DNA of 64,000 bases, taken from positions 76,289 through 140,288 of the IMG/VR virus record IMGVR_UViG_3300038393_000245; one strand, given 5' to 3'. This stretch comes from a virus (taxonomy: Duplodnaviria > Heunggongvirae > Uroviricota > Caudoviricetes). Within the stretch, counting starts at the first letter, position 1. The number at the start of each line of letters is the position of its first letter. Below the pieces are notes generated by a model. The model saw nothing but the letters and a program-made list of their open reading frames with translations, was not told the DNA's origin and did not search any database. The position numbers and the translations under genes are program-made. Positions 1-64,000 of the stretch are shown piece by piece.

Positions 1-3000
1 CGCTCCTTAACAGATGCACCTCCTACTGGAGTGACTGAAGTTGTCGTAGCAGACGTCTGAACATTTATCACGAACGATCCAGAAGACATTCCGTCTGAGG
101 ATTCCACCGTTACATAGATTTGAGGTGATAGCGTGTACGTAGATGATCCACTCAAAGAGTTAATCTTGTTGAGAGTCGTTGTATCGACAACAAGATTAAA
201 CGATATCTGTCCTCCAGAATCAGTAGTCACGTAGTTAGATGGAGCAATCGATCCATTTCCAGCTTTCAACGTTGGAGTGACCATTATGATTCCCGAAGAA
301 TCAGATAATTTCACCACGTGTTGTGTAGAAGGCCTTAGTGATGCCATTCTTATCGCCTGAGTGACTCCAAGAGCACTATAAGCTATTTCTCCAAAATTCT
401 CACTCATAGTAGTAGGAACAAAGTGACCTGGTGAGATAGAAATCAGAGCACCATCATAGAACGTAGTTCCAACATTTGGAGAAGGAGGAGTTGGATCAAC
501 GTAGACAGTGCTATCAATTGGATACCAGAGAGTGTACTTCCAATATCTACTCTTCTTATATGTAGTGATCTTGTATTCTCTTCCGGTCGATGGATCGTGC
601 TGGAAGTTTAATTTTCCAGTTCGGACAATTCCAAGTCGAGATAGTACGGTAGTAATGTTACCCAGAGAATCTCTCTTAACAATCTCAATGTCGTCTACGG
701 CTGTATTAAAATCGTAGTCAATCCACCAAGAGCTTGGAACGCTAGAGAACATAATCCATCCGGTGTCTGAAACTGAAGCTCTGTTAGTAGTCGTTTCAGA
801 TCTGAATATAGACACCATCTTAGCCACTACAACAGGAGAAGGAGTAGGAGTAGGTGTTACAACCACAGGAGGAGTAGGAACGGATGCCAACGGTTGTGAA
901 ACTAGAGAGAAATCACCTACAACACTTCCAGTAGCAGTTACTTCTGGACCGTGTGGAGTTCCAGTCGATACAGACATTGGAACAACCTTGCTGTCAATAA
1001 CATCTGCAGCATACTCTGGATGATCCACATCAGAATGCTTACTGGTGGTATAGTCATCAACATAGAATCCGAACTTAAACCTATTAAGGCCAGGAGAAGC
1101 GTTGGATGGAATTACTTTGTCTCTCAGATCAGATTCTACTAGGCTTAGGGCAACATTGTACTCGAGATCCTTAATTCGTCTCTCTAGTTGCCCAATGTCT
1201 GACATGGTGTAACCCTTTGGCTGTTCGAGCTTTCTAAGGGTTTCATCTACTTCCAATTGAATCGTTTTATCTCTAATTCTTCTCAATAGGAATTTTTCGT
1301 TAGACATCTTCTTATCGAGGATATCCTTCATCGTTGACGAAAAGTGTTCCGCCACGCATGGATACGCCGGGATATCTATGGTGTTGAGATATAGAGTTCC
1401 ATTTGGAACGTCTGGTGTAGTTGGATTAGATGCAGGAGTTCCTCGAATTACCTTAAAGAGGTTATCCTTCGTTACTACTACCGAATCTTTCCTTCCGGTG
1501 AAATACTCCCTATCAAACTTCACTCCACTCTCAGGAAGAGGGAATTTCTTATCCGTTCCAGAGAACCCTAGAGTTTCTGAAGGATTTACTGTCGCTCCAG
1601 CTACAGTATTTGAATACGCTGCAGTAGCTGTCGCCACTGGTCTAAAGTCTATACAATTGAGAAGGTCGTAATAAGATCCTTGAGCCGTATATAACTCGGG
1701 AACCTCGAAACTGTTTGTTTTTGTTCCTAGGCTTGATAAGTCTAGAGAGTCATCAGAAAATCTTTGAGAAGTGTTAGAAGACACATAAGAATTTATCGTG
1801 TACACACCAGGAGTCGATGTGTAGGCATCAAACTGAACTAGCATCCAATGGTTAGATCCAATTGAGATGTTTGAACTCTTCTTTTTGTAGAGATAACCCA
1901 GTCCATAATAATCAGAAGTCTGATTATGATCAATGTAAAACTCACTCGTTACATCGGTTGAATTGGCATTAACTGTTGAAGAGGTCGAAAGATATACACC
2001 CTTGAGTCTGAAGATGTCAGGTATACCAAGACACCATGGACCATTGATATTAGAAGAAGTAACATCAATCTTAACGAAATTATCTCGAGATGCAGTCTTA
2101 CTCTGAGGAGTCGTGTCTCGAACTTCTACATCATATGTAATAGAGAAATTTGTTGCAGATGCAGATTTGAGAGTTGATCCAAGATTGACTGCTAGAGCCT
2201 TTCCTCCGTTGGTGACCGATACTGAAGCTCCAGGAATCCTAGACAGACCAGTAGGAATGTTGATTGGAAGAGCTCTAGAAACAGATGCCGTTCCATTAGT
2301 AAATGTAGCATTACTGTCAAACTGAAGACTTGTGGACGTCTTATTAGTCACTCTTCTAACTATATACGACGTAGAATTCTGCCAAAGAGCCGCATAATCA
2401 CCAACATTGTATTTGTTAATGGTTGAACTAGAGCTCATTGTTACAGTATTTGATCCACTCGTAACGGATCCAGTTCCATCGGAACTAGTATTTGGAGCGA
2501 ATATCATATCAGAAGATGGAACCATGATGACGGTCTTCTTCTCATTATCGGTAAGAGAAGTAGATTCATACGCGAAATATGAGTTTGGATCGCTCAATAG
2601 AATAGAAGCAGTTCCAGTATTTGCCATTGCTACAGTATCAGAGGTAGTTCTGTACACGTAGCTTAGGTTGTTTATGTTCTTTGTCGAATCACTTCCTGTT
2701 CTGAGAACAAGCGTCGATCCACTAGTTGTATCAAATAACTTGCATACACTAGTATTAAGGGTTGCATCGAAAGTTAGGACGGAATCTGCAACTGCTGTTG
2801 TGGTTCCCATCTGAACTCCACGGATTTGATTGAATACAAATCCAGCAGACATCTTGATATCAAATAGATACAAGCGATATGTAGCGGATGGAGTTCCCGG
2901 GACACCATCATCATAGACGAAATTTCTTACTCTAGCAGTTCCTATAGTAGATCCAGAGCTCGTTAGAACCCCAGCAGAAACTAGAGTAGTGTTTGACGCG

Positions 3001-4700
3001 AATGATGTTGAAGAATCTTTAAGATTTATTACGGTGCCGGTGTTACAATTCCAATTTCCAGCTACTTCAGTAACCAGAACATAATTTCCATAATCTATCG
3101 TTGCTGATAGATTAGATGCGGTTGACGAATCTATTCCCTTATCGACATCAGTATAGTAATTCGATACCGTCTCAACTCGATATCCATCAATATATCCTCG
3201 TCCTGGATCGATCGCTACAGTAAAATACTGTCCCTCATTAGAAGTGTTTGCCGGAGAACGAGTAGTGACTAAGAACTCGTCAAGAACAAAGTCACCAGAC
3301 TGTTCATTTGTTCTAATCGCCATCTCGTCCATAATTGAATTGAACTGAGTTCGGCGATTTTCTCTAAATGCTCTTCCTTCGGAGAAATCGACAATCGATA
3401 AGAATTCCTCATTGGCAGTTGCTACGTCTGTAGGAACAACGACCAGAGTTGGAGTTAGTTTTAGTCGATCGGCTCCAGGAGCAAATTCATTAGGGCCACC
3501 CGTGGTGTTATCTAGTAGATCTTGGTCACTATTAGAGTCAATAACATCTTCTAGAGTCTCGAACCCAACTGAAACATCATCAGGGCTTGGATCATGCTTA
3601 GATACAATTACTGTCTGAGGATTAACATGAATAAAGTGGCCCTTCTGATAAATGATACCCTCGGTCACTCCAAAAGCATAACCGAACCCAACACTGTTTG
3701 TTTTATTGGAAACGGTTATCTGAGCAATGTAATTCTGAGCAACAAGATCTAAATCAGTGTAGTTTCTAGAACCAATTGTTGACGCGCTGGCAGACGCTTT
3801 GATTGACACATATGGAGATACGTAATAACCCTCTCCAGGAGTGATAATCTTAATGTTGGTTATTTTTCCGATATCGGCACTAGTTATTACTTGAGCGGTG
3901 GCTCCAGATCCAACTGATGAATTAATAGTTGCTGTTGCTCCCGAAGTTCCTCCAATAATATCCTGACCGTCAGTGAATTGCCATGTGGTTGAAGATATCG
4001 CAGTATTCGATAAATCCGAAGTTCTAGGTTTTAATTGAAGAATCTTCTTTCCGTTAACACTCTGAATGGCTGTTACGAGAGCAACATGCTCTCCTCCAGT
4101 TTGCGTAACAATTTCTCCAACCGAAAAGTTTGCATTGCTAGTCTGAGTGATATCAAGAGCAGAACAGAATACAACTGAATCGTTATTAGCGAATCCAGAG
4201 CTTCCATTATTAATCTTAACCGAATGAACGGAATCTAGATAGTCATATATCTTAAGAACAGATCCAGAAGAGAATGATGTAGTGTTTCCATCATTTCCAG
4301 AATTGATATACCTCAGATATAGAGTCTTTAAATCCGGATCAGTCGTCTCATACCCATCTTGTGAATTAATGATATGTGCGGTAAGATTGCTGGATGGATC
4401 GACGATAAAATGAGATACGTAAGAGCTTGGGATGGCCGGTTGACCATCCAATTGTGAGTCGATTATCTTAATATACGAATAATTTGGATGATAGGTGAAG
4501 TTCACACCATCAATTATCGTTCCACGCTTGTAAATATTATTTCCGAGCCTCTCGACCTGTTCCTGAAGAATGGTCTGAAGCTCGTTCAGCTCTCTTACCT
4601 GAACTGCTACTCCTGGCTTGAAGAGTACTCGGTGATAATTCTTTTCCGGATCATGGTCGTCAAAATATGGAGAGACACTGAGGTCTTTATTTATTGGCAT
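1..4700 (-). CDS. very large tail-fibre-like structural protein (>1,560 aa), 3' end beyond window start
   Basis: ATG at 4700-4698 with AAGGA SD and an ATAAATA late motif (4733-4742) upstream. No minus-strand ORF is listed here, consistent with a frame open to position 1. Hand translation is Ser/Thr/Asn/Gly-rich like phage fibres. Plus-strand ORFs here are short shadow ORFs. Confidence 0.7.
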   Translation of the reverse strand, partial: MPINKDLSVSPYFDDHDPEKNYHRVLFKPGVAVQVRELNELQTILQEQVERLGNNIYKRGTIIDGVNFTYHPNYSYIKIIDSQLDGQPAIPSSYVSHFIVDPSSNLTAHIINSQDGYETTDPDLKTLYLRYINSGNDGNTTSFSSGSVLKIYDYLDSVHSVKINNGSSGFANNDSVVFCSALDITQTSNANFSVGEIVTQTGGEHVALVTAIQSVNGKKILQLKPRTSDLSNTAISSTTWQFTDGQDIIGGTSGATATINSSVGSGATAQVITSADIGKITNIKIITPGEGYYVSPYVSIKASASASTIGSRNYTDLDLVAQNYIAQITVSNKTNSVGFGYAFGVTEGIIYQKGHFIHVNPQTVIVSKHDPSPDDVSVGFETLEDVIDSNSDQDLLDNTTGGPNEFAPGADRLKLTPTLVVVPTDVATANEEFLSIVDFSEGRAFRENRRTQFNSIMDEMAIRTNEQSGDFVLDEFLVTTRSPANTSNEGQYFTVAIDPGRGYIDGYRVETVSNYYTDVDKGIDSSTASNLSATIDYGNYVLVTEVAGNWNCNTGTVINLKDSSTSFASNTTLVSAGVLTSSGSTIGTARVRNFVYDDGVPGTPSATYRLYLFDIKMSAGFVFNQIRGVQMGTTTAVADSVLTFDATLNTSVCKLFDTTSGSTLVLRTGSDSTKNINNLSYVYRTTSDTVAMANTGTASILLSDPNSYFAYESTSLTDNEKKTVIMVPSSDMIFAPNTSSDGTGSVTSGSNTVTMSSSSTINKYNVGDYAALWQNSTSYIVRRVTNKTSTSLQFDSNATFTNGTASVSRALPINIPTGLSRIPGASVSVTNGGKALAVNLGSTLKSASATNFSITYDVEVRDTTPQSKTASRDNFVKIDVTSSNINGPWCLGIPDIFRLKGVYLSTSSTVNANSTDVTSEFYIDHNQTSDYYGLGYLYKKKSSNISIGSNHWMLVQFDAYTSTPGVYTINSYVSSNTSQRFSDDSLDLSSLGTKTNSFEVPELYTAQGSYYDLLNCIDFRPVATATAAYSNTVAGATVNPSETLGFSGTDKKFPLPESGVKFDREYFTGRKDSVVVTKDNLFKVIRGTPASNPTTPDVPNGTLYLNTIDIPAYPCVAEHFSSTMKDILDKKMSNEKFLLRRIRDKTIQLEVDETLRKLEQPKGYTMSDIGQLERRIKDLEYNVALSLVESDLRDKVIPSNASPGLNRFKFGFYVDDYTTSKHSDVDHPEYAADVIDSKVVPMSVSTGTPHGPEVTATGSVVGDFSLVSQPLASVPTPPVVVTPTPTPSPVVVAKMVSIFRSETTTNRASVSDTGWIMFSSVPSSWWIDYDFNTAVDDIEIVKRDSLGNITTVLSRLGIVRTGKLNFQHDPSTGREYKITTYKKSRYWKYTLWYPIDSTVYVDPTPPSPNVGTTFYDGALISISPGHFVPTTMSENFGEIAYSALGVTQAIRMASLRPSTQHVVKLSDSSGIIMVTPTLKAGNGSIAPSNYVTTDSGGQISFNLVVDTTTLNKINSLSGSSTYTLSPQIYVTVESSDGMSSGSFVINVQTSATTTSVTPVGGASVKE

Positions 4701-4747
4701 CCTTAATCCTTAACGTGGAATGTTCTCTTGGTGTATTTATTCATATC

Positions 4748-6799
4748 TTAAAAAGATAGAACAATCTTGAAGGTTTCAGTCTTCTCTGAATCTCTCGTGA
4801 TAGCGTCTCCATATTCAATATAGGACACCGTTCCAGAGCCATACACGAGATCTGGTAAATATTTATTCGTCAGAGAAGCGACGGCTCCACTAGACATACC
4901 TCTTATTTCATTTGTTAAGTTAAGATTATCAACGCCGGTATTAAACACTCCATTTTGATTTGTAGTGTAGATCCTAAGTGTAGAGGTATCAGGATCAAGA
5001 GCAGTCGAATGGAATCTTGCAGTAACACCGTCATTATCTATTTGATATAGAACTTCATCAGGAATAAATTGTCCCTGAGTCATAGATCCAATATACGTGT
5101 ATGTTTGCATAAAGGTATTAAATCCTTTTGAAACACCATTTATCTTAACCGTATCTATTTCTGCTCTAACTCCGGTTTCTTTTCCTATAAGAATATCTCC
5201 CGAAGAGAATATTCCATATGTATCCGTTAGAGTGACCGCCTCTGATGAGAATCCATCAACCAATCCCTTAGATACTACATCGACAATATGAATGTTAGCG
5301 TACCCAGCTCCAGTATCCCACAATGCAATTGAATCCATTACGATTCCAGTATTAGAAACGGATTCTACGTTAGATACCTGATAATTGGTTCCATCCTCAA
5401 TTAGAATAGTATCGCCAACAACAGCGATGCTATGTGAGTTAACTCCATTAACAGTCAATAATTCTGTCAATTCATTGTTGGAATTTAATGATGTCTCAAC
5501 GGTTCCAGAAAGCTGGCGAGTCTTGACGTTATAAACCCATTCATTAGTATAGAAGTCTTTATTATTGTTAACAAGCGTCAACTCTATGCTTCTAAATTCT
5601 GGGTTCTTAATGATTCCTATCTGAGAATAATCATTATCGGTAATGATGGTGTTTGATTCCGTCCCGGATAGCTTAACATTCATTCCTACAAACTTTGAAC
5701 CTAACTCAGATTCTGCATTGGACCCATGTCCCTTCACCGGAGACATGATAGGGATAGCACTAGCTTGAGATGATACTCCAACCGATGAGGACGACATCAC
5801 CTGGACCGAACCATGATAATAATCTTGACCACGATCAATCATCTCGATTCTAGATACCGTATTTCCATTAGGATCTATTATCGCTCGAGCAGAAGCAGGA
5901 AGTGTTTCTCTTCCATCTCCGGTAATTTGAACAGATGGAGTTATTTCAAACACGGATCCATTTTGCGGTTGATTGGTTATATCAAATTGATCCGATAATA
6001 TCACAAAATTATGAGTTGCATTAGAGGTGTATGATTCGATCATTCGATATTGGCCAGAGCCAGCTCCAGCCGATACATACAGCCAACACGCGTCATAATA
6101 TCCATTAACTTCTTTAATATTGCTGACAGATATTCCGTATTTTTTGGGATCGCCATTAAGTCTAATGTCAGACACTCCAAACGATCCAGAAATGTAGTTA
6201 CTGTACCCCTTCCCTGGAGACGTTACTGATATAACATCTATAGATCCTGGAACTGCAGCATTCTGTACATTCGGATCATTGAACACTGGAATATATTCTG
6301 GAGTTGCAAATTTGGTAAAATCTGCGTCCGAGATAGAATACATAAACTTCCATCGATATCCATCGGTTGGATAGTAGAAGTCCAATTGAGATGATCCAAC
6401 GTTCGATATCGATGGAGATACTATTGAAGCGTTTCCGTTCCCATTCTCCAAACACTTGAATACGTTCCAGTTGGTTCCTTCTTGAACTACGACGTAAAAA
6501 TTCGTGTCATATAGTAAAGGATCTCTATGATCGTAAGTATCGAATACAATCCCGGATTGCCAGTCAATCCTTCTAATCATTAGATTAAGATCACTCTGTT
6601 GGATCTTCTTTCCGAATATCATTCCTTGGTACGAAGTGACAGACGTATCTTGCTCATTATCAAATGGCCTGATGTCATTATTAGCATCGATATGATTACT
6701 AACAAAGAAATAATATTGCTCTTCTCCAACAGAACTAATAAACCCTTCTGCAGAATCATGCTTATAGTTAATTGTAAGAAGTGATTTTGAATTATCCAT
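4748..6799 (-). CDS. baseplate wedge protein, gp8-like N-terminal region with long C-terminal extension
   Basis: Segment GYRWKFMYSISDADFTKFATPEYIPVF resembles T4 gp8 GYVWEYLFEIPPD..YIVVP. Follows the gp7-like gene as in T4 order 6-7-8. 683 aa against 334 aa in T4. Confidence 0.55.
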   Translation of the reverse strand: MDNSKSLLTINYKHDSAEGFISSVGEEQYYFFVSNHIDANNDIRPFDNEQDTSVTSYQGMIFGKKIQQSDLNLMIRRIDWQSGIVFDTYDHRDPLLYDTNFYVVVQEGTNWNVFKCLENGNGNASIVSPSISNVGSSQLDFYYPTDGYRWKFMYSISDADFTKFATPEYIPVFNDPNVQNAAVPGSIDVISVTSPGKGYSNYISGSFGVSDIRLNGDPKKYGISVSNIKEVNGYYDACWLYVSAGAGSGQYRMIESYTSNATHNFVILSDQFDITNQPQNGSVFEITPSVQITGDGRETLPASARAIIDPNGNTVSRIEMIDRGQDYYHGSVQVMSSSSVGVSSQASAIPIMSPVKGHGSNAESELGSKFVGMNVKLSGTESNTIITDNDYSQIGIIKNPEFRSIELTLVNNNKDFYTNEWVYNVKTRQLSGTVETSLNSNNELTELLTVNGVNSHSIAVVGDTILIEDGTNYQVSNVESVSNTGIVMDSIALWDTGAGYANIHIVDVVSKGLVDGFSSEAVTLTDTYGIFSSGDILIGKETGVRAEIDTVKINGVSKGFNTFMQTYTYIGSMTQGQFIPDEVLYQIDNDGVTARFHSTALDPDTSTLRIYTTNQNGVFNTGVDNLNLTNEIRGMSSGAVASLTNKYLPDLVYGSGTVSYIEYGDAITRDSEKTETFKIVLSF

Positions 6800-6808
6800 T
6801 ATTATCCC

Positions 6809-9328
6809 TTACGACTGAGATACACTCGATCCCATTAATTCTCCTTGAGAATCAATATTGATGTTTCTCAGAATAGAAGAAAATACTTTTGTTCCTGAGA
6901 CATGAAGAACACTCTTCAACATGTCCGAATATCTAGTAACCGATACTGGAGACTGTATCTCATATGAAAAATCTTGATAATAGTCTCCATCATACAGATA
7001 TTTATTGTCACTCAAGAAACCAGCTGACGTTCTATAAAATCCACTTCCAATTCCAGAAGTAACGACAGATGATCTGGCTAATCCACTATGACTATCATCC
7101 ATAGAAGAATATGTCACTGAATCACCATCCTTAAATCCAAATCCTGAATCAACAATTTTTAGAGACAAAACGGAAGTATTAGATGACGTTACTTGTGTAG
7201 AAATTTCGGCATTCTTTCCCGCGACTCCATCAATATCATATGTGACTTCAGAAGGATATGCCGAATGTCCAGAACTAGTTCCAACCATAAGATAAGAGTT
7301 TGCACTATTTCCAACCGTCCATCTATCCTCAAATGTTAATCTCTGAATGTGAACTTCAGATGTATTAGCAAATTTGACGATTCCTTTGGCTCCATTGATG
7401 GTCTGAGTTATCTCTTCTCCGGTTGTAAATACTCCAGTTGTCGACGTATATCGAATTATAAAATCTTTCTTGTCCATTGGTGCTATAAGATCATTAATGA
7501 CTTCTATGAATGGAGCATAAGAATATCCAACTCCAGGACTCTCGTTCTTTAATCTAGCGATCTTTCCAAGAGTTTTAGTCTCAAATTGAAAAGCATCAGC
7601 CAGAGTCATATTGTTGAGATTTGAATCATTTAAAGACGCACCATATGATGCAGAATTCAACCAGTTTTCCTGTTCGAGAACGTCGATATGGTCTCGCAAG
7701 AAATTTGTATTAAGATTTACAACCTCAGAATACAATAGGTCACTATCAAAACCAGTATTAGCTCCATTTCCAAAAGTTGTACTAGATATTGTAGCGTTCC
7801 ATTGAGAGGTATTCGCCGTATCAATAATGTAATTTCCAGAATCAGTTCTGAATGATCCTTGAACCCCTCTTATCCCTATATCGTAAGACAATGACGTTAT
7901 AGATACACTCTTCCCTGTCGAATTACTTATGAGAGGCTGGTTTGTTAGAAACAATCCTTCCAGTTCATCAACTTCGATAGAGAAAATATTAGTCGAGATG
8001 TTGGTTACGGATTTAACTCTAGAATTTGCATACGACACTCCATTCTTAACTTGATATGCAAAATCTCCCGTTGAAAAGGATTGAGAGTTTCCGGTGCAAT
8101 AGACAACCACGTTGCTAGATATAGATCCAACCGAGATTCCAGTAGCAGTATTTGAACTCCATCCTGCATTTTGAACAGTGAAGCTCTCAGTGTTTGAAGA
8201 ATTGTAATACAATGGAGCCGATGGATCCATATAATTGTTTCCACTAATCGTATTCAATAAGAAATATTGAGTTGTATTAGAACCTCCCAATTCCTGACTG
8301 AGTATTCTATTAACTCCTATTGGAGCTCCATTCGCATAGTAGTTATATACCAAATCTCCAACATTGAATGTTGTAGTGTTCGCATACCACTGAACATTGG
8401 CCATTGGCTGCACTATATTAAGTATCTTACCATCTAAGGAATTATTAGACGTGTCGACTATGTGAACATTTGATAGACGTAAAACTAAGTCTGAAATGTT
8501 AACATTAGAATCTGGGCTGTATCCCCAACCTCCATCGATTAGATCAAAATTAACGATACCAGTTATCGACTGAAGTTCGGATACTAGAGCTCTTCCTTCA
8601 GATCCTGACCTCGATTCTAATTTTACTTTCTCGCCCTTTGAAAAATTAGAACCTCCATCAATAACATCAAGTGAAGTGAGTGATCCAATTATTGTTGGAT
8701 AGTCTTCGTAATCTTCTTCTCCAACCGGGTTCGTGAATCGTATTTTTTCTCCGGTCTGAAATGTTCCCTGAATTGATGAAATATACAGAACTTCTATATA
8801 GTTCCCCTTAACCTTTCTTCTGACTAATTTCTCAACGAAAGCAGTCGCTCCGGATTTAACTCCAGTTATTGGTCTTCCAACAAATAATCTGTTAATAGGA
8901 ACTGATATTACTTCTAGATACTGAGGAATCGTCCATTCGGAGCTAGAGAGCCTGAAAACATCCTTTCCTGGATAATATACTTCGGATTCAGCAGAGAATA
9001 TTAAATCAAAGAATAATTTAATAGCGTTCTCAGTTCCCTTAGCTCTATAGAGATCGGTCGCATTCTTAATTAACTGTGTAGTATTAGTAGCGGTGTTTAT
9101 TTGTATTCCCTTTAAATACTTCTCTTTAAAGTAGATAAGGAAATTATCAACGGTTGTATCGATATCATGATTCGAAATATGGTGTCGAGCCTGGTAGATT
9201 GGAGATGATGAATCGGTCTCCATCCACACATAATATTGTTTCATGAATTCGATAAAGAGAGGTCCTTCCTCTCGATATATTTGAGGAAATTGCTGCTCAA
9301 TGAAATCTGAGATCGTTGTTTCTATCAT
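6809..9328 (-). CDS. baseplate wedge initiator, gp7-like
   Basis: YRAKGTENAIKLFFDLIF resembles T4 gp7 YSTKGIEASYKFLFKVLY. Positioned between the gp6-like and gp8-like genes. Start overlaps the gp6 stop (TAATG). Confidence 0.6.
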   Translation of the reverse strand: MIETTISDFIEQQFPQIYREEGPLFIEFMKQYYVWMETDSSSPIYQARHHISNHDIDTTVDNFLIYFKEKYLKGIQINTATNTTQLIKNATDLYRAKGTENAIKLFFDLIFSAESEVYYPGKDVFRLSSSEWTIPQYLEVISVPINRLFVGRPITGVKSGATAFVEKLVRRKVKGNYIEVLYISSIQGTFQTGEKIRFTNPVGEEDYEDYPTIIGSLTSLDVIDGGSNFSKGEKVKLESRSGSEGRALVSELQSITGIVNFDLIDGGWGYSPDSNVNISDLVLRLSNVHIVDTSNNSLDGKILNIVQPMANVQWYANTTTFNVGDLVYNYYANGAPIGVNRILSQELGGSNTTQYFLLNTISGNNYMDPSAPLYYNSSNTESFTVQNAGWSSNTATGISVGSISSNVVVYCTGNSQSFSTGDFAYQVKNGVSYANSRVKSVTNISTNIFSIEVDELEGLFLTNQPLISNSTGKSVSITSLSYDIGIRGVQGSFRTDSGNYIIDTANTSQWNATISSTTFGNGANTGFDSDLLYSEVVNLNTNFLRDHIDVLEQENWLNSASYGASLNDSNLNNMTLADAFQFETKTLGKIARLKNESPGVGYSYAPFIEVINDLIAPMDKKDFIIRYTSTTGVFTTGEEITQTINGAKGIVKFANTSEVHIQRLTFEDRWTVGNSANSYLMVGTSSGHSAYPSEVTYDIDGVAGKNAEISTQVTSSNTSVLSLKIVDSGFGFKDGDSVTYSSMDDSHSGLARSSVVTSGIGSGFYRTSAGFLSDNKYLYDGDYYQDFSYEIQSPVSVTRYSDMLKSVLHVSGTKVFSSILRNINIDSQGELMGSSVSQS

Positions 9329-11136
9329 TATTCTCGAACCGTTTCTATCTGTATAGATACCTCACTAGGGTCTATTCTCAAAATATCATTCATTGCAGAA
9401 GTTACGTCTGAGCTCGATGGAGCAGCGTAAAAATTAATACTTCCTTTATCATATTTTGTTGTGACAAAATTAACGAGCTGAACTAAACCGGTGTCATAAT
9501 CAACGGTTCCAGCATTAGCAATGAAGATATATCCTCCACCATCGAGCCTCATATATCGAAGATTTCCAACACCATCATCCTCAATGATTACAGTCTGGTC
9601 CTCATACTTAAATGGAGACGTATACACAGTTCTTAATTCTTCTGGACCATGAGATAGTTCAATCTCCGGAATGTCATTTCTAAGAGGCATTCCGAAATTA
9701 ATATCTATGTTCTGTCGTATTCCAAGTGTAGGAGAGATCTTCTTGTACACGTGCACGTCCGTGTCGTTTGAAATAATGGATTCATGAGATCCATCGATCG
9801 CAGCAATGAATTTCGATCCTAATAGAGTCGCTCCAAAATCATTTAGATTCTCTGTATTGTATTCGTCTATAGCATTCATAACAAGAAGCCTAATCTCATC
9901 TGGCTTCAGAGACGTAATGTTAAGATTATACTTAACTTTCGAATCAATCCTAGCATAGACAAATGTTGGATTAACAAATACGGGTTGGATTGGGTTCGCC
10001 ATCTTTGGCTTAATGAAATTATAATATTCGTCTCTCTTAGATGTTGGAAGTATATCAACTCCATCTACAGTGAGAGCAATAAAGACTTTTCCATACTGTG
10101 GTGGAGTAGCAGAATCTCCTCCATATACCGAAATAGCATCAATCTCAGGAAACTGTGTTTTCAAGAGAGCCTCATAATCTGAAACCGTTATAGCTCTTTC
10201 TTGAGTCTGGAAGTGTCTTGGAGCATTAAACTTAATAGATGATAGTGACTCAGGTTGAGCTCCTCCGATCGCTTTTGCAATTGTGGTAACAACTACTCTT
10301 CCAGAGTTATCACTCGTTAAATCGAGATCTGGAGAGAACAAAGTTGCTCCATTAGGAATCTCACCACTAGAAATTCTATACTGAACGGTTATGATCGACC
10401 CATCTAAAGGACGTCTTCCTAATATATCATCTCCAAACACGATTTCGTACTTACTTTGTTCACACGCCTGAAGAAAGTATGATCGAGACTGATTATCTAA
10501 TCCCAATAGAGTATCCGAAAGCGAGTAACTTACAACCGATGATCCACCATTCTCAATAGAGTTAACTATAAGAGAACTGGTATCAATCATAGGGTTGGAT
10601 AATACAAATCGAATGGAATCATTGTTATAATTCATCTCAAAAGTTTCTGTCACATAGAAACCCTCAAAGATATCGATTTGATCCGTCGTAAACTTGTATG
10701 TATTTGTTGTCGGATCTAGAGTCGTGAAATATACTTTCACTTCATCCGTAGTGAAAGTATAAGTTTGAAAATTATAGGTTGCCGTGAAGCTAGTTCCCTT
10801 AGGAATCGTTAGAGTGTTATTATTATTTTGCTCTACCTGAAGCTGTACAGTGGCTTTTGCGGATCTCGCCGATCTAGGTCGATAGTTCAACTCCTTCGCG
10901 TGAGATACTACAGACGATCTGAGTTGAGCAGAGTCTAAGAATGACTCTGACGTAAGCATGTTAACATAAAAAGCGTTCAATGAAGTATTGTACGCTAGTA
11001 TATCAAGCAATACTGATATATTTGGACCGTCAAAGTCAAAATCTTTGAAGATTGGTTGAGAGCGAAGATGGGCTTTGAGATTAGTTTTGATTGTATCAAA
11101 GTCCAGCGACGCGAGATTTAGGGAATTATTGGCCAT
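9328..11136 (-). CDS. baseplate wedge subunit gp6-like (baseplate_J family)
   Basis: DFDGPNISVLLDILAYNT and LRSSVVSHAKELNYRPRSARSAKATVQLQ match T4 gp6 DFEGSRLNVLCDLLAYNT and LRSSVVQAAQDNGYLPTSKSAAQTEIML. GATAAATAG late motif lies ~20 nt upstream of the ATG. Confidence 0.8.
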   Translation of the reverse strand: MANNSLNLASLDFDTIKTNLKAHLRSQPIFKDFDFDGPNISVLLDILAYNTSLNAFYVNMLTSESFLDSAQLRSSVVSHAKELNYRPRSARSAKATVQLQVEQNNNNTLTIPKGTSFTATYNFQTYTFTTDEVKVYFTTLDPTTNTYKFTTDQIDIFEGFYVTETFEMNYNNDSIRFVLSNPMIDTSSLIVNSIENGGSSVVSYSLSDTLLGLDNQSRSYFLQACEQSKYEIVFGDDILGRRPLDGSIITVQYRISSGEIPNGATLFSPDLDLTSDNSGRVVVTTIAKAIGGAQPESLSSIKFNAPRHFQTQERAITVSDYEALLKTQFPEIDAISVYGGDSATPPQYGKVFIALTVDGVDILPTSKRDEYYNFIKPKMANPIQPVFVNPTFVYARIDSKVKYNLNITSLKPDEIRLLVMNAIDEYNTENLNDFGATLLGSKFIAAIDGSHESIISNDTDVHVYKKISPTLGIRQNIDINFGMPLRNDIPEIELSHGPEELRTVYTSPFKYEDQTVIIEDDGVGNLRYMRLDGGGYIFIANAGTVDYDTGLVQLVNFVTTKYDKGSINFYAAPSSSDVTSAMNDILRIDPSEVSIQIETVRE

Positions 11137-11182
11137 CTTTTTCCAGTTACGCTAGAGTCTTTACTATTTATCCATTTTCGAG

Positions 11183-11211
11183 TTGACATTTTTCTGGCAC
11201 TATATTATAAG
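11183..11211 (+). promoter_or_regulatory. early promoter TTGACA-N17-TATAAG
   Basis: ttgacatttttctggcactatattataag. A 28-nt near-identical copy is at 11670-11698. Confidence 0.6.
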
Positions 11212-11232
11212 GCCAAGTCTTTAGAGAATGGA

Positions 11233-11661
11233 TTGGCACCTATGTTAGTCTACAGGGTTGAGAGGTATATAGATTCATCTGGTCCATATGGGATTTGCAG
11301 CATAAATGATTCTTCTCGAGAAAGGCATCCACTTCCAGATGAAGATTCCATTCTTCGAGAAAAATGGATGGCAATTCCAAGAGGTACCTACCACAATTAT
11401 TTCTTTTGTTTCATTACCAAAAACCAACTAATGAATTGGTTTGGAGCATCCGAGCAAAACGATATTATCCGGCATAATAAAGGGAAACCTCACGATGTTT
11501 GGATCGGAGTATCTACGTACTCCTGTAATGATGAGGATGTTTTAGTGGGTTCCTCTCAGTGCGTATTTTTGATGCACAAGTGCCAAAAGATTCGATTTGA
11601 GACTTTTGAGGAAGATCTTAAGCCAGTAACATTAAGTGTACAAATGCCAGCACATTTGTAA
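11233..11661 (+). CDS. hypothetical early protein (142 aa)
   Basis: First ORF downstream of the consensus early promoter at 11183-11211. Confidence 0.5.
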   Translation: MAPMLVYRVERYIDSSGPYGICSINDSSRERHPLPDEDSILREKWMAIPRGTYHNYFFCFITKNQLMNWFGASEQNDIIRHNKGKPHDVWIGVSTYSCNDEDVLVGSSQCVFLMHKCQKIRFETFEEDLKPVTLSVQMPAHL

Positions 11662-11669
11662 AAAAGCCT

Positions 11670-11698
11670 TTGACATTTTTCTAGCACTATATTATAAA
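11670..11698 (+). promoter_or_regulatory. early promoter (duplicate of 11183) with AAAAAGCC upstream
   Basis: aaaaagccTTTGACAtttttctagcactatattataaa. Confidence 0.6.
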
Positions 11699-11734
11699 GA
11701 ATATTAAATATCCCTCTATTAAGGCCCTCTTTAC

Positions 11735-11974
11735 ATGGTAGAAAAACTTAGTGTCGAAGATAGGATCATGCTTGTCCTCGAGAATATTGTTCTTCAAGGA
11801 TATGATATTTTGAATGACACTACTTTTGAGGATATGGGATTAGATTCTCTAGACAAAGTTGAAGCATGTATGGATATTGAGGATGAGTTCAATATCGATA
11901 TTCCAGACGAAGTAATGGAGTATCTTGATACTTTTGGGGAACTCGTCGAATATATTAATCGTCGCCTAAAATAA
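11735..11974 (+). CDS. acyl carrier protein (phosphopantetheine-attachment site)
   Basis: 79 aa, acidic. FEDMGLDSLDKVEACMDIEDEFNIDIPDE matches the ACP DSL Ser-attachment motif followed by helix II. Has its own promoter at 11670-11698. Confidence 0.8.
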   Translation: MVEKLSVEDRIMLVLENIVLQGYDILNDTTFEDMGLDSLDKVEACMDIEDEFNIDIPDEVMEYLDTFGELVEYINRRLK

Positions 11975-11977
11975 CGA

Positions 11978-12439
11978 ATGTCTGATATTCAATACATCGA
12001 AGGAGATCTCTTATCGTCTCGAGAACCCGTCATCGCACATGGTTGCAATGCTCAAGGAGTCATGGGTTCAGGAATCGCGAAAGCCATTCGAGACGAATAT
12101 CCCACCGTATACAAGGATTATAGGGATGTATACGAGGAGCAAGGGAATAAACTTCACTTAGGACAAGTTATAACAACGAGAACTCTCGAACGTACTATCC
12201 TGAATATCATCTCCCAGGAGTACTACGGGAGAAACCCGAACGTAGTCTACGTATCATATGATGCAATTGAGAAGGCCATTCTTCGCATCAATAAGATGGG
12301 CTACGTTCGGGTTGCCTTTCCAAAGATTGGAGCAGGACTTGCAAACGGAAACTGGGAACTCATATCCCACATTATCCAGACGACATCGGACTTTACTCCG
12401 GTCGTATATTACATTAAAGAACCGACAGAAAAATGGTAA
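11978..12439 (+). CDS. macro domain protein (ADP-ribose binding/hydrolase, TARG1/DarG-like)
   Basis: VIAHGCNAQGVMGSGIAKAI matches the Gly-rich ADP-ribose-binding loop of OARD1/TARG1-type macro domains. ~150 aa, the single-domain size. Confidence 0.75.
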   Translation: MSDIQYIEGDLLSSREPVIAHGCNAQGVMGSGIAKAIRDEYPTVYKDYRDVYEEQGNKLHLGQVITTRTLERTILNIISQEYYGRNPNVVYVSYDAIEKAILRINKMGYVRVAFPKIGAGLANGNWELISHIIQTTSDFTPVVYYIKEPTEKW

Positions 12440-12440
12440 G

Positions 12441-12707
12441 ATGGCTAAAAACATTGATCTGATCAAGATTTTTGGTGTCGAGGGAATGGTTACTCCTAAG
12501 ACGCTGGTGACTGAAACTGTTAGAGAAGTAAATCGTAAGACTCCAATGGAGGCTACAGAGGATATTAAATCTCTTTTAGATGAAATGACGGTTCGTGCCG
12601 TGTCTGGAGATTTATCCGGAGTCGAAGAGTGTCTTCACGCCATTCAACTTCGAGTTACTCTAATGAAGAATATTGCGGATGCTCTTCGAAAGGGAGAGAT
12701 TAAGTAA
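12441..12707 (+). CDS. hypothetical protein (88 aa)
   Basis: ATG at 12441 directly after the macro-gene stop. The listed 12258 start overlaps the macro gene in another frame and is unlikely. Confidence 0.5.
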   Translation: MAKNIDLIKIFGVEGMVTPKTLVTETVREVNRKTPMEATEDIKSLLDEMTVRAVSGDLSGVEECLHAIQLRVTLMKNIADALRKGEIK

Positions 12708-12709
12708 TA

Positions 12710-13150
12710 ATGTCAGACGTTAGAGGTTTCTTTGGAGATTACAGGTTCCTGTCGAACTTTTATAAGGCTCGACAAGTTGTCAACGGAATAGAATACATCT
12801 CTAATGAGCACTTCTTCCAGGCTTCTAAATCCACGAACCAACAAGATCACGATTGGGTCAATTCTTCCGAGACACCTGGTATTGCGAAGCATCGTGGGAA
12901 GAGAATTCCGAGACGAGAAGATTGGAATAAAATTCGTCTCGACATTATGAGACTTGGTTTATTGGCTAAGTTCTCTCAAAATCTCTATTTGAAGGATCTC
13001 TTACTAGGAACCGGAAGTTCTTACCTTGAAGAACTTAACGATTGGGGAGATACTTTCTGGGGGACGTGTAGCGGAAAAGGAGATAATCACTTAGGCTTGA
13101 TTCTAATGGACCTCCGAGATAAATTCAGGATTGAAGAGTTGTATGGTTGA
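12710..13150 (+). CDS. NADAR-domain protein (DUF1768/YbiA-like ADP-ribosyl hydrolase family)
   Basis: FLSNFY..NEHFFQASK..DW..I..MR..L.AKFSQN..L...LL.TG...L.E....D..WG....G.N.LG.ILM..R matches the Pfam NADAR consensus along its whole length. Confidence 0.85.
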   Translation: MSDVRGFFGDYRFLSNFYKARQVVNGIEYISNEHFFQASKSTNQQDHDWVNSSETPGIAKHRGKRIPRREDWNKIRLDIMRLGLLAKFSQNLYLKDLLLGTGSSYLEELNDWGDTFWGTCSGKGDNHLGLILMDLRDKFRIEELYG

Positions 13151-13364
13151 GATCATTAAACGAGGAGAGATCCCGGAAAACAAATGGTATCACGCCACGT
13201 GCAACAATTGTGAGACCCAATTTAAGTTTCAAAAGTCCGAAGTCACTCCTAGGAATAGACATCAAGCACAGAGTATAGAGTGTCCGTTCTGTGAGAAGAC
13301 AGTTTTTATGTCGTCTCTTAAACCGTATCCACCTAATGGAGGTCTCCATTGGTACGATCGATAA
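13143..13364 (+). CDS. small zinc-ribbon protein
   Basis: CNNCE..x21..CPFCEK two-CxxC arrangement. ATG overlaps the upstream stop (ATGGTTGA). Confidence 0.45.
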   Translation: MVEIIKRGEIPENKWYHATCNNCETQFKFQKSEVTPRNRHQAQSIECPFCEKTVFMSSLKPYPPNGGLHWYDR

Positions 13365-13497
13365 TACAAGGAATCTGTATTCGAAAGTGTTCCGGACCAA
13401 ATGTCCCATGTACTCCATACTGTGTTATCTGGAAGGATCCAGAGATTCGTCACTTGAGTAAGTATCCTCTTGGGGAAGAGATTAGGAAAGGAAGATC

Positions 13498-13824
13498 ATG
13501 AATCGTAAGGATTTCAAGGATAAGTGGATCGCTGCTCTCCGTTCTGCAGAATACTCCAAAACAGAGGATGTGTATTTTGATTCCGATACTAATTGCTATT
13601 GCACTCTGGGAGTAGCTTATAAACTTCTTCAGGACGATAATGAATTTGAAGATTATATGGATATTCTAAATTCAAAATTATTATTCGAAATATTTCCAGA
13701 GTTGAATGTTGGACATCCATCTAGGTTGTGGTCGGAGATCACGGACAGAAGCGACGGAGTGGGATTCGAGAAACACTCATTCGAACAGATGGCAGACTAT
13801 CTTGAGGAGAACTTAATTGTCTGA
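13498..13824 (+). CDS. hypothetical protein, tandem paralog A
   Basis: KDKWIAALRSAEYSKT..CYCTLGVAYKLL..FEQMADYLEENL aligns with the next ORF. Confidence 0.6.
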   Translation: MNRKDFKDKWIAALRSAEYSKTEDVYFDSDTNCYCTLGVAYKLLQDDNEFEDYMDILNSKLLFEIFPELNVGHPSRLWSEITDRSDGVGFEKHSFEQMADYLEENLIV

Positions 13825-14173
13825 TATCAAGACTAAATGGATCGAGGCTCTTCGTTCTGGAAGATATGCTCAGACAAAAGGTTATCTTCGAACTATCGAC
13901 CAAGAAGGAAATAGTTGCTACTGTGCCGCCGGAGTTCTGGCCGATATCATCGATCCCGGAGCATGGGAAGAAGCGTCTCCATGCTCCGATCTCAGATCGA
14001 CTACGAAGTATAGATGGAATGGACACATGTTCGGGTTGCAAAAAGAGGAATATGAACCGTTTGAAATTCCATTCTCTATTCTTGATGGAGCGATGAGAAG
14101 AAACGACGATAAATTCGAAAGCTTTTCAGACATAGCCGATTATCTCGAAGAGGCTCTAGGAGAAGTTCAGTGA
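13817..14173 (+). CDS. hypothetical protein, tandem paralog B
   Basis: KTKWIEALRSGRYAQT..CYCAAGVLADII..FSDIADYLEEAL. Same architecture as paralog A. Confidence 0.6.
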   Translation: MSDIKTKWIEALRSGRYAQTKGYLRTIDQEGNSCYCAAGVLADIIDPGAWEEASPCSDLRSTTKYRWNGHMFGLQKEEYEPFEIPFSILDGAMRRNDDKFESFSDIADYLEEALGEVQ

Positions 14174-14361
14174 TGTGGGATATTACTAAGTCCACTCTTC
14201 GAGGAGCAGTCGTCATATTGAGTATCGTCCTTGCCGGATGGATCATGTCTCAATTCCCTTCTGTGGCTCTAATGTTCGCGTATACACTCATGGCAGTGCT
14301 CTTTCTAGCCTTCTCATTCATTCTAGGTCTCCTCATCTCTCCCAATGATCCAGACCTCTAA
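14170..14361 (+). CDS. small membrane protein (2 TM)
   Basis: Hydrophobic 63 aa. Start overlaps the upstream stop. Confidence 0.5.
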   Translation: MMWDITKSTLRGAVVILSIVLAGWIMSQFPSVALMFAYTLMAVLFLAFSFILGLLISPNDPDL

Positions 14362-14408
14362 TGTAGAACTCGGGCAACTTTTCTAGGGCCCACTTTTTTA
14401 CGGAAACG

Positions 14409-14606
14409 ATGATGACACTAGCATATATTCTCGCCTATCTAGTGATAGGAGGAATCATAACTCTAGCCGTTACTATTATAGCGGGAGATTCAGGAGACGA
14501 TCTCGCCTTCATCTCGTTCTTTCTCTGGCCCCTCTTCGTACTCATCGTCATTCCATTTTGGATCGTCGAAATGGGACTCATGATTCGAAAGAGGATTAAT
14601 AAGTGA
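14409..14606 (+). CDS. small membrane protein (2 TM)
   Basis: Hydrophobic 65 aa. Confidence 0.5.
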   Translation: MMTLAYILAYLVIGGIITLAVTIIAGDSGDDLAFISFFLWPLFVLIVIPFWIVEMGLMIRKRINK

Positions 14607-14791
14607 TCGTCTGGCTACTCGTTATGTGCTCTTACGTGAGCGGAAGCATTCAGTGTAGGTCGGAAGAGCTTCCTTCTAAAGAGGCTTGTATTAAAGTCGG
14701 AAACACGTATTCCGAGCTTGGAAGCAAGTTCTTCGACCACTGGAATCCTATTCGGGCTAAGTGCGTCTCTATGAGGAAGAACGTGCAGTGA
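14603..14791 (+). CDS. hypothetical small protein with N-terminal hydrophobic segment
   Basis: ATGA overlap with the upstream ORF. Confidence 0.4.
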   Translation: MIVWLLVMCSYVSGSIQCRSEELPSKEACIKVGNTYSELGSKFFDHWNPIRAKCVSMRKNVQ

Positions 14792-14970
14792 ACACGATAG
14801 AAGAGATCAGAAAGTACCGAGAAGAGAACGAGTGCTCTCTCCAGAGAGCTCAAGAGATCGTGAATAAGAACTCTGTCATTGAGAGGATTAACTCTCTAGA
14901 CGAGAGTGAGGAATTGAAGTCCGTCTTGCTAGCAATCGTAAACAGAACCTTTCACGTGAGTAACTACTAA
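14788..14970 (+). CDS. hypothetical small protein
   Basis: GTG in GTGA overlap with the upstream stop, with GAGGAAG SD 8 nt upstream. The listed 14761 start overlaps 30 nt. Confidence 0.35.
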   Translation: MNTIEEIRKYREENECSLQRAQEIVNKNSVIERINSLDESEELKSVLLAIVNRTFHVSNY

Positions 14971-15203
14971 TGAAGACTATATGGCACGTATCCTCTGAGG
15001 ATGAGGGAGAGATCGAGGGAATATTCGACGAGAACGGAGAACTCCTCGGAATGTGGTGTTGTAATGACGCTCACTGGAGAAACGAGTACTTCTCTCCATT
15101 CATGAAAGGGCTCGGAATCGAGGTGAAGACTAATTGGAGAGATCCGATCTATCAAGAGATGAAACAGAAGCTAGAAGAACACGCTAGGAGTATGTGGGGA
15201 TGA
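14970..15203 (+). CDS. hypothetical protein (77 aa)
   Basis: Operon-style ATGA overlap. Confidence 0.5.
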   Translation: MKTIWHVSSEDEGEIEGIFDENGELLGMWCCNDAHWRNEYFSPFMKGLGIEVKTNWRDPIYQEMKQKLEEHARSMWG

Positions 15204-15379
15204 GTAAGATTCTAAAGACTATCCGAGACGGAGATCAGGTCGTCATGACTGTCCAGCTAGACTCCGGAACTCGAGAGAAGTGGACCTACGAGATGGAGAT
15301 TAACGGAGACGGCACTCGCTCGTATCTTCAGGTTAACAGAGAGGACGTAAGTAATGGCCGAGTGCACCGTAATCAGTGA
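15194..15379 (+). CDS. hypothetical protein (61 aa)
   Basis: Overlapping start/stop chain. Confidence 0.4.
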   Translation: MGMSKILKTIRDGDQVVMTVQLDSGTREKWTYEMEINGDGTRSYLQVNREDVSNGRVHRNQ

Positions 15380-15614
15380 TAGCGTCAGGGTCGTTCTAGA
15401 GCTCAGTGTTAATGAGGCCGCCGTTCTTCACAACATCCTACATCATGTCGTAGGGAGCACTCTAGGACCTCGACAATACGCTCTATCCGTCTGGGATGCT
15501 CTAGAAAAAGCCTCTCTATCCGAGCCCTCGATACTCGTGAAGTCCGACCGAACCGCGGCTTTCTGCGAGACTCCTTCATTATCGATCTCCTACAGGTCGG
15601 GGTCGATCGGCTAA
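15354..15614 (+). CDS. hypothetical protein (86 aa)
   Basis: Start of the GC-elevated region. Confidence 0.4.
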   Translation: MAECTVISDSVRVVLELSVNEAAVLHNILHHVVGSTLGPRQYALSVWDALEKASLSEPSILVKSDRTAAFCETPSLSISYRSGSIG

Positions 15615-15629
15615 TCCCTAGAGAAAACA

Positions 15630-16043
15630 ATGATCGATCTCATCGAAAGACCGTCTATTACTACCGGTGGCGATCTCCCTCCGATCCTTCAGCATCCCCG
15701 ACCTCGCCGAGATGACGAACCGATTATCATTCCAGACGTCTGTTTCATTCAAGATCAACACAAGATCTACGATCACGAGAACAACGACATCACGATCGTC
15801 TACTTTCACATGCACCGAGTATGGGGATTCTACGACCGATGTCAGTACGCTCACTCTCAATCTCGCCGATATCGATCTTGGCTTGAGACGGACAGAGAGT
15901 ATATGAAGTCTGGGATCCCGCCGCACATTCAGTGGGGAGGGTGCATCAAGACTCTTAGAGAGCTCGGACTCCCTCCCCTCGCGCCGGGACAACTCGACTT
16001 TCACGAGCAGTGGAAGATTCGAACTAGAAAGAAGTTCTTCTAG
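15630..16043 (+). CDS. hypothetical protein (137 aa)
   Basis: Long ORF with no recognisable family. Confidence 0.5.
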   Translation: MIDLIERPSITTGGDLPPILQHPRPRRDDEPIIIPDVCFIQDQHKIYDHENNDITIVYFHMHRVWGFYDRCQYAHSQSRRYRSWLETDREYMKSGIPPHIQWGGCIKTLRELGLPPLAPGQLDFHEQWKIRTRKKFF

Positions 16044-16045
16044 AC

Positions 16046-16213
16046 ATGCTCACTCATCTAACATATTATCTCCTCGGAGAACCTGAGAAGCTCTATCATA
16101 AGGGCGGACTTCTCTATGAGCTACAACAGCGCTCTTATAAGGAACTTCAGAGAAGAAACCAAGAGCTCGACGCCTGGAGAAAGAGGTTTCGTCGGTGGCC
16201 GTACTGAGGAGTT
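16046..16213 (+). CDS. hypothetical small protein (55 aa, not in ORF track)
   Basis: ATG 3 nt after the upstream stop. The alternative frame 16116..16370 gives an Arg/Ser-rich low-complexity product. Confidence 0.3.
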
Positions 16214-16245
16214 CTGCCGCTCCGAAAAATTTTGGAAGTGTTCCT

Positions 16246-16455
16246 ATGGCAAAGACCGATATGAAAGTAGTAGAGAAAAACTGGGAGTCAGACGGATACT
16301 TCTATACGATCTTCAAAGAAGGAATCCTATACTCGGTAGCTCCTCATGTAGGACAGCCAGAAGAAGCTAGAACGATAGAGAGTATTAAGAAGGCTCATCG
16401 ATCGTTTCTAGACATCAAGGTCAGAAATCTCAGAGTTGCTCCGGAAAAATTCTGA
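16246..16455 (+). CDS. hypothetical protein (70 aa)
   Basis: ATG at 16246 with GGAAG 9 nt upstream. The listed ORF uses an upstream non-ATG start. Confidence 0.45.
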   Translation: MAKTDMKVVEKNWESDGYFYTIFKEGILYSVAPHVGQPEEARTIESIKKAHRSFLDIKVRNLRVAPEKF

Positions 16456-16537
16456 AGAACGAGGGAACGCTTCAATGGACCCTTATGGATACCAACGATC
16501 GAAGGTTCGATATGGGACCCATTGTGGCACATGGCAA

Positions 16538-16563
16538 GGGCGACCATGCGATCGCCCTTGCTT
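16538..16563. terminator. bidirectional hairpin terminator between convergent blocks
   Basis: CAAGGGCGA-ccatgcga-TCGCCCTTG, perfect 9-bp stem, lying between the plus-strand operon end (16455) and the minus-strand gene end (16592). Confidence 0.55.
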
Positions 16564-16591
16564 CCGTGCGTTCGAGTGTGCGTAGAGATCG

Positions 16592-16942
16592 TTAGTCCTC
16601 GTCGGCGTCCTCCGCGACGGGAGCGAACTCGGCGCCATTCTCGGCGAGCGAGATGTAGCCGTGACCCGAGTCGTGGCGAATGTCGTCCATGCGCAGGCCC
16701 TCGTCGAGGCAATCCTGAACACTCACGCCGCCCTCGATCGTCCAGTCGATCGCGAAATACCCCTTAAAACGGTCGTACGACATCGACGGCTTTTTCTTGG
16801 GATTCTTCGTGACGTTAAGGCGTACGAGGGTGGTCGCCTTCCACTGGTCGCGCTTGGACAATGAGGCGAGGGTGTCGTTCGTGGCGACTTGGGTCATTGC
16901 AAGGTCCTTTCCATTGCCGTTTTGATGGGACCATTCTACCAC
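16592..16942 (-). CDS. hypothetical protein (116 aa), GC-rich
   Basis: Promoter TTTACA-N17-TAGAAT at 16934-16961 directly upstream. Confidence 0.5.
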   Translation of the reverse strand: MVEWSHQNGNGKDLAMTQVATNDTLASLSKRDQWKATTLVRLNVTKNPKKKPSMSYDRFKGYFAIDWTIEGGVSVQDCLDEGLRMDDIRHDSGHGYISLAENGAEFAPVAEDADED

Positions 16943-16961
16943 GAATCAATGGTATTGTAAA
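16934..16961 (-). promoter_or_regulatory. early promoter AAAAGCCC-TTTACA-N17-TAGAAT
   Basis: Reverse complement aaaagcccTTTACAataccattgattcgtggTAGAAT. Confidence 0.55.
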
Positions 16962-17041
16962 GGGCTTTTTTTTCGTTCGTGTTGAATTTTGTGGTTGACA
17001 TTTCCGATTAATCGAATTCGAATCGGATGGATGATACAGTG

Positions 17042-17302
17042 TTACTCGTCCTCGTCGCGACGAGGATCCACCAGACTCATCGACTCGATCACGTAACGAT
17101 CCCCGGTGACCGACTCGCATATGATAGTGCAGTCGCTGTCCATCAGTCGATAGACCGAGCCCGAGTCGAGAGCGTCGAATGAGCGCTCAAGAGCGTTAAC
17201 CGTGGAGAGCATGCTCTCCAGAACGTGCGACAGATGGAGCGAGCAGACGAGCGAGCTAGCGCTGCCGTTAGCGTGCCGGATGTATCCGATGTAGGCTCTC
17301 AT
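17042..17302 (-). CDS. hypothetical protein (86 aa)
   Basis: ATG at 17302 in ATGA overlap with the upstream membrane ORF. Confidence 0.45.
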   Translation of the reverse strand: MRAYIGYIRHANGSASSLVCSLHLSHVLESMLSTVNALERSFDALDSGSVYRLMDSDCTIICESVTGDRYVIESMSLVDPRRDEDE

Positions 17303-17490
17303 CGCGCGATCCACAGGACTACGATGAGCACGATAGCGAAGATCGTGAGACCGTCGAGCAGCCCACCGATCCACACTCTGTGCAGCACCATATAAGGCGC
17401 CATCGGCGTGCTCCAGAGGTCGCGCGCCAGAAGGAACGAGGCGACGATACAGAGCGCCGCAATCAATGCAAGGACAATCAATGCCATCAC
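17299..17490 (-). CDS. small membrane protein (2 TM)
   Basis: Hydrophobic 63 aa. Confidence 0.5.
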   Translation of the reverse strand: MMALIVLALIAALCIVASFLLARDLWSTPMAPYMVLHRVWIGGLLDGLTIFAIVLIVVLWIAR

Positions 17491-17669
17491 TTCACCTCCA
17501 CGTCTTGGACTAGTCGATACAACCGGTCTCGATAGAAGAAGAGACCGGTATCAGGCTCGATCGCGTACTGCAGCTGCTCCAGGAAGTCGTCGCCCCACTC
17601 GATCATGATGAACCGAACGGAGACCGGGATGGGGTCTGGCTGCCTGTATACGTGAATCGGAATAAACAT
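17487..17669 (-). CDS. hypothetical protein (60 aa)
   Basis: GGAGGT SD. Promoter at 17697-17725. Confidence 0.45.
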   Translation of the reverse strand: MFIPIHVYRQPDPIPVSVRFIMIEWGDDFLEQLQYAIEPDTGLFFYRDRLYRLVQDVEVK

Positions 17670-17696
17670 GGAACTATTACCTCCGAATATAGTAGT

Positions 17697-17725
17697 ATTC
17701 TATATCGCAGGACTGGAAATGTCAA
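17697..17725 (-). promoter_or_regulatory. early promoter TTGACA-N15-TATAGAAT
   Basis: Reverse complement TTGACAtttccagtcctgcgaTATAGAAT. Confidence 0.6.
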
Positions 17726-17905
17726 TAGCAAAGTTATCGAGTCGAACAGAAGTACTCAGGGTCGGAGTCGTCCGATGCGCGAGAGAATCATCGAGTGATG
17801 AGAAACAACGAACGACTCAGCGGTCGCAAGGTTGAGTACAATAGGGCGCGATAGGGCGCTGAAGCGTGCAATAGGGCGCTCGCGTACGTTTTCAGAACAG
17901 GGATT

Positions 17906-18112
17906 TTATTCCATGTCATCTAGCAACGCTCTCTTCGCTTCTTTCAACGTCTTATAGAATGCGCGGCCCGGAGTCGAGCTAGGAGACATCACGCCAGGAA
18001 CTGATACGATGCATCCACCGTGAGCTCTATATCGCTTTATAGTACCAACGACTCTTCCGTCTTTGAGTACTACGACCGTCTCGTTCTTTATCGGAGTGAA
18101 GTCGTATCCCAT
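17906..18112 (-). CDS. hypothetical protein (68 aa)
   Basis: Promoter at 18119-18147 whose -10 ends 6 nt before the ATG, a possible leaderless mRNA. Confidence 0.5.
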   Translation of the reverse strand: MGYDFTPIKNETVVVLKDGRVVGTIKRYRAHGGCIVSVPGVMSPSSTPGRAFYKTLKEAKRALLDDME

Positions 18113-18165
18113 GGTCGTAGTCTATCACAGTCAGATAGAAATGTCAAGGAGCGATATCATGATAC

Positions 18166-18324
18166 TATGATCCTCTTACCGAGGCGAGAAGCTCGTAGTA
18201 GTCGAATCTTATCTCTACGAGATCGTGGCCGATTTCTACTGGAGTTTTTGTATTGACGATTTCTATCTGTTCGAGGATTTCTCCGCCTTCTGTCGTTACG
18301 ATGAGGATGACGGAGGCCATCAGC
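18166..18324 (-). CDS. hypothetical small protein (52 aa, not in track)
   Basis: ATGA overlap with the stop of 18320..18616. Confidence 0.3.
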
Positions 18325-18616
18325 TTTCTCCTATGACGTAGCTGACCTTCAGGGCGTTCTTCTGCCAGGTGTTCAGAGACGACAGGACGTCGATGTCGAA
18401 CTTATCGAGCCTGCACTCGAAGTGATCTCGAGCGGCGTACTGGTCGGAGCTCGACATGCCGTTGAGTCGAGAGACCATCTCCTCGAGGCCGGCGAAGTCG
18501 TTCTCTCGATAGATCTCCTCGCTCTGGAGTAGCGTGACGTCGTCGGTATAGACGCCACCCTCACAGAGCTCGTCCTCGCCACGCTCGTTGATGAACACCA
18601 GGAATCGATAGCTCAT
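18320..18616 (-). CDS. hypothetical acidic protein (98 aa)
   Basis: ORF track. GC-rich codons. Confidence 0.5.
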   Translation of the reverse strand: MSYRFLVFINERGEDELCEGGVYTDDVTLLQSEEIYRENDFAGLEEMVSRLNGMSSSDQYAARDHFECRLDKFDIDVLSSLNTWQKNALKVSYVIGES

Positions 18617-18629
18617 TGACGAACTCCCT

Positions 18630-18860
18630 TCAGATCGATGCCACGGCGAACGCGTCTTTCTCGACGTGCTCGTATAGCGATGACAGCCTGGCGGCCTCTG
18701 CCTCGGCGTCTCTTTCTTTTCGAAACGCCGACTGGACGGAGCCTACGACTTCGACGCTTACGTCCTTATCGATGTAGACGACGTGATTGAAGCCCATGAG
18801 GAGCAGGTCGCGTCTCTCGTTCTGGTCGAGGCGAATGCGGTCGTTTGAGAGTGGCATCAC
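18630..18860 (-). CDS. hypothetical protein (76 aa)
   Basis: ORF track. Confidence 0.5.
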   Translation of the reverse strand: MMPLSNDRIRLDQNERRDLLLMGFNHVVYIDKDVSVEVVGSVQSAFRKERDAEAEAARLSSLYEHVEKDAFAVASI

Positions 18861-19039
18861 GGGTACTTTCTGTACGCTCGGGGCTGTTCGAGCTCGGTGT
18901 TCAGAGGGACGGAGATGATTCCGTGCTCTCCACAGTCGAGACTCATCCTCGGGCCTCGATTGAAGACGAGGTGTATGTGTCTACGAACATACTTCTCGAC
19001 TCTTCGAACCCTGCGACGATGGGCCGTTCTCCACCTCAT
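18857..19039 (-). CDS. hypothetical basic protein (60 aa)
   Basis: ATGA overlap with the upstream 44-aa ORF. Confidence 0.35.
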   Translation of the reverse strand: MRWRTAHRRRVRRVEKYVRRHIHLVFNRGPRMSLDCGEHGIISVPLNTELEQPRAYRKYP

Positions 19040-19170
19040 CGAGACTTCCTGTCACGGCGAATCATTCGACGAACATCGGATCTCGTCTCGCATCCGTCGG
19101 CGAAGGCGGGACGGCACTTGGTGACAGTGCGAGTCTCGAGAGCTTCCGCGATGAGTTCGGCATCGGTCAT
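19036..19170 (-). CDS. hypothetical small protein (44 aa, not in track)
   Basis: First ATG after the promoter at 19199-19227. SD AGAGGAAAGGG. Confidence 0.3.
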   Translation of the reverse strand: MTDAELIAEALETRTVTKCRPAFADGCETRSDVRRMIRRDRKSR

Positions 19171-19198
19171 TTGAAGTCCCTTTCCTCTTGATATCCCC

Positions 19199-19227
19199 TA
19201 TTCTATACATCAGAAGAAAAACGTCAA
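19199..19227 (-). promoter_or_regulatory. early promoter TTGACG-N-TATAGAAT
   Basis: Reverse complement ccaTTGACGtttttcttctgatgtaTAGAATA. Confidence 0.55.
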
Positions 19228-19230
19228 TGG

Positions 19231-19389
19231 CTATTTTTTCGACAGCTCTCGCTTCTCGGCTGCTCTCAGCTCGTACACGTACTGACGATTCTGCAGATCG
19301 ATGAGTTGCACCTCCTCGACTTCGCCTCGATGTAGCATCCTGATGAGGAGAGCGAGGTTATGCATCGAATAGTCGACAGGGCTCTTCAT
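19231..19389 (-). CDS. hypothetical small protein (52 aa, not in track)
   Basis: ORF between 19422..19718 and the promoter at 19199-19227. Confidence 0.25.
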   Translation of the reverse strand: MKSPVDYSMHNLALLIRMLHRGEVEEVQLIDLQNRQYVYELRAAEKRELSKK

Positions 19390-19421
19390 GAGCCCGCGTT
19401 TATTCTGATCGATACCGCCTT

Positions 19422-19718
19422 CTATCGCATCGTCTTTCGAGAGAGGATCGAGGAGAGGACTCGAACCATTCGATTCTTGTCGTTCAGGTGCTCGCTCATA
19501 GTGAGAGTGAATGACTGGGCGAAATTGGGCTCGTTGCGAGCCAGAGTCCCCACGAGATACCCTCCGATGACTCCATTCTTCTTCTCGAAGCTCCTCTCGG
19601 TCCAGATCGAGGCGAAAGCGATGCCGCGATCATCAGACGCGATATCGAGACCATAATCAGCGCCCTCTAGGGCGCTCTTAGCCGTTTCGAATGAGACATC
19701 GTCCACGATGTATTTCAT
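19422..19718 (-). CDS. hypothetical protein (98 aa)
   Basis: Promoter at 19751-19778. Confidence 0.5.
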   Translation of the reverse strand: MKYIVDDVSFETAKSALEGADYGLDIASDDRGIAFASIWTERSFEKKNGVIGGYLVGTLARNEPNFAQSFTLTMSEHLNDKNRMVRVLSSILSRKTMR

Positions 19719-19750
19719 CTCACCATTTCCTCTCTTTCGTGTATGATGTC

Positions 19751-19778
19751 ATTCTATATCGAAGAAAGAAAATGTCAA
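19751..19778 (-). promoter_or_regulatory. early promoter TTGACA-N-TATAGAAT
   Basis: Reverse complement ggTTGACAttttctttcttcgaTATAGAAT. Confidence 0.6.
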
Positions 19779-19788
19779 CCCTCGTTTA

Positions 19789-20097
19789 TCAAGAAGCTCC
19801 CATCGTAAAAACGAAGTTTGCAGCATAATCCTCACAATAGGCTGGCTTGTCGTATTTCACATTCCAACCTTTGGATCGATACGCTTCCTCGAAATTGAGG
19901 TATCCCTTGTTGAAAATTACGTTACGAGATAATCCGCGTTCGCAGAGTTCGAAGACGATATCCTCTTGAAGAATCGTCGCTCTTCCGTGCGTATATTTTA
20001 GAGCGAGAAGACGATTCACCACCTCAAATACTTCGTCAGGAATGTTTTCCGACTTCGCTTTAGCGATATCGTCTGGTGAGATGGGTTCGACTGCCAT
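19789..20097 (-). CDS. hypothetical protein (102 aa)
   Basis: ORF track. Confidence 0.5.
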   Translation of the reverse strand: MAVEPISPDDIAKAKSENIPDEVFEVVNRLLALKYTHGRATILQEDIVFELCERGLSRNVIFNKGYLNFEEAYRSKGWNVKYDKPAYCEDYAANFVFTMGAS

Positions 20098-20120
20098 TTT
20101 AATTCTCCGTGTTGTTCATG

Positions 20121-20378
20121 TCAATCGTTATCCAATCGATTCGAATAGCTTTTCACGAACGTGAGATCATTTCCATCGACGTCCGTGTAGTGAATCACAT
20201 GGTACGTGGAAGTCCATACGACGGACTCGACTCGGAGTGCGAAACGATCGTACTCGTAGAGTTCTCTCGCCATCTTAGTGGCGTCTTCCTCGCTGAGTCG
20301 AACAGTATGATCGCTCGAGCACATCCTCATCCTGAGGAGATGATCGGTCAGGTGTCGTTGCATCGCACTCATATTCAC
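20121..20378 (-). CDS. hypothetical protein (85 aa)
   Basis: ORF track. Overlapping start/stop with the next ORF. Confidence 0.45.
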   Translation of the reverse strand: MNMSAMQRHLTDHLLRMRMCSSDHTVRLSEEDATKMARELYEYDRFALRVESVVWTSTYHVIHYTDVDGNDLTFVKSYSNRLDND

Positions 20379-20692
20379 GCTCCAGCCAGCGTAATGTACT
20401 TTTCAGGGAACCCCATCGAGACGGGAATGATATCGTATGACATCTCATTATCCACGAACGAGAAGCTAAGAGAACCATCATCGTTTTGTTCGAATGATTC
20501 TCGTGTCTCCAAGATGTCTCTGAGATCTAGTTGCTCATCGTCGTCGATATAGTTCTCGATGTAGTCGTTCACCTCAGAAAGGATGTGATCCTTAGCCTCG
20601 TCGATTGACTCGGCGATTCCCATAAGAGAGACATTAACATCGAATACCTTGGTGACGTATTCTGTATTGTGTCGAATCACTAAGTACATCAC
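20375..20692 (-). CDS. hypothetical acidic protein (105 aa)
   Basis: ORF track. Confidence 0.5.
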   Translation of the reverse strand: MMYLVIRHNTEYVTKVFDVNVSLMGIAESIDEAKDHILSEVNDYIENYIDDDEQLDLRDILETRESFEQNDDGSLSFSFVDNEMSYDIIPVSMGFPEKYITLAGA

Positions 20693-20711
20693 AAGACCCT
20701 TTCGAAAGATC

Positions 20712-20993
20712 TCAGCCGGCGACCTTCAGCCAACGGCCGTCTGGCTGCCTCTCGTATTTTTGACCTCGTCCAAGGCCAAGAGAACAACCATAAGAAACGA
20801 ATGCGTCGTGACCGATGTTTCCCCACCCGATTCCAGGAACGTTCGCGTCATACATGACGTCTCCAAGAGGAGTACCGTTGACCTGACAGTGAGTAGGGTT
20901 GGACCCAATCCAGTAGATTCGATCGCTCATCCGTGTCTCCATCGTTGGCTTAAAAAGAGAGTCGATGGCGAGACGGCCTGGGATTTCCCACAA
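20712..20993 (-). CDS. hypothetical protein (93 aa)
   Basis: GTG start with GAGAGGT SD. Promoter at 21117-21147. Confidence 0.4.
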   Translation of the reverse strand: MWEIPGRLAIDSLFKPTMETRMSDRIYWIGSNPTHCQVNGTPLGDVMYDANVPGIGWGNIGHDAFVSYGCSLGLGRGQKYERQPDGRWLKVAG

Positions 20994-21143
20994 TTACCTC
21001 TCGCTTTTCCCATTGGCGACTAACCCAATGAAACGGACGATTTGATGCCAGTCTAGCATTTGTCGCCCACTTTAATATCCACCGACACTCTTTTTAAACC
21101 AACCTCCTCTATATTCGTATACTAATACGATATAAAGAAAATG

Positions 21144-21353
21144 TCAACTTCGTTTTTTTCGATACCAGCTCTCGAGCCTTTGGTCCTTTCGATCGGACCA
21201 CCATCTCCAGATTTGATGCAGCTCTGTGGATTTATGGATGTTGACGCACGAGCTCCAATTATCCATCGCTCTCTCGCATCGATCCTGCATCTGATCGAGC
21301 GAGAGATTCTCTGAGATATAGTAGATGATAGCGCTCATATGTTTACGTACCAC
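21144..21353 (-). CDS. hypothetical protein (69 aa)
   Basis: ORF track. Confidence 0.35.
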   Translation of the reverse strand: MVRKHMSAIIYYISENLSLDQMQDRCERAMDNWSSCVNIHKSTELHQIWRWWSDRKDQRLESWYRKKRS

Positions 21354-21601
21354 CTCTGTCCAACGAGAGCAGTGTCCTCGTTGGAGAATAGAAGACGACC
21401 ATTCTCACCATACGTATGACCACAACAATCATACGAGTGAGTGCAGTGCGATCCTGGATATTTTTGAGAGACCATCTCTCTCAGTTCGTCTGGAGTCATA
21501 TTCTCATGAGAGATGATGTAGTAGTCGATTCCGGACGATGCGTCATCCGGATCGTAGTACTTTGTTGAGAGCCCCAGAACAGTGTATCGTTCATCGCTCA
21601 T
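21335..21601 (-). CDS. hypothetical Cys/His-rich protein (88 aa)
   Basis: HCTHSYDCCGH cluster. Confidence 0.5.
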   Translation of the reverse strand: MSDERYTVLGLSTKYYDPDDASSGIDYYIISHENMTPDELREMVSQKYPGSHCTHSYDCCGHTYGENGRLLFSNEDTALVGQRWYVNI

Positions 21602-21828
21602 TGGGCCATCTCCTCAAGAAGATACGTTCCAACGTATGGAACGCACGTCGTCTTCAGTTCAGAGAGTCGATCCGTCGTTGTAGTGATTACACGACAATCA
21701 TTGTACGTGTTTCGAACGTATGACCTTAACCACTCGTAGTTAGAACGATCGGATCGAGACAGGCAGAAGATATCGTGAATACGATCATCCTGTCTATCCA
21801 CCGGTATCAAGACGATTTGCCTGGACAT
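21598..21828 (-). CDS. hypothetical protein (76 aa)
   Basis: Promoter at 21849-21878. Confidence 0.5.
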   Translation of the reverse strand: MSRQIVLIPVDRQDDRIHDIFCLSRSDRSNYEWLRSYVRNTYNDCRVITTTTDRLSELKTTCVPYVGTYLLEEMAQ

Positions 21829-21848
21829 CAGGAACCTCCCATCTTGAT

Positions 21849-21878
21849 TATTCTACTACATGTGATTAGAAATGTCAA
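21849..21878 (-). promoter_or_regulatory. early promoter TTGACA-N17-TAGAAT
   Basis: Reverse complement tgTTGACAtttctaatcacatgtagTAGAAT. Confidence 0.6.
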
Positions 21879-21987
21879 CAGACGATTTATTGTAATCCGG
21901 CTTACAGGAGACCGCGAGAGACGCGGTCGTCACTGCTAGTATGATTCCAATGATAGCTCGCCACATAGAGAATTCCCCCTCGAGTAG

Positions 21988-22070
21988 AAGAGAAGGCCGG
22001 AATCGAACCGACGACAGGTCCTAAGAGGGGTTACAATCCCAGGACTGCTCTACCACTGAGCTACTTCTCT
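21988..22070 (-). tRNA. atypical tRNA-like gene (83 nt), candidate anticodon UGU (Thr) on an abnormally extended anticodon arm
   Basis: Reverse complement reads AGAGAAG-UA-GCUC-AGUGGUA-GAGC-A...GUCGG-UUCGAUU-CCGGC-CUUCUCU-U. Acceptor, U8A9, D-arm and T-arm are canonical. The anticodon arm is 28 nt (GUCCU-GGG-AUUGUAA-CCC-CUCUU-AGGAC) instead of 17. Consensus promoter at 22078-22108 places the transcription start at its 5' end. Confidence 0.5.
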
Positions 22071-22077
22071 TCCATGT

Positions 22078-22108
22078 ATATTCTAATACACTTGAAAAGA
22101 AATGTCAA
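22078..22108 (-). promoter_or_regulatory. early promoter TTGACA-N17-TAGAAT driving the tRNA-like gene
   Basis: Reverse complement ccaTTGACAtttcttttcaagtgtatTAGAATatacaTGG. The +1 position falls at or near the tRNA 5' end. Confidence 0.6.
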
Positions 22109-22117
22109 TGGCAAAAT

Positions 22118-22423
22118 CTAGGTGAGAGCGCACCCATCTAGAAACTCGATCGCCCAGCTGCTGTACGAGAATCTCTTTCTGAGTTCCTCGTTAGAGTGAT
22201 CCTTGATTTGATCGTACCACGATCGAGCCTCTTCGTGAAAGAGCTCTTCGTGCTCATCGCTCTCCATCAAGTGACCGGCGAGAGAATCGATCTCGCCTTC
22301 TGGAGTGTCGCACCAGTGTTCAGGGTTTCCAAGAGGGTCTCGAACGTGTTGTCGGAGACCAAGGTTGCTCACGGCCAGCATAGCGGCAAGATGAGATAAA
22401 ATTTGTCCTCGAGTTTGAGTCAC
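22118..22423 (-). CDS. hypothetical protein (101 aa)
   Basis: ORF track. Confidence 0.5.
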   Translation of the reverse strand: MTQTRGQILSHLAAMLAVSNLGLRQHVRDPLGNPEHWCDTPEGEIDSLAGHLMESDEHEELFHEEARSWYDQIKDHSNEELRKRFSYSSWAIEFLDGCALT

Positions 22424-22797
22424 GCTGCCTCCTTCTTCTCCTCATTGCGACGAATGCGATATTCATATTCGCGAACGGCGCTGTCGAAAACTCTCTTCAC
22501 CCACTTGGAACGAGACTCATTGGGGAAGACATTCGTCCTCAACCCGATATGATCTCGAACGTTCTGAAGAGTGATGTCGATCTCCCCTTTGGGCCACGGA
22601 GAAATCGCGTCATCCGCTTTCAGCCGGATGAAGAACTCGATGTAATTCTTTTCGGTGATCTCTCCAATGCCCGTCGACATCGTAGCGAAGATGAGATACT
22701 CGGTCACCGGATTAAGTCGATTGTCGTCGATAAGACACCTCGACTTCCAGTCCTTAATTCGAGTCAACTCGTAATTGAGGCTCATTGTTTCCTCCAT
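22420..22797 (-). CDS. hypothetical protein (125 aa)
   Basis: Promoter at 22808-22835. Confidence 0.5.
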   Translation of the reverse strand: MEETMSLNYELTRIKDWKSRCLIDDNRLNPVTEYLIFATMSTGIGEITEKNYIEFFIRLKADDAISPWPKGEIDITLQNVRDHIGLRTNVFPNESRSKWVKRVFDSAVREYEYRIRRNEEKKEAA

Positions 22798-22807
22798 TTC
22801 TTATCAT

Positions 22808-22835
22808 ATACTAATTCGATAAGAAGGAAATGTCA
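22808..22835 (-). promoter_or_regulatory. early promoter TTGACA-N17-TAGTAT
   Basis: Reverse complement TTGACAtttccttcttatcgaatTAGTAT. Confidence 0.55.
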
Positions 22836-22844
22836 ATAGACGAT

Positions 22845-23198
22845 TTATTCGTCTTCTGTGGCGAGGGAGAGAGACTCTTTTTGGAGTTCTCTCGAGAGAT
22901 CGTACTCGGGGATAAGAGAGCCTCCGGTATCCCACGTCCGAGCCGTGTCGAGTTTGTCATTGAAGGCGAGTCGACCCTCTTCTTCGGTTCTGTGATATCG
23001 GCCCCAGAAGAATGACCGAGGGTGAAGAGATCCCCTCGGACGAGTGAAACTCCAGGCGATGAACTCGTCTTTGTCGTCTCCGAACTTATTCGGATTGCGC
23101 ATCAGAATGAGCCCACCAGCCTGAGTGAATCTGTCCGGTCGTGTGTACCGAACATCCAGGACTTCCATTCCGTTTACGATATCACCCTTCTTCATCAC
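22845..23198 (-). CDS. hypothetical protein (117 aa)
   Basis: Promoter at 23227-23254. Confidence 0.5.
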   Translation of the reverse strand: MMKKGDIVNGMEVLDVRYTRPDRFTQAGGLILMRNPNKFGDDKDEFIAWSFTRPRGSLHPRSFFWGRYHRTEEEGRLAFNDKLDTARTWDTGGSLIPEYDLSRELQKESLSLATEDE

Positions 23199-23226
23199 TC
23201 GACTCCCATCTGTGATTTATGGGATT

Positions 23227-23254
23227 ATTCTATATCGAGGAGAAAAAACGTCAA
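23227..23254 (-). promoter_or_regulatory. early promoter AAAAGCCC-TTGACG-N-TATAGAAT
   Basis: Reverse complement aaaagcccTTGACGttttttctcctcgaTATAGAAT. Confidence 0.55.
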
Positions 23255-23287
23255 GGGCTTTTAATAACACAAACAAAGAAGAATCTG

Positions 23288-23316
23288 TTGACAATTGTGA
23301 TTTGTTTGATTAGAAT
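23288..23316 (+). promoter_or_regulatory. consensus TTGACA-N17-TAGAAT on the plus strand, antisense to the 3' end of gene 23310..23498
   Basis: ttgaca attgtgatttgtttgat tagaat. Three hairpins lie downstream at 23350-23400. Confidence 0.4.
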
Positions 23317-23498
23317 GAGAAGCCTCGACTCCTCTTTCCATTCGACACAGAAAAGTACTCGAATGGACTCAACGTCGAGTCGAACTTCTTCTTCGACTTA
23401 AACTTAGAGCGTCCCGTTGACATTGGAATCTTTTGTACTCGAACAGCCTTTTCCAATTTGTTTAGAGAGACTACAGTATTCTCTTTTTGTTCTTTCAT
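23310..23498 (-). CDS. small Lys/Arg-rich basic protein (62 aa)
   Basis: AAGGAGGAG SD 5 nt upstream of the ATG. Confidence 0.45.
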   Translation of the reverse strand: MKEQKENTVVSLNKLEKAVRVQKIPMSTGRSKFKSKKKFDSTLSPFEYFSVSNGKRSRGFSF

Positions 23499-23508
23499 TT
23501 CTCCTCCT

Positions 23509-23793
23509 TCATGTCGAGCTCAGAACCCACGCTCTCTTGCCGTCCGATATCGTATAGACTCTCCAGATCGAGCCGTCGCCGAAGAGATCGTTCACTTCGA
23601 GAAGCGCTCCCTCTTCAACCTCTCCACCATGGAATCGGAACCGTTGCCCAGGTCCAAGAGAATACTTGATAGAGTCGTGAACCATTACGGTATCTTCTCT
23701 AACGTCCTCAATCTCAACTAGTTCATACTCGTGGCCGTGACTTCGAACGTACTCTTCTAGTATCTTCAGCAATGGATCTGAGATCGTCTCCAT
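23509..23793 (-). CDS. hypothetical acidic protein (94 aa)
   Basis: ORF track. Confidence 0.5.
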   Translation of the reverse strand: METISDPLLKILEEYVRSHGHEYELVEIEDVREDTVMVHDSIKYSLGPGQRFRFHGGEVEEGALLEVNDLFGDGSIWRVYTISDGKRAWVLSST

Positions 23794-24074
23794 CAGAACA
23801 GCCCTCCGAGTGAGTCAAACTTCTCTTCGAACCCCCACGAGTGGCCTCTTCCTTTGAAGACTCTCGCATATAGATTAGGATGCCCCGTCGCATTAACGGG
23901 GTCGCCAGGCTTTCGAAGGAGTATTTCGGTAGACGACGAGGAGTACGCGACCGTGTAGCCAGCGTCATTGGCTCTTTTAAGAGCCCTTTGTTGGTGCTCT
24001 CTAGATCGATCTGGCATGAGGTTCTTCAAGAGGCCGAGCTCCCATCCACGAGAAGTTCCTCTCTGTCTTCCCAT
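23793..24074 (-). CDS. hypothetical protein (93 aa or shorter), overlaps the upstream ORF
   Basis: Overlaps 24001..24354 by 74 nt in another frame. An internal ATG at 24019 would reduce the overlap to 17 nt. Confidence 0.35.
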   Translation of the reverse strand: MGRQRGTSRGWELGLLKNLMPDRSREHQQRALKRANDAGYTVAYSSSSTEILLRKPGDPVNATGHPNLYARVFKGRGHSWGFEEKFDSLGGLF

Positions 24075-24354
24075 ATAGAAGACCTCCAGGATAGTCGGAA
24101 CGAGGAGGGTCTATAGCGTGGTTGGCAGCGTTGATGATAATCTCACACATCGGCTTTTCCGAGATGAGTCCATCACCAAAGCACTCGAGGCCCCAGTGTT
24201 GTTCTCCGTATCCCGATCCTTCCGGAGATACGTCTTCGGCATCTACCATGAGTCCGTACAAGCGTCCGCGCTTCATCTTGATATCATCGAACATGTTCAA
24301 CTGGTCCTTTCTAGGACGACCCAGGAATGCATTCCACCAGGTATCAATTCCCAT
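24001..24354 (-). CDS. hypothetical protein (117 aa)
   Basis: Promoter at 24362-24390. Confidence 0.45.
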   Translation of the reverse strand: MGIDTWWNAFLGRPRKDQLNMFDDIKMKRGRLYGLMVDAEDVSPEGSGYGEQHWGLECFGDGLISEKPMCEIIINAANHAIDPPRSDYPGGLLYGKTERNFSWMGARPLEEPHARSI

Positions 24355-24361
24355 TATGCTT

Positions 24362-24390
24362 ATTCTATATCAGAGAATAAAACATGTAAA
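24362..24390 (-). promoter_or_regulatory. early promoter AAAAGCCC-TTTACA-N-TATAGAAT
   Basis: Reverse complement aaaagcccTTTACAtgttttattctctgaTATAGAAT. Confidence 0.55.
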
Positions 24391-24422
24391 GGGCTTTTAT
24401 TTTATTCAGACAGTTGACAATA

Positions 24423-24680
24423 TTATAGCGGCTGCTTATAAGAGTAGACGTTTTGTTTATTCTTAACGTCCATAACGTTTCCATTGATCGTGACAGATTC
24501 TACGATCCTCTGATCGGTTCCGTCCTCATTGACGCTATTGAGTCTCTCGAGTTGTTCGAAAAACATGTAACCGTCACTGTCTTCGTTATCAAAGTTTTGG
24601 ATCGTAATGGATCCGTCGATGTTGTTCGTGTATGTGAGTGTCCAGACTCGATCGCCCACAACCATAGAGGCTTTTTTCAT
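24423..24680 (-). CDS. hypothetical protein (85 aa)
   Basis: AAGGG SD. Preceded by a ~280-nt structured leader. Confidence 0.5.
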   Translation of the reverse strand: MKKASMVVGDRVWTLTYTNNIDGSITIQNFDNEDSDGYMFFEQLERLNSVNEDGTDQRIVESVTINGNVMDVKNKQNVYSYKQPL

Positions 24681-24967
24681 TTATTCCCTTGTTTGTATGA
24701 GGTGGGTGGAGACGACCTTCCAGTTGGCCTAGGCGTCGCCCCCACCCTCTCACCGTGCCCGAGGATGGGAGGGTTAGGCACGGCAAGTTCAAATTTCAAT
24801 CGAATACTTTGGTCTGTTGTCGTTGACCGGCTTCTTTTCTTTAACGCCTGACATGAGCCGTATGAGTGCTGAACCGTTGGTATATCTTAACGCACCATCA
24901 CGACTCAGAAAACTATAGCACGGAAGACCACAGACCCAAAGCACGATCCTATTCCAATCCTAGGGCT

Positions 24968-24995
24968 ATTCTATCACAGACTCCTAAAATTGTCA
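24968..24995 (-). promoter_or_regulatory. early promoter TTGACA-N17-TAGAAT
   Basis: Reverse complement ccTTGACAattttaggagtctgtgaTAGAAT. Confidence 0.6.
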
Positions 24996-25196
24996 AGGCA
25001 ATATTTCAAGAGACTTATTGTGCTGCTCGAGAACCCGAACCTCTACGAGTCTTGCGCTCATGTAGTCAGGAATCACCTCAACGGCCTTATTGAACCTTTC
25101 GACGGCTCCATCTCGAGTATCCCGGAATCGTCGAACCGTGTCCCATCCATCTCCGGTGTCGACATCGATGGCAAACTGCACACAATTTTTGGCCAT
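24993..25196 (-). CDS. hypothetical protein (67 aa)
   Basis: ORF track. Confidence 0.4.
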   Translation of the reverse strand: MAKNCVQFAIDVDTGDGWDTVRRFRDTRDGAVERFNKAVEVIPDYMSARLVEVRVLEQHNKSLEILP

Positions 25197-26209
25197 TACC
25201 TTCGGCCTCCCTTTTCGATGTATGAGATGAACCCGTGTTCCTCAATAGTAAACCGAAGATCATTCTTCTTCTTCTCTTTCATCGCATTGAGGAAGTTGAT
25301 GCACCTCTCAACGGTGAGTGGACGCTCTGGAACCGAGAGCGTCATGTGTTTTGGAAATTGAAAGTTGGGGTGAAGATCGACTCTGGGCGCCTCATCGCGA
25401 TGTACAATCTCCATCGCTCTTTGCCCAGTCTCGATGATCTCTTCTTGTGGTGTGGGAGGAGTCTTAAGAGGAGTCGCGATCTCTTCAATCTTAACGTCCT
25501 CTTTCTTCTCCAGAGACTCGATTCTCTTTTTCCCTCTCAAAATCGGGGGCAGTCGATCCTTTGGAACCTCGATAAGAATTTCGTTCTTATGAGGTCTCAC
25601 TCCAACAGCAGGGGCCGATCTGAACTCTCCGAACTTCTCTTTAACTCCAGGAGCCATGGTAGAAGACATGACAAGGACGAATGCACGAGACATCTTCGAG
25701 TATCCTCCTTGAATGATGCCATCGACCTTCTTCTTGCCTTTTGGGAGTTCCTTTTTGACCACGGCTATCCATGGATCTTTTTCGAGTGAGTGGCTCGTCC
25801 TCAGTTCGATCCCCCAGTGTCCTGCCGGTCTATGATCCTTGTCAACGAATCTTTCAAAAAGCTCATTCCCTTCGGGAATCGTTACGAAAATCTGAGTACT
25901 CGTGATTCCAACCCTAATGGGTGATCCCTCGGCCATGTTGTGTTTTTCCTCTTTCATCTGTCGCCTACCAGGGATCATCTCCCTTCTCTCGGCTCCAATC
26001 TCTCGAAGCACGGACCTCATGTTAGTAACAACATTCTTTGGTCCTCGAACGGTGTCGCTTCCAGTGGATGGAAGGGTTATGAACTTCCTTTTTCCACTAA
26101 GAGTAAAGGTCGCCTTCCTGTGCTTACTCAGACGATCCCACTCTATCGACACTCCTGGCCAGTGCTCGATCTCTTGTTCGACTGCTGATATGAATGGATC
26201 TCGAGCCAT
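25196..26209 (-). CDS. hypothetical protein (~337 aa), Lys-rich
   Basis: ATG at 26209 with GGAG SD. The listed 26224 start is TTG. Confidence 0.55.
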   Translation of the reverse strand: MARDPFISAVEQEIEHWPGVSIEWDRLSKHRKATFTLSGKRKFITLPSTGSDTVRGPKNVVTNMRSVLREIGAERREMIPGRRQMKEEKHNMAEGSPIRVGITSTQIFVTIPEGNELFERFVDKDHRPAGHWGIELRTSHSLEKDPWIAVVKKELPKGKKKVDGIIQGGYSKMSRAFVLVMSSTMAPGVKEKFGEFRSAPAVGVRPHKNEILIEVPKDRLPPILRGKKRIESLEKKEDVKIEEIATPLKTPPTPQEEIIETGQRAMEIVHRDEAPRVDLHPNFQFPKHMTLSVPERPLTVERCINFLNAMKEKKKNDLRFTIEEHGFISYIEKGGRR

Positions 26210-26363
26210 TAATCGTCTCCCCAATCACATCGACAGGAGTTGCACCTCCAACGATGAAGATTGGAATCCCACGACGCGTCGTCCTTGCACCATATCAGGC
26301 ACTTGAGACGATTTAGTGGAACCACGATGGCTCTCACTATGCGACGAATCTTTTCCCTCTTCG

Positions 26364-26543
26364 TCATAGGGCGTATTCGGGCTGGAGGATGAACCCATTC
26401 GCGTCCATCGTCTTAATCCCACGGTGCATGCTCTTTTCGAGAGAGGCTCGAACTCGCATGAGATGAAGAGTAGTAGTCTGGCGTGGAAGCCTCGTCCTGA
26501 AGACGTGTCCATTCACATTGACCGACTCTATCAGAATATCCAT
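26364..26543 (-). CDS. hypothetical small protein (59 aa)
   Basis: ATG at 26543 with perfect GGAGGT SD 6 nt upstream. Promoter at 26568-26595. Confidence 0.45.
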   Translation of the reverse strand: MDILIESVNVNGHVFRTRLPRQTTTLHLMRVRASLEKSMHRGIKTMDANGFILQPEYAL

Positions 26544-26620
26544 TTGCACCTCCCATTTGATGATACATCTTAATTCATGATAGGAAAAATGTCAATAACA
26601 TGTTAAAAATCGGCACACCA

Positions 26621-26649
26621 TTGACAATTCTATCGAGAGTGGTTATAAT
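26621..26649 (+). promoter_or_regulatory. perfect sigma70 consensus promoter (TTGACA-N17-TATAAT) with no ORF downstream
   Basis: ttgaca attctatcgagagtggt tataat. The transcript would run ~215 nt to the terminator at 26845-26875. Confidence 0.6.
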
Positions 26650-26689
26650 GGCTTTGGGCCCAATGAACTATTAGATCGTGTTTCTCAGA

Positions 26690-26789
26690 TGGCCACTGAT
26701 CAATGGATAAATCTAAACAATAGGATATACCATTTATCTCGATAATGTATTCTAAGGCCACTCTGAAGGGCAAATTCCATATCGATTTT
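26690..26789 (+). repeat. inverted repeat copy A (core 26719-26789)
   Basis: aataggatataccatttatctcgata + 11-nt variable block + ggccactctgaagggcaaattccatatcgatttt. Reverse-complement copy at 29005-29075. Confidence 0.8.
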
Positions 26790-26844
26790 CATTGATAGGA
26801 GTATTCAATATGATATTCAGAACACGGACACACGAAAAGGGACC

Positions 26845-26875
26845 GAGTTTCCCCGGTCCCTTTGTTTGAGTGATG
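26845..26875. terminator. bidirectional rho-independent terminator
   Basis: GGGACCG-agtttcc-CCGGTCCC followed by TTTGTTTG. Also lies 10 nt past the stop of the minus gene 26885..27463. Confidence 0.65.
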
Positions 26876-26884
26876 TTAGCCTTG

Positions 26885-27463
26885 TTAGGCGGTGGCTTCC
26901 TCGGCCGCGACTTCGGACTTGGCCTCGGCCTTCTCCTCGACCGGGGCATCCTTGAACCCCCAGGCGATGAGGCGCTTCTCGTCGATCGAGAAGCCGGCCT
27001 CGGTCTTCGGAAGCGAAGCCAGATACTCGGCCTGCTCTTCGCGAGTCCCATCGACCGGGAAGTTCTCGGCCTCCTCTCCGAGGAGGATGTGCCGGCGATC
27101 GGCATCCCACGAGATGTCCTTGCCACGAACTCGCTCCGAGCCGTCCTTGTTCCGACGGGCCGTCATGAAGTCGCTCATGGTGAGTCGTGCCGGATACTTG
27201 TCATAGAAGCCGGCAGCCTTGCTGTTCTTGCGCTTCGGGTTCGGAGCGATGACCACCAGGGCCATCGGCTTCTCCGGAATCGCTTCCGGCTGGTTGTCGG
27301 TCGTATTCTCCGACTCGGCGCGGGGACCGGGACGGCGGCCGCCGGTCGAACCACTCGAACCGGACGACTTGGCGGAATCGGTAGCCGAACCCCGGGCTTC
27401 CTGACGGGACGTTGCATTCTTGGCCATTCTTCTTCTCCTGCTCTCGGTGGGTTGAATTTCCAT
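26885..27463 (-). CDS. hypothetical protein (180-192 aa), high-GC
   Basis: GC-rich codons unlike the rest of the genome. Promoter AAAGCC-TTTACA-N17-TAGAAG at 27475-27502. Alternative ATG at 27427 with AGGAGAAG SD. Confidence 0.55.
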   Translation of the reverse strand: MEIQPTESRRRRMAKNATSRQEARGSATDSAKSSGSSGSTGGRRPGPRAESENTTDNQPEAIPEKPMALVVIAPNPKRKNSKAAGFYDKYPARLTMSDFMTARRNKDGSERVRGKDISWDADRRHILLGEEAENFPVDGTREEQAEYLASLPKTEAGFSIDEKRLIAWGFKDAPVEEKAEAKSEVAAEEATA

Positions 27464-27661
27464 CCGATGAACCCCTTCTATACCCGTTAAGTTTTATTGT
27501 AAAGGCTTTTTTTCAATATTCAATTAAAAAGGTTTCGGACGACTAATCACGCTTATTAATCTCACGCGCGCGCGTATAGGGACTTCTTATGATAAAAAGC
27601 CCTTTACATCGAAAATATGATGATATAGTATGGTCAGGTTGGATGCAGAAAGAGGTTTAAC

Positions 27662-28648
27662 ATGACAGCCGTAATGCCGGAGGAACGTAGGATTCCTTCA
27701 ATCCCTCGAGTAGTTACTCGAGGTCCAGCAGCCAGGAAACCTGGAGAAGAGAGCGCCTCGAGCGCCGCGAAGGACGTCCAGTTCTTTTCAAACTCTCCAC
27801 TTCACCGTCAGCTTCGATACCAGTATCTCCCGGATTACGATCCTAACGAATCCGATGAACAGATCGAGGATAAGCTGAATGAGCGCTTTCTTATCATGAA
27901 TGAGCTCACCGATGATGCTATTGACGGAAGGTGTCGAGGGTTCATCGCTTCTGGCCCCGGTGGCGTAGGAAAGACCTACAACATCGACAAAAAGCTCGAG
28001 GAGAGGCTTGGAGAGGATGAGTACACGTCGTATTCAGGGTATTCAACCCCAATCGGTCTACTCAAGATGTTGTGGAACAATCGAGAGGGTCTCATCAAGG
28101 CCGACGATATCGATTCGATCTTCAAAGACGAAAAGGCTCTTAACTATCTAAAGGTCGCGTGTGACACTACGGCTAGGAGAGTCATCACGTATGCGTCTGA
28201 AAACACCCTTTTCGATGAGAACCTCGAACCCATTCCAAAGAGGTTTGAGTTCGATGGAACGATGATCTTCTGCACGAATCTTGATTTCGATTATCTGATC
28301 GATAAGGGTTCGTCTCTCACTCCTCACTTGGAAGCGTTCATCACTCGTTCTCATTACATCGATCTCGCGATGAGAACAAAAAGGGATTATCTTGTTCGTG
28401 TCTATCAGGTGGCCGAACAAGGTCTCTTTGATAACGTTCTTGGAAAGTCTGGAGAACCTCACGGACTCGATAAGAATCAGACCGACGAGGTTTTAGACTT
28501 CATCGAGTCCTACCATCGAAATCTCCGTGAGTGTTCTCTTCGTATGGCACTTAAGATTGGATCACTTCGAAAGGGATTCGATCCCGAGAATGATACCGTA
28601 GATTGGAAGCGTAAGGCGCTTCTGACTTGTTGCAAGGGAGTTCGGTGA
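27662..28648 (+). CDS. AAA+/P-loop NTPase (328 aa)
   Basis: Walker A GPGGVGKT, Walker B LIKADDID, sensor-like FCTN. Promoter AAAAGCCC-TTTACA-N17-TAGTAT at 27603-27631. AGAGGT SD. Confidence 0.6.
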   Translation: MTAVMPEERRIPSIPRVVTRGPAARKPGEESASSAAKDVQFFSNSPLHRQLRYQYLPDYDPNESDEQIEDKLNERFLIMNELTDDAIDGRCRGFIASGPGGVGKTYNIDKKLEERLGEDEYTSYSGYSTPIGLLKMLWNNREGLIKADDIDSIFKDEKALNYLKVACDTTARRVITYASENTLFDENLEPIPKRFEFDGTMIFCTNLDFDYLIDKGSSLTPHLEAFITRSHYIDLAMRTKRDYLVRVYQVAEQGLFDNVLGKSGEPHGLDKNQTDEVLDFIESYHRNLRECSLRMALKIGSLRKGFDPENDTVDWKRKALLTCCKGVR

Positions 28649-28842
28649 TGGTTGAACTTCAAGAACCAGAGTGTGAGAACTTCGAGTGCGATCATTGTGC
28701 TCTCGAAGAGGCTCTCGATATACTCCGAGAGGCTCTACAAGAACACGAAAAGACATGGGGTCTAGCTAAGTCGAGAGCAAGAGTCGACGACTGGTCTGTG
28801 AGAGCTGTTGTTCTTCTCTCGAAACGTGAAAACAAGCAGTGA
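28648..28842 (+). CDS. small Cys-containing protein (64 aa)
   Basis: CENFECDHC. Translationally coupled to the upstream gene (TGATG). Confidence 0.4.
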   Translation: MVELQEPECENFECDHCALEEALDILREALQEHEKTWGLAKSRARVDDWSVRAVVLLSKRENKQ

Positions 28843-28904
28843 TGAAAAGAATTCCGAAAGACGAAATAATGATCGAATAGGTTCCTCACTGCATCCAACA
28901 GTGA

Positions 28905-28955
28905 GGGGGAGGCGGGGACCAACTCCCCGCCTCCCAATTTTGTGTGTGTTGTTTT
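28905..28955 (+). terminator. rho-independent terminator
   Basis: GGGAGGCGGGGA-ccaact-CCCCGCCTCCC followed by AATTTTGTGTGTGTTGTTTT. Confidence 0.6.
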
Positions 28956-29004
28956 CGACTCTGAAGAGTCCTGGATCTGGTTCTAAATCCGGTTAAAACC
29001 TAAT

Positions 29005-29105
29005 AAAATCGATATGGAATTTGCCCTTCAGAGTGGCCTCTGAATGGAATATCGAGATAAATGGTATATCCTATTGATCTGGAAAATTCCATCTCTGAGG
29101 CCCTC
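29005..29105 (-). repeat. inverted repeat copy B (core 29005-29075)
   Basis: Reverse complement matches copy A over 26 + 34 nt, with a different 11-nt central block. Weaker similarity continues ~30 nt further. Confidence 0.8.
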
Positions 29106-29181
29106 TATGAGATTACGATATTTACAACTGCCAACTAACATGATATTAAAGTCATGATTTAATTTTGACTATGGAGATTTA

Positions 29182-29616
29182 ATGTCGTCAGTGCAGTGCA
29201 TCGAGTGTGGACGATTCATGGGAATTAAAGATTTCGAGAATGGACGACTTCACTTTGAACCTCTTAATGAATTCGGACCAGAAGTTATTGAATGGACGTG
29301 TAAGAGGTGTGTCGAAAATCACTCGGAGGTCAGAATGAAGAATGAAATAATGGAGTTCGTTGTTCCGATGTATGAAAGCGAGCGCGGGTGGGGAGCGAAG
29401 ATCGATGGCTATGCTGGCCCGTTCCCGACATTCGAGAGCGCGTCATCTTTTGCTGACTCATACAACCGAAAGAACAACTCCGAGGAGCGAGTCCCTGATT
29501 ATTACATCTCGGCACTAAAACCAGTCGAGCGCCGCGGCGTGGAATGCGTTTACAAAACGACCATCGATGGAGTTGACTTCGCCGATCTCAAAGCACGAAG
29601 AGGTTCCCATGACTAA
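29182..29616 (+). CDS. hypothetical zinc-ribbon protein (144 aa)
   Basis: CIECG..CKRC. GGAG SD. TTTACA-N17-TATTAA at 29121-29149. Confidence 0.5.
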   Translation: MSSVQCIECGRFMGIKDFENGRLHFEPLNEFGPEVIEWTCKRCVENHSEVRMKNEIMEFVVPMYESERGWGAKIDGYAGPFPTFESASSFADSYNRKNNSEERVPDYYISALKPVERRGVECVYKTTIDGVDFADLKARRGSHD

Positions 29617-29953
29617 GGAAATGCCGTGGTGGGAGATAGCAATTCGAAGTCATTGCGACGAACACGGGCCAAGCGGCGCCGCTTGGAACATCAGCATGAT
29701 TCTCGAATGCCTGAACCGTTCTTCTCAAACTGATCCCGTGACCGAACAACTCGCCAATCTGAAAGCGCAAAGGGACGCGCTCAATGCGCATATCAACCTA
29801 ATCGAAGGAGGCATCTCGAAAGCGGCTTATGACGGCAATCTGGCATGGCAACTATCGAAAGTAAACGATCAGCGCATTGCCGATGGAAAGCCGCCAATGA
29901 GAATGAGAGAGTTCCTCTCGGCATGCGATGAGGAGAGCGACCGTGAAGGGTGA
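29609..29953 (+). CDS. hypothetical protein (114 aa), GC-rich
   Basis: ATG at 29609 with GAGG SD. The listed 29567 start overlaps the upstream gene. Confidence 0.45.
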   Translation: MTKEMPWWEIAIRSHCDEHGPSGAAWNISMILECLNRSSQTDPVTEQLANLKAQRDALNAHINLIEGGISKAAYDGNLAWQLSKVNDQRIADGKPPMRMREFLSACDEESDREG

Positions 29954-30139
29954 TCTGGTCATGCTGTCCGATGACGTTTTGGTCGCTTGGGCAGAGCAAG
30001 CCAAGCGGGACGACTGGCATTTATGTTTCGTCGGCTCCGATATTCGCCAGCTCATCGGACAGCATGGAGCACAACAAACGCCTCGAATGGTCAAGCGAGG
30101 ACTCAGCCGTAGCTGAAAAGTGTTTCGTGGACGCGATGG

Positions 30140-31318
30140 TTGAAAACAGGTCAGCCCTTATCCCTCAAGAAAGCAAATCCGGTGATCACTCCGAATAAAC
30201 ATCTTATCGGTGTTCGAGAAGCACTTCAGAGGCAAGGATTTGATCTTTGGTTCGTTGGTGGTTGCGTTAGAGATTCTATTCGAGGCGAAGAACCAAAGGA
30301 TATCGACCTGTGCACTAGTGCGACTCCGGAAGAAGCGATTCAAGTCTATGAGAAGAATAACATTCGGTATTTTAAGACCGGAATCGATCATGGAACTCTG
30401 ACTGTTAGAGTTAATGGTCAGTCGTATGAGATCACCTCTCTCCGAACCGAATCAAATCATGACGGAAGAAGGTCGACGGTTTCGTATACTCGAGACATCA
30501 TAGAGGATCTCAGTAGAAGGGATCTAACAATCAATTCTATCGCGCAGAGATTTGATGGATACATCATCGACCCATTTGGAGGCGTCGATGATATTAAGAA
30601 TCATCGAGTCCGAATGGTTGGAAGTGCTTCTGATCGATTCAAAGAAGACTACTTACGAATCTTAAGATTCTTTAGATTCCATGCTAGGTTTGCTGGAGAG
30701 AGCCCTCTCGATCAGAGTGCTCTAGAGGCCATCGAAGAGACTAAGGAAGGTCTCAATCAAATCTCTGGAGAGAGAAAGTGGCAGGAGATTCAAAAGATAT
30801 TAGTCGGACCATCGTCCTCAGCTACTCTTATTCGAATGAAAGATGTCGGAGTCATGAAGTCTATTGGTGTGAAAGACTTCAGTGTCGATAGAATGAAGAA
30901 GTGTGATGAAAAGAAGATCAGTAGATCATCTACCGTTCTTGGAATAATTTCTTATAAGCAGATCATCGAATCCGTAATGAGCGACTGGAGAATGAGCAAC
31001 AGTGAGCGTTCTGAAGCGAGATTCGCGAATCTCTATCATGACGTAACATCAGTGGGCAAATTCAAGGATCTCTTGGTAGACGGAGCTAATATCGACTGGG
31101 TCGAAGAGCTGCTGAAACTTAATGACCTCTCCTCTCTTCGTGAGTGGGAAGTTCCGGTATTTCCAGTCAACGGTCTGGACATCATCAATAAGAAGGGAAT
31201 CAAGACAGGACCAGCGATCGGACTAATCTTAAGGAACCTTCGAGAGAGTTGGAAGAAGTCTGATTACAAACTTACTAAAAAGCAATTGCTTAACCATCAA
31301 TCAATGCCTCGGAGCTAG
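30140..31318 (+). CDS. tRNA nucleotidyltransferase (CCA-adding enzyme / poly(A) polymerase head-domain family)
   Basis: LWFVGGCVRDSIRGEEPKDIDLCT matches the class II GGxVRD...DxD head motif. The RDLTINS and RFFRF motifs are also present. Start uncertain (TTG 30140 or GTG 30182). Confidence 0.8.
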   Translation: MKTGQPLSLKKANPVITPNKHLIGVREALQRQGFDLWFVGGCVRDSIRGEEPKDIDLCTSATPEEAIQVYEKNNIRYFKTGIDHGTLTVRVNGQSYEITSLRTESNHDGRRSTVSYTRDIIEDLSRRDLTINSIAQRFDGYIIDPFGGVDDIKNHRVRMVGSASDRFKEDYLRILRFFRFHARFAGESPLDQSALEAIEETKEGLNQISGERKWQEIQKILVGPSSSATLIRMKDVGVMKSIGVKDFSVDRMKKCDEKKISRSSTVLGIISYKQIIESVMSDWRMSNSERSEARFANLYHDVTSVGKFKDLLVDGANIDWVEELLKLNDLSSLREWEVPVFPVNGLDIINKKGIKTGPAIGLILRNLRESWKKSDYKLTKKQLLNHQSMPRS

Positions 31319-31393
31319 CTCATTCTTAATAATGTGGTATACAACCGAGTAAAAGTATATTAGATCTAGGTTCTAGGACTAAGGTAGAGTTAA

Positions 31394-31609
31394 ATGAGAA
31401 TTATTCTAGTTCTTGGAAACATTTGGGTCATTGTGGCTATAATGTTTTCACTTTTTGCTGTTGGAGGGTGGGTTTTCGACGACCCTCCCCATGGAACTAA
31501 CAGAAGCATTATGTTTCTCGGATGTCTCATGGCAGCCATCTTCTGGCCGTTAATGATCGTGTCAGCAGGTGGTCGTCGAAAGCTCATGTACATTATGAAA
31601 GGTGAATAA
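31394..31609 (+). CDS. small membrane protein (2 TM)
   Basis: Hydrophobic 71 aa. Confidence 0.5.
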   Translation: MRIILVLGNIWVIVAIMFSLFAVGGWVFDDPPHGTNRSIMFLGCLMAAIFWPLMIVSAGGRRKLMYIMKGE

Positions 31610-32395
31610 ATGCGAGGAATTGGTTCTTTTATCGGAGCCGGAGTTGTAGGTCTCTTGCTCCTTACGGGAGGTCTGTCGAGCTGTTCTACGGTTGATGCCG
31701 GTGAAGTCGGACTCAAGAATGTGTATGGCCAGGTTGGAAATGAAGTCCTGGCTCCAGGTCTCCACTTCAAGAATCCAATCACTACTTCGATCGAGACGAT
31801 GTCTATCCAGTCGAAGAGGAAGGATGGGCAAACTGGAGTCTACACAAAAGACTTTCAGACGGCTACCGTAACTTCGGCGATCACATATTCTCTCGATCCA
31901 AATGCTGCTCCTCGCATGCGAAGGACGGTTGGAAATGAATGGGAGGCTCGTCTCATCTCTCCGGTAGTAGAGTCGTCTATCAAGAGTGTCTTTGGCCAGG
32001 TGAATGCCATTGCCGCGATTGAGAATCGACAGGCAATGCAGAATACGATTCAGGACATGATTCGTAAGGCTCTTAGTCCTCGTGGTATTCGAGTAGAGAG
32101 TTTCGCTCTGACTAACATCGATTATTCAGACGCTTTCGAAAAGGCCGTAGAGGATGCGCAGGTCGCGACTCAGAATGCGGTAGCCGCTAGGAATCACACG
32201 GTTCAGGTTCAGGAAGAGGCGAAACAGACCGAGATTCGTGCTCAGGCCGATGCAAAGGCCATGCAGATTAAGTCTCAGGCTCTGTCAAGCAATCCTGGAC
32301 TGACTCAGTATGAGGCGGTTCATCGTTGGAATGGTGTTCTTCCTCAGAATATCTATGGATCGGCTCCGATTCCATTTTTGAACGTTAACAAGTAA
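31610..32395 (+). CDS. SPFH/band-7 (HflC/stomatin-like) lipoprotein
   Basis: Lipobox LSSC after a signal peptide. Band-7 core with C-terminal coiled coil. Confidence 0.75.
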   Translation: MRGIGSFIGAGVVGLLLLTGGLSSCSTVDAGEVGLKNVYGQVGNEVLAPGLHFKNPITTSIETMSIQSKRKDGQTGVYTKDFQTATVTSAITYSLDPNAAPRMRRTVGNEWEARLISPVVESSIKSVFGQVNAIAAIENRQAMQNTIQDMIRKALSPRGIRVESFALTNIDYSDAFEKAVEDAQVATQNAVAARNHTVQVQEEAKQTEIRAQADAKAMQIKSQALSSNPGLTQYEAVHRWNGVLPQNIYGSAPIPFLNVNK

Positions 32396-32403
32396 AAGGA
32401 GAA

Positions 32404-32431
32404 GGGAGGGGAATTCCCCTCCCTTATTTTT
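32404..32431 (+). terminator. rho-independent terminator
   Basis: GGGAGGGG-aatt-CCCCTCCC followed by TTATTTTT. Confidence 0.7.
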
Positions 32432-32432
32432 C

Positions 32433-32795
32433 ATGCCTCATCTCTATATTGTTCGTGGGCTTCCTGGTTCAGGAAAATCCACATTCGCCAAATCTCTTGG
32501 AGTTAACCATTTTGAGTCGGACATGTACCGATATAAAGATGGGGAATACGTGTTTGATTCGTTGGATCATTCTTGTCACGACAAGTGTTATGACGACGTA
32601 AGAAAATCCCTCGAGCAAGGATTCGACTGCGTTGTGAGTAACACATTCACGAGAATCTGGGAGATGCGACGATATCTGGATCTTCCATACACCAAGACAG
32701 TGATCACTGTGGAAGGCAATCATGGGAACATTCATAATGTTCCAAAAGAAGCCATCGATAGAATGAAAAATAGGTGGGAGTCTTACGAGAGTTGA
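32433..32795 (+). CDS. P-loop kinase (120 aa; polynucleotide-kinase-like or AAA_33 family)
   Basis: N-terminal Walker A GLPGSGKST, as in the T4 Pnk kinase domain GCPGSGKST. Confidence 0.55.
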   Translation: MPHLYIVRGLPGSGKSTFAKSLGVNHFESDMYRYKDGEYVFDSLDHSCHDKCYDDVRKSLEQGFDCVVSNTFTRIWEMRRYLDLPYTKTVITVEGNHGNIHNVPKEAIDRMKNRWESYES

Positions 32796-32826
32796 CATTT
32801 TCTCATGACTAGTTTATCTAGTCATA

Positions 32827-33120
32827 ATGGACACTCTGACATTCAAGCTGAACCCAGCTGTTTATTTCATAGAACAAACTAGTTTCTTCCCCGATGTCGA
32901 AATCGTGGTGTTCAAGGTCGATCAATTCGTAATAGAATATCTTAGACAGAATTGTGCACACTTAACGAAAGGAGTGGTTCAATTCGTAGTGAGTCCAACT
33001 CCATTCAATCCGAATGCTTCTATATCCGATCCGGTATATGAAGTTGAAGTTCGGATTGATTGTACTAGTGACGAAGTAAAGAAAGAAGCTTCTCACTTCA
33101 GATCAAAATACGGATTATAG
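32827..33120 (+). CDS. hypothetical protein (97 aa)
   Basis: Promoter TTGACA-N17 at 32792-32820. Confidence 0.45.
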   Translation: MDTLTFKLNPAVYFIEQTSFFPDVEIVVFKVDQFVIEYLRQNCAHLTKGVVQFVVSPTPFNPNASISDPVYEVEVRIDCTSDEVKKEASHFRSKYGL

Positions 33121-33516
33121 AAGAGTCGATGCTAGCCTAAAAAGATCGTCGACTTGCGAATCAGTCATTCCGAGCAGTGACTGCGCCATCGCGATGAGAG
33201 AATTGTTCCTCTCAATAGAATTCGCGTATTCCCATGACTCGACAGTTTCCTCGTCCAAGGTTGATATAATCGAGTCAACCTGTGATTTAATTCCTGACTG
33301 GCGAATCGCCCTTCTTATTTGAAGAGGAGTTACGGACTCAGGAACTGGAATCATCACTGTTCCTGAAGAAAACACTCCATTAGAGTATGTTCCTCCAATT
33401 TGAGCGGTTCCATCATCTGGAACCGCCTCGTATGGAGAGTTGAAACTCTCAATATCTCCATCCCACAGAATGATGTTCATAACAGTTCCATTATTAATAA
33501 GCGCGTAACGAGGCAT
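33115..33516 (-). CDS. hypothetical protein (133 aa), possible fibre chaperone
   Basis: Last gene of the fibre operon. Confidence 0.35.
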   Translation of the reverse strand: MPRYALINNGTVMNIILWDGDIESFNSPYEAVPDDGTAQIGGTYSNGVFSSGTVMIPVPESVTPLQIRRAIRQSGIKSQVDSIISTLDEETVESWEYANSIERNNSLIAMAQSLLGMTDSQVDDLFRLASTLL

Positions 33517-34487
33517 TAGAAGTACTCCTCAATAATAACTAGACCGTCTCCACCCTTTCCACCGTTTCCAGCAACCTTTGGAGAGGCCGCGCTTCCTCCA
33601 CCACCACCTCCTCCAGCAGGGGTCTGTCCATCTCCACCAACTCCACCATTTGCTGCAGCAAGATTGGATCCATCGCTTCCACACGCCGCGCCACCGCCAC
33701 CACACCCTCCACATACTTCAAGAATAGTTCCGGATTGTGTTCGTCCATTAGCCCCGGCGCCTCCAATAGAAAGAGTTCCAGTGTTGTACATAGTTCTCCC
33801 TGATGAGGATCCATTGATACTTCCCGCCGACGTTGGTAAACCTGCTCCAGCTCCAGCTCCACTCCCTCCAAACCCAGAAGATCCTCCTCCCGAATTACCA
33901 GAACCAACAGAAGAAGCTGCACCTCCGGCTCCACCTCCCAATGTCGGTGATTGCTGCCCAGGATTAGCTCCTCCACTCCCTGGAACTCCATTAAATCCTC
34001 CGCCATATCCTCCAAGAGCCTGCCCTCCAGAACCTCCTCCATTTCCTGCACTACCTCCCCACACTGAAAGCCATGTTCCAAATGAGGTGGTACCTCCATT
34101 GCTTCCTCCTGCGCCAGAAGCAGTAGAAGTTGCTCCAACGCCGGCCGTTCCTCCGGCTCCTACGGTTACCGTCTCAGTAGCTCCGAGAGCAGAAGCAGAG
34201 TAAAAGAATGAACTAAAAGCCCCGCCTCCACCTCCTCCGCCTCCAGAACAGGCCGTTCCTGAATTAACCACGGCTCCTCCTCCTCCTCCACCTCCGCCTC
34301 CCCACATCATTACGTGAACGAGTTGGGATCTCGAATCCTTAGTCCAAGTTCCGGAAGAATAGAACACTGTTCGTTTAGAGCTAGCTCCCCCTCCAGGAGA
34401 AGCTCCATATGTTCCATCTCCCAGAAGAACCTTAGTATTATCTCCAGGATTAACAAGCTGTTTTGGATTAATCTTTTGTGTACTCAT
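33516..34487 (-). CDS. glycine-rich structural (fibre-like) protein
   Basis: 323 aa, mostly G/S/A/T tracts such as GGGGGGGGG and GSGAGAGAG. ATAAATA late motif 5 nt upstream of the ATG. Confidence 0.6.
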   Translation of the reverse strand: MSTQKINPKQLVNPGDNTKVLLGDGTYGASPGGGASSKRTVFYSSGTWTKDSRSQLVHVMMWGGGGGGGGGAVVNSGTACSGGGGGGGGAFSSFFYSASALGATETVTVGAGGTAGVGATSTASGAGGSNGGTTSFGTWLSVWGGSAGNGGGSGGQALGGYGGGFNGVPGSGGANPGQQSPTLGGGAGGAASSVGSGNSGGGSSGFGGSGAGAGAGLPTSAGSINGSSSGRTMYNTGTLSIGGAGANGRTQSGTILEVCGGCGGGGAACGSDGSNLAAANGGVGGDGQTPAGGGGGGGSAASPKVAGNGGKGGDGLVIIEEYF

Positions 34488-34508
34488 ATCCGTATTTATG
34501 CCTATTTG

Positions 34509-35033
34509 TTAAATTGAAGAACAACGTCTTGGTTGTCTCCTCACGACAGTGGCGTACGTAGTGGTCCATGCAATGTAACCATAATCGATAGAATTTCGAA
34601 CGGATGTTCCTCCCGAAGCTGGAGTTGTTGTCACAACAACTTCAAGAGCAGAACCATCCGGAACGGTTAATAGGCTACTATTCCAAGTGAAAGTAAAATT
34701 TTGACTTGAACTTGGAGCAGCCGTTACTGATTGAGCGGAACTAGTAGCAAGAGCAGCTGCTCCTCCAGTTTCCCATATCGCTATAGTGAAGGTAGGAGTT
34801 CCAGTGTTAGTACTATTCTTTCGAGCCTGAACTGTTATTGTTTGAAGACCGGCTCCAGATGTCAGAACTGGAGTAGGAGTAGGAAATCCTACTCGGATAG
34901 TAGACGCTACGTTGCTAGTAGACGCGGTGGTCCAGTTGGTGTCTTGAGCTCCAAGATTGGTAGTTGTAGCAGTTCCAGCAGTAACATTCGAGGATGATAC
35001 GATCGTATCTGGTGTTAATATCTGATTAGCCAT
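34509..35033 (-). CDS. Thr/Ser-rich structural protein (174 aa)
   Basis: Sits between the two fibre genes. Confidence 0.45.
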   Translation of the reverse strand: MANQILTPDTIVSSSNVTAGTATTTNLGAQDTNWTTASTSNVASTIRVGFPTPTPVLTSGAGLQTITVQARKNSTNTGTPTFTIAIWETGGAAALATSSAQSVTAAPSSSQNFTFTWNSSLLTVPDGSALEVVVTTTPASGGTSVRNSIDYGYIAWTTTYATVVRRQPRRCSSI

Positions 35034-37675
35034 TATGACCTCACAACAAAGGCTATATCCTGGAGAGTTGAATCAGGAGAAGCTGGAGCCTCTATCCACG
35101 CTAGATCACCACTACTAATAGATCCTGCCGTTATACTGACGGTTGCTGTAGTTGATGCCGCTCCGAAAGTAAAGGTGCCAATGGTTGTAGGACTTGCTAT
35201 CGTTCCTTTTTTAAGAGTGAACACCGTGCTGCCAGTAGCAGCGACCAAACTTTTCGCAGCACTATTAGTCTGACTGATCGTAACGGGATACTGGAAGATA
35301 CCTAGGACGTATCTCTCATTAGCGAGTGTCGTTCCGGTAACAGTGTAGTCCTTACCGTCAACTTTATTAGCTGCAGTAATGTTACCAGATGCAGCAATAG
35401 CAGCGGCACTAACTGTTCCAGTGAAAGTTGGAGAAGAAGTTGGAGCCTTAGCATTAAGAGCGGTCTGAAGATCGGTCTGACTGCTTAAAGTTCCTGTAAT
35501 ACTTCCCCACGACGCAGGACCAGCGGTTCCTGTTATAGAACCTCCTGCTGGCTTAAGTATTCGAATATAATCACCAGCACTATCGGTTGTTATAGTGACA
35601 GTAGTTCCACTTAGAGTGTAGTTTGTAGTTGGAGCTTGTAGAACTCCGTTAACAAACACCTCAATATCATCAACAGTAAGGCCACTCTCAGGGATTGTGA
35701 CTGTTTGTGATGCTCCTGTACCAGTAGCGGTAACCGGAGACCATGCCATTCCACTATTTCCACCCGCTGAACCGGTGAAACCAGTCGGACCAGTAGATCC
35801 CTGAGATCCAGTGAATCCAGTCGGCCCAGAAGACCCAGATGAACCAGTGAAACCAGTAGGGCCCGTTGTTCCCTGCGAACCAGTGAATCCCGTAGGACCT
35901 GCAACAGTAGACGCCGATCCAGTGAACCCAGTAGGACCTGTTGTTCCCTGTGACCCAGTAAAACCGGTTGGCCCGGTCGAACCCTGAGAACCCGTAAATC
36001 CAATCGATCCTTGCGACCCAGTGAATCCGGTCGGACCAGTAGGCCCTTGTGATCCTTGCGACCCCGTGAACCCGGTCGGTCCAGCGACAGTAGAAGCAGA
36101 TCCAGTAAAACCAGTCGGACCAGTAGGCCCTTGTGATCCTTGCGATCCAGTAAAACCGGTAGGACCCGCAACAGTAGAAGCAGATCCAGTGAACCCAGTC
36201 GGACCTGTTGCACCACTAGATCCCGTAAATCCAATCGATCCTTGCGATCCGGTGAATCCAATTGGACCTTGTGATCCTTGCGACCCAGTGAAACCTGTAG
36301 AACCAGAAGTTCCAGCCGATCCCGTGAACCCAGTCGGACCTGATGAACCCTGTGAACCGGTAAAACCAATCGGACCTGATGAACCAGTTGATCCAGTAAA
36401 ACCAGTCGAACCAGTGAACCCTGTTGGTCCGGTAGAACCAGAAGATCCAGCAGAACCAGTGAACCCTACTGGCCCAGTAGACCCTTGCGATCCAGTAAAT
36501 CCTGTTGGTCCAGAAGTTCCAGCCGATCCCGTGAACCCAGTCGGACCTGATGAACCCTGTGAACCGGTAAAACCAACATTACCTTGAGCTCCGCTTGAAC
36601 CAGTAAACCCAGTAGATCCTGTTGTTCCCTGTGACCCTGTGAATCCGGTTGGTCCAGCGACGGTAGACGCCGATCCAGTAAACCCAGTAGGTCCTGTTGT
36701 TCCTTGCGAGCCAGTGAATCCAGTCGGCCCAGCAACAGTAGAAGCAGATCCAGTGAACCCAGTAGGACCAACAGGACCAGTAGAACCCTGAGAACCAGTA
36801 TATCCGATATCACCTTGAGCACCGGTCGACCCGGTGAATCCAGTTGGACCCATCGCGCCCATGGATCCAGTGTATCCTATGTCACCCTGCGATCCGGTGT
36901 ACCCCTGAGATCCGGTCGACCCAGTATATCCCTGGCTTCCAGTATATCCAATACTTCCCTGTGACCCGGTGTATCCTATATCACCTTGCGATCCAGTGTA
37001 CCCGATTGGTCCCTGAATATTTCCTACATTCTCCCAAGCACTCCCGTTCCATACATACAGATCACCATTAATGAGATATGCGTCTCCACTAGTTCCACTT
37101 GCGGGAAGTTCTGCGGTGCTAGAAAATGACCCCTTAATGTTGATTCCGTTTCCAATCGATCCAGTGTATCCAATTGAACCCGTGTAGCCAAGATCTCCCT
37201 TAGAACCAACAAACCCAGTTAGTCCTATAGTTCCCTGCGAACCAGTATATCCGATTACGCCCTGATCTCCAGTAGAACCAACATATCCAATTGGACCGAT
37301 ATCCCCTTGAGAACCGGTATAGCCGATGGGACCAATGTCTCCTTGTGATCCGGTGAATCCGACGGACCCCGAATATCCCGTTGTTCCTATTGATCCAGAA
37401 TATCCGATATCACCCTGCGATCCGGTATATCCAATCGATCCAGTATATCCTAGATCTCCCTGTGAACCAACGTATCCTGTCGATCCATCGTACCCAATCG
37501 AACCTTGTGAACCGGTGTATCCAATCGAACCAGTGAATCCAACTGACCCAGAATATCCTCTAGTGATCTGAAGAACCTCGACAGAGATAGCGTCAGGGTC
37601 TGTTATCACCGATAGAGGAGGCGATCCAATCTCTGTTACTTGTTCTATCTCGATATTATAGGCCATCTGATACAC
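35033..37675 (-). CDS. collagen-like triple-helix repeat tail-fibre protein (880 aa)
   Basis: Hundreds of G-X-Y triplets ([30 protein letters not shown]) between non-collagen N- and C-terminal domains. Confidence 0.75.
35700..37560. repeat. imperfect tandem nucleotide repeats encoding G-X-Y collagen triplets
   Basis: Recurring ggatccagtgaacccagt(c/a)ggacc-type units within the collagen-like gene. Confidence 0.7.
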
Positions 37676-37976
37676 TCACCGCGATTATATTTTCAATAAA
37701 AACGGTATTATCTGTTTTATTAGCCTTAACCACAATCACATATCCACTTCCTAAATGATTTAGAAGAGTTGTTTGATTGCTGGCTAATTCTAGAGATAGA
37801 GCCGTGTCGAGAGGGGTGAGAACTATGTCAAAGGGTTTCGGTCCACTCTTTGTTTGGTACCTCAGTTCAGCTGATATATTCCATGTTCCGTCATTGACAT
37901 CTACCGTGGTATCATCATTCTTAACTCGCACGAGGAGAGTTATAGGAAATCCCTTAACTATTCGAATTGTTGACAT
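37656..37976 (-). CDS. hypothetical structural protein (106 aa)
   Basis: First gene of the fibre operon. TAATAAATATAG late-like motif at 38001-38010. AGGAG SD. Confidence 0.45.
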
Positions 37977-38073
37977 GCGGCTACACTCCTCTTTCGCTAT
38001 ATTTATTAGTAGTATTATCTACGATACTGGAACTCTAGTTGACATTTTCTAGAGCACGTGATAAGATATAACC

Positions 38074-39249
38074 ATGCATATCAAAGAAACCATTTACAAG
38101 AGAACCAAGTCTGGAAAAATCCAAATTTGGTTGGCTCACGTTGACTCTGAAAACGGAAGATATAGAACCGTTTCAGGTCAAATTGATGGAGCGCATACAA
38201 CGTCTGAATGGACCGTGTGCGAGCCTAAGAACATTGGAAAGTCAAATGAGACGACTGTGTCTCAACAGGCTTTCCTTGAAGTTGAAGCGATGTATCGGAA
38301 GAGGCTCGAAAGAGAGTACCATAAGTCGATTGATGAGATCGATCATAAGAGGTATACAAAGCCAGAGAAGGCTCTAAAATGGTACGAGGACTCTAAGAAG
38401 AGGCCGACAAAAGGGTCATTGATTGGAGTTCAGCCGAAGCTGGATGGAATGAGGTGCCTTGCTTCTTCAGTCGGGTGTCGATCTCAAGACGGGAAGATCA
38501 TTCCAGGAGCGCCTCATATTACCGAGGCGCTTAAGGACTTCCATGAGAAGTATCCTGAGTTCGAGCTCGATGGAGAGTTGTACAATCATGAGTTCAAAGA
38601 GGACTTCGAAGGGCTCATGAGCAGTCTTAAGAAGGAGCCAAAGACTCCTGAGTTGGCTCAACGAGCAAGGAATGTCGTCCAGTATCATGTTTATGATATC
38701 GTCTGTTCTCGACCGTACTGGGAAAAATCTAATGAGAGTGATGATCCTTTCTCGGTTGGTCGATACCAGATTTTGGAAAATATCTTTGACATCTTCTTCG
38801 AGAAGTATGGCCAGATGTTTCAACTCGTTCCAATGGTCGTCACTCATATGGATGATACAGGAAAGGTTGTTGAGGATATCGACGACGACTACATTGAACA
38901 GGGATACGAGGGATCCATTGTTCGGGTCCTTTCGGATCGGTCTGGCTATGAGGCTGGAGCTCGTCGAAAGATGTTTAAAGTGAAGAACTTCATTGATGAT
39001 GAATTCCCCATTGTAGAAGTCCTCGAGGGAAAGGGGAATTGGTCCGGACACGCTAAAGCTATTAGAGTTCAGCTTCCAAATGGAAACATCTGCAAAGCTA
39101 GCGTCAAGGGAGACAAAGAGTACGCTAGAGACCTTCTTTTGAAGAAGAATGAAATCGTTGGAAAATTGGCAACAGTGAAGTATCTTCGTTATTCGAAAAA
39201 GGGAATGCTAAACCTTCCGATCTTTAAATCTATCAGGTGGGACGCATGA
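38074..39249 (+). CDS. ATP-dependent DNA ligase (T7/Chlorella-virus type)
   Basis: Motif I KLDGMR (KxDGxR), motif IV EGSIVR, motif V MFKVKN, motif VI-like LPIFKSIRWD. Promoter TTGACA-N17-TAAGAT at 38039-38067. Confidence 0.75.
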   Translation: MHIKETIYKRTKSGKIQIWLAHVDSENGRYRTVSGQIDGAHTTSEWTVCEPKNIGKSNETTVSQQAFLEVEAMYRKRLEREYHKSIDEIDHKRYTKPEKALKWYEDSKKRPTKGSLIGVQPKLDGMRCLASSVGCRSQDGKIIPGAPHITEALKDFHEKYPEFELDGELYNHEFKEDFEGLMSSLKKEPKTPELAQRARNVVQYHVYDIVCSRPYWEKSNESDDPFSVGRYQILENIFDIFFEKYGQMFQLVPMVVTHMDDTGKVVEDIDDDYIEQGYEGSIVRVLSDRSGYEAGARRKMFKVKNFIDDEFPIVEVLEGKGNWSGHAKAIRVQLPNGNICKASVKGDKEYARDLLLKKNEIVGKLATVKYLRYSKKGMLNLPIFKSIRWDA

Positions 39250-39250
39250 G

Positions 39251-39952
39251 ATGAGAATCATTAACGGACACGACTATTATGATTCTTCTTTGGCGTATGG
39301 ACACGATCCAAAAGTCGTGTTCGTAAGAGACGAAGGAAAATATCTTCCCAAGGAAACATTCAAAAAACCGCACTCTAATGTTTATTTTCTGGACCCTGAG
39401 GACGTGGGAAGAGAATATCATTGGAGTCATAAATCAGAATTTCTATCTAAGAAGAATGAGAGATGGGAACCCACTTTCATTCGAGTTATTTTCTGTGGAA
39501 TTCTCTATACTGGGATTCGTATGATTCACACTATTTCTGATTCGAGAGTAGAGAAAGAAGACGTCTTCTTTTGGAGTCGAGAGGCATTTCAATCATGGGT
39601 TGACGGTTTCAAGAAGGTCGCATATTTCTCTGAAAGACACTTTTTTGGAGATGAGAATTATTGTTGTATTCCTATCACGATCACTGGAGAAGAGTATTCG
39701 AAGCTTCTTAAGAATAGGATCAGCATCGCTATTTTTCGAGGAGACCAAAAGGGGTGGGAGATTAATTGTTCTGGCCTCCGGGACATTCAATTCTACAAAG
39801 TATTCGATTCAGTTACCGCTTTTCAAGAACTCGACATGTGGATGAGTGGAGCTCTCGGAATGCCTGGAAACCCTATGGTCGAAGTCTCTGATGAATATCG
39901 AATTCTTAAACACGGAATGGATAAGTGGTCATTTAGAAAGAAAGTTCGATGA
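39251..39952 (+). CDS. hypothetical protein (233 aa)
   Basis: ORF track. Confidence 0.5.
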   Translation: MRIINGHDYYDSSLAYGHDPKVVFVRDEGKYLPKETFKKPHSNVYFLDPEDVGREYHWSHKSEFLSKKNERWEPTFIRVIFCGILYTGIRMIHTISDSRVEKEDVFFWSREAFQSWVDGFKKVAYFSERHFFGDENYCCIPITITGEEYSKLLKNRISIAIFRGDQKGWEINCSGLRDIQFYKVFDSVTAFQELDMWMSGALGMPGNPMVEVSDEYRILKHGMDKWSFRKKVR

Positions 39953-40317
39953 AATATTTGTTCCTTGATGATTATAGAATCCCAAGTGACGTCACTTGGG
40001 ATAAGAACTTTCCACTCGGAAAGCAATGGTTTATTGTGAGAGACATCGATCAGTTTAAGATGGCGATTGATAATTGTCTTGAAGAGATCGAGCACGTTGC
40101 TTTCGATCACGATCTTGCTCTAGAACACTATACTGGAATGGGAAACGTATCCAACGATGGAAGAACTGGTCTTGATTGCGCTAAGTACTTAATTGAACAG
40201 TGTATAGAGATGAATATTCCTCTTCCTAGCTTCTCATCTCACTCAATGAATCCAGCTGGAAGAGACAATATTCTTTCTCTCCTTTCTAACTTCCAAGAGT
40301 TCCAGAAACATAACTAA
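39949..40317 (+). CDS. hypothetical protein (122 aa)
   Basis: ATGA overlap. Confidence 0.5.
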   Translation: MKYLFLDDYRIPSDVTWDKNFPLGKQWFIVRDIDQFKMAIDNCLEEIEHVAFDHDLALEHYTGMGNVSNDGRTGLDCAKYLIEQCIEMNIPLPSFSSHSMNPAGRDNILSLLSNFQEFQKHN

Positions 40318-40417
40318 GTCAGATTCTAGTTATGTTGTATACATCCGACTAAAATTAGAATATACTCTATATTAGTTGGACTACCAACTAATGTAAATTC
40401 CGGTTAGGGAATATAGT

Positions 40418-41320
40418 ATGACTGATAATGCATTCGTCGCAGAAGCGACGACCAGTTCGGCCAATAAGACTTTCTCTGATAAGGAAGTAATCGATTCGTT
40501 CTTTCTTGGAGTGGATGCCAGTTCTCTTCTCTATCATTCTCGAGGGAGTGTTCTGTTTTACGGATCGGAGATCGTTGCCAGACGAACTCCTTCGAATTCT
40601 ATTATCCTTCCGAAAAATTCCCACAGGGATGTAGATATTAACGATTATCTAATTGGAAAAATATCACATTTAGCGATCCCTTATATTCGCTTAGATTCTT
40701 TCTCTCAAATCACTTCTCCAACTATTCGAATTAAGGATCTAGAGTCGGACAAATTCTCTGAATTCTCCGAGGTCGCTAAACTTTTCGGTTTCGAGTATTC
40801 TCAAGCTGATTTTAATTCAATCACTCGCTCTCGAGAGTTTAAGAATCGCGTCACTCAATTCTTTACATTGATAGAAGAGAAAGAGAAAGAAGAAGCGCGA
40901 ATCGCTCAAGAAGAAGCAAATAAAGAACTCTCTAGGAAAGAGTCGATTTCATGGGACACTGGAGAAGGAGAGGCGGTGAACCCATTCGTAAAGGGATCTG
41001 GGGGAGGGCAAAGGCTCAGATTGCGTTCTGGTTCGTCTAGGACAATAAAAGTTGAGACGTCTAGAGGGCACGAACTCACTTTGAAACAAGCTAAGAGGTC
41101 TTGGGATTTTGCCTCAAAGTATTGGCACGGAGGAAAGAAAATCGAGAATAGCTCTTGGAGTTCCAGTCGTGGCGCTGTCCTTCGACCAAGAAGTAGTTAC
41201 GGTTATAAAACCGTCGTCACAAATTCAACACTAAAATTCGGGTGTCAAGACGTCACTAGGAAAGAAGCTGAGAGATTTGCTTCTTCAATGGGGTGGGCTC
41301 GAGCAATCCCAGAAGGATAA
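40418..41320 (+). CDS. hypothetical protein (300 aa)
   Basis: ORF track. Confidence 0.5.
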   Translation: MTDNAFVAEATTSSANKTFSDKEVIDSFFLGVDASSLLYHSRGSVLFYGSEIVARRTPSNSIILPKNSHRDVDINDYLIGKISHLAIPYIRLDSFSQITSPTIRIKDLESDKFSEFSEVAKLFGFEYSQADFNSITRSREFKNRVTQFFTLIEEKEKEEARIAQEEANKELSRKESISWDTGEGEAVNPFVKGSGGGQRLRLRSGSSRTIKVETSRGHELTLKQAKRSWDFASKYWHGGKKIENSSWSSSRGAVLRPRSSYGYKTVVTNSTLKFGCQDVTRKEAERFASSMGWARAIPEG

Positions 41321-41472
41321 AGGAAACAAGGAATGAATAAAGAAACAGCGAATAAGATTGCTCGGGCTATGGATCGAGCGGGATACCAAGAAGCGGCCGC
41401 AGGATTCGTTAGTGAGAGGTCCTACCTCTATAACGACTATCATTCTCGGAGGCTAGAGAAGATCTGGCTCTC

Positions 41473-41895
41473 TTAACGGACTCTCTTCAAGACCGTAGAG
41501 AATTTAAATTGCTCTGACGGTGCGTTAACAAGAGCAAATGTAATAAAGATTACGTAGGCGTCCTGGTCCTCTCGGGCCTGGGCGTCTACTTGTATCAAGA
41601 TTACGCGTGGCTCATTCTGCTCTATCGTTGTTTGTATAGATGACTTGATTAAGTCAGTTGTGACATCATCCATTGGCTCGAATAGGAGTCTCTTAAGTCC
41701 ACATCCAATGGTAGAGTTGAAGAATCTCTCACCCTTATTAGTAAGAATCAAGTTCTTGAGAGATCGAATTATTGCCCTCTCATTTGTTACACGAGCTAGC
41801 TCTCCACTTATCGGGTTCCGATCAAGATTCATCAAAAAATCCGAATAATATTCGGTTTGTTTTTGTGTCGGAGTTATTCGATCTGCTCTACTCAT
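41473..41895 (-). CDS. baseplate wedge subunit gp25-like (GPW/gp25 family)
   Basis: NLILTNKGERFFNSTIGCGLKRLLFEPMDDVT resembles T4 gp25 LGIITTRKGSRPFDPEFGCDLSDQLFENMTPLT. Confidence 0.75.
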   Translation of the reverse strand: MSRADRITPTQKQTEYYSDFLMNLDRNPISGELARVTNERAIIRSLKNLILTNKGERFFNSTIGCGLKRLLFEPMDDVTTDLIKSSIQTTIEQNEPRVILIQVDAQAREDQDAYVIFITFALVNAPSEQFKFSTVLKRVR

Positions 41896-41898
41896 TTG

Positions 41899-42498
41899 TT
41901 ACCCGTTAACGATGTTGACTGGAGAACCCTTAAGAGTAAGAGGACCAGATTTGGAGTTGATTCTAATATTCTTTGCCTCGATATCTATATCACTCTTAGA
42001 GACTAGAGAGACGTCTCCGTTTACCTCAATCTCAGCATCCTTCTTAACCTCGGCATTCAAGTTGCCATTAGTCGAGACACTAGCACTTCCTTGGACTTTG
42101 GTGTATGAGTCTCCACCAACCATAGTGACCGAATCTCCAACGGTAGCTACAGTAGAGTCTCCTCCAACTGCCGCCGTTAGGTCTCCATGTACCTCTATAT
42201 TGGCATCTCCTTTAATTACGATATTCATGTTTCCAGCGATCAGAACGTCGTAATTGTTATCGATAGTGAGAGTCATTCCTCCCTTAACATATTGATACTC
42301 ATCGGAAACGACTAGAGTGACTCTTCTACCGTCAGGACTAATCTCCCAGTATGTTCCTGACTTATGAGCCTCTCTTAATCTCTCGTGTCCTGGAGTATCA
42401 TCAATATGTTTTTCGTGCCCTGAGCGCGAGACGTGAGTCTGATTCCATGGATATTCAGCCTTATAGGTCGTATCAGGAAGCCTCTTCTCATCAGACAT
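41899..42498 (-). CDS. baseplate central spike C-terminal beta-helix (gp5 C-domain-like), separate ORF
   Basis: EYPWNQTHVSRSGHEKHIDDTPGHERLREAHKSGTYWEISPDGRRV matches T4 gp5 EYPYVHTMETESGHIQEFDDTPGQERYRLVHPTGTYEEVSPSGRRT, followed by VxGxxxxxV beta-helix repeats. Confidence 0.75.
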   Translation of the reverse strand: MSDEKRLPDTTYKAEYPWNQTHVSRSGHEKHIDDTPGHERLREAHKSGTYWEISPDGRRVTLVVSDEYQYVKGGMTLTIDNNYDVLIAGNMNIVIKGDANIEVHGDLTAAVGGDSTVATVGDSVTMVGGDSYTKVQGSASVSTNGNLNAEVKKDAEIEVNGDVSLVSKSDIDIEAKNIRINSKSGPLTLKGSPVNIVNG

Positions 42499-43605
42499 TT
42501 ACTTTCCCATCTTTATACGAAGTTTTCCAAGAGCAGAGTCTATAGCTGCCATTTGATTCGCCATTGTAAATCTAGCTCCACTGATCCTATTTAGTGCATC
42601 CTCAATAGTTGATATCGGTTGCTTAGATTTTCGAGTTCCGATCGCTCCTATCAAATGAGACACGCTGCTGAGTATCTGATTAGTTGAACCAGGAATATTA
42701 GATTCCACCATTTGAACGACTGTTCCTACCTCGGTTGAAATAACCGAGTCTAATTGATCCTCGGCCATCTGAGACAAATCAGATGCCACTCCCTGTATCA
42801 AAGAATTTATCTGCTCTAGAGGAGCATTAGAGACTAAATTCTTGAGCGTGCTGACAGCATTCTTAGCGTCTTTAAGAGAGCTAATAGCTCCTCGTATATC
42901 ACCGGATCCAATTTGATTCAGCATACTTCCAATGTCCTGACCACTGTACTTTATAGCTCCTATCGTTTTGTTCTCTAAGAACTTAAGTTCTGCCGTTCCA
43001 ATGTGAAGAATATTATCTTTTAGAACAGGGTTCTTGTCGTCTCCTCTGTCGACAGGAGGAAAATCACTGGCTGGTGGGGGAGGAGGATCCGGTTGTTGAC
43101 TAGGAGCCACAGCTGAAGGCGAATCACCAGGCGAAGGTGTAGAAACTGGAGTTGAAGGAGTTTGAATATCTAAATTCCGAGGATCCACTCCGGTAGTTAT
43201 GAACACTTCTGCTTGTTGAGCAGTCATTCCTAGTTCTTGGATAGCGTCTTCGATATTTCCCTTCCACCCTGTAGGAACTGGCTTCTGACCTCCTGGAGTT
43301 TGAAACTGACTAGTATCGATACTCGACTTAGAGGTCGCTCCTAGTGTTCCATCAACCAGTGGGATCTGACGATACCTATCAGCGAAATACCCTACAACCG
43401 TAGATCCGACAACTAACCCAGTAGTAGGTCCGGCGACTCCATTACTCACTGGGTTCGTCACAGGAAACACACAACGAGCCCATGGAAGCATATTGTCCGG
43501 AATTCGGACATTGTCGTCGTGCATTCCATATATTCTTATTTGAACCCTCCCTCCCTTTTCGGGATCGTTAACGTTGACGACGGCTCCTATGAATCTTTGG
43601 TTCAT
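42499..43605 (-). CDS. baseplate central spike N-terminal OB-fold domain (gp5 N-domain-like), no lysozyme domain
   Basis: FIGAVVNVNDPEKGGRVQIRIYGMHDD...LPWARCVFP resembles T4 gp5 FVGVVEDVMDPSLIGRVRVRVHGLH...LPWMSVIQP. A Pro/Ser-rich linker follows. Confidence 0.7.
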   Translation of the reverse strand: MNQRFIGAVVNVNDPEKGGRVQIRIYGMHDDNVRIPDNMLPWARCVFPVTNPVSNGVAGPTTGLVVGSTVVGYFADRYRQIPLVDGTLGATSKSSIDTSQFQTPGGQKPVPTGWKGNIEDAIQELGMTAQQAEVFITTGVDPRNLDIQTPSTPVSTPSPGDSPSAVAPSQQPDPPPPPASDFPPVDRGDDKNPVLKDNILHIGTAELKFLENKTIGAIKYSGQDIGSMLNQIGSGDIRGAISSLKDAKNAVSTLKNLVSNAPLEQINSLIQGVASDLSQMAEDQLDSVISTEVGTVVQMVESNIPGSTNQILSSVSHLIGAIGTRKSKQPISTIEDALNRISGARFTMANQMAAIDSALGKLRIKMGK

Positions 43606-44831
43606 GACATCGGTTCCTTATATCCACCCTTTACCGCTTCAATAGAACACGTGTATCTTGGGTTCGCGCCAGCCGCTCCAATCAAGTGATGTAGAAATGC
43701 TATAACATACTTTCCACTCACCTGTGGATCTTCTTGAGGAGCCTCAGTAGCCGAAGAAGTCTTAATGAGTTTTGCCTCTATCATTTGCCCCGCAGTCAAT
43801 TCTGAGTCCCCTACCACATGAAGCAATATAGACCCTTGGTTATACAGGGAAGTACCACTCGCGCGAGGTCCTAGTCCCTCTAGTAAGAACGTATCAGGAT
43901 TACCTGAGTCATGGTCCACCCATATCTGCTTAGATGAAGCATTTCCATATTGTTTGAGCGTATCAAGATCGGGATCCTTAAGAGTTCCGTCGGCGTTCTT
44001 ATACTGGCTAGGATCGAACTTCCCAAGTTTTCGTGTATACTCTAGCGTCTTATAGTCGAACTTCATCATGTCCGTAGCCATTCCACCCTCTGCTAGTCTA
44101 TCGACTACATTAAACTGATGAGGGTTCTCCCAGGTTATAACATTTCTAAAGTGGGAATTCTTAACATCGACGCCAAGAGTAGGGTCGTTCGTAAATACTC
44201 TGTCTCCCACTGGTCCAGTAAAGAGGTTCTCCATTGTCTTAAAGTGGAATCCATCCTGGTTCTCAAAGAACACGAATGACGAGGATTTATCTTCAATAGA
44301 GATCGAGCGCTTTCTAAGCATATGAATGGCTTCGAAAGGCTTCATTGAGGGAACGATTACTTTTTGGATTCCCTTGGTAGTCTGAACGTTAATCTTCTTA
44401 CTAGGCTTCAGATAAGATTTCGTAATATCTTCTACTATTGATGAAATATTTGTATTGTAAGCCTTAGTGACTCTATTGGCCTTGTTTCGAACTATCTCAG
44501 GACTAAGGGCAACGAGAGTGTATCCCTTGGCTCTCATATTGTCTTGAGGAATACCATTCTTTGATTGTGATAGAATGAGATCGTACTTTGCCTCTTTTCT
44601 TCCTGGAGTGTTCAGAATAATAACTAATCTCTCTGATCCTAAAATAGGAAGGATGGTCTTAATGTTCTTAGTGTCATGAACATACAGTTCTACAATGATT
44701 CCTGGAGTGAATATCGATTCAAATATTGATATTCCCTGAACGTGTTCTACCATGTTCATAACACCCTTGTTGGTGTATAAACTGATGGTTTTAATGACTA
44801 CATCGCCAGGAACATTTTGTTGTAGTGCCAT
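43602..44831 (-). CDS. baseplate hub subunit, gp27-like (409 aa)
   Basis: Size and position immediately upstream of the gp5-like genes, with weak similarity to the T4 gp27 N-region. Assignment is tentative. Confidence 0.4.
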   Translation of the reverse strand: MALQQNVPGDVVIKTISLYTNKGVMNMVEHVQGISIFESIFTPGIIVELYVHDTKNIKTILPILGSERLVIILNTPGRKEAKYDLILSQSKNGIPQDNMRAKGYTLVALSPEIVRNKANRVTKAYNTNISSIVEDITKSYLKPSKKINVQTTKGIQKVIVPSMKPFEAIHMLRKRSISIEDKSSSFVFFENQDGFHFKTMENLFTGPVGDRVFTNDPTLGVDVKNSHFRNVITWENPHQFNVVDRLAEGGMATDMMKFDYKTLEYTRKLGKFDPSQYKNADGTLKDPDLDTLKQYGNASSKQIWVDHDSGNPDTFLLEGLGPRASGTSLYNQGSILLHVVGDSELTAGQMIEAKLIKTSSATEAPQEDPQVSGKYVIAFLHHLIGAAGANPRYTCSIEAVKGGYKEPMS

Positions 44832-45481
44832 TACACTCCTAGAAGAGACTTGAGGTTGCTCTCTGCTGTTGGCGCTAATCGACTATCTAAGAGTCGAATA
44901 TGAGACTTTCTAGCGTTCTCTTCTTCCTCTATATCATAAGCGGTTACTGCCGACCAATATTGCGACTCATCGGCATCGACTGATAGATGAACCGTTCCAT
45001 CTCCCTCTTGGAATATTGCTACAAAGTCTATAGGCTTTCTAACATAATGGAGAGGTAGATTATTGATATCAAATTGTGGTTGCCAATATTTCTTCTCATA
45101 CCAAGGAAGAGAGTTGTACTGGATCGAGGACAGCTGTCTAGTATCCTCATACCAGTTAACTCGATATTGAACTATCTTAGTTCTAGCGGCTTCAAGAGAC
45201 CCATAAGCAGACTTAATGCTAGACTCAAACGTTTCTTGGTCCATAGGCCACTGGTGGTATGGATCGACAATTCCATTAGAAAAATACACTAGCCACACTA
45301 AATCTGGGTCACCATAGTATTTTTCAGCGATCTGTTCCGCTCTCATTCCATCCTTAATCGTATACGGATAAAACGCGTATCGGTCTCCGAACACCATGTC
45401 AAGTATAGCCGTTCTCTGAGTAATATCCAGAGACACTGAACCATTGTAATTGATTAATGGGAACGTTTCGAAGTATCTCAT
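44831..45481 (-). CDS. baseplate wedge subunit gp53-like
   Basis: YAFYPYTIKDGMRAEQIAEKYYGDPDLVWLVYFSNGIVDPYHQW resembles T4 gp53 YRLRTYYIKGSPRPEELANAIYGNPQLYWVLLMCNDNYDPYYGW. Confidence 0.75.
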   Translation of the reverse strand: MRYFETFPLINYNGSVSLDITQRTAILDMVFGDRYAFYPYTIKDGMRAEQIAEKYYGDPDLVWLVYFSNGIVDPYHQWPMDQETFESSIKSAYGSLEAARTKIVQYRVNWYEDTRQLSSIQYNSLPWYEKKYWQPQFDINNLPLHYVRKPIDFVAIFQEGDGTVHLSVDADESQYWSAVTAYDIEEEENARKSHIRLLDSRLAPTAESNLKSLLGV

Positions 45482-46638
45482 CCTAATACCGAGGTAGGGT
45501 TAATGGGAGGAATGTTTTGAGTATTGACGGTTGGAAGAGCTGGAGGATTCGGCTTCAAGTCGATAGAATTATCAAGAGATCCAAGATCCTTGGGAGCCGA
45601 ATTGAAGTCTCCATTCGATATCGTCGGAACGCTCCCATCCGCTAGAGTGTCTCCATCTCCACCTCTCCAAATTTCGATTTCTAGGAAATTGATGTTCAGA
45701 GTAGCTCTAATAGGAGCCTCAGTCTTTCCAAAGAATCCAACCATTCCGTGTGGAGTATAATCGATATTTACATCAACCATAACGCACGGCTTAAAGGTGT
45801 AGAGATTCTGAGACAAACTATCAGGGTTGAATTTAATCCAAACAATATTCGGATACTTAAAGAATCCTCCTGCTGCCATAGAAAGGAGTTCAGGATGAGC
45901 AGCTTTCTTGAACGTATATACTATCTTTTTTAGAGCGTCACTCTCAGATTTAGACTTAGGCGCCAGCATCCAAGAAAACTGATGTTGCTTAAAATTAGGT
46001 CCCTCGAATGCAATAGTGTTAAATGGATTATCAGCCAACCCACCTATCTGTAAGCCAGCAGACACTAGAGTTTGTTGGTTTCCTTTATTGCTGGAGAGTA
46101 TAGATTCTCCAACATTAGCTAAATCGACTACTTCGTGTATTCCAATTCCCATAGCGGCGTCTCCACTATGGTTTAGAATAGTTCCAGCAGAATCCTTCAA
46201 TGGGTCGATGCTTCCCTGCTTAAATGATTGTTTTAGAGCATTTCCTATCTCTCTAGAACTCTGAGTAAGAGCCTCAATGATAATAGATCCCTGTTGCTCG
46301 TTCCAAGTAAAGTGGTTATTGTCCTGAAGATTCTGAGGGATAGGAAGGCATACGTGAGCGGTGTCTCCATTAGACTGAAGACCTTGAAACTGATTTGGTC
46401 TTCTATATTCTTCGAATCTAAACGAAACGTAATATTTTGGTCTATCAATAGGAAAGCTAAGAATGCTTAGCTGCTCTGGTTTATCGATAGACTGAGTAGG
46501 ATCACTAGATGAGATTCGTGGTCTATCATTATTAGTGGGCCTATTATCCATAAGCCAATCGGTATACGCTTTTCCAGCGGACGCGAATCCATTTTGAACG
46601 GAACTAGCGATGTTAGATAGACTGTTAATGAAAGTCAC
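45478..46638 (-). CDS. baseplate/tail-tube junction protein (gp48/gp54-like), 386 aa
   Basis: Position upstream of gp53. GTG start. Consensus TATAAATA late promoter at 46668-46675. Confidence 0.4.
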   Translation of the reverse strand: MTFINSLSNIASSVQNGFASAGKAYTDWLMDNRPTNNDRPRISSSDPTQSIDKPEQLSILSFPIDRPKYYVSFRFEEYRRPNQFQGLQSNGDTAHVCLPIPQNLQDNNHFTWNEQQGSIIIEALTQSSREIGNALKQSFKQGSIDPLKDSAGTILNHSGDAAMGIGIHEVVDLANVGESILSSNKGNQQTLVSAGLQIGGLADNPFNTIAFEGPNFKQHQFSWMLAPKSKSESDALKKIVYTFKKAAHPELLSMAAGGFFKYPNIVWIKFNPDSLSQNLYTFKPCVMVDVNIDYTPHGMVGFFGKTEAPIRATLNINFLEIEIWRGGDGDTLADGSVPTISNGDFNSAPKDLGSLDNSIDLKPNPPALPTVNTQNIPPINPTSVLG

Positions 46639-46667
46639 TCTTTTGTCCTATAAGTAATAGAGCTCTT

Positions 46668-46675
46668 GTTATTTA
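46668..46675 (-). promoter_or_regulatory. T4-type late promoter TATAAATA
   Basis: Exact TATAAATA on the minus strand ~30 nt upstream of the gp48/54-like start. ATAAATA cores also at 4733-4742, 11150-11158, 38001-38010, 54343-54350, 56861-56867 and 34491-34500. Confidence 0.6.
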
Positions 46676-46689
46676 TAGGTGCTTTCTAA

Positions 46690-47139
46690 ATGGCGTATAA
46701 AGGCAAATTCAGATGCCTGAACCCTCAAAAATACAGTGGTGATCATACTAATATCATCTATCGATCTAGATGGGAATTCGTGTTCATGCGATTCCTAGAT
46801 CGGACTCCTGATGTCATTGAATGGAGTAGTGAGGAATTTTTCATTCCGTATAAGTGTAAAACGGATAAGAGGTGGCATCGATATTTTCCGGATTTTAAAG
46901 TCAAATGGAAGAAAGACGGAAAGACCATCGTCCAGGTCATCGAAATAAAACCAGACGGACAAGTAAGAAGACCAGAGATTCCTAAAAAGAACACTAAATC
47001 TTCTAAACAAAGATATCTGAATGAGTGTTTCACATACGCTAAGAATATATCTAAATGGGAGTATGCTCAGGAGTGGTGTAAGGATCGTGGATATGAATTC
47101 AAGATACTCACCGAAAAAGAGCTCGGGATTCCATTCTAA
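46690..47139 (+). CDS. head completion protein gp4-like (149 aa) with PD-(D/E)xK-like motif
   Basis: Divergent from gp53 as in T4 (4 | 53). T4 gp4 is 150 aa. PDF..VIEIKPDG motif. Confidence 0.45.
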   Translation: MAYKGKFRCLNPQKYSGDHTNIIYRSRWEFVFMRFLDRTPDVIEWSSEEFFIPYKCKTDKRWHRYFPDFKVKWKKDGKTIVQVIEIKPDGQVRRPEIPKKNTKSSKQRYLNECFTYAKNISKWEYAQEWCKDRGYEFKILTEKELGIPF

Positions 47140-47159
47140 AATAATGACTAAATAACTCT

Positions 47160-47801
47160 ATGGCAAGAATTACGGCGGGAGCCGACTTTACATTCCAAAA
47201 GATCGCACAAGGGAAGCCACCAGGTCTAAACCTCGCTGGCTCTCAGAGGAAAGCCGCGCGTGAATGGTTTAGGAAAAAAGCTCAAGAAGTCACCAACATT
47301 GACGCCGTAAGATTTATGAGTCGCGCCGATCAAAAGAGAAAAGTTCCATACATTGGAAAGAACGAGATCGGTGAGATGTTTATGTTTTGGTATGACGCTA
47401 AACTTAAGGACCAGCTTCCATATTGGGATCGTCTTCCTTTGATATTTCCAATTGAGATATACAAAGATGGTTTCTTAGGAATTAACCTTCACTATCTTCC
47501 TCACGAACTAAGAGCGAAGTTAATGGATGCTCTTTACTCCGCTGTAAATAACCAAAGGTTAGACTCTACAACTAGATTGTTGATCAGTTATAGAATCTTG
47601 AAACAAGCGTCTAAATATCGATATTTTAGACCATGCATCAAGAGATATCTATCAAATCACGTTCAATCAAGATTTATTCGCATAGAACCCACAGAGTGGG
47701 ACATGTGCCTGATGCTTCCAGCCGAGAGATTCGTGAAGGCTAGAAAACAAAGAGTATGGCAAGAATCAGTACAGAAGCTCAGAAACACGGGTAGTCTATA
47801 A
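47160..47801 (+). CDS. hypothetical virion protein (213 aa), possibly gp2-like
   Basis: Position only. Confidence 0.3.
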   Translation: MARITAGADFTFQKIAQGKPPGLNLAGSQRKAAREWFRKKAQEVTNIDAVRFMSRADQKRKVPYIGKNEIGEMFMFWYDAKLKDQLPYWDRLPLIFPIEIYKDGFLGINLHYLPHELRAKLMDALYSAVNNQRLDSTTRLLISYRILKQASKYRYFRPCIKRYLSNHVQSRFIRIEPTEWDMCLMLPAERFVKARKQRVWQESVQKLRNTGSL

Positions 47802-48490
47802 TGGCCGGATTTAACGTACAAGAGTTTAGATCAACGATAGATCGAAAAGGACTCATGAGGAGTAACAGATTCCTCGTGACTATACCTGCTCCTCGAATCC
47901 TTCAAGGTCAGCTTGGAAAGGACGAGAGAGATCTCCAGTTCTATTGTAAGGCAGTTCCTCTTCCTGGTATTGGTATCTTAACCGATGACGTTCATCGTTA
48001 TGGATATGGTCCTATTAACCGTACTCCATATGGTGTCGTGTATAACGACGCAATGTTCCAATTCTACGTCGACACTGAGAGAATGGTCAGAAGATGGTTT
48101 AGAATGTGGATTGTTTCTATTGTATACGCTGGGATTCCATTTGGGTTGAATACGCCGAATGATGTTACTGGATCGGTTCCTTATGAATTCGGATACAAAG
48201 AGGATTATGCTGTCGATATCAGAGTCACATCATTCGACTCAGAAGGGAATGAAAAAATATCAGTTGTCATAGCCGAGGCATTTCCTAACTACATTGGAGA
48301 GACGTATCAGGATTGGGATAATAAAAATTCGAACATGATTCTTCCGGTATCTATAACGTTTAGAGACTGGAATGAAGAACAGGTAACATCACTTCCGACT
48401 CCAGGGGTCGCGGCTCCAACGCCAACTCCAACATTAACGGTTCCAAAAACAATGGAACAAATTGCCAACTCTATTGGTGAGCGCGGATAA
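47801..48490 (+). CDS. tail-tube-fold protein (gp19/gp3-like), 229 aa
   Basis: FLVTIPAP..LQFYCKAVPLPGIGI parallels T4 gp19 FQVEISYLGQNFTFQCKATALPAGIV. Confidence 0.5.
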   Translation: MAGFNVQEFRSTIDRKGLMRSNRFLVTIPAPRILQGQLGKDERDLQFYCKAVPLPGIGILTDDVHRYGYGPINRTPYGVVYNDAMFQFYVDTERMVRRWFRMWIVSIVYAGIPFGLNTPNDVTGSVPYEFGYKEDYAVDIRVTSFDSEGNEKISVVIAEAFPNYIGETYQDWDNKNSNMILPVSITFRDWNEEQVTSLPTPGVAAPTPTPTLTVPKTMEQIANSIGERG

Positions 48491-48508
48491 CACTAAGGAA
48501 ATTATAGC

Positions 48509-49207
48509 ATGCTACCCAAGACCAAGCATCCATTATTTGAAACAATCCTTCCATCTACAAAAAAGAAGATCGTTTATCGTCAGATGTTAGTATCCGACGA
48601 GAAGATACTGCTAATGGCTAAGGCATCCGACGACGAGTCAGATATCTTTAGAGCCGTGAAACAAGTAGTGAACAACTGCATATTCGATGAATCCATTGAT
48701 AAGTTCACAACGTTCGATCTAGAATGGATGTTCTTACAGATTAGATCGAATTCTATAGGAGATACGATACAGCTATCATATCTAGAGGGAGAGGGAGAGG
48801 AACACACCTTTACGGTCAGTCTTGATGATATCGAAGTGAAGTATCCGGAGGGAGTGTCTAATCTAGTTCAGATTAATGACGACCAGTCACTGAAGTTGAG
48901 ATATCCTCCGGCATCTCTATTCGACGAGGCTCAAGCCATGTCTAAGGATGACGATTCTTATGAGTACATCGCTGCAAGATGTATAGAATCGATCTTTGAC
49001 GATAATGAGGTGTATCTAGCGGCCGATTCCACCGTCGAGGAACTAGTAGAATTCATTCATAATTTAGATACGAAGTCGTATCAAAAGGTTAAGGACTTCA
49101 TATCGTCTACTCCTCATCTATATTATCTAATTGAATACAAGAATAAGGGTGGAGAGGATCGTAAGATAGCTCTTACGACGCTAACTGATTTTTTTACGTT
49201 GCGATGA
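48509..49207 (+). CDS. hypothetical baseplate/hub assembly protein (232 aa)
   Basis: Position upstream of the gp29-like gene. Confidence 0.35.
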   Translation: MLPKTKHPLFETILPSTKKKIVYRQMLVSDEKILLMAKASDDESDIFRAVKQVVNNCIFDESIDKFTTFDLEWMFLQIRSNSIGDTIQLSYLEGEGEEHTFTVSLDDIEVKYPEGVSNLVQINDDQSLKLRYPPASLFDEAQAMSKDDDSYEYIAARCIESIFDDNEVYLAADSTVEELVEFIHNLDTKSYQKVKDFISSTPHLYYLIEYKNKGGEDRKIALTTLTDFFTLR

Positions 49208-49386
49208 GTTATTCCTCTCTTGAGGACTTCTATCAAATCAATCAAGCATTAGAACAGCACCATAAATATCAGACTAGTGAGATTGAAAACTGGATCGTCT
49301 ACGAGAGAGACATCAAGGTTGATATGATTACACAATACATGGAGCACTTGAAACAACAAGATGATGTAAACAAACTGGAGAAATAA
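49204..49386 (+). CDS. hypothetical small protein (60 aa)
   Basis: ATGA overlap. Confidence 0.4.
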   Translation: MSYSSLEDFYQINQALEQHHKYQTSEIENWIVYERDIKVDMITQYMEHLKQQDDVNKLEK

Positions 49387-49387
49387 A

Positions 49388-49672
49388 ATGGCCGACCCAA
49401 CATCAGATATCCCTGAATCAGATAATCCATCGGGATTAGATCCAAGAGACAAGAATGTTCTCTGGTCGAGTAGAAGAAAGATGGCGTGGGTCTCTCTATG
49501 GGGGATCATTATCCCTACGATGTTCATCATCTACTGGGTGCGAGATGTCAGCCTAATGGATAAAATGGCCGATTTAATGTCTTGGTATTACTTGGCTCTG
49601 GCTTCAATTGTTGGAGCGTATTCTGGATTTAAGAGTTGGGCGACTCTTAAGGGGAGAGGAAAGATCGATTAA
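49388..49672 (+). CDS. small membrane protein (94 aa)
   Basis: Two hydrophobic segments. Confidence 0.45.
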   Translation: MADPTSDIPESDNPSGLDPRDKNVLWSSRRKMAWVSLWGIIIPTMFIIYWVRDVSLMDKMADLMSWYYLALASIVGAYSGFKSWATLKGRGKID

Positions 49673-51435
49673 TGCTTCCTACTATTGTTGGACTTAATTC
49701 GATAAGATTGGCTAGATCTACTGCTAATGATTTTGGCGGTCCTGTTTTGGCGCGCGATGAGCGTGGAAGATTCGTGTCTCTTGCTCAAGCTGCAGCCAAC
49801 GATACGGTCGATATCTTTCAGAAGACTCTAGATCGAATCATGGCTAGGCACAATGGTCACGATAGACCAATTCCTAGAGCTGCTAATGAGCTCACGGCAT
49901 TTGAGAAGACCATGGATCGAATCATGCAGCGCCATAATGGTCATGATATCGATATGCCAGAAGCATCTAACGATATGAGATTTAGAATATTTCACGATCC
50001 AGCCGGTCCTTTAGCTCAAGAGGATAGAAATAAAGATAACCGAGATTGGGAGCCGTACGTTATTCCTCCAGAAAAGAAGATGAGGACACTAACTCTTCGA
50101 AATAGATTAGAAGACCTAGATGATGACGAAGTAGATGATCTTGAGAAGGGGAAAGCTAAGAGGACTAATATTCTTCTTCGAAAGATCGAAAAGAACACCG
50201 AGAAGTCTACTAAGCTCTTACAACAGATAGAGAAGCAGCTTATTAATGATGACGATGGAATGGGAGTCCATTCTCTGAGGGCTAAAGAAATGGCTCAAGA
50301 GGACTGGCAAGGAAATTATCCATCCGGCTCAAAAAGTAATTCTGGCATGGCTCCAGAGGGCAACCAGAATGGCACAAGTTCCTGGGATAAAAAGCTAGAA
50401 GCCCTTAATAGCCTTAAAGGGAATGTGATAGGGGCTCTGGCATTTCTTGGAATCGGAGGATTCGCAAAGCTTATCGGAAAAATTCTTGGAACTAATCCAG
50501 ACTCTCCAGGAGGAGGATATAAACCAGGTAGAACTCCAGATCAGAAGATTCGTGGAGACGCTCCGAAGCCTTCTCCTAGCGTTCCTGGACCAATTGCAAC
50601 TAGACCAAGTGTGATTCCTTCAAACCAGGTTCAAGGAAGGAATTCTAAAGGTCGAAAAGATGAATTGCAGATAATGGCGTTTAGTTCTTTTAAAAAACTC
50701 GGCTACACCGATGAAGCAGCAAAGACTCTAGTTTCGGAAATTGGAAGAGAAAATGGATTTAATGAAGACGAAACTGGAAAATTAGGAGACATCTTTGGAT
50801 ATCATGTTGATCCATACAACAAAGTAACAAATGTCGGGATGTTTTCATGGCAAGGATCTAGAGCCAAGAATTTAGAGAAAATTTTGAAAGAGAAAAAATT
50901 GCTTGTTAATGGAAAAATCAAGAGATCTCAAGAATCAATGGATGTCATGGCTGAATTTCTTGATGAGGAAATGAAACTCGATGATAAAATGAAAGATGCC
51001 AGAGCTGCTCTATTTGATTCAAATAAAACATATGATGATATACAAGACATAATAGGCAGGAAAGTTATAAAATGGAGGATCGATGACCCTCGCTACAGGG
51101 ATAAGGGTCTTAAAAATCAAGATCATTTTTTCAACTCTATTTCTTCACTTGTTAAAGGAAGAAATAAACCGACAGAAAAAGTCATTGGGGCTGAGTGGAA
51201 ATTAGATCCTAAAGAAGTCACCAAGCAGGCTCTAAAAGATTTGAAATCGAATCAGGGCAAGGCTCAAAAGATGGTGAATGGATCGATTGTTGTTAACGAG
51301 GGAAGCAAATCGGTGATCATAATGAATCCTCCGAAGTCTCCTCCATCAAACCAAAAGACTCCAGAAAAGAAAAGAGTCCCACCATCAAGGCAGGACTCTT
51401 GGTTTGATACCGTGAAGCACTATTTCGATTTTTGA
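49672..51435 (+). CDS. tail tube length determinator / baseplate hub gp29-like (587 aa)
   Basis: Size matches T4 gp29 (590 aa). Coiled-coil rich, Gly-rich hydrophobic segment mid-protein, internal repeat DRIMARHNGHD / DRIMQRHNGHD. Confidence 0.55.
   Translation: MLPTIVGLNSIRLARSTANDFGGPVLARDERGRFVSLAQAAANDTVDIFQKTLDRIMARHNGHDRPIPRAANELTAFEKTMDRIMQRHNGHDIDMPEASNDMRFRIFHDPAGPLAQEDRNKDNRDWEPYVIPPEKKMRTLTLRNRLEDLDDDEVDDLEKGKAKRTNILLRKIEKNTEKSTKLLQQIEKQLINDDDGMGVHSLRAKEMAQEDWQGNYPSGSKSNSGMAPEGNQNGTSSWDKKLEALNSLKGNVIGALAFLGIGGFAKLIGKILGTNPDSPGGGYKPGRTPDQKIRGDAPKPSPSVPGPIATRPSVIPSNQVQGRNSKGRKDELQIMAFSSFKKLGYTDEAAKTLVSEIGRENGFNEDETGKLGDIFGYHVDPYNKVTNVGMFSWQGSRAKNLEKILKEKKLLVNGKIKRSQESMDVMAEFLDEEMKLDDKMKDARAALFDSNKTYDDIQDIIGRKVIKWRIDDPRYRDKGLKNQDHFFNSISSLVKGRNKPTEKVIGAEWKLDPKEVTKQALKDLKSNQGKAQKMVNGSIVVNEGSKSVIIMNPPKSPPSNQKTPEKKRVPPSRQDSWFDTVKHYFDF
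49828..49947 (+). repeat. ~37-nt direct repeat inside the gp29-like gene
   Basis: ctagatcgaatcatggctaggcacaatggtcacgata and atggatcgaatcatgcagcgccataatggtcatgata. Confidence 0.6.
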
Positions 51436-52412
51436 TTCGAAGGGCAGCGTTCTAATTTACCATATATAACGCACCATCCAAAATCATGAAGTTTTTCTCC
51501 GTAATCTTGAAAGTCTTCACATGACTTTACTCTCTTGTTGGGATCTCTCTTGAGATCAAAACATCCCTTGGCCGACTTATTATATTCTGAGAACATCTCT
51601 TGAACGTCGGCTATAGTGGAACTCGTAACCCTATCATTCATTTCTTGATTCACACCTGAGCACGCCCAAGTTTGACCAATAGAGCACAATTTGTCGTACA
51701 TCTTAGGCGTACACGGCCCATCTCCTGAATTACACTTAGATAATTCATCATCGGACTTGAGTTCCTGAGGTGTGGGGCATGCTTCCAATTTAAGCAGCGA
51801 CCTGCACCATCCCATTCTTTGGAGCTGCATCTCAACTTTGTTGCTCTCATCACATACTGGAGCTCCACTGATTCCACCTCCCAAATCAGCACACTCATCA
51901 GACAGTTTCATTACTCTTCGGTACAACCTGTACACCAACTCATGGTTCCTAGCCACTACGCATGATTGAGAATCGCCGAATCGGCACAGTTGCTTGGTTA
52001 CCATGTACATTTGGTCTGCTGTTCGAGTGACTTGTTCACAATTCTCGTGATCCCGTTTTTGATCACACGCATTTTGAACAGCAACAAGAGTCTGGTTGAG
52101 TTCCTGAACTCCCTCGGGAGTTATCCCATCAGGATACTTAACTCTATCACACGAGACATATTTGTTTGGAGTCCAACACTCCTTGAACCGACTCTGCATT
52201 TCTACACTGTAATTGTCGGACTTATCGCAAACGTCCTGGTTTCCAGTCTTCTGACACTCTTTCAGAAGAGGATAGAACTTCGACTTGAGCTCCTTGAGAC
52301 TCAGCTTTGCCGGTTGAGCCGATGGAAGTTCAACGGTTGTCTGCGTCGTGTTCTGGTCTGGAGCTCTAGAACAGGCTCCAAGAATTAATGCGACTAAGAT
52401 AATGTACCTCAT
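51420..52412 (-). CDS. Cys-rich secreted lipoprotein (330 aa)
   Basis: Lipobox LILGAC. About 30 Cys in repeated C-x(6-9)-C modules. Promoter TTGACA-N17-TAATAC at 52432-52460. Confidence 0.6.
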   Translation of the reverse strand: MRYIILVALILGACSRAPDQNTTQTTVELPSAQPAKLSLKELKSKFYPLLKECQKTGNQDVCDKSDNYSVEMQSRFKECWTPNKYVSCDRVKYPDGITPEGVQELNQTLVAVQNACDQKRDHENCEQVTRTADQMYMVTKQLCRFGDSQSCVVARNHELVYRLYRRVMKLSDECADLGGGISGAPVCDESNKVEMQLQRMGWCRSLLKLEACPTPQELKSDDELSKCNSGDGPCTPKMYDKLCSIGQTWACSGVNQEMNDRVTSSTIADVQEMFSEYNKSAKGCFDLKRDPNKRVKSCEDFQDYGEKLHDFGWCVIYGKLERCPSNQKSK

Positions 52413-52515
52413 GACACTCCTCCATACACTAGTATTATTCTAGTAATAAGAAAATGTCAAGGCAAAAATAAAAGGGAGAGACCGAAATCTCTCCCTCCTA
52501 TCATGTTAGTGTGTA

Positions 52516-53442
52516 TTAATCCTCGCTAGCGAGTTTCTGGAAGAATGACAGAGTGTCGTCTCCATCATCATCCGAACCAAATACCTCTGATGAGGATTCG
52601 GACAGAGTAGGACCTGGTTCAAATGGAAGATCGTCGTCTTCCACGGTCCTTCGTGATGCGGCTGCCTGTTGACGAACAGATGCAGCATCGGAACCGAGAC
52701 CAAGAACCTGGTCGAGCTTTTTCTTCAGCTCGTCATAGCTCTTGTAATTCTCTGGAGATAGAATCGCCTGAAGAGAGTGGGTCTGTTTCCAAGTGTCTTC
52801 GATGAATTCATCGCCTCCCATGCTCGATGGATCGTCAAACTCAGACTTATCGTAGTTAGGATATCCCTCGACCATGCGAATCTTGAGCTTGAAATTCGCT
52901 CCTTCCCATGGATCGAATGGGTTCATCGGACTCTCGTCCTCGAACTCTGGATTCATCTTCTCATTAAGCTTGTTAAAGATCTTCTTTCCGTATTTAAACT
53001 TAAAGACCTTACCCTCGTTCTCTGGATTTGCAGCATCCTTGAGAACTAGAATATTAGAGACGAAGTGCTGACGACGCTTTTGCTTGCGAGCCTGCTTACG
53101 CTCTGGTGACTCATCGTCTCCAGATGCAGCCCACAGATTTCCATTGAATTGAGCGACAGGATCTTCCTGTCCGATAGATGTTAGTGAGTTCTCGATATAC
53201 CACTTACCAGTCGGACCCTGGAATCCATGATCCCAATATCGGACATACGGTGCGCTCTCTCCTGGAGGAGCTGGTAGAAATCGGATTACCGCGTAGCCAT
53301 TTCCGGCCTTATCGCGAGTTGGCTTCCAGTAGGTTTCGTCCTGAGTACGCTGGTTGCCTTTGGTGAGCTTCTCTAGATCAGAAGCTAGTTTTTCAAAGTT
53401 AGACTTAGAATTCTTTTTCAGGTCAGCAAAATTTGATGCCAT
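52516..53442 (-). CDS. single-stranded DNA-binding protein gp32
   Basis: DKAGNGYAVIRFLPAPPGESAPYVRYWDHGFQGPTGKWYIE matches T4 gp32 [40 protein letters not shown]. Acidic C-tail. Confidence 0.9.
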   Translation of the reverse strand: MASNFADLKKNSKSNFEKLASDLEKLTKGNQRTQDETYWKPTRDKAGNGYAVIRFLPAPPGESAPYVRYWDHGFQGPTGKWYIENSLTSIGQEDPVAQFNGNLWAASGDDESPERKQARKQKRRQHFVSNILVLKDAANPENEGKVFKFKYGKKIFNKLNEKMNPEFEDESPMNPFDPWEGANFKLKIRMVEGYPNYDKSEFDDPSSMGGDEFIEDTWKQTHSLQAILSPENYKSYDELKKKLDQVLGLGSDAASVRQQAAASRRTVEDDDLPFEPGPTLSESSSEVFGSDDDGDDTLSFFQKLASED

Positions 53443-53479
53443 TTATATTTCCTATATGCGTTGTATGTATTAGTATGTT

Positions 53480-53520
53480 GTTTATCACAGGCATCATAAT
53501 ATAGAGGACTAGAGAGGTTA
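53480..53520 (-). promoter_or_regulatory. gp32 leader hairpin plus AU-rich tract (candidate translational operator)
   Basis: CTAGAGAGG-n19-CCTCTCTAG perfect 9-bp stem on the mRNA, then ~65 nt of AU-rich unstructured sequence to the ATG. Confidence 0.45.
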
Positions 53521-53551
53521 CTTGCCAAGAAGCCAGCCTCTCTAGTGCATT

Positions 53552-53581
53552 ATTTATATCACATTACTATGAAAATGTCAA
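53552..53581 (-). promoter_or_regulatory. composite early/late promoter for gene 32 (TTGACA-N17-TATAAATA)
   Basis: ccTTGACAttttcatagtaatgtgaTATAAATAatg. The -10 doubles as the T4-type late motif. Confidence 0.6.
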
Positions 53582-53586
53582 GGTAA

Positions 53587-54156
53587 TTATGAGGAGTGAG
53601 CTAGCGCTAGAGCCTCACTAGCTGACATCTCATTTGACGAGTACGCCACCACCCACCAATCAGTTTGGCCAGGCTCGAATTGATCGGCCGCTGCCGGGTT
53701 ATCGATACCAAGCTTGATGCTGATACGGCGTGGTTGATTTGGTGCTTCAGTCTTTTCGTTATAGCTGAAATACTTGGTACTTGTTAGCTCGATCGTCTTA
53801 AGATCGGTGCCATACTCAGTACGCGAGTAACACTTCATTGGAGACCAGAACACTGCTTTATCGATGTTAGGACGAGTTTCCTGTCGAAGATATATCAAAT
53901 AGAGTTCACCATTAATCTCATGAGTCGTACCATTATGTTCGACGATTCTCTTAGGGATGGTGATCTCATTGCCGAAATGTAATTCTGCGGTTCCCGACGG
54001 AGAATAGCGAGTGAATACCACGTTCTCGTTCTCCGGGTGATAGTGAGCCATAAACTGGTTCTCACAGACGACATTCAGAGAGACTCGATGTCCCTTATCA
54101 TACTGGTTGTTGAAGGTCTTCTGTTCTTGAACAGACATTTTGCCGATTACTGACAT
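53587..54156 (-). CDS. hypothetical protein (189 aa)
   Basis: TATAAATA late motif at 54343-54350 and a 190-nt hairpin-rich leader. Confidence 0.5.
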   Translation of the reverse strand: MSVIGKMSVQEQKTFNNQYDKGHRVSLNVVCENQFMAHYHPENENVVFTRYSPSGTAELHFGNEITIPKRIVEHNGTTHEINGELYLIYLRQETRPNIDKAVFWSPMKCYSRTEYGTDLKTIELTSTKYFSYNEKTEAPNQPRRISIKLGIDNPAAADQFEPGQTDWWVVAYSSNEMSASEALALAHSS

Positions 54157-54349
54157 TATTGATTCCTTTGTTGATACGCGCTCTCATGGCTACGGGTGTA
54201 GCATTGCGCCTATGAGGCGCGTTGATTTAATGAGAAGCGCCCGTCGGAACCAAGATCTACAGATGACGGAATATCACATCGTCATAGGGTCATGGTCTGC
54301 CCGGTGAGCAGAGTCGTGATAGAAGAACTCCATCACGACTCTATTTATA

Positions 54350-55723
54350 TCACATTCTAGCTCGATTTCTAATTTCTTCAAAAGTAGTCTCATTAACGAC
54401 GATTCCATCTAAGAATCGAACCTTCAATAGATTCTCACGACTACCAAGCTCTTCTTGTCTAATAGTCTTATATTCGTTAGATTCCTTAATGAGTGACAGA
54501 CGTCCCTTTTTGGACTTCTTTCCGGAGTCAGTGATTGGATCCTTAAACACATCGATCCATTTTCCATTCACTTTAGCCGCGCTGCACTTCATCGCGAATT
54601 TAAGTGTATCTCGATTAACCTGTTGAAGGAGAGCTCCTCCCTGTCCAAATGCTATATTGTCAGCACTATATCCAGCTAGTGTTAGAGTAAACAGGATCGA
54701 TCTAATGCTCGAATGATCGATTCCATCTCCCTGAATGATTCGAACGTTGTTAAGAACACGATATCCCTTATCGTTAACCGTACTTCCAAAATATTCATCA
54801 AGAATTTGAGCACACTTCTTGACAACCGTAGCAGGATCTCCCGAATCTGGTCGAACTACTAGAGTAGCTCCACTTTGAAGAACATCATCCTTAAGAACAG
54901 TTCCCCACATCTTGCAGGCTTCGAAGATATCATAGGAATCGGATACACAAGCTATCAGACCTCCGGGTTTACCATGGTTCTTAATCATGTTTCGATATGA
55001 ATCAACTTCATGATCGCGGCCCCAACTGGTTACGGTAGAGTGCTCCATAGCTGGAATGCTAAACCCGGGAACCGAATCAGAAGCATAATGGTTCATGATA
55101 TAGGATAGTGCTTCGACAGTATCCGTTCCCTTAAAGTTGATAAGGTGAGCGGCTCCACCAATGGCTGCCGATTCTCTCGAAGAGACTCCACGAGCTCCAA
55201 AATCATGAAGCTTAAAATCGATAAGTGATGGATCTCCAGTTTTATTCAGACAGTCTAGAATGATCTCTTTCGAATGATAGCTATTACTGGCTACCGTCGT
55301 AGGATACCAGATCGCCCTTAACAGAGCCGTCTCAAGGAACGAGGTTAGCCACCAGCACGCTGGATCAGTATTGAAGATTGCGGCCAATATATTCTTAGTA
55401 GGAAGAACAGTACCTTCATCAATTCCTAAGATACAGACTGGAAGTTTCCCTCTATGATTCTCTACTATGTAGTCCCATCCTTCTCGATAAAATGGAAGTC
55501 CATGAGAGGTGATAATATCTTGAGCCTCATTAACATCTTCGTTAGTGACTACACAGTCTCTAAGATAGTGTACAAATGGTTGAAGCCCATTGTAGACAAC
55601 TTTATCATAGAGACCACCTCTTGATTCGATATAGGACCAAACAAACTCAGTGTTCGGAGGGTACTGATTCCATTGCGAATACTTGTATGAATCGCTATTC
55701 AGAATAATATTACTTGTAGTCAT
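54350..55723 (-). CDS. nadV: nicotinamide phosphoribosyltransferase (NAMPT/NadV)
   Basis: NSDSYKYSQW..YPPNT, LHDFGARGVSS, INFKGTDTV, RPDSGDP and QGDGI blocks align along the whole length with NAMPT. Confidence 0.95.
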   Translation of the reverse strand: MTTSNIILNSDSYKYSQWNQYPPNTEFVWSYIESRGGLYDKVVYNGLQPFVHYLRDCVVTNEDVNEAQDIITSHGLPFYREGWDYIVENHRGKLPVCILGIDEGTVLPTKNILAAIFNTDPACWWLTSFLETALLRAIWYPTTVASNSYHSKEIILDCLNKTGDPSLIDFKLHDFGARGVSSRESAAIGGAAHLINFKGTDTVEALSYIMNHYASDSVPGFSIPAMEHSTVTSWGRDHEVDSYRNMIKNHGKPGGLIACVSDSYDIFEACKMWGTVLKDDVLQSGATLVVRPDSGDPATVVKKCAQILDEYFGSTVNDKGYRVLNNVRIIQGDGIDHSSIRSILFTLTLAGYSADNIAFGQGGALLQQVNRDTLKFAMKCSAAKVNGKWIDVFKDPITDSGKKSKKGRLSLIKESNEYKTIRQEELGSRENLLKVRFLDGIVVNETTFEEIRNRARM

Positions 55724-55763
55724 TGTAAAACTCCTTTACAACATTAAAATAAGCGTTTATCGC

Positions 55764-56810
55764 TTATCTGATCAATGGAACGAAATTAGTGATGATATCA
55801 TAGTGATCGTCAAAGAGTTCCTCTCTCTTAATACTTACGAATGGAACCCACTTGGCTTTTTCAGCATCATCTGCTCCCTTAATCTTCGGGAGCTTCCATT
55901 CTCCTCCTTGAAGAGAAATATGAGCAGCGAATGTAATTGATCTTCCGAGTTGCGATCTATTTTTAGCAGAGAAGTGTCTCTCACTCTTAATCGATCCTCT
56001 CAGAACTTTATCCGGGACGTCGATTCCTGTCTCCTCCTTCAACTCTCGAATAATTCCATCTAGAGGAGTATCATCATTTACGGCATCGAAATATCCTCCT
56101 GGGAGAGCCCATAGACCCTTTCCAGGATGAGACCTACGCTTAATCAATAGAATGTGACCACTCTGAGTGACTACAGCGTCGCACGTTACATTGACCACCG
56201 GATAGGGAAGAGACTTGTACTTTTCTCTATATGAATCAACGATTCTCTTCTCTTCTAGAATGTTTTGAAATTCTTCGGTTGATCTAAATCGTATCAAGAA
56301 AGAGATGACCGACTGAGGCATCACTCCAACAAGGAAATTAGAGTTGAACTTATCGGAAAAGTACATCTCTCGAATTTGAGTCGCATCTAAGATGTTGACA
56401 AAGTCGGCAGGAACTTCTTCCCATTGAGGAAACATTTCGAGATATCTTTTAGTCTCCAAGTCCTTCTTGTGCCCAATGATTCCAATCCTATCACCGTTAT
56501 TGGTATACCATGATACTGTCTCCTGAATTCGAGCGACCCATGCGTCATCATCATACAGAGTATCGTCGTTGTATTCGAATACATACTCGGCTGAAGTGAA
56601 GTCAGAGAGACGCTGTACTTCTTCGGAGAGCATATCAATACGCTCTTGGTATGTCCACGGGTTCTTGAATGTTCTGGGAGCTTTAGCAGATCCGATAATG
56701 ATGATGACTTGATCGGCTAGTTTTCCAGCTCGCTCTAATAGCTCGAAATGAGCGTTGTGTGGAGCCTGGAATCGTCCAATGAGGACAAGTGTATTATAAG
56801 GTTTTTTCAT
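55764..56810 (-). CDS. bifunctional NMN adenylyltransferase / Nudix ADP-ribose pyrophosphatase (NadM-Nudix, NatV-like)
   Basis: N-terminal GRFQAPHNAH ((H/T)xGH nucleotidyltransferase) and C-terminal Nudix box GGYFD..DDTPLDGIIRELKEETGI. ATAAATA late motif at 56861-56867. Confidence 0.85.
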   Translation of the reverse strand: MKKPYNTLVLIGRFQAPHNAHFELLERAGKLADQVIIIIGSAKAPRTFKNPWTYQERIDMLSEEVQRLSDFTSAEYVFEYNDDTLYDDDAWVARIQETVSWYTNNGDRIGIIGHKKDLETKRYLEMFPQWEEVPADFVNILDATQIREMYFSDKFNSNFLVGVMPQSVISFLIRFRSTEEFQNILEEKRIVDSYREKYKSLPYPVVNVTCDAVVTQSGHILLIKRRSHPGKGLWALPGGYFDAVNDDTPLDGIIRELKEETGIDVPDKVLRGSIKSERHFSAKNRSQLGRSITFAAHISLQGGEWKLPKIKGADDAEKAKWVPFVSIKREELFDDHYDIITNFVPLIR

Positions 56811-56871
56811 ATCGCAAAACTCCTTTGCGTGTATAGTAACAGAGTCTATCTCTGTTACTTGTATTTATCAC

Positions 56872-57114
56872 TCAGAACGGAAGTCGATTCCTTTTTCTAT
56901 CATCCTTAGTCATACAATATTTAAGAACATTCTTAAGATGAGTTCTCATGTCGAGAGAGTACTCTAGATCCTCTATATGGTGTGGGAGAAGAGACTCTTT
57001 CTTAGCTAGAGACGTTTCAATCTCATCGCCAATCATGCTCCACCAATGAAGGATCTCTTTTTGGACGATCTGATCGATTTGTTCTTGAGTTATTTCAAAT
57101 GTAAATCTTGCCAC
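56872..57114 (-). CDS. hypothetical protein (80 aa)
   Basis: ORF track. Confidence 0.45.
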   Translation of the reverse strand: MARFTFEITQEQIDQIVQKEILHWWSMIGDEIETSLAKKESLLPHHIEDLEYSLDMRTHLKNVLKYCMTKDDRKRNRLPF

Positions 57115-57708
57115 TTATTCTTCTCCAAATACATCCAAAACGATCTTCTTAAACTTATTAAGATCGTACTTCATAAAGGGTTGATATTTAATAATGAGTT
57201 TGGACACTTCTTTCCAGATTGGATCGTCTCTTAAAACTTTGTTCCATTTTGGAAAACACTTTGTAAGATGGACGAGTATAATGAGCGTTTCAAGACAGAT
57301 TCGTCCAGAAAGGAATTTTCTAAGAAGCTCTGGATGTCGTCCATCTTCCACTGTAAAGTTGTCGTCAAAGTTCGGTTCGAGTAGTCCCATTTCAGATCTA
57401 AAATTGTAGGTAAGGGATTGGTTCCTTTTGAGCCATTCTTTGTATCGTTGTTCCGATTGTTCATTAATTAAATCTCCAACCCAAATGTTTCTATCATGAA
57501 TGATATTAGAAAGAATGTATGATGATGGATCTCGGTGTTTAGCTAACTTATCGAAGAAATATTTGTCTCGTCTTTTTTCGAAAGACTTGACGCTAACGTT
57601 TAGCTTCCCTCCGTATCGGAAGTAATCATACGAATCTTTTGTGAAGTGATTCTTAAGAGCTAGATACTTCTGATAGGTTTCGAACGGTGTCATTAATCTC
57701 AACGCCAT
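57115..57708 (-). CDS. helicase loader gp59-like
   Basis: KSFEKRRDKYFFDKLAKHRD matches T4 gp59 AAYQKRRDKYFFQKLSEKY. 197 aa against 217 aa. Confidence 0.8.
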   Translation of the reverse strand: MALRLMTPFETYQKYLALKNHFTKDSYDYFRYGGKLNVSVKSFEKRRDKYFFDKLAKHRDPSSYILSNIIHDRNIWVGDLINEQSEQRYKEWLKRNQSLTYNFRSEMGLLEPNFDDNFTVEDGRHPELLRKFLSGRICLETLIILVHLTKCFPKWNKVLRDDPIWKEVSKLIIKYQPFMKYDLNKFKKIVLDVFGEE

Positions 57709-57988
57709 TATCTCTCAATGCTCTAACTATAGAACTTATAAGACCAAAATCATTTCGTCCAGTATCTTTAGACCACTTAATGGCTTCAACACACGCATTA
57801 TATGCCTTGTCATTAATCTCAATGGACATTTCTCGATAGTCACAGCGATCATTAAAAACTCTTCGAAGATAAGAGGTTCCTCCATCAACCGCTACACTTC
57901 TACACTCACAATGTACAAAATCATGTCTATGAGAAGAATATGGTTCATCACCACAGTTATTGCAGTGAACTTGGTTTGAGAGAATCAT
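57653..57988 (-). CDS. Cys/His-rich zinc-binding protein (111 aa)
   Basis: CNNCGDEP..HCEC. Overlaps the gp59 start by ~56 nt. Confidence 0.45.
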   Translation of the reverse strand: MILSNQVHCNNCGDEPYSSHRHDFVHCECRSVAVDGGTSYLRRVFNDRCDYREMSIEINDKAYNACVEAIKWSKDTGRNDFGLISSIVRALRDNGVEINDTVRNLSEVSSS

Positions 57989-58093
57989 TTCTTATTCCTA
58001 ATCTTATCGAAAGCTTTTTGAATTCTGCTCACTAGGTCCCTCTTCTGTTTCTCAGTGAGAGGGCGTGGTCTTCCTTCAAATGGAATGTAGTCA

Positions 58094-58321
58094 TCAGTCA
58101 TCTATAGGAAGCTTAGCCGAAGACTTAATGATGTTAAGGTTCTCTGCCTCAATCTGTATCTTAGCACGAAGAACAGCGTCCTTTTTGATAAGAGAGGCGG
58201 CGGTTTCTATGTCTATGTTATTTTCTTGGCACCAGTGACAGACGGCGTCTATTATATCCGTCTTGCCTCCTTTGGTGAGGCGCTCGATCTCCTTAGAGAG
58301 ATCGACATTAAATTTTGACAT
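58094..58321 (-). CDS. late-transcription accessory protein gp33-like (75 aa)
   Basis: IDAVCHWCQENNIDIETAASLIKKDAVLRAKIQIEAENLNII resembles the T4 gp33 C-terminal region LEATTAFLEENSIPETQFAKFIPSGIIEKIQSEAIDENLL. T4 order is 33-59-32. Confidence 0.45.
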   Translation of the reverse strand: MSKFNVDLSKEIERLTKGGKTDIIDAVCHWCQENNIDIETAASLIKKDAVLRAKIQIEAENLNIIKSSAKLPIDD

Positions 58322-58594
58322 TTATTCCAATTCAACGATTGTATGGATCATCTTTTCTGGATCCATTATACACCACATGATGCATTTTGTCAACAAAAGA
58401 ATGAATAAAAAGATTAGAGGAGTACTTGGTAGGAATAGATACGCTAGAACAATGGAGATGACGTCTATCGATAGTATAGTCCAGTAGAATGCTACTCGGT
58501 CAAACGGACATGGTATATGACACATGCCATATCCGGCAAAGTATAGCGCCGCCAGGATTCCTAGCAGGATAGCGCTAACTATAAGAATGAACAT
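58322..58594 (-). CDS. small membrane protein (90 aa, 3 TM)
   Basis: Hydrophobic. Confidence 0.5.
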   Translation of the reverse strand: MFILIVSAILLGILAALYFAGYGMCHIPCPFDRVAFYWTILSIDVISIVLAYLFLPSTPLIFLFILLLTKCIMWCIMDPEKMIHTIVELE

Positions 58595-58800
58595 TAATAG
58601 TCCTTATAATATTCTTTCGCCATCTTTGGATCAGAATCCAAACTCATTAATATAGATTCACACTGACGAGCATACTCAATTAAAATGAGGAGATCGTCTG
58701 AACTAACCGATACATTCACTGACTTACTGGGAGACTTAAGAACCACGAGCTCTAGGTCGTCAATAAGCTTGGTCATTACAGAACGCTTGTATGTAACCAT
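58594..58800 (-). CDS. hypothetical protein (68 aa)
   Basis: ORF track. Confidence 0.45.
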   Translation of the reverse strand: MVTYKRSVMTKLIDDLELVVLKSPSKSVNVSVSSDDLLILIEYARQCESILMSLDSDPKMAKEYYKDY

Positions 58801-58868
58801 AAAAGGTACTCCTTCTGTACCTCATATTTATGGTTCAGAGCGTTCTAGCGACAACTATTTTTGAAGAG

Positions 58869-58952
58869 TGGAGCCCCTGACAGGATTCGAACCTGCATAC
58901 GTCCATTACGCTGTTAAAGACCGGGTAGAAGCCGGTGGCGATACAGGGGCTC
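58869..58952 (-). tRNA. atypical tRNA-like gene (~82 nt) with encoded CCA, candidate anticodon UCU (Arg)
   Basis: Reverse complement has canonical T-arm GCAGG-UUCGAAU-CCUGU, acceptor GCCCCUG/CAGGGGC, discriminator U and CCA. A 5-bp/7-nt hairpin ACCGG-CUUCUAC-CCGGU sits where the D-arm should be. No canonical D-arm can be drawn. Confidence 0.45.
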
Positions 58953-58957
58953 AATGA

Positions 58958-59266
58958 TTATTCTTTAGTAAGCATATTTAGTATTAGACGATACCGTTCC
59001 TTAAGATTCAGATTATAAAATCCAACCGTTTTGGACATATGAAAATTATGAAACCCAATGTATGCGTCTAACAGACGATTATAGACTTCGCTTCCTTCAG
59101 AGTCTAATGGTTCGTCGTTATAATCTATTTCTCGAACTTCCAACATCTCTCCAAGATAAGACATTCCATCTCGACACGACTCGGCTTGTTCTTTAGTATC
59201 GAATGGACTTCCAACAACCACGTCTCCAAAGTCTACAAGAGCCCAAACCTTTTTCATCTTATTCAA
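58958..59266 (-). CDS. hypothetical protein (102 aa)
   Basis: ORF track. Confidence 0.5.
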   Translation of the reverse strand: MNKMKKVWALVDFGDVVVGSPFDTKEQAESCRDGMSYLGEMLEVREIDYNDEPLDSEGSEVYNRLLDAYIGFHNFHMSKTVGFYNLNLKERYRLILNMLTKE

Positions 59267-59489
59267 AAATAAATTTAATGAGCTTGTTAGCTTCGTTGAT
59301 TACTTGTTCAGCAGACGGAGCTTCAGGAGTTTCTTGTAACATCATCTTACTGTTCAGAATTACATGAGCCAAATCTAGAACTCTTAGTCGAAGCTCGTAT
59401 AGAGATTCGGCGTTCATGTCGTTGGTACCTCCTGCTGAGATTGGATGGCCTCGACACCATCTCTCACTCCCTGAAGATACATCATACAA
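59259..59489 (-). CDS. hypothetical protein (76 aa)
   Basis: ORF track. Confidence 0.4.
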   Translation of the reverse strand: MYDVSSGSERWCRGHPISAGGTNDMNAESLYELRLRVLDLAHVILNSKMMLQETPEAPSAEQVINEANKLIKFIFE

Positions 59490-59698
59490 GAGAACGCTAG
59501 AAACTGCTGGTCGTCCTTACTAAGCTTGAGCTTCTGAGAGACCTCTTCAAAGGTCATCTTCCGGGTCGCGACTGCAATACAAATATTAGAAGTAGTCTCT
59601 ACAACCTGAGAGATTGATGTGGACTGAGTTGGAACTGCGGCATATGCTGGAACTGGAGTCATAGCCAATAGAGCCGCGATTACGATTGATTTCATCAT
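59414..59698 (-). CDS. secreted protein with signal peptide (94 aa)
   Basis: MMKSIVIAALLAMTPVPAYA. Confidence 0.5.
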   Translation of the reverse strand: MMKSIVIAALLAMTPVPAYAAVPTQSTSISQVVETTSNICIAVATRKMTFEEVSQKLKLSKDDQQFLAFSCMMYLQGVRDGVEAIQSQQEVPTT

Positions 59699-60068
59699 TT
59701 ATATGCCTATTTGAATGAGCGCCGAGATTGGGTGATAAGGCTCTCGGCCGGCCTCAGGAGTTCTTAGGCAGCTAGTGCCATCTCCGGAAGATTATCATTT
59801 GCAGATATTCTATTTAGCGCTTACGGCGCCAGTCGATCCTCTGAGTGTATCATTCACTGGTGTCGATCCTATTTCGCCCCCATCAGAAATACTGGATCCA
59901 AAGATGTCAACCTTTGTACGATTGATTAGCCAACACTCGTTAACAAATGTTTCCGCTACCGGTCGCTACTCCGGTCATGTGTGACAACCCAGTATTTCTG
60001 GTGGAGGCGGCGGAGTACTGCCCTCCGCGTCCATCCAGCTATCTTTTCACCTTAAGCAAGGATGAGAT

Positions 60069-60098
60069 ACTTATACTATACTATCCATCAAATGTCAA
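60069..60098 (-). promoter_or_regulatory. early promoter TTGACA-N17-TATAAG
   Basis: Reverse complement ccTTGACAtttgatggatagtatagTATAAG. Followed by a ~370-nt ORF-less region. Confidence 0.55.
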
Positions 60099-60383
60099 GG
60101 AATTTTTATCGGATTCTTCTTTAATTACTTTCTTAATCGCTTGAGTGATCAAGTAATTCGGAGTTACTCTGTCCATGCTGGATTTAATGAGCAGAAAATC
60201 ACAAAGATCTGGATCTAACTCAAAATCCAAGTCTACGTATCCCTCTGCTCCAAAATTTTCATCGGAGAATTCTTTAGCTCGATCATACAGTTCTAATAAA
60301 TCTTCCGGAACGGATTCTTTAATCTTAGACAAGAATTCTTGAATAGGGTTCACTTCTTCATCTCCTCTACATTCCAGCACCAA
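60081..60383 (-). CDS. hypothetical acidic protein (100 aa)
   Basis: ORF track. Confidence 0.5.
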   Translation of the reverse strand: MVLECRGDEEVNPIQEFLSKIKESVPEDLLELYDRAKEFSDENFGAEGYVDLDFELDPDLCDFLLIKSSMDRVTPNYLITQAIKKVIKEESDKNSLTFDG

Positions 60384-60589
60384 AATTTAAGCATCATCTG
60401 ATGATATGACAGGTAATAGTCGGTGTACCAGTCACGATTCGGTATTATTCCATTATGAATCTCTTTCATCTTTTCGTCATACCAATCCTCATTGAGTTTT
60501 CGACGAATGGTATAAACCCAATGATTCCGATACAACATATACGAGACCACTAAGAAATATGATACAAATAGTATAAGAAAAATAATCAT
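60350..60589 (-). CDS. small membrane-anchored protein (80 aa)
   Basis: Internal start MIIFLILFVSYFLVV in ATGA overlap with the upstream ORF. Confidence 0.4.
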   Translation of the reverse strand: MIIFLILFVSYFLVVSYMLYRNHWVYTIRRKLNEDWYDEKMKEIHNGIIPNRDWYTDYYLSYHQMMLKFWCWNVEEMKK

Positions 60590-60987
60590 CCCATTTTCCC
60601 TTGTGGTATCGATATAAGGTCGCCAACTTTGAACATGTCCATCCAGCTTCCGTCGAGTCGACATGCAACGAAATAATCGTCTCCGGCTGGTCTGACCCGT
60701 AACCACGTCACTTGAGAATCGTTATCTCCAGCTCCGGTCGGTTTAGATACACTAATCTGTTCTATGACGACCGGAGCTCCAGAACACGCTTTTGACGCGT
60801 CACTTAGAGAATTGTGTTTAACATTCGTAGGCTTTGGAATAACAACTTTCTCTATTCTTTTTACGACTCGGACTTCATGAACATCGACTACTTTCCTCTC
60901 GAGCGGATTAATCTTCCATAGAACTCCTGTGGTAAACAAGAGAACACTCAATCCAACGATTGGAAGATTCTTCACTCTAGCTCTCAC
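60586..60987 (-). CDS. signal-anchored/periplasmic protein (133 aa)
   Basis: N-terminal hydrophobic segment. Confidence 0.5.
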   Translation of the reverse strand: MRARVKNLPIVGLSVLLFTTGVLWKINPLERKVVDVHEVRVVKRIEKVVIPKPTNVKHNSLSDASKACSGAPVVIEQISVSKPTGAGDNDSQVTWLRVRPAGDDYFVACRLDGSWMDMFKVGDLISIPQGKMG

Positions 60988-60989
60988 TT

Positions 60990-61649
60990 TTAAAGTGTCG
61001 GAACAAAGTAACCGGGAGTCTTAACCTTCTTTGGTCTCTTCTCGACGTTTCCAAAAGGAGCGTCTGGTGGTGGTAGCATCGCTCGAAGCTCAGGAGCCGT
61101 CTCTGGAGTAGAATCAAGAATCCTCTTTTCAATCATCTCGATCGTATCGACGTAGAGATGATTGATTCGATTCTCTAGAAGAGCAGAGGATTCGACCCTC
61201 TCTCTTTCGAGAGATAACTTCTTTTTCCTTTTCTTCCACGACTTGAATGACTTGTAGATTTGATAGTCTTCGTACGTTGATACTGGAATACGACGGGTTA
61301 ACACGCCATCTTTTCCAGCTCCAGTCATTAGAACCGCTACTTTTCCTATTCTTCCGGCTGTAATCTCTACACCGAGACTAGGATTGCTAATGACGAGGTC
61401 TGATTTCCACCCGTTCAGAGCCTTATCACACCATGCTTCGCATGCGTAATCACAATCTATCATTCTAGATATCGTAAGAGGAGCAGTGTTACTGGAAAAT
61501 CCTCCGTACCACCAGGACACCAGTGCTCCATAGATAGACCGAGGGAATCTATCGATATCACTCATATGGGCTGACACTCCTCCGAGTGTTAAGAAACCAG
61601 CGGTCGCCAAAAACACTACTTCAAACATTATCGTGAGCCTCCTTATCAA
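60990..61649 (-). CDS. hypothetical protein with N-terminal TM (219 aa)
   Basis: ORF track. Confidence 0.5.
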   Translation of the reverse strand: MIRRLTIMFEVVFLATAGFLTLGGVSAHMSDIDRFPRSIYGALVSWWYGGFSSNTAPLTISRMIDCDYACEAWCDKALNGWKSDLVISNPSLGVEITAGRIGKVAVLMTGAGKDGVLTRRIPVSTYEDYQIYKSFKSWKKRKKKLSLERERVESSALLENRINHLYVDTIEMIEKRILDSTPETAPELRAMLPPPDAPFGNVEKRPKKVKTPGYFVPTL

Positions 61650-61887
61650 AGACTACTTTGTTCCCGATACACCGTCCTTGAACAGAATTACGAAGGTACG
61701 GAGTCACGAATATTTCATTCACGGCGCTCCCATAAAGATATGCATACCCATCTCTACAGACTACCTCTGCCATCTCTACGATATTCTTTTCAGGTCGTGG
61801 TTCAGTGTTTACTCTTTGACATCCAGTTACCAGAGCAATAATGATACCACAGAAGAAGATGAACTCTATTAATGATTTCACTATCAT
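61621..61887 (-). CDS. small lipoprotein (88 aa)
   Basis: LVTGC lipobox. Promoter TTGACA-N17-TATAAT at 61904-61937. Confidence 0.5.
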   Translation of the reverse strand: MIVKSLIEFIFFCGIIIALVTGCQRVNTEPRPEKNIVEMAEVVCRDGYAYLYGSAVNEIFVTPYLRNSVQGRCIGNKVVFDKEAHDNV

Positions 61888-61933
61888 ATACTCCTAAAGG
61901 CCAAAGCCATTATAAGTGATGCTCCAAGAAATG

Positions 61934-62131
61934 TCAAGGATTATTTACAGCATTAGTATACTTACGATATTCTTCCCAGCCAAATGGAGTGAGAAATGCT
62001 GTTCCAAGAATCCACGTAACTGGAGAGGGATACTCTTCATACATTAATTCACAATACTGTGAATAATATCTCTTATGATTAAACGGCCTGGATGCAAGAA
62101 GAATAAGTCTCTTCCTTCGTAATGGTGTCAT
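61934..62131 (-). CDS. hypothetical protein (65 aa)
   Basis: ORF track. Confidence 0.4.
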   Translation of the reverse strand: MTPLRRKRLILLASRPFNHKRYYSQYCELMYEEYPSPVTWILGTAFLTPFGWEEYRKYTNAVNNP

Positions 62132-63294
62132 TTTACAACCCTCAATAGTAGTGTGTTTTCGTTCATTCTCTCTTGTATCTTTTGATCGCTTCCTCTAGCA
62201 TTCTTCATAACGCTTCTCAAAGAGACCTTACCACCATCGGTCACTTCTTTAAGAATAGAATCTACATCTTTGGCTCGGAGCTTCTTTGTGGACGATTGAG
62301 ACTCATCAAATCTAGTGATCGCGGTCCTATGGACATCGAGACCAGATGGATCACTCGAACGAAATACAGTGAGCTGGTTATACTTGGTGTTGAATGTCCA
62401 TAGTTCGGAGGCTCCAAGAATTCTGATCGGCTGAATGGATTGAATCTTCCTAGAATTATCAAATTCTAGGTGTTTAAAATCTTTCAATTTCTTTTCTGCC
62501 GTCATCGGTTTCTTTGCTCTTGGCTTCCTCTCCTTTTTAGAGTTTGAGAGGTAGAGTTCGATGTCTTCGACAATCATAACAAAGAATCCGAACAACTTTT
62601 TAAATTGTTCCTTAGTATATCCTTTGTATCCTTCCATTATCTCTTTATTTCCCTCGTATGCCTCTTCTATCTCAAGAAGCTGAGGGTTGAAATAATCGTG
62701 CATTCTCTTAGCCTGGACGGAAGGAATCTCTCTGCCCTGAAGCCAATCATACATCTTAAAACCGGGAGTGAAGTCAAAAATAAATTTATCGATTTGTTCC
62801 TCAATTTCGCAGATGAGACCATCAAGAAGAACAGACATTCTATCTTGAACAGTTCTCTCGATTTTTGGCTTAGATTCTTCAGGAGATTCGGCTTCCATTT
62901 TATCTGACTTGGAGTAGTCTCTGGATAGAGTTTCCTGAAGTCGATTCTCAAAGAACTCTCTACTCGACTCTGGTAAAACGGCTCCACGAGACCACATTCT
63001 GGCTAGCCAACAAACCGTTGTTGGAAGCCAGCGATCCGGAACATCCTTAACTCTTTTTGCTTCCGAATCCCTAGCGGAATTCTTGAGATACTCTACGAGA
63101 TATTCTCGGGCCTCTCTTGTGTCGCACATATAATTGTACCACGAGAGATTAACATGGTGTCGACTACGGGCGACCAATTTAGATGTGAATGTTGGTTCAT
63201 CACCACAGTACTTTCGGTTGATCAAGTACTGTTCTGTTTTGGATTTCTTCTGAGATTTTGCTTTGATTTTAATAAGCGAGGGACGGCGCGCCAC
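62128..63294 (-). CDS. hypothetical protein (388 aa)
   Basis: Long ORF with no confident family. Confidence 0.55.
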   Translation of the reverse strand: MARRPSLIKIKAKSQKKSKTEQYLINRKYCGDEPTFTSKLVARSRHHVNLSWYNYMCDTREAREYLVEYLKNSARDSEAKRVKDVPDRWLPTTVCWLARMWSRGAVLPESSREFFENRLQETLSRDYSKSDKMEAESPEESKPKIERTVQDRMSVLLDGLICEIEEQIDKFIFDFTPGFKMYDWLQGREIPSVQAKRMHDYFNPQLLEIEEAYEGNKEIMEGYKGYTKEQFKKLFGFFVMIVEDIELYLSNSKKERKPRAKKPMTAEKKLKDFKHLEFDNSRKIQSIQPIRILGASELWTFNTKYNQLTVFRSSDPSGLDVHRTAITRFDESQSSTKKLRAKDVDSILKEVTDGGKVSLRSVMKNARGSDQKIQERMNENTLLLRVVK

Positions 63295-63380
63295 TGAATA
63301 CTTTCTAACGAAAAAATGAGAATAACTGGCAACTTAATCCAGCCTAGACCCTATATATCTCATTTATGAAAGAAAGTAAA

Positions 63381-63617
63381 CTATTTCTTTTTTAACGCAA
63401 TCAAAGCCCTTGAAGTTACAACAATAGCTCCCATTGCGACAGCCAAATTCCAGTCTTCTTCACGAATGTCATAATGATCTCCATTATGAAACCAGTGTTT
63501 TCCAACTCCAATTGACTCTGCGAATTTATGGAGTTCGTCGAGAGAATCGGCTATCATGTGAGCGTACCGTTTCCTCTTATGATGATATGTTCTCAATGGA
63601 TCAACATACACTGTCAT
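63381..63617 (-). CDS. DUF4031-like protein (78 aa)
   Basis: MTVYVDPLRTY..HMIADSLDELHKFAESIG..HWFH resembles the DUF4031 family. Confidence 0.5.
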   Translation of the reverse strand: MTVYVDPLRTYHHKRKRYAHMIADSLDELHKFAESIGVGKHWFHNGDHYDIREEDWNLAVAMGAIVVTSRALIALKKK

Positions 63618-63820
63618 TCAATCATCCTGTTTATACAAACCCTACAGGTAACTCGAGGCCCATCGAGGACGGCTAGAATTTCTACTTGTTGGTCGAACTT
63701 AGCGCAATGATACTCATGAATGAACACATTGTCTAGAGGAGTGTTATATCCATCTCTTCCACATGCCGTGACAATTTTTTCCTCATGGATCTCGGCGATG
63801 AAGTGTATCGCATTAGACAT
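63614..63820 (-). CDS. Cys-containing small protein (68 aa)
   Basis: GGAGAGGGG SD 5 nt upstream of the ATG. Confidence 0.5.
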   Translation of the reverse strand: MSNAIHFIAEIHEEKIVTACGRDGYNTPLDNVFIHEYHCAKFDQQVEILAVLDGPRVTCRVCINRMIE

Positions 63821-63996
63821 TGCCCCTCTCCAATTCTATTAAAGAACCATTCTCTCGCCTCACGATATGATTCAACAATCTCAGCATCCAAGACTCTATG
63901 GTGACCGTCGGTCATCACTCGAGCAGTGGATATAATCGCTAACACGGATCCTTGATACGAGCTATAGTGTAAATACAGCATCGATAAAATCTTCAT
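63733..63996 (-). CDS. hypothetical protein (87 aa)
   Basis: Overlaps the downstream gene by 88 nt in another frame. Confidence 0.35.
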   Translation of the reverse strand: MKILSMLYLHYSSYQGSVLAIISTARVMTDGHHRVLDAEIVESYREAREWFFNRIGEGQCLMRYTSSPRSMRKKLSRHVEEMDITLL

Positions 63997-64000
63997 GTTG

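Follow-up and report, generated by a model that had tools for sequence, protein, structure and literature searches.

The closest described counterpart of the locus reported here is NARP2, the two-enzyme Nampt plus Nmnat pathway of phage KVP40, which has been shown biochemically and restores NAD+ after its destruction by TIR or SIR2 defence effectors (bioRxiv 10.1101/2024.02.11.579819). In the same study, Nampt and Nmnat together abolished type I Thoeris and DSR2 defence, the KVP40 Nampt preferred PRPP and used ADPR-PP weakly, and Nmnat was also encoded by 94% of the phages that carry a KVP40-type Nampt (bioRxiv 10.1101/2024.02.11.579819). KVP40 is the only experimentally tested NARP2 phage. 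The pathway is costly, draining PRPP, and the KVP40 operon is toxic in E. coli (bioRxiv 10.1101/2024.02.11.579819), which raises the question of how NARP2 expression is controlled. NARP1 (Adps plus Namat) and NARP3 (PnuC plus NadR) share with NARP2 the end product and the proposed purpose against NAD+-depleting defence; NARP1 uses ADPR-PP and NARP3 imported nicotinamide riboside, whereas the enzymes described below are predicted to use PRPP and nicotinamide.

Bacterial nadM-nadV operons provide a second comparison, with the Synechocystis slr0787 NadM-Nudix protein (PDB 2qjo), its Francisella counterpart (2qjt) and the NAMPT of 7yqo as examples. At the RNA level, the NAD+-I (nadA motif) and NAD+-II (pnuC motif) riboswitches are cis-acting 5' leaders of NAD genes, and NAD+-II acts on the ribosome-binding site (PMC10085692). 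Here we describe a natV-nadV gene pair, each member of which is preceded by a conserved two-hairpin leader, in the window, by which we mean the whole 64-kb stretch of phage DNA that was analysed (genome, about 174 kb).

natV and nadV in the gp59-gp32 interval

The first-pass annotation of this DNA had placed a NAMPT gene and a bifunctional NMNAT/Nudix gene between gp32 and gp59, with a Macro/NADAR module in the same genome. Open reading frames and domain searches bore this out: both genes lie on the minus strand between those flanks, and the Macro and NADAR genes are found in the same window, about 41 kb from the pair (Table 1).

Table 1. Positions of genes, leaders and promoter-like sites in the 64-kb window
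Feature	Position	Strand	Length	Details
Macro domain protein	11978-12439	+		Pfam Macro 4.5e-10
NADAR protein	12710-13150	+		Pfam NADAR 2.5e-24
Strong terminator	52467-52502			3' of gp32
gp32, ssDNA-binding protein	52516-53442	-		Flank downstream of the pair
Composite TTGACA-17-TATAAATA promoter	53551-53581			Precedes gp32
orf189	53587-54156	-		Between nadV and gp32; conserved, beta-barrel
Full TATAAATA box	54342-54349	-		ATAAATA at 54342-54348; directly after nadV stop codon, precedes orf189
nadV	54350-55723	-	457 aa	ORF list and domain search
nadV leader	55722-55768	-		CM R1 43.9 bits, E 5.7e-7
nadV leader P2	55723-55741	-		UUGUAAA-GGAGU-UUUACAA; final base is the A of AUG
nadV leader P1	55747-55769	-		9-bp stem, loop AUAAA (variant of AUAGA)
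natV	55764-56810	-	348 aa	ORF list and domain search
natV leader	56808-56857	-		CM R1 50.8 bits, E 1.5e-8
natV leader P2	56813-56829	-		CGCAAA-GGAGU-UUUGCG, Shine-Dalgarno in loop; AUG at 56810
natV leader P1	56835-56859	-		10-bp stem, loop AUAGA
ATAAATA, T4-late-promoter-like box	56862-56868	-		52 nt upstream of natV, just 5' of leader
orf80	56872-57114	-		Small ORF between gp59 and natV
gp59, helicase loader	57115-57708	-		Flank upstream of the pair
gp33	58094-58321			Upstream of gp59
Perfect sigma-70 consensus promoter	58365-58393			Same direction as gp59

By its sequence, the nadV product is a full-length nicotinamide phosphoribosyltransferase. It has the two-domain architecture of that enzyme, with Pfam NAMPT_N (3.4e-28, residues 5-98) followed by the catalytic NAPRTase domain (1.3e-59, residues 170-412), and it scored 605 bits against NCBIfam model NF006629 (cutoff 405) over residues 2-456. 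The best structural match was PDB 7yqo (E 1.6e-156; deposited as 'Pre-B cell enhancing factor related protein'), which we take to be a Xanthomonas NAMPT, and human NAMPT 2gvg matched at E 2e-118 with 46% identity. A script that mapped residues from the HMMER alignment to 2gvg_A found that NadV keeps, in human numbering, D16, Y18, H191, F193, R196, D219, E246, H247, D279, R311, D313, G353, D354, G383, G384, R392, K400, K415 and K423. Among these, H247 is the autophosphorylation site, D219 the determinant of nicotinamide specificity and Y18/F193 the base-stacking pair, and R196, R311, D313, G353/D354, G383/G384, R392, K400, K415 and K423 contact PRPP or NMN in published structures. The sole checked residue that was not kept, S275, is replaced by Ala, as it is in the Xanthomonas enzyme; a lack of catalytic residues, which the first-pass annotation had named as grounds for rejecting the assignment, was thus not borne out. 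Homologues of NadV occur in 2,013 phage records. Diverse bacterial homologues from many phyla are 52-57% identical to it, and no bacterial lineage stands out among them as a donor or host signal.

The natV product appears, from its domains and intact motifs, to be a bifunctional NMN adenylyltransferase/Nudix enzyme of the NadM-Nudix type. It matches Pfam CTP_transf_like (8.8e-12) and NUDIX (1.9e-16), and aligns over its full length with 2qjo (2.8e-67) and 2qjt (5e-53). These full-length matches place NatV in the NadM-Nudix family at the broader level; it falls below the cutoff of all seven NCBIfam NadM-Nudix equivalogs (PRK05379 models), of which the best, NF003786, gave 334 bits against a cutoff of 397. 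The N-terminal half carries both nucleotidyltransferase motifs, of the (H/T)xGH and SxTxxR types: H18 and H21 (H-N-A-H, in GRFQAPHNAH) are invariant in 21 homologues, and in DATQIR the residues A143 and R147 are invariant and T144 nearly so. In the Nudix half, the core REx2EE (R255, E256, E259, E260) is likewise invariant in these 21 proteins. Two departures from consensus might suggest inactivation. The first motif reads H-x-A-H instead of H-x-G-H, and the Nudix box (consensus GX5EX7REUXEEXGU) begins G-x7-D rather than G-x5-E, with a two-residue insertion and Asp for the first Glu. However, both are subfamily-wide, including members taken as bacterial (on contigs of 0.3-0.44 Mb), and they were rejected as signs of inactivation on this ground: Ala replaces Gly in 19 of the 21 homologues, and the odd Nudix box is a subfamily trait rather than decay because all 21 have it. 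The ATxxR form of the second motif is also present in Francisella NadM. NatV homologues were found in 475 phage records.

Similarity to the enzymes of KVP40 and KVP40-like phages was also seen. NadV is 46% identical to KVP40 NadV (Nampt, KVP40.0264) over its full length, and NatV is about 37% identical to the NatV of KVP40-like vibriophages, which stood in for KVP40 in this comparison. natV was found in neither of two segments of the KVP40 genome, the nadV-bearing 137-187 kb and 195-245 kb, and nadV and natV are about 43 kb apart in TCU-VP03-AIR1, a KVP40-like phage; the two KVP40 genes therefore appear not to be neighbours. KVP40 and the phage described here are T4-like myoviruses and have in common the enzyme families, the domain architectures and the predicted chemistry. 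In contrast, KVP40 nadV has no leader, whereas here the genes adjoin each other between gp59 and gp32 and each has one.

The gp59-gp32 interval holds four ORFs: orf80, natV, nadV and orf189. No Pfam, NCBIfam or PHROG family matched orf80, and the small ORFs at its position differ among relatives. orf189 likewise had no match in these three collections and is represented by 51 proteins among 1.84 billion; its AlphaFold2 model (pLDDT 92) is a beta-barrel whose fold matches are weak and Rpb8-like, and its homologues are stand-alone genes in unrelated phages. On these grounds a NAD-related enzyme was ruled out, and orf189 is outside the NAD pathway.

When the 5.4-kb region was compared by megablast with 50,697 phage genomes on deposit, nothing matched, so this phage has no close cultured relative there. 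The best gp32 match (51%) is to Stenotrophomonas phage DLP_6, in which gp59 and gp32 adjoin. It had been stated that the T4 59-32 interval lacks such genes and that the pair looks like an accessory insertion. The T4 interval indeed contains no NAD genes, but it is not empty, holding the homing endonuclease gene segG; by this comparison of gene content the cassette is accessory relative to T4, but neither private nor recent. The order gp59-natV-nadV-gp32 is kept in three related loci (L002, L003, L004) and six IMG/VR contigs, among which NatV identity drops to about 53-58%; since related phages from metagenomes share the placement as a clade, the pair did not enter this site recently. More widely, 72 of 80 viral nadV loci have natV on the same strand and no more than 3.5 kb away, and the cassette is found at other places in many other phages.

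The first-pass annotation had also given each gene its own ATAAATA late motif. This holds for natV, whose box is kept at the same place in L002, L003 and L004. The 40-nt region between natV and nadV contains only GATAAAC and no ATAAATA; the second box follows the nadV stop and is a promoter-like site for orf189, not nadV. The T4 late promoter consensus is TATAAATA, and it is by analogy with this consensus that the natV box may act as a late promoter. ATAAATA is not enriched in the 64-kb window (13 found, 11.5 expected). As for timing, we infer that the cassette, lying in the gp33-gp59-...-gp32 replication block, would be read through from upstream promoters and would also be driven by the late-type box 5' of natV.

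Predicted pathway and role of the pair

The locus matches the published NARP2 pathway in its known enzyme types, to judge from their sequences: a Nampt-clade enzyme and an Nmnat are encoded by the same phage, here in adjacent genes. NadV would convert nicotinamide and PRPP to NMN, and the N-terminal half of NatV would convert NMN and ATP to NAD+. The Nudix half most likely cleaves ADP-ribose to AMP and ribose-5-phosphate, which host PRPP synthetase could turn back into PRPP. We are fairly confident that natV and nadV form a portable cassette for the synthesis of NAD+ from nicotinamide, with a conserved two-hairpin leader on each cistron.

By analogy with the KVP40 literature, the pair would serve counter-defence. 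It may instead be an auxiliary metabolic module, not primarily anti-defence, that keeps NAD+ high for the phage's own needs, such as nucleotide synthesis or NAD-consuming ADP-ribosylation; we regard this as a serious contender that nevertheless falls short of an even chance. A metabolic role is what was first proposed for KVP40 and Stenotrophomonas phage Ps15 (PMC9025141), and NARP2 raises NAD+ even in cells free of any defence system (bioRxiv 10.1101/2024.02.11.579819). Moreover, the cassette, which lies among replication genes, is common in large phages that infect many hosts, and in bacteria the same leader-bearing operon serves ordinary salvage. Against this, Thoeris and DSR2 defence is completely lost in the presence of the KVP40 pair (bioRxiv 10.1101/2024.02.11.579819), and the Macro and NADAR genes in the window fit a wider conflict over ADP-ribose and NAD. 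The two roles are not mutually exclusive.

It is highly improbable that the phosphoribosyltransferase is a NARP1-type Namat that uses Adps-made ADPR-pyrophosphate in place of PRPP: although Namat and Nampt are homologous and the KVP40 enzyme accepts ADPR-PP weakly (bioRxiv 10.1101/2024.02.11.579819), NadV is as close to human NAMPT as to KVP40 Nampt, keeps all residues that contact PRPP or NMN, scores above the NadV equivalog cutoff and adjoins an Nmnat, and no phage has been found with both NARP1 and NARP2 (bioRxiv 10.1101/2024.02.11.579819). Among the scanned ORFs of the window, which covers 64 kb of the roughly 174-kb genome, there was no Adps (PRPP-synthetase-like), NadR or PnuC.

A two-hairpin leader on each gene

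A terminator-like hairpin had been noted between the two genes. We found that the hairpin is real, but that it is the first element (P1) of a conserved leader rather than a plain terminator, and that natV has a leader of the same plan. P1 has a variable stem and a closing G-C pair around the loop A-N-A-G-A. P2 follows at a distance of about 6-16 nt; its loop displays the Shine-Dalgarno GGAG, and the hairpin extends as far as the AUG. A 76-nt stretch with the natV leader folds at -18.9 kcal/mol (z -3.1), and the 61-nt intergenic stretch with both nadV hairpins (55715-55775) has an MFE of -13.4 kcal/mol (z -3.4). Within the 64-kb window, the 11-mer AAAGGAGTTTT is confined to the natV and nadV ribosome-binding sites.

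The stems are conserved by covariation. The natV leader is kept with compensatory changes in L002-L005. RNAalifold independently predicted both helices, with compensatory changes in 10 of 12 pairs. Across 44 distinct leaders, 93.6% of cells were paired, a figure that is overstated because the alignments derive from the covariance model (CM) and are fitted to it; double changes were seen in all 12 pairs, in 217 cells versus 65 in shuffles, and slid controls collapsed. Outside the two loops little sequence is conserved.

The leader is also specific to its genes. In an unbiased 7-mer test GATAGAC occurred at chance frequency overall (84 found, 88 expected), yet 31 of the 84 copies fell in the 120 nt that precede a nadV or natV start; those had the flanking stems and the others did not. 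The CM gave 47 matches in 0.92 Mb, all on the sense strand and, wherever checked, at nadV or natV 5' ends. In the 80 sampled viral nadV loci it gave 107 matches, 64 before nadV (a leader thus precedes nadV in 64 of 80 loci), 37 before natV, five before small neighbouring ORFs and one false. In 100 decoy loci, which contain both conserved words by construction, scores above 30 bits fell only at true natV/nadV sites; the decoys were drawn from a loose pattern scan of viral contigs, which was itself discarded as a search for leaders, its hits being mostly chance matches. In one related viral contig (L260), pnuC lies next to nadV; an apparent leader before this pnuC was rejected as a false positive since it lacks the P1 hairpin.

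Beyond uncultured viruses, one or both genes carry the leader in Methylococcales, Marinicella, Hahella, Pleionea, Endobugula, Alteromonadales and two cyanobacterial MAGs, and among cultured phages it is present in Ruegeria phage DSS3_MAL1 and Synechococcus phage B23. The conserved loop word was missing upstream of 61 of 84 fetched bacterial nadV genes. The bacterial operons therefore resemble the phage pair in gene order (nadM/natV, then nadV), in domains and in the leader; the phage copies differ from them in their location in a replication block and in the late-promoter-like box. Rfam 15 gave no match at either leader of the window (E up to 1) or in five leader-bearing bacterial loci (E up to 10), and the literature searched described no riboswitch or motif for nadV or nadM. 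The pair of hairpins is apparently undescribed.

Candidate functions of the leader

The leader most likely sets the translation level of each enzyme, and we consider it a candidate translational operator or riboswitch. It differs from NAD+-I and NAD+-II in architecture, being built of two simple hairpins whose loops are 5 nt long, without internal loops or a detectable pseudoknot, and in the genes beneath it (nadV, natV); by eye, AUAGA showed no consistent complementarity to the linker, to the loop of P2 or to the start region. Phage translational operators, such as those of the MS2 replicase and of T4 gp32, gp43 and RegA, are small hairpins that include the Shine-Dalgarno and start codon, and in which loop bases are recognised and stems may vary. 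In contrast to these operators, the leader is a two-hairpin unit common to bacteria and unrelated phages. P2 resembles a CsrA-type GGA hairpin; regulation of that type was rejected, as the leader is also found in cyanobacteria and a Ruegeria phage and P1 has no GGA.

We tentatively suggest, at well under even odds, that the leader may be an undescribed class of cis-regulatory RNA for NAD+ salvage genes that ties translation of both enzymes to NAD status. It would bind either a metabolite directly or one of the encoded enzymes, and would be carried by the natV-nadV cassette as it moves among bacteria and many phages; the phage would then turn on PRPP-consuming NAD+ rebuilding mainly after defence has depleted NAD+.

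An equally tentative explanation is that the hairpins are ordinary elements with no regulatory partner, P1 being a terminator or 5' stabiliser and P2 serving to present the ribosome-binding site. Because little sequence is conserved outside the loops, a purely structural role in mRNA stability or ribosome-binding-site presentation is possible. A U-rich run often follows P1 (window nadV, L004, L043, L064), and in many loci the distance from a -10-like or ATAAATA box to the start of P1 is between a few and about 20 nt; ATAAATA is present upstream in 27 of 119 distinct leaders, mostly 3-14 nt before P1, with one copy 26 nt away. Lying so near an upstream promoter box, P1 would form the 5' end of the transcript, and hairpins in that position protect mRNA. 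P1 and P2 also seem to be independent hairpins, with no alternative pairing seen. Finally, KVP40 nadV has no leader motif, and since KVP40 functions without the hairpins, the leader is not needed for the pathway to work. Yet generic terminators and stabilisers do not show gene-specific loop conservation, and here, in cyanobacteria, in several orders of gammaproteobacteria and in phages of unrelated types, the loop G-ANAGA-C is constant while stems vary, the P1-P2 spacing is narrow, and the element is limited to natV, nadV and a few small ORFs adjoining them.

It is very doubtful that the P1 palindrome is a DNA operator of the ADP-ribose-responsive repressor NrtR, which controls bacterial nadM-nadV and prs-nadV operons through palindromic sites of 21 bp close to promoters (PMC2330246): P1 often has a length of about 21 bp and adjoins a promoter, but in NrtR sites the arms are conserved and the core is GT-N7-AC (PMC2330246), whereas the arms of P1 covary freely, its conserved part is the asymmetric centre GANAGAC, and the leader is always on the sense strand and coupled to a ribosome-binding-site hairpin. 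P1 was accordingly rejected as an NrtR operator, not being a conserved-arm palindrome.

The gene pair by itself adds little beyond showing that, in an entire clade of uncultured T4-like phages that are probably associated with soil, NARP2-type salvage is fixed among the replication genes, accompanied here by Macro and NADAR genes. The leader is the useful lead. Because it is present in 64 of 80 viral nadV loci, in bacterial operons and in two cultured phages, the question of how expression of the pathway is controlled becomes directly testable. If the leader senses NAD status, it would constitute a new class of regulatory RNA, and the phage would possess a counter-defence that is induced by the very damage it repairs.

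NadV, NatV and the known NAD+ salvage pathway

The first-pass annotation read the pair of genes between gp59 and gp32 as an NAMPT and an NMNAT-Nudix enzyme for NAD+ salvage, and this interpretation appears to hold by domains, residues and structure matches; its ORF coordinates for nadV and natV were exact. NadV contains NAMPT_N and NAPRTase domains (Pfam), passes the cutoff of NCBIfam equivalog NF006629 (605 bits, cutoff 405) and matches human NAMPT (2e-118) and PDB structure 7yqo (E 1.6e-156), which we take to be a Xanthomonas NAMPT. Using a HMMER alignment, we put NadV residues into human numbering by script and assessed those that we take, from published structures, to be the catalytic and ligand residues of the human enzyme. 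NadV keeps D16, Y18, H191, F193, R196, D219, E246, H247, D279, R311, D313, G353, D354, G383, G384, R392, K400, K415 and K423; the sole change is S275 to Ala, as in the Xanthomonas enzyme. Because these mapped residues are kept, loss of PRPP-binding residues is ruled out: the Asp and Arg residues are all present, and the NAMPT identity survives. NadV is also 46% identical to KVP40 NadV over its full length.

NatV aligned end to end with both solved NadM-Nudix enzymes (2qjo, 2.8e-67; 2qjt, 5e-53) and is ~37% identical to NatV of KVP40-like vibriophages. It scores below the curated cutoff of every NCBIfam equivalog, and its sequence places it in the NadM-Nudix family at the broader level only. 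Its NMNAT motif is H-N-A-H, and its Nudix box carries a two-residue insertion and an Asp in place of the first Glu. We rejected these features as defects: in an alignment of 21 homologues H18, H21, R147, R255, E256, E259 and E260 are invariant, and the Ala of the motif, like the G-x7-D form, is typical of the entire subfamily. It is so also in the members on contigs of 0.3-0.44 Mb, which we take to be bacterial.

In KVP40, NadV and NatV together produce NAD+, starting from nicotinamide, ribose-5-phosphate and ATP. Osterman and co-workers showed that this gene pair abolishes defence by type I Thoeris and by DSR2; they gave it the name NARP2, placed it in ~1.1% of phage genomes and found Nmnat also encoded by 94% of Nampt-carrying phages (bioRxiv 10.1101/2024.02.11.579819). 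NARP1 (Adps and Namat) and NARP3 (PnuC and NadR) reach the same product by other routes. Deposited phage genomes with NadV homologues number 2,013, and those with NatV homologues 475. Because NARP2 is published and its homologues are widespread in phages, the window's pair is, as judged from sequence, a further case of this known kind. The Macro and NADAR proteins reported for the same genome are both encoded in the window (table). A related viral contig, L260, combines NARP2-type with NARP3-type parts: some 1.7 kb upstream of its nadV lies a gene (L260:1187-1753) for the nicotinamide riboside/NMN transporter PnuC (Pfam 4.3e-48).

Gene order and transcription

The pair lies within a single run of minus-strand genes (window 52.4-58.4 kb). 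Megablast against deposited phage genomes found no close cultured relative; for gp32, Stenotrophomonas phage DLP_6 gives the best match, at 51%. An identical natV product is encoded by two other contigs, one from Logan (22 kb) and one from JGI (173.6 kb). Gene order is unchanged in relatives with NatV at 58-71% identity. The comparison contigs L002, L003 and L004 read gp33-gp59-small ORFs-natV-nadV-gp32, and natV-nadV-gp32 recurs in six IMG/VR contigs, three of which also have gp33-gp59 upstream. Because such diverged relatives keep the same order, the gp59-natV-nadV-gp32 arrangement is ancestral to a clade. The pair had been proposed to be an accessory insertion; it is accessory relative to T4, but it is not recent, given the shared order. 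Base composition runs through the pair without a break.

The gp59-gp32 interval varies among relatives: between natV and nadV, L003 carries a 61-aa ORF and L002 an ORF of 63 aa together with a radical SAM gene, and orf189 is found in some relatives only. In DLP_6, gp59 adjoins gp32 directly; in T4, the homing endonuclease gene segG lies between them. Of 80 sampled viral nadV loci, 72 have a linked natV, which with few exceptions comes first, and 74 have no gp32 nearby; this pattern marks natV-nadV as a portable cassette.

We found no enrichment of ATAAATA in the window (13 copies against 11.5 expected). One copy, at 56862-56868 just upstream of natV, is kept at the same spot in L002-L004, making a late promoter there plausible. 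A second box, 54342-54349, directly follows the stop codon of nadV and is that of orf189, and no late-type box was found upstream of nadV; the earlier assignment of a late motif to each gene thus stands for natV and fails for nadV. A perfect TTGACA-17-TATAAT promoter (58365-58393) is directed down the block, and no canonical terminator was found between it and the end of gp32. In T4, genes 33-59-32 are transcribed by read-through. Because the promoter points down a block lacking a canonical terminator, it is likely, by analogy, that the pair is transcribed by read-through together with the replication genes.

Several further features accompany the block. The composite promoter before gp32, with equivalent sites in L002-L004, could by its sequence be used by both sigma-70 and the late machinery; a hairpin at a conserved position follows it, and relatives show the same design in front of orf189 or gp32. 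The orf189 protein is conserved (51 cluster representatives) and confidently predicted to be a beta-barrel (pLDDT 92), whose modelled fold weakly resembles RNA polymerase subunit Rpb8/RpoG (Foldseek E 1e-4, TM 0.43-0.46). The long gap between nadV and orf189 holds a second conserved structured RNA, also in seven comparison contigs (L002, L214, L091, L092, L298, L299 and L300), with nested helices and compensatory changes in 7 of 22 pairs (8 sequences). Its layout is GCUC-ACGGGCAGACC, a variable hairpin with conserved loop GAUGUGAYAUUCC, and UCYYGGUUCCG-GGGCGCU; it has no match in Rfam 15. This RNA accompanies the orf189 family into unrelated phages, and in non-T4 phages orf189 lies in an RNA-gene island (tRNA, orf189, mmgR/suhB-like sRNA, permuted alpha-type tmRNA, further tRNAs). 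Elsewhere in the window, a CCA-adding tRNA nucleotidyltransferase is encoded near the DNA ligase and cREC_REC ('cyclic-phosphate processing receiver') genes, and together these genes may form a module for repair of RNA or tRNA.

Features of the window and of related contigs (contig handle before the colon)
Feature	Coordinates	Strand	Remarks
gp33 late-transcription coactivator	58094-58321	-	PF16805, in identical Logan contig L001
DUF7695 protein	57653-57988	-	family match
gp59 helicase loader	57115-57708	-	family match
orf80	56872-57114	-	no family match
natV leader	56808-56857	-	P1 and P2
natV	55764-56810	-	NMN adenylyltransferase/Nudix
nadV leader	55722-55768	-	P1 and P2
nadV	54350-55723	-	NAMPT
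Second structured RNA	54157-54349	-	core ~54235-54312
orf189	53587-54156	-	no family match
Composite promoter	53551-53581	-	TTGACA-17-TATAAATA
gp32	52516-53442	-	family match
Strong intrinsic terminator	52467-52502	-	downstream of gp32
Cysteine-rich 330-aa protein	51420-52412	-	between gp32 and gp5-like hub/lysozyme gene; lipoprotein-type signal peptide MRYIILVALILGAC; no family match
ATP-dependent DNA ligase, then 233-aa ORF, then cREC_REC protein; CCA-adding tRNA nucleotidyltransferase nearby	38074-40317 and 30140-31318	+	
Tail-fibre-like 880-aa protein	35033-37675	-	mostly collagen-like G-x-x repeats (GYTGSQG and similar)
NADAR protein	12710-13150		
Macro domain protein	11978-12439		
Acyl-carrier-protein-like ORF	11735-11974	+	PP-binding 1.9e-10; directly upstream of Macro domain gene
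63-aa ORF and 315-aa radical SAM protein	L002:7044-8184		JGI 3300072491, close relative
Cys/His-rich 108-aa protein under leader	L291:6106-6478, L256:5013-5382, L274:2054-2424		three contigs
Leader-preceded 117-aa and 67-aa proteins	L243:3772-4171, L271:1389-1639		

A two-hairpin leader before natV and nadV

Comparison of the window's intergenic DNA with contigs L002-L005 revealed the same two hairpins before natV and before nadV. The stem of P1 changes freely in sequence while staying paired, and its closing G-C pair bounds the loop AUAGA, of which ACAGA, AAAGA, AGAGA and AUAGG are variants; the window's nadV copy has AUAAA. After a short linker, P2 presents the Shine-Dalgarno sequence as its loop, GGAGU or GGAUU, on an A/U-rich stem whose 3' arm extends into the AUG; the inter-helix core distance is 6-16 nt, with a single exception of 20. 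The 11-mer AAAGGAGTTTT occurs in the 64 kb solely at the natV and nadV ribosome-binding sites. The "terminator-like hairpin" noted earlier between the genes does exist, but it is P1 of the conserved nadV leader.

Our first collection of leaders was selected for hairpins, so that pairing statistics from it are circular; five later tests (word count, RNAalifold, covariance model, viral loci and decoys) were independent of that selection. In 1.44 Mb of bacterial and phage loci the word GATAGAC is no commoner than chance predicts (84 copies against 88 expected). Even so, 31 of these copies fall in the 120 nt before the start codon of nadV or natV, where chance would place ~1; flanking stems are present at those 31 copies and not at the others. 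RNAalifold on a plain MAFFT alignment predicted both helices, with compensatory changes in 10 of 12 pairs. A covariance model built from 23 sequences (hits counted at E up to 1) gave 47 hits in 0.92 Mb, all on the sense strand and, where checked, all at nadV or natV 5' ends; the rest of the window, 100 kb of KVP40 and the scanned part of DLP_6 gave none. On 80 independently fetched viral nadV loci the model gave 107 hits: 64 before nadV, 37 before natV, 5 before small ORFs of no known family in the same natV-nadV cassette and 1 false, at a pnuC gene without P1. In 100 viral decoy loci that contained both conserved words by construction, scores above 30 bits arose at true natV or nadV sites only. 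Finally, among 44 distinct leaders in an alignment fitted to the model, 93.6% of cells are paired and double changes affect 12 of 12 pairs (217 double-change cells, compared with 65 after shuffling); when the partners are shifted by one to three columns, pairing falls to 33-46%. We conclude that the leader is very probably a genuine conserved structure.

Small proteins of 108, 117 and 67 aa without Pfam match stand under a leader of this type in related viral contigs; they may belong to the same regulon, or one of them may be the factor that it lacks. The pnuC gene of L260 was rejected as a leader-carrying gene: a P2-like ribosome-binding-site hairpin is present, and P1 is missing.

Distribution and possible function of the leader

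The leader is present in MAGs or loci of Methylococcales, Marinicella, Hahella, Pleionea, Endobugula, Alteromonadales and Pseudomonadales. Two cyanobacterial MAGs carry it too, and the Bacteroidota, Acidobacteriota and Thalassospira loci fetched showed no copy. Among cultured phages, copies before both natV and nadV were found in Bacteriophage DSS3_MAL1, which scores 46.6 and 29.4 bits, and in Synechococcus phage B23, at 35.1 and 23.8 bits. By the model the leader is absent from KVP40, QD01 and ACP17, and the match in RSP15 is weak enough to be doubtful (14 bits, E 0.35). No Rfam 15 family matched the leader, at an E limit of 1 for the window and of 10 for five bacterial loci, and a full-text literature search turned up no riboswitch or RNA motif linked with nadV or nadM.

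At many loci, a -10-like hexamer (often with TTGACA at -35) or ATAAATA ends a few to ~20 nt before P1, which suggests that P1 would sit at or near the mRNA 5' end. The two hairpins are separate, and we found no alternative pairing between them; any coupling would therefore need a partner that recognises the loops. Because the leader accompanies the cassette in different phyla and kinds of phage, we favour a self-contained mechanism: the RNA could itself bind a metabolite, or NatV or NadV could exert autogenous control. A protein-bound translational operator is a possible reading, put forward tentatively. That the leader passively stabilises the message or presents the ribosome-binding site seems rather unlikely, and a riboswitch is improbable. 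NrtR, the regulator of bacterial nadM-nadV, has a palindromic operator of 21 bp, in which the arms are conserved and the core is GT-N7-AC (PMC2330246). We rejected this operator as a reading of P1, in which conservation is the opposite: the stems change freely and the loop is kept.

The pair may serve defence evasion, general NAD supply, or both. It is the leader, overlooked by the first-pass annotation within the same coordinates, that makes this locus worth a further look.

Follow-up and report, generated by a model that had tools for sequence, protein, structure and literature searches.

The window analysed here is a 64,000-nucleotide stretch of viral DNA, and positions 58869-58950 on its minus strand correspond to an 82-nt RNA, encoded CCA included, that resembles an arginine tRNA with an unusual internal order. 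The reverse complement of 58869-58952 reads GA-GCCCCUG-UA-UCGC-C-ACCGG-CUUCUAC-CCGGU-CUUUAACA-GCGU-AAUGGA-CGUAU- in its 5' part and -GCAGG-UUCGAAU-CCUGU-CAGGGGC-U-CCA in its 3' part; the GA at 58951-58952 is outside the gene proper, and its effect is limited to a longer acceptor helix in the minimum free energy (MFE) fold. The flanking open reading frames (58958-59266 and 58594-58800) gave no Pfam matches, and a genuine tmRNA lies about 780 nt upstream of the element (Rfam tmRNA matches at 59727-60102). The parts of the gene are listed below, with counts that refer to the 51 relatives described later.

58869..58950, minus strand: whole putative non-canonical tRNA-Arg(UCU) gene, recognised from the sequence, RF00005 and the covariance models R1 and R2
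58944..58950, minus strand: 5' strand of the acceptor stem, GCCCCUG, partner of 58873-58879; 7 of 7 pairs covary in the 51 relatives, with 98% of cells paired
58942..58943, minus strand: connector U8 A9; U8 in 51/51, exactly UA in 48/51 and UAA or UAG in 3, a segment that the search patterns left free
58938..58941, minus strand: UCGC, 5' strand of a long-range helix, in which CGC (58938-58940) pairs with GCG at 58909-58911; it would take the place of D-stem residues 22-25
58920..58936, minus strand: anticodon arm ACCGG-CUUCUAC-CCGGU, with anticodon UCU at 58927-58929, U33 and A37; 5 of 5 pairs covary
58912..58919, minus strand: linker CUUUAACA from the anticodon stem to the 3' strand of the long-range helix; its equivalent is 3-11 nt long across the family and variable in sequence, the last base being mostly a purine
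58908..58911, minus strand: GCGU, 3' strand of the long-range helix, covarying with 58938-58940; the likely equivalent of D-stem residues 10-13
58902..58907, minus strand: AAUGGA, a D-loop-like segment with GGA in 51/51 members; it would supply A14, A15, U, G18, G19 and A20
58897..58901, minus strand: connector CGUAU with a conserved A-U at its end (A kept in 50/51); the final U is the putative residue 48, Levitt partner of A15
58880..58896, minus strand: T arm GCAGG-UUCGAAU-CCUGU; its T-loop is standard, and the covarying stem is paired in 98.8% of cells
[quoted passage not shown]
58869..58872, minus strand: discriminator U and genomic CCA, read from the sequence; in the family, 31/51 members encode CCA, and the discriminator base is divided between U (22), A (20) and G (9)
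58803..58823, minus strand: terminator-like hairpin about 45 nt downstream, a weak consensus match that overlaps the start region of the next open reading frame; a role as terminator is only a possibility, and such sites are no commoner than in shuffled sequence

Much of this RNA is ordinary. It has a 7-bp acceptor stem, a discriminator, CCA, a 5-bp T stem with a 7-nt T-loop of the UUCRANY type, and an anticodon arm with a 5-bp stem, a 7-nt loop, U33 and a purine at 37. Between residues 9 and 26, a D hairpin is absent; A9 is separated from the anticodon stem by 5 nt. The original prediction had described the acceptor, the T arm, the encoded CCA and a UCU hairpin at the site of the D-arm, all of which are present in the sequence. 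It had also held that a normal cloverleaf cannot be drawn, which is borne out by the absent D hairpin and by the Rfam tRNA model RF00005, whose alignment needs the D-arm deleted and 20 nt inserted in the variable region; the D-arm-like AAUGG does indeed lie 3' of the anticodon hairpin.

RF00005 scored the element at 32.1 bits, above the gathering score of 29, and was the only Rfam family to match it at E values up to 10. With default settings ARAGORN made no call at 58869-58950; at an 80% threshold it gave a poor drawing of a tRNA-Arg(tct), and its intron, metazoan and mammalian mitochondrial (-mt) and tmRNA (-m) modes did not call the element. The mitochondrial modes returned one unrelated artefact of 50 nt. 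The MFE fold of the single sequence consists of the acceptor, two hairpins and the T arm (-31.8 kcal/mol; z = -2.9 against shuffles). A blastn search found Streptomyces phages with 88-91% identity over 76 nt (E = 2e-19). No matches came from megablast of the element's neighbourhood against phages or from blastn against 5,426 complete E. coli genomes.

A search for relatives collected 51 distinct sequences from cultured phages, from uncultivated viral contigs and, in a few cases, from probable prophages. The cultured carriers are mycobacteriophage Wildcat, the Streptomyces phages Yaboi and Francob, Stenotrophomonas phage SOVA965, Agrobacterium phage Atu_ph04 and Limnohabitans phage DC31. The design thus recurs in many phages that are unrelated to one another; their hosts span Actinobacteria and Proteobacteria, and one contig belongs to a Clostridia MAG. 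Members measure about 73-79 nt without CCA, the length of a normal tRNA. The collection patterns fixed CGTAATGGA (or GTAATGGA..AT) and GGTTCGA, and part of the apparent invariance is therefore built in; members found by the covariance model alone carry the variants UAACUGGA, UAAAUGGA, AACGGA and UUCAAAU. The family model R1 scored the window's element at 85.8 bits. Model R2, built from 20 other members with the window and its closest relatives left out, still scored it at 74.1 bits (E = 3e-23), the sole strong match in the 64 kb. Family members reach 48-93 bits, whereas canonical tRNAs reach 39 at most. Across the 31 loci scanned, ARAGORN missed every member, and in GenBank the members are unannotated, with the single exception of the one in Yaboi, which is called a tRNA-Val.

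In the alignment of 51 sequences, 97.4% of cells are paired and covariation is seen in every helix. The covariation score was 0.789, compared with 0.19 for shuffles (0 of 500 reached 0.789) and at most 0.15 for slid partners. The long-range helix is paired in 100% of cells in 31 sequences and 98.7% in all 51, and its three pairs all covary; the pair types among the 51 are CG 49 and UA 1 at one position, GC 44, AU 4 and CG 2 at another, and GC 33, CG 8, AU 4 and UA 2 at the remaining one. RNAalifold, run on a plain MAFFT alignment, independently gave the same fold with this helix included. The conserved pattern is YCGN after A9, which pairs with N'CG on the 3' side of the anticodon arm and is followed by U-AAUGGA...AU. 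The helix comprises just three Watson-Crick pairs, with a fourth layer that is mostly U-U or C-U; in one member (L248:4231), AUG/CAU is shifted by one position and pairs the normally mismatched fourth layer.

The segment on the 3' side of the anticodon arm has a recognisable counterpart. In the same data, one canonical phage tRNA-Arg(ACG) has the D-arm CCGU-AAUGGAUA-ACGG, in which the string CCGU-AAUGGA makes up the 5' D-stem strand and the D-loop. The moved block of the element matches this half of a D-arm, namely a 5' D-stem strand and a D-loop with putative A14, A15, G18, G19 and A20. Its family signature is U-A-R-(N)-G-G-A, then 1-7 nt, then A-Y/G adjoining the T stem, and in the window it reads U-AAUGGA-CGU-A-U. 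Position '15' covaries with the base that precedes the T stem: the '15/48' combinations among the 51 members are A..U in 44, G..C in 3 and G..G in 4, while A..C and G..U never occur; in the four G15 members with G..G, the T stem is preceded by G rather than C. Canonical phage tRNA-Arg(UCU) genes on the viral contigs L005, L006 and L010 have exactly the acceptor stem and T arm of the element.

All anticodons in the family are those of arginine tRNAs, and all have C35: UCU in 35 members (and in 2 more with 8-nt loops), CCU in 8, ACG in 3 and UCG in 3. The loop is 7 nt long in 49 of the 51, with U33 and purine-37 kept. In E. coli, A20 is the major identity element for arginyl-tRNA synthetase (ArgRS) and C35 is essential; the bacterial identity set combines C35 with U36 or G36 (PMC4615739). 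The element has this set in its sequence, with C35 and U36 in the anticodon UCU and an A after GG that occurs in 51/51 members. At the same loci, GGA is found in the D-loops of 40 of 41 canonical tRNA-Arg but in 80 of 503 other tRNAs (16%). The A of GGA may occupy the three-dimensional place of A20, and host ArgRS would then charge the element by way of A20 and C35 (plus U36).

The genomic setting is that of phage tRNAs. Members lie inside phage tRNA arrays, on the same strand as the array, and in 10 arrays of 11-28 tRNAs (partial loci, arrays only) no canonical tRNA with the member's own anticodon was present; a canonical tRNA-Arg(UCU) may lie in other parts of those genomes, or of this phage outside the 64 kb. 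In Wildcat, the element (NC_008206, 61151-61226) takes up the 188-nt gap that the annotation leaves between tRNA-Gly and tRNA-Gln; the sole annotated tRNA-Arg of the array has the anticodon ACG. Among the arginine codons of the window's open reading frames, AGA accounts for 38% and AGG for 15%. Inspection of the gene lists around members showed no conserved protein partner; the contexts differ between phages.

Taken together, these features suggest that the element is probably a functional elongator tRNA-Arg(UCU) with a rewired core, supplied by the phage for its own AGR-rich genes, where the anticodon UCU would read AGA and probably AGG as well. In this model, residues 10-21 (N'CGU-AAUGGA..A) would sit after the anticodon arm in the position of the variable loop, with the other D-stem strand (the 3' one, 22-25, YCGN) directly after U8-A9, and the chain order is therefore rearranged. 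The order would be 1-7, 8, 9, [22-25], 26, [27-43], 44.., [10-13], [14-21], 48, [49-65], [66-72], 73 and CCA. It entails three new chain joins, 9 to 22, 45 to 10 and 21 to 48, which are presumed to be sterically possible. Both strands of the D-stem would still pair and, stacked with a single unpaired base and the five pairs of the anticodon stem, would give the usual ten layers. The nucleotides of the L-shape would all be retained: U8, A14, the pair A15:U48, and G18-G19 opposite a standard T-loop. The assignment of individual residues to positions 10-25 and 48, the L-shaped fold and the decoding by the ribosome are predicted from conservation and covariation, and the element is likewise expected to be transcribed and processed by RNase P. 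A broader proposal is that a topological isomer of tRNA occurs naturally in phages, a fully functional tRNA-Arg with the standard L-shape and residues 10-21 transposed; we consider the case for it evenly balanced. On that reading, the isomer was overlooked because gene finders miss the rewired tRNA. As a speculation, the rewired core may have been kept because it evades a factor that recognises ordinary tRNA-Arg, for example a host nuclease that targets tRNAs or the phage's own host-shutoff activity.

Two other readings of the conserved core were weighed, and both seem unlikely, to a similar degree. The element could be an arginine tRNA without a standard core, floppy and D-armless in the mitochondrial style, in which the 3-bp helix merely extends the anticodon arm and UAAUGGA..AU is a connector contacted by ArgRS. 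In its favour, mitochondria have functional tRNAs that lack the D-arm, and the connector regions of these supply the flexibility needed (PMC7609411); the deletion of the D-arm in the RF00005 alignment also agrees with it. However, mitochondrial D-armless tRNAs no longer have G18-G19 or the consensus T-loop (PMC7609411), whereas the phage family keeps GGA in every member together with a standard UUCGANU T-loop. The motif equals a real D-arm half, and if the standard tertiary pairs were absent, it would be difficult to account for U8, for the A before 48 and for the joint variation of 15 and 48. Membership of the mitochondrial-type class as such was rejected, given the retained GG and T-loop, the normal length and the long connector on the 3' side. 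The other reading is a tRNA mimic that does not decode: it might act as a decoy or sponge for a host nuclease directed at tRNA-Arg or for another defence protein that binds tRNA, pair up with a protein in the manner of Ro and Y RNA, or be a substrate of the phage nucleotidyltransferase. Phage tRNAs that counter tRNA-targeting defences are known, and the non-standard core could bar the element from parts of normal tRNA metabolism. In the Streptomyces carrier phages, a Ro-like RNA-binding protein is encoded 1.3-4 kb away; most carriers, however, have no Ro gene nearby, the Ro-binding helix beyond the acceptor stem is absent, and no Y-RNA match appeared in Rfam even at E = 10. The window also encodes a nucleotidyltransferase of the PolyA_pol type (30140-31318, head domain), to which the original prediction had linked the element as a CCA-adding enzyme; no specific tie was found, and this copy already encodes its CCA, as do 31 of the 51 members. 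A mimic is also hard to reconcile with four different anticodons that are every one arginine, with the retained U33, purine-37 and 7-nt loop, with the lack of redundancy between members and the canonical tRNAs of their arrays, and with the heavy use of AGA by the phage.

The fold drawn in the original prediction put the anticodon hairpin in the D position and a self-contained GCGU-AAUGG-ACGU hairpin behind it, in the variable position. This local-hairpin fold is the MFE structure of the single sequence, and the mini-hairpin can form in this copy. Across 31 relatives, however, it is only 68% paired, its central C:G pair is unpaired in 22 of the 31, the closest relatives Yaboi and Francob lack one of its bases, and GCG covaries perfectly with the upstream CGC instead; this fold is thus very improbable. 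The internal arms, described earlier as scrambled, would rather represent the move of one defined block, the 5' D-stem strand with the D-loop. A decaying pseudogene or a chance tRNA-like sequence would account for the missing ARAGORN call and for an RF00005 score barely above the gathering threshold, but it is scarcely credible in view of 51 different copies in which each helix shows compensatory changes, diverse hosts and the strong match to the independent model R2; absence from relatives had been named in advance as counting against the element, and the outcome was the opposite. The pairing of this gene with a second unusual tRNA gene at 21987-22070 stands insofar as both are odd, but the oddity is a different one: in that tRNA the D-arm is normal and the anticodon arm is too long, and its score with the family model is just 17 bits.

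Further identities were rejected. Removal of the anticodon hairpin as an intron, or by other processing, would leave no anticodon arm, and circular permutation at the level of the gene is inapplicable because the ends of the element are already standard. An attachment-site copy, derived from the tmRNA close by or from the 3' end of a tRNA, does not fit an element in which both acceptor strands are present and which is conserved in other contexts. The tRNA-like domain of a tmRNA was dismissed on the basis of C3:G70 instead of G3:U70, the presence of an anticodon arm and the lack of a call by ARAGORN -m, and a Y RNA of the YrlA type on the basis of the acceptor ending in NCCA, the absent extended helix and an Rfam match to tRNA only.

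If the proposed fold is right, tRNA can reach its L-shape independently of the cloverleaf's strand order, and part of the core can change place with every tertiary contact kept, which bears on RNA folding and tRNA evolution; it would also bear on the extent to which ArgRS, RNase P, EF-Tu, modification enzymes and the ribosome read shape rather than connectivity. A tRNA decoding AGA/AGG would be missing from the annotation of Wildcat and its relatives, the Streptomyces Karimacvirus phages, Atu_ph04, SOVA965 and DC31, and such gaps, together with the tRNA-Val label in Yaboi, distort comparisons of the tRNA complement of phages with their codon usage. Being compact and rewired by nature, such a tRNA could offer a scaffold on which to build orthogonal translation systems. 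If the rewiring evades tRNA-directed defence or shutoff nucleases, it would represent a new phage route to protecting translation.

Rfam 15 has no family that describes a rewired tRNA of this kind, and no description was found in the full-text literature searched (subscription-only papers being outside its scope) or in a 2020 review of non-canonical tRNAs (PMC7609411). The candidate RNA DNAVirus_2961, which is uncharacterised, sometimes overlaps ARAGORN calls of tRNA-Arg (PMC10690425) and might belong to the same family. Canonical tRNA-Arg(UCU) of bacteria and phages shares with the element a 5-bp anticodon stem, the loop CUUCUAN, U8, G18-G19-A20 and C35, as well as the presumed decoding of AGA; it differs in that the element carries the 5' D-stem strand and D-loop on the 3' side of the anticodon arm, with the variable loop replaced. 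The tRNA-Arg of phage T4 is a further canonical counterpart. In the red alga Cyanidioschyzon merolae, tRNA genes are reportedly circularly permuted (Soma et al., 2007), a circular intermediate restoring the normal mature tRNA. These genes and the element alike have tRNA segments in a non-standard order; unlike in C. merolae, however, the mature RNA of the element must itself be rewired if the model holds, because its ends are standard and the rearrangement is internal. The tRNA-like domains of tmRNA and YrlA also have an acceptor stem and a T arm with a D-arm that is non-standard or missing, but the element has an anticodon arm and neither an mRNA-like part nor a Ro-binding helix.

Allo-tRNAs with 8/4 or 9/3 configurations of acceptor and T stem are natural molecules found by mining genomes and metagenomes, some of them in phages (PMC5389517). 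Like the element, they are non-canonical and keep the 12-bp acceptor/T branch; they shift the sharing of pairs between acceptor and T stem, whereas the phage family has the normal 7/5 split and a changed strand order in the D region. The mitochondrial D-armless tRNAs, such as mammalian mt-tRNA-Ser(AGY) and nematode mt-tRNA-Ser(UCU), resemble the family in lacking the usual D hairpin and in an extended arm on the anticodon side, and they work in translation, as the element is presumed to do (PMC7609411). These mitochondrial tRNAs are flexible and short, whereas the phage family has a normal length, keeps the tertiary nucleotides and has a defined long-range helix.

The RNA considered here is encoded on the minus strand of the window:

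58950 to 58869, minus strand: tRNA-Arg(UCU)-like element, from a reading of the sequence

The RNA reads, 5' to 3', GCCCCUG-UA-UCGC-C-ACCGG-CUUCUAC-CCGGU-CUUUAACA-GCGU-AAUGGA-CGUAU-GCAGG-UUCGAAU-CCUGU-CAGGGGC-U-CCA. The acceptor stem, T arm, discriminator and genomically encoded CCA are standard. The UCU-anticodon hairpin (5-bp stem, 7-nt loop) starts five bases past A9, and therefore there is no room for a D hairpin in the usual place. The minimum free energy fold (-31.8 kcal/mol, z = -2.9) consists of the acceptor, the UCU hairpin, a GCGU/ACGU mini-hairpin and the T arm; the original prediction had described the element accurately. The Rfam tRNA model passes (32.1; gathering score 29), with an alignment that needs the D-arm deleted and 20 nt inserted before the T arm, and no other Rfam 15 family matched the element, even at E = 10. 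In all tRNA criteria save the D hairpin the element is a tRNA, and it would be tRNA-Arg-like in its working.

ARAGORN, run on the whole window at default settings, did not call the element, and at an 80% threshold it drew a poor tRNA-Arg(tct) there. Its sole default tRNA was the other unusual tRNA of the original prediction:

21987-22070, minus strand: tRNA with anticodon GUA (Tyr) and normal acceptor, D and T arms

This tRNA is a different kind of oddity. Its anticodon stem GUCCU/AGGAC encloses 18 nt (a 9-bp stem with a 10-nt loop in the minimum free energy fold), and its variable loop is short, in contrast to bacterial class II tRNA-Tyr. It had no relatives among GenBank phages by blastn, and scored only 17 bits against the model of the family described below.

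When the element's neighborhood was compared with GenBank phages by blastn, only the 76-nt element matched. Pattern scans of IMG/VR and of one genome per prokaryotic species, followed by covariance-model searches, yielded 51 distinct members of a family with the same rewired core. Cultured carriers were as follows:

Streptomyces phages Francob, Enygma, Genie2, BoomerJR, Stanimal, Yaboi and Sollertia: blastn matches, 88-91% identity
Stenotrophomonas phage SOVA965: blastn match, 76% identity
Mycobacteriophages Wildcat, Azrael100, EniyanLRS and Cosmo: further carriers
Limnohabitans phage DC31 and Agrobacterium phage Atu_ph04: further carriers
Yaboi gene 148, 86686-86764 of NC_048730 (1498-1576 of fetched locus L014): rewired tRNA-Arg(UCU) member

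In the blastn-matched phages the element lies in tRNA clusters, on the same strand, and GenBank annotators left it blank except in Yaboi, whose record labels it tRNA-Val(aac); this annotation is very probably wrong. Sister phages of Yaboi and Wildcat-group mycobacteriophages carry the same element, unannotated. The few true members in bacterial assemblies, chiefly Rhizobiales (Brucella cytisi, Ensifer sesbaniae, Mesorhizobium, Falsochrobactrum), presumably represent prophages; 5,426 complete E. coli genomes contained none. Members scored 48-93 bits against the family model, whereas ordinary tRNAs of the same loci scored 39 bits or less. A model of 20 members, excluding the window and its near relatives, recovered the element at 74.1 bits (E = 3e-23), with the second-best match in the 64 kb at 17 bits. 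Apparent invariance must be read with the scan patterns in mind, which fixed CGTAATGGA (or GTAATGGA..AT) and GGTTCGA. U8, A9 and the 5' CG were left free by the patterns and are invariant nonetheless; the same is true of the A-U preceding the T stem, which the main IMG/VR scan left free. Small variants (UAACUGGA, UAAAUGGA, AACGGA, UUCAAAU) occur in members recovered by covariance model alone, and these too keep GGA.

The family fold differs from the single-sequence fold of the element. When 31 members were aligned with MAFFT alone, pairing reached 92-99% in the acceptor, anticodon and T stems, and compensatory changes were plentiful there. The small GCGU/ACGU hairpin of the original prediction does not hold up: pairing is only 68%, 22 of 31 members fail to form its central C:G, and one of its bases is missing from the element's closest relatives. 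Its GCG pairs instead with an upstream CGC. This long-range helix, in which N'CG just 3' of the anticodon arm pairs with the CGN following U8-A9-Y, is 100% paired in the same 31 sequences (N:N' is GC in 21, CG in 6, AU in 2 and UA in 2), and unguided RNAalifold returned exactly the same four-helix structure. Across all 51 members, 97.4% of cells pair overall and double changes occur in all three long-range pairs (CG49/UA1, GC44/AU4/CG2, GC33/CG8/AU4/UA2). The covariation score was 0.789, against 0.19 for shuffles (0 of 500 reached 0.789) and 0.15 or less for slid partners. This larger alignment was fitted to the model and leans toward the structure, a bias that the MAFFT/RNAalifold result does not share. 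The element as a pseudogene or chance sequence is excluded by the covariation. One member (position 4231 of locus L248) has the helix AUG/CAU, shifted by one position, pairing the normally mismatched flanking Y and U; the helix is therefore best viewed as a four-layer, D-stem-like stem.

Past the long-range helix, all members continue with U-A-R-(N)-G-G-A, 1-7 variable bases, A plus one base, and the T stem. Among these data, one canonical phage tRNA-Arg(ACG) gene carries the D-arm CCGU-AAUGGAUA-ACGG. From this match, N'CGU-AAUGGA would represent the 5' D-stem strand (10-13) and the D-loop, with AAUGGA as A14, A15, U, G18, G19 and A20, and the upstream YCGN would be the 3' D-stem strand 22-25 (ACGG in the canonical tRNA). 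The chain order would thus be 1-9, [22-25], 26, anticodon arm, 44.., [10-13], [14-21], 48, T arm, 66-76. The element had been described as an unusual tRNA-like gene with scrambled internal arms; it is real and non-standard, and on these equivalences its interior would be a long-range D-stem with a transposed D-loop, a single moved block in place of arms shuffled at random. The anticodon-side stack still has ten layers (4 + 1 unpaired + 5). The nucleotides of the standard tertiary contacts are all kept: U8 and G18-G19 in 51/51, the A14 equivalent, and a standard T-loop. Presumed residue 15 and the base before the T stem are A/U in 44, G/C in 3 and G/G in 4, never A-C or G-U, which would fit the pattern of a 15:48 Levitt pair; G15:G48 occurs in E. 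coli tRNA-Cys. The new joins (9 to 22, 45 to 10, 21 to 48) presumably link residues that are neighbors in solved tRNA structures.

Two loci hold a sub-variant with anticodons ACG and UCG:

L001, 7843-7924, and L043, 4212-4293: UAACUGGA-NGGAAGAU in place of UAAUGGA-N(n)-AU

Here the long-range helix has two clear pairs only (CC/GG), and L001 additionally permits a small CAG-GUAA-CUG hairpin; the core may be arranged somewhat differently. The 181-kb viral contig L043 (IMGVR_UViG_3300022562_000747) carries three rewired tRNA-Arg genes (4212-4293, 5299-5380 and 5533-5617), namely UCG, UCU and one with the 8-nt anticodon loop UGUUCUAA, adjoining canonical tRNA-Arg GCG and CCU; the 8-nt loop could serve quadruplet or frameshift decoding.

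Anticodons of the 51 members are arginine only: UCU in 35 (plus two with 8-nt loops), CCU in 8, ACG in 3 and UCG in 3, with C35 and either U36 or G36 throughout. For E. coli-type ArgRS, A20 is the major identity element and C35 is essential (PMC4615739). D-loop GGA occurs in 40 of 41 canonical tRNA-Arg of the fetched loci versus 80 of 503 other tRNAs; found in 51/51 members, GGA therefore marks the family as arginine-type without reference to the anticodon. In acceptor and T arm the element is identical to canonical phage tRNA-Arg(UCU) genes of other viral contigs. Phage tRNA arrays hold members on the same strand, and in 10 arrays with 11-28 ARAGORN tRNAs no canonical tRNA shares the member's anticodon; in most of them Arg(ACG) is the sole canonical tRNA-Arg. 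In Wildcat the 188 nt that separate tRNA-Gly from tRNA-Gln have no annotation, and the element fills them, while ACG is the one tRNA-Arg annotated; in the 20-kb Yaboi region examined, the other tRNA-Arg genes are TCG and ACG.

A flexible, mitochondrial-style D-armless tRNA is a possible reading, but the G18G19/T-loop motif, lost from the mitochondrial type (PMC7609411), is strictly kept in the family. There is also a hint of a non-decoding decoy or Ro/Y-RNA-type partner, from Ro-like genes nearby in Streptomyces phages and from a PolyA_pol-family nucleotidyltransferase in the window:

L015 (Francob), 2924-3076, and L315 (Yaboi), 2557-4182: Ro-like RNA-binding protein, in the element's own tRNA-rich region
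30140-31318 of the window, plus strand: 392-aa protein, PolyA_pol head domain and its RNA-binding domain

Against this stand the arginine-only anticodons with intact loops, the non-redundancy of members in their arrays and the absence of a Ro-binding helix. By its domains the 30140-31318 product is a class II nucleotidyltransferase of the CCA-adding/poly(A) polymerase type; the original prediction had tied it to the element, and no special link appeared. The element is no tmRNA domain and no Y RNA, and it does not belong with the armless tRNAs of mitochondria.

The element is likely, judging from sequence, to be a functional rewired tRNA-Arg. Most likely, its gene would be co-transcribed with its neighbors and the transcript trimmed by RNase P and 3' nucleases, the CCA being already encoded; host ArgRS would charge it via A20 and C35/U36, and it would then read AGA (and AGG). 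AGA and AGG make up 38% and 15% of arginine codons in window ORFs. The source phage, T4-like and distantly related to phages of Rhizobium, Caulobacter and Sinorhizobium, has an alpha-type tmRNA; these traits suggest a GC-rich alphaproteobacterial host; such a host would be poor in AGA-reading tRNA.

Other features were noticed in the window:

59727-60102, minus strand: permuted (two-piece) tmRNA gene (Rfam tmRNA_permuted 89.1 bits, alpha_tmRNA 80.4 bits)
54350-56810, minus strand: NAD salvage pair, a NAMPT_N + NAPRTase nicotinamide phosphoribosyltransferase and a cytidylyltransferase-like + NUDIX fusion
57115-57708: gp59-like helicase loader, following the NAD salvage pair
35033-37666, minus strand: 877-aa protein with seven collagen triple-helix repeat stretches (E = 1e-75)

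The tmRNA gene of this T4-like phage, not called by ARAGORN on the window, lies about 780 nt upstream of the element on the same strand; the Wildcat and Yaboi tRNA arrays, which carry rewired tRNA-Arg, likewise hold tmRNA genes. The NUDIX fusion is NadR/NMNAT-like, and the collagen-repeat protein probably forms a tail fibre or another fibre of the virion.

An uncharacterised candidate RNA (PMC10690425) may overlap the family. No description of a tRNA with internal strand transposition was found in the open-access full-text literature, a 2020 review of non-canonical tRNAs or Rfam 15. Permuted tRNA genes of Cyanidioschyzon reportedly give normal mature tRNAs, with no internal strand transposition of the kind proposed for the rewired family. 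Allo-tRNAs alter the acceptor/T split (PMC5389517) and likewise transpose no internal strand.
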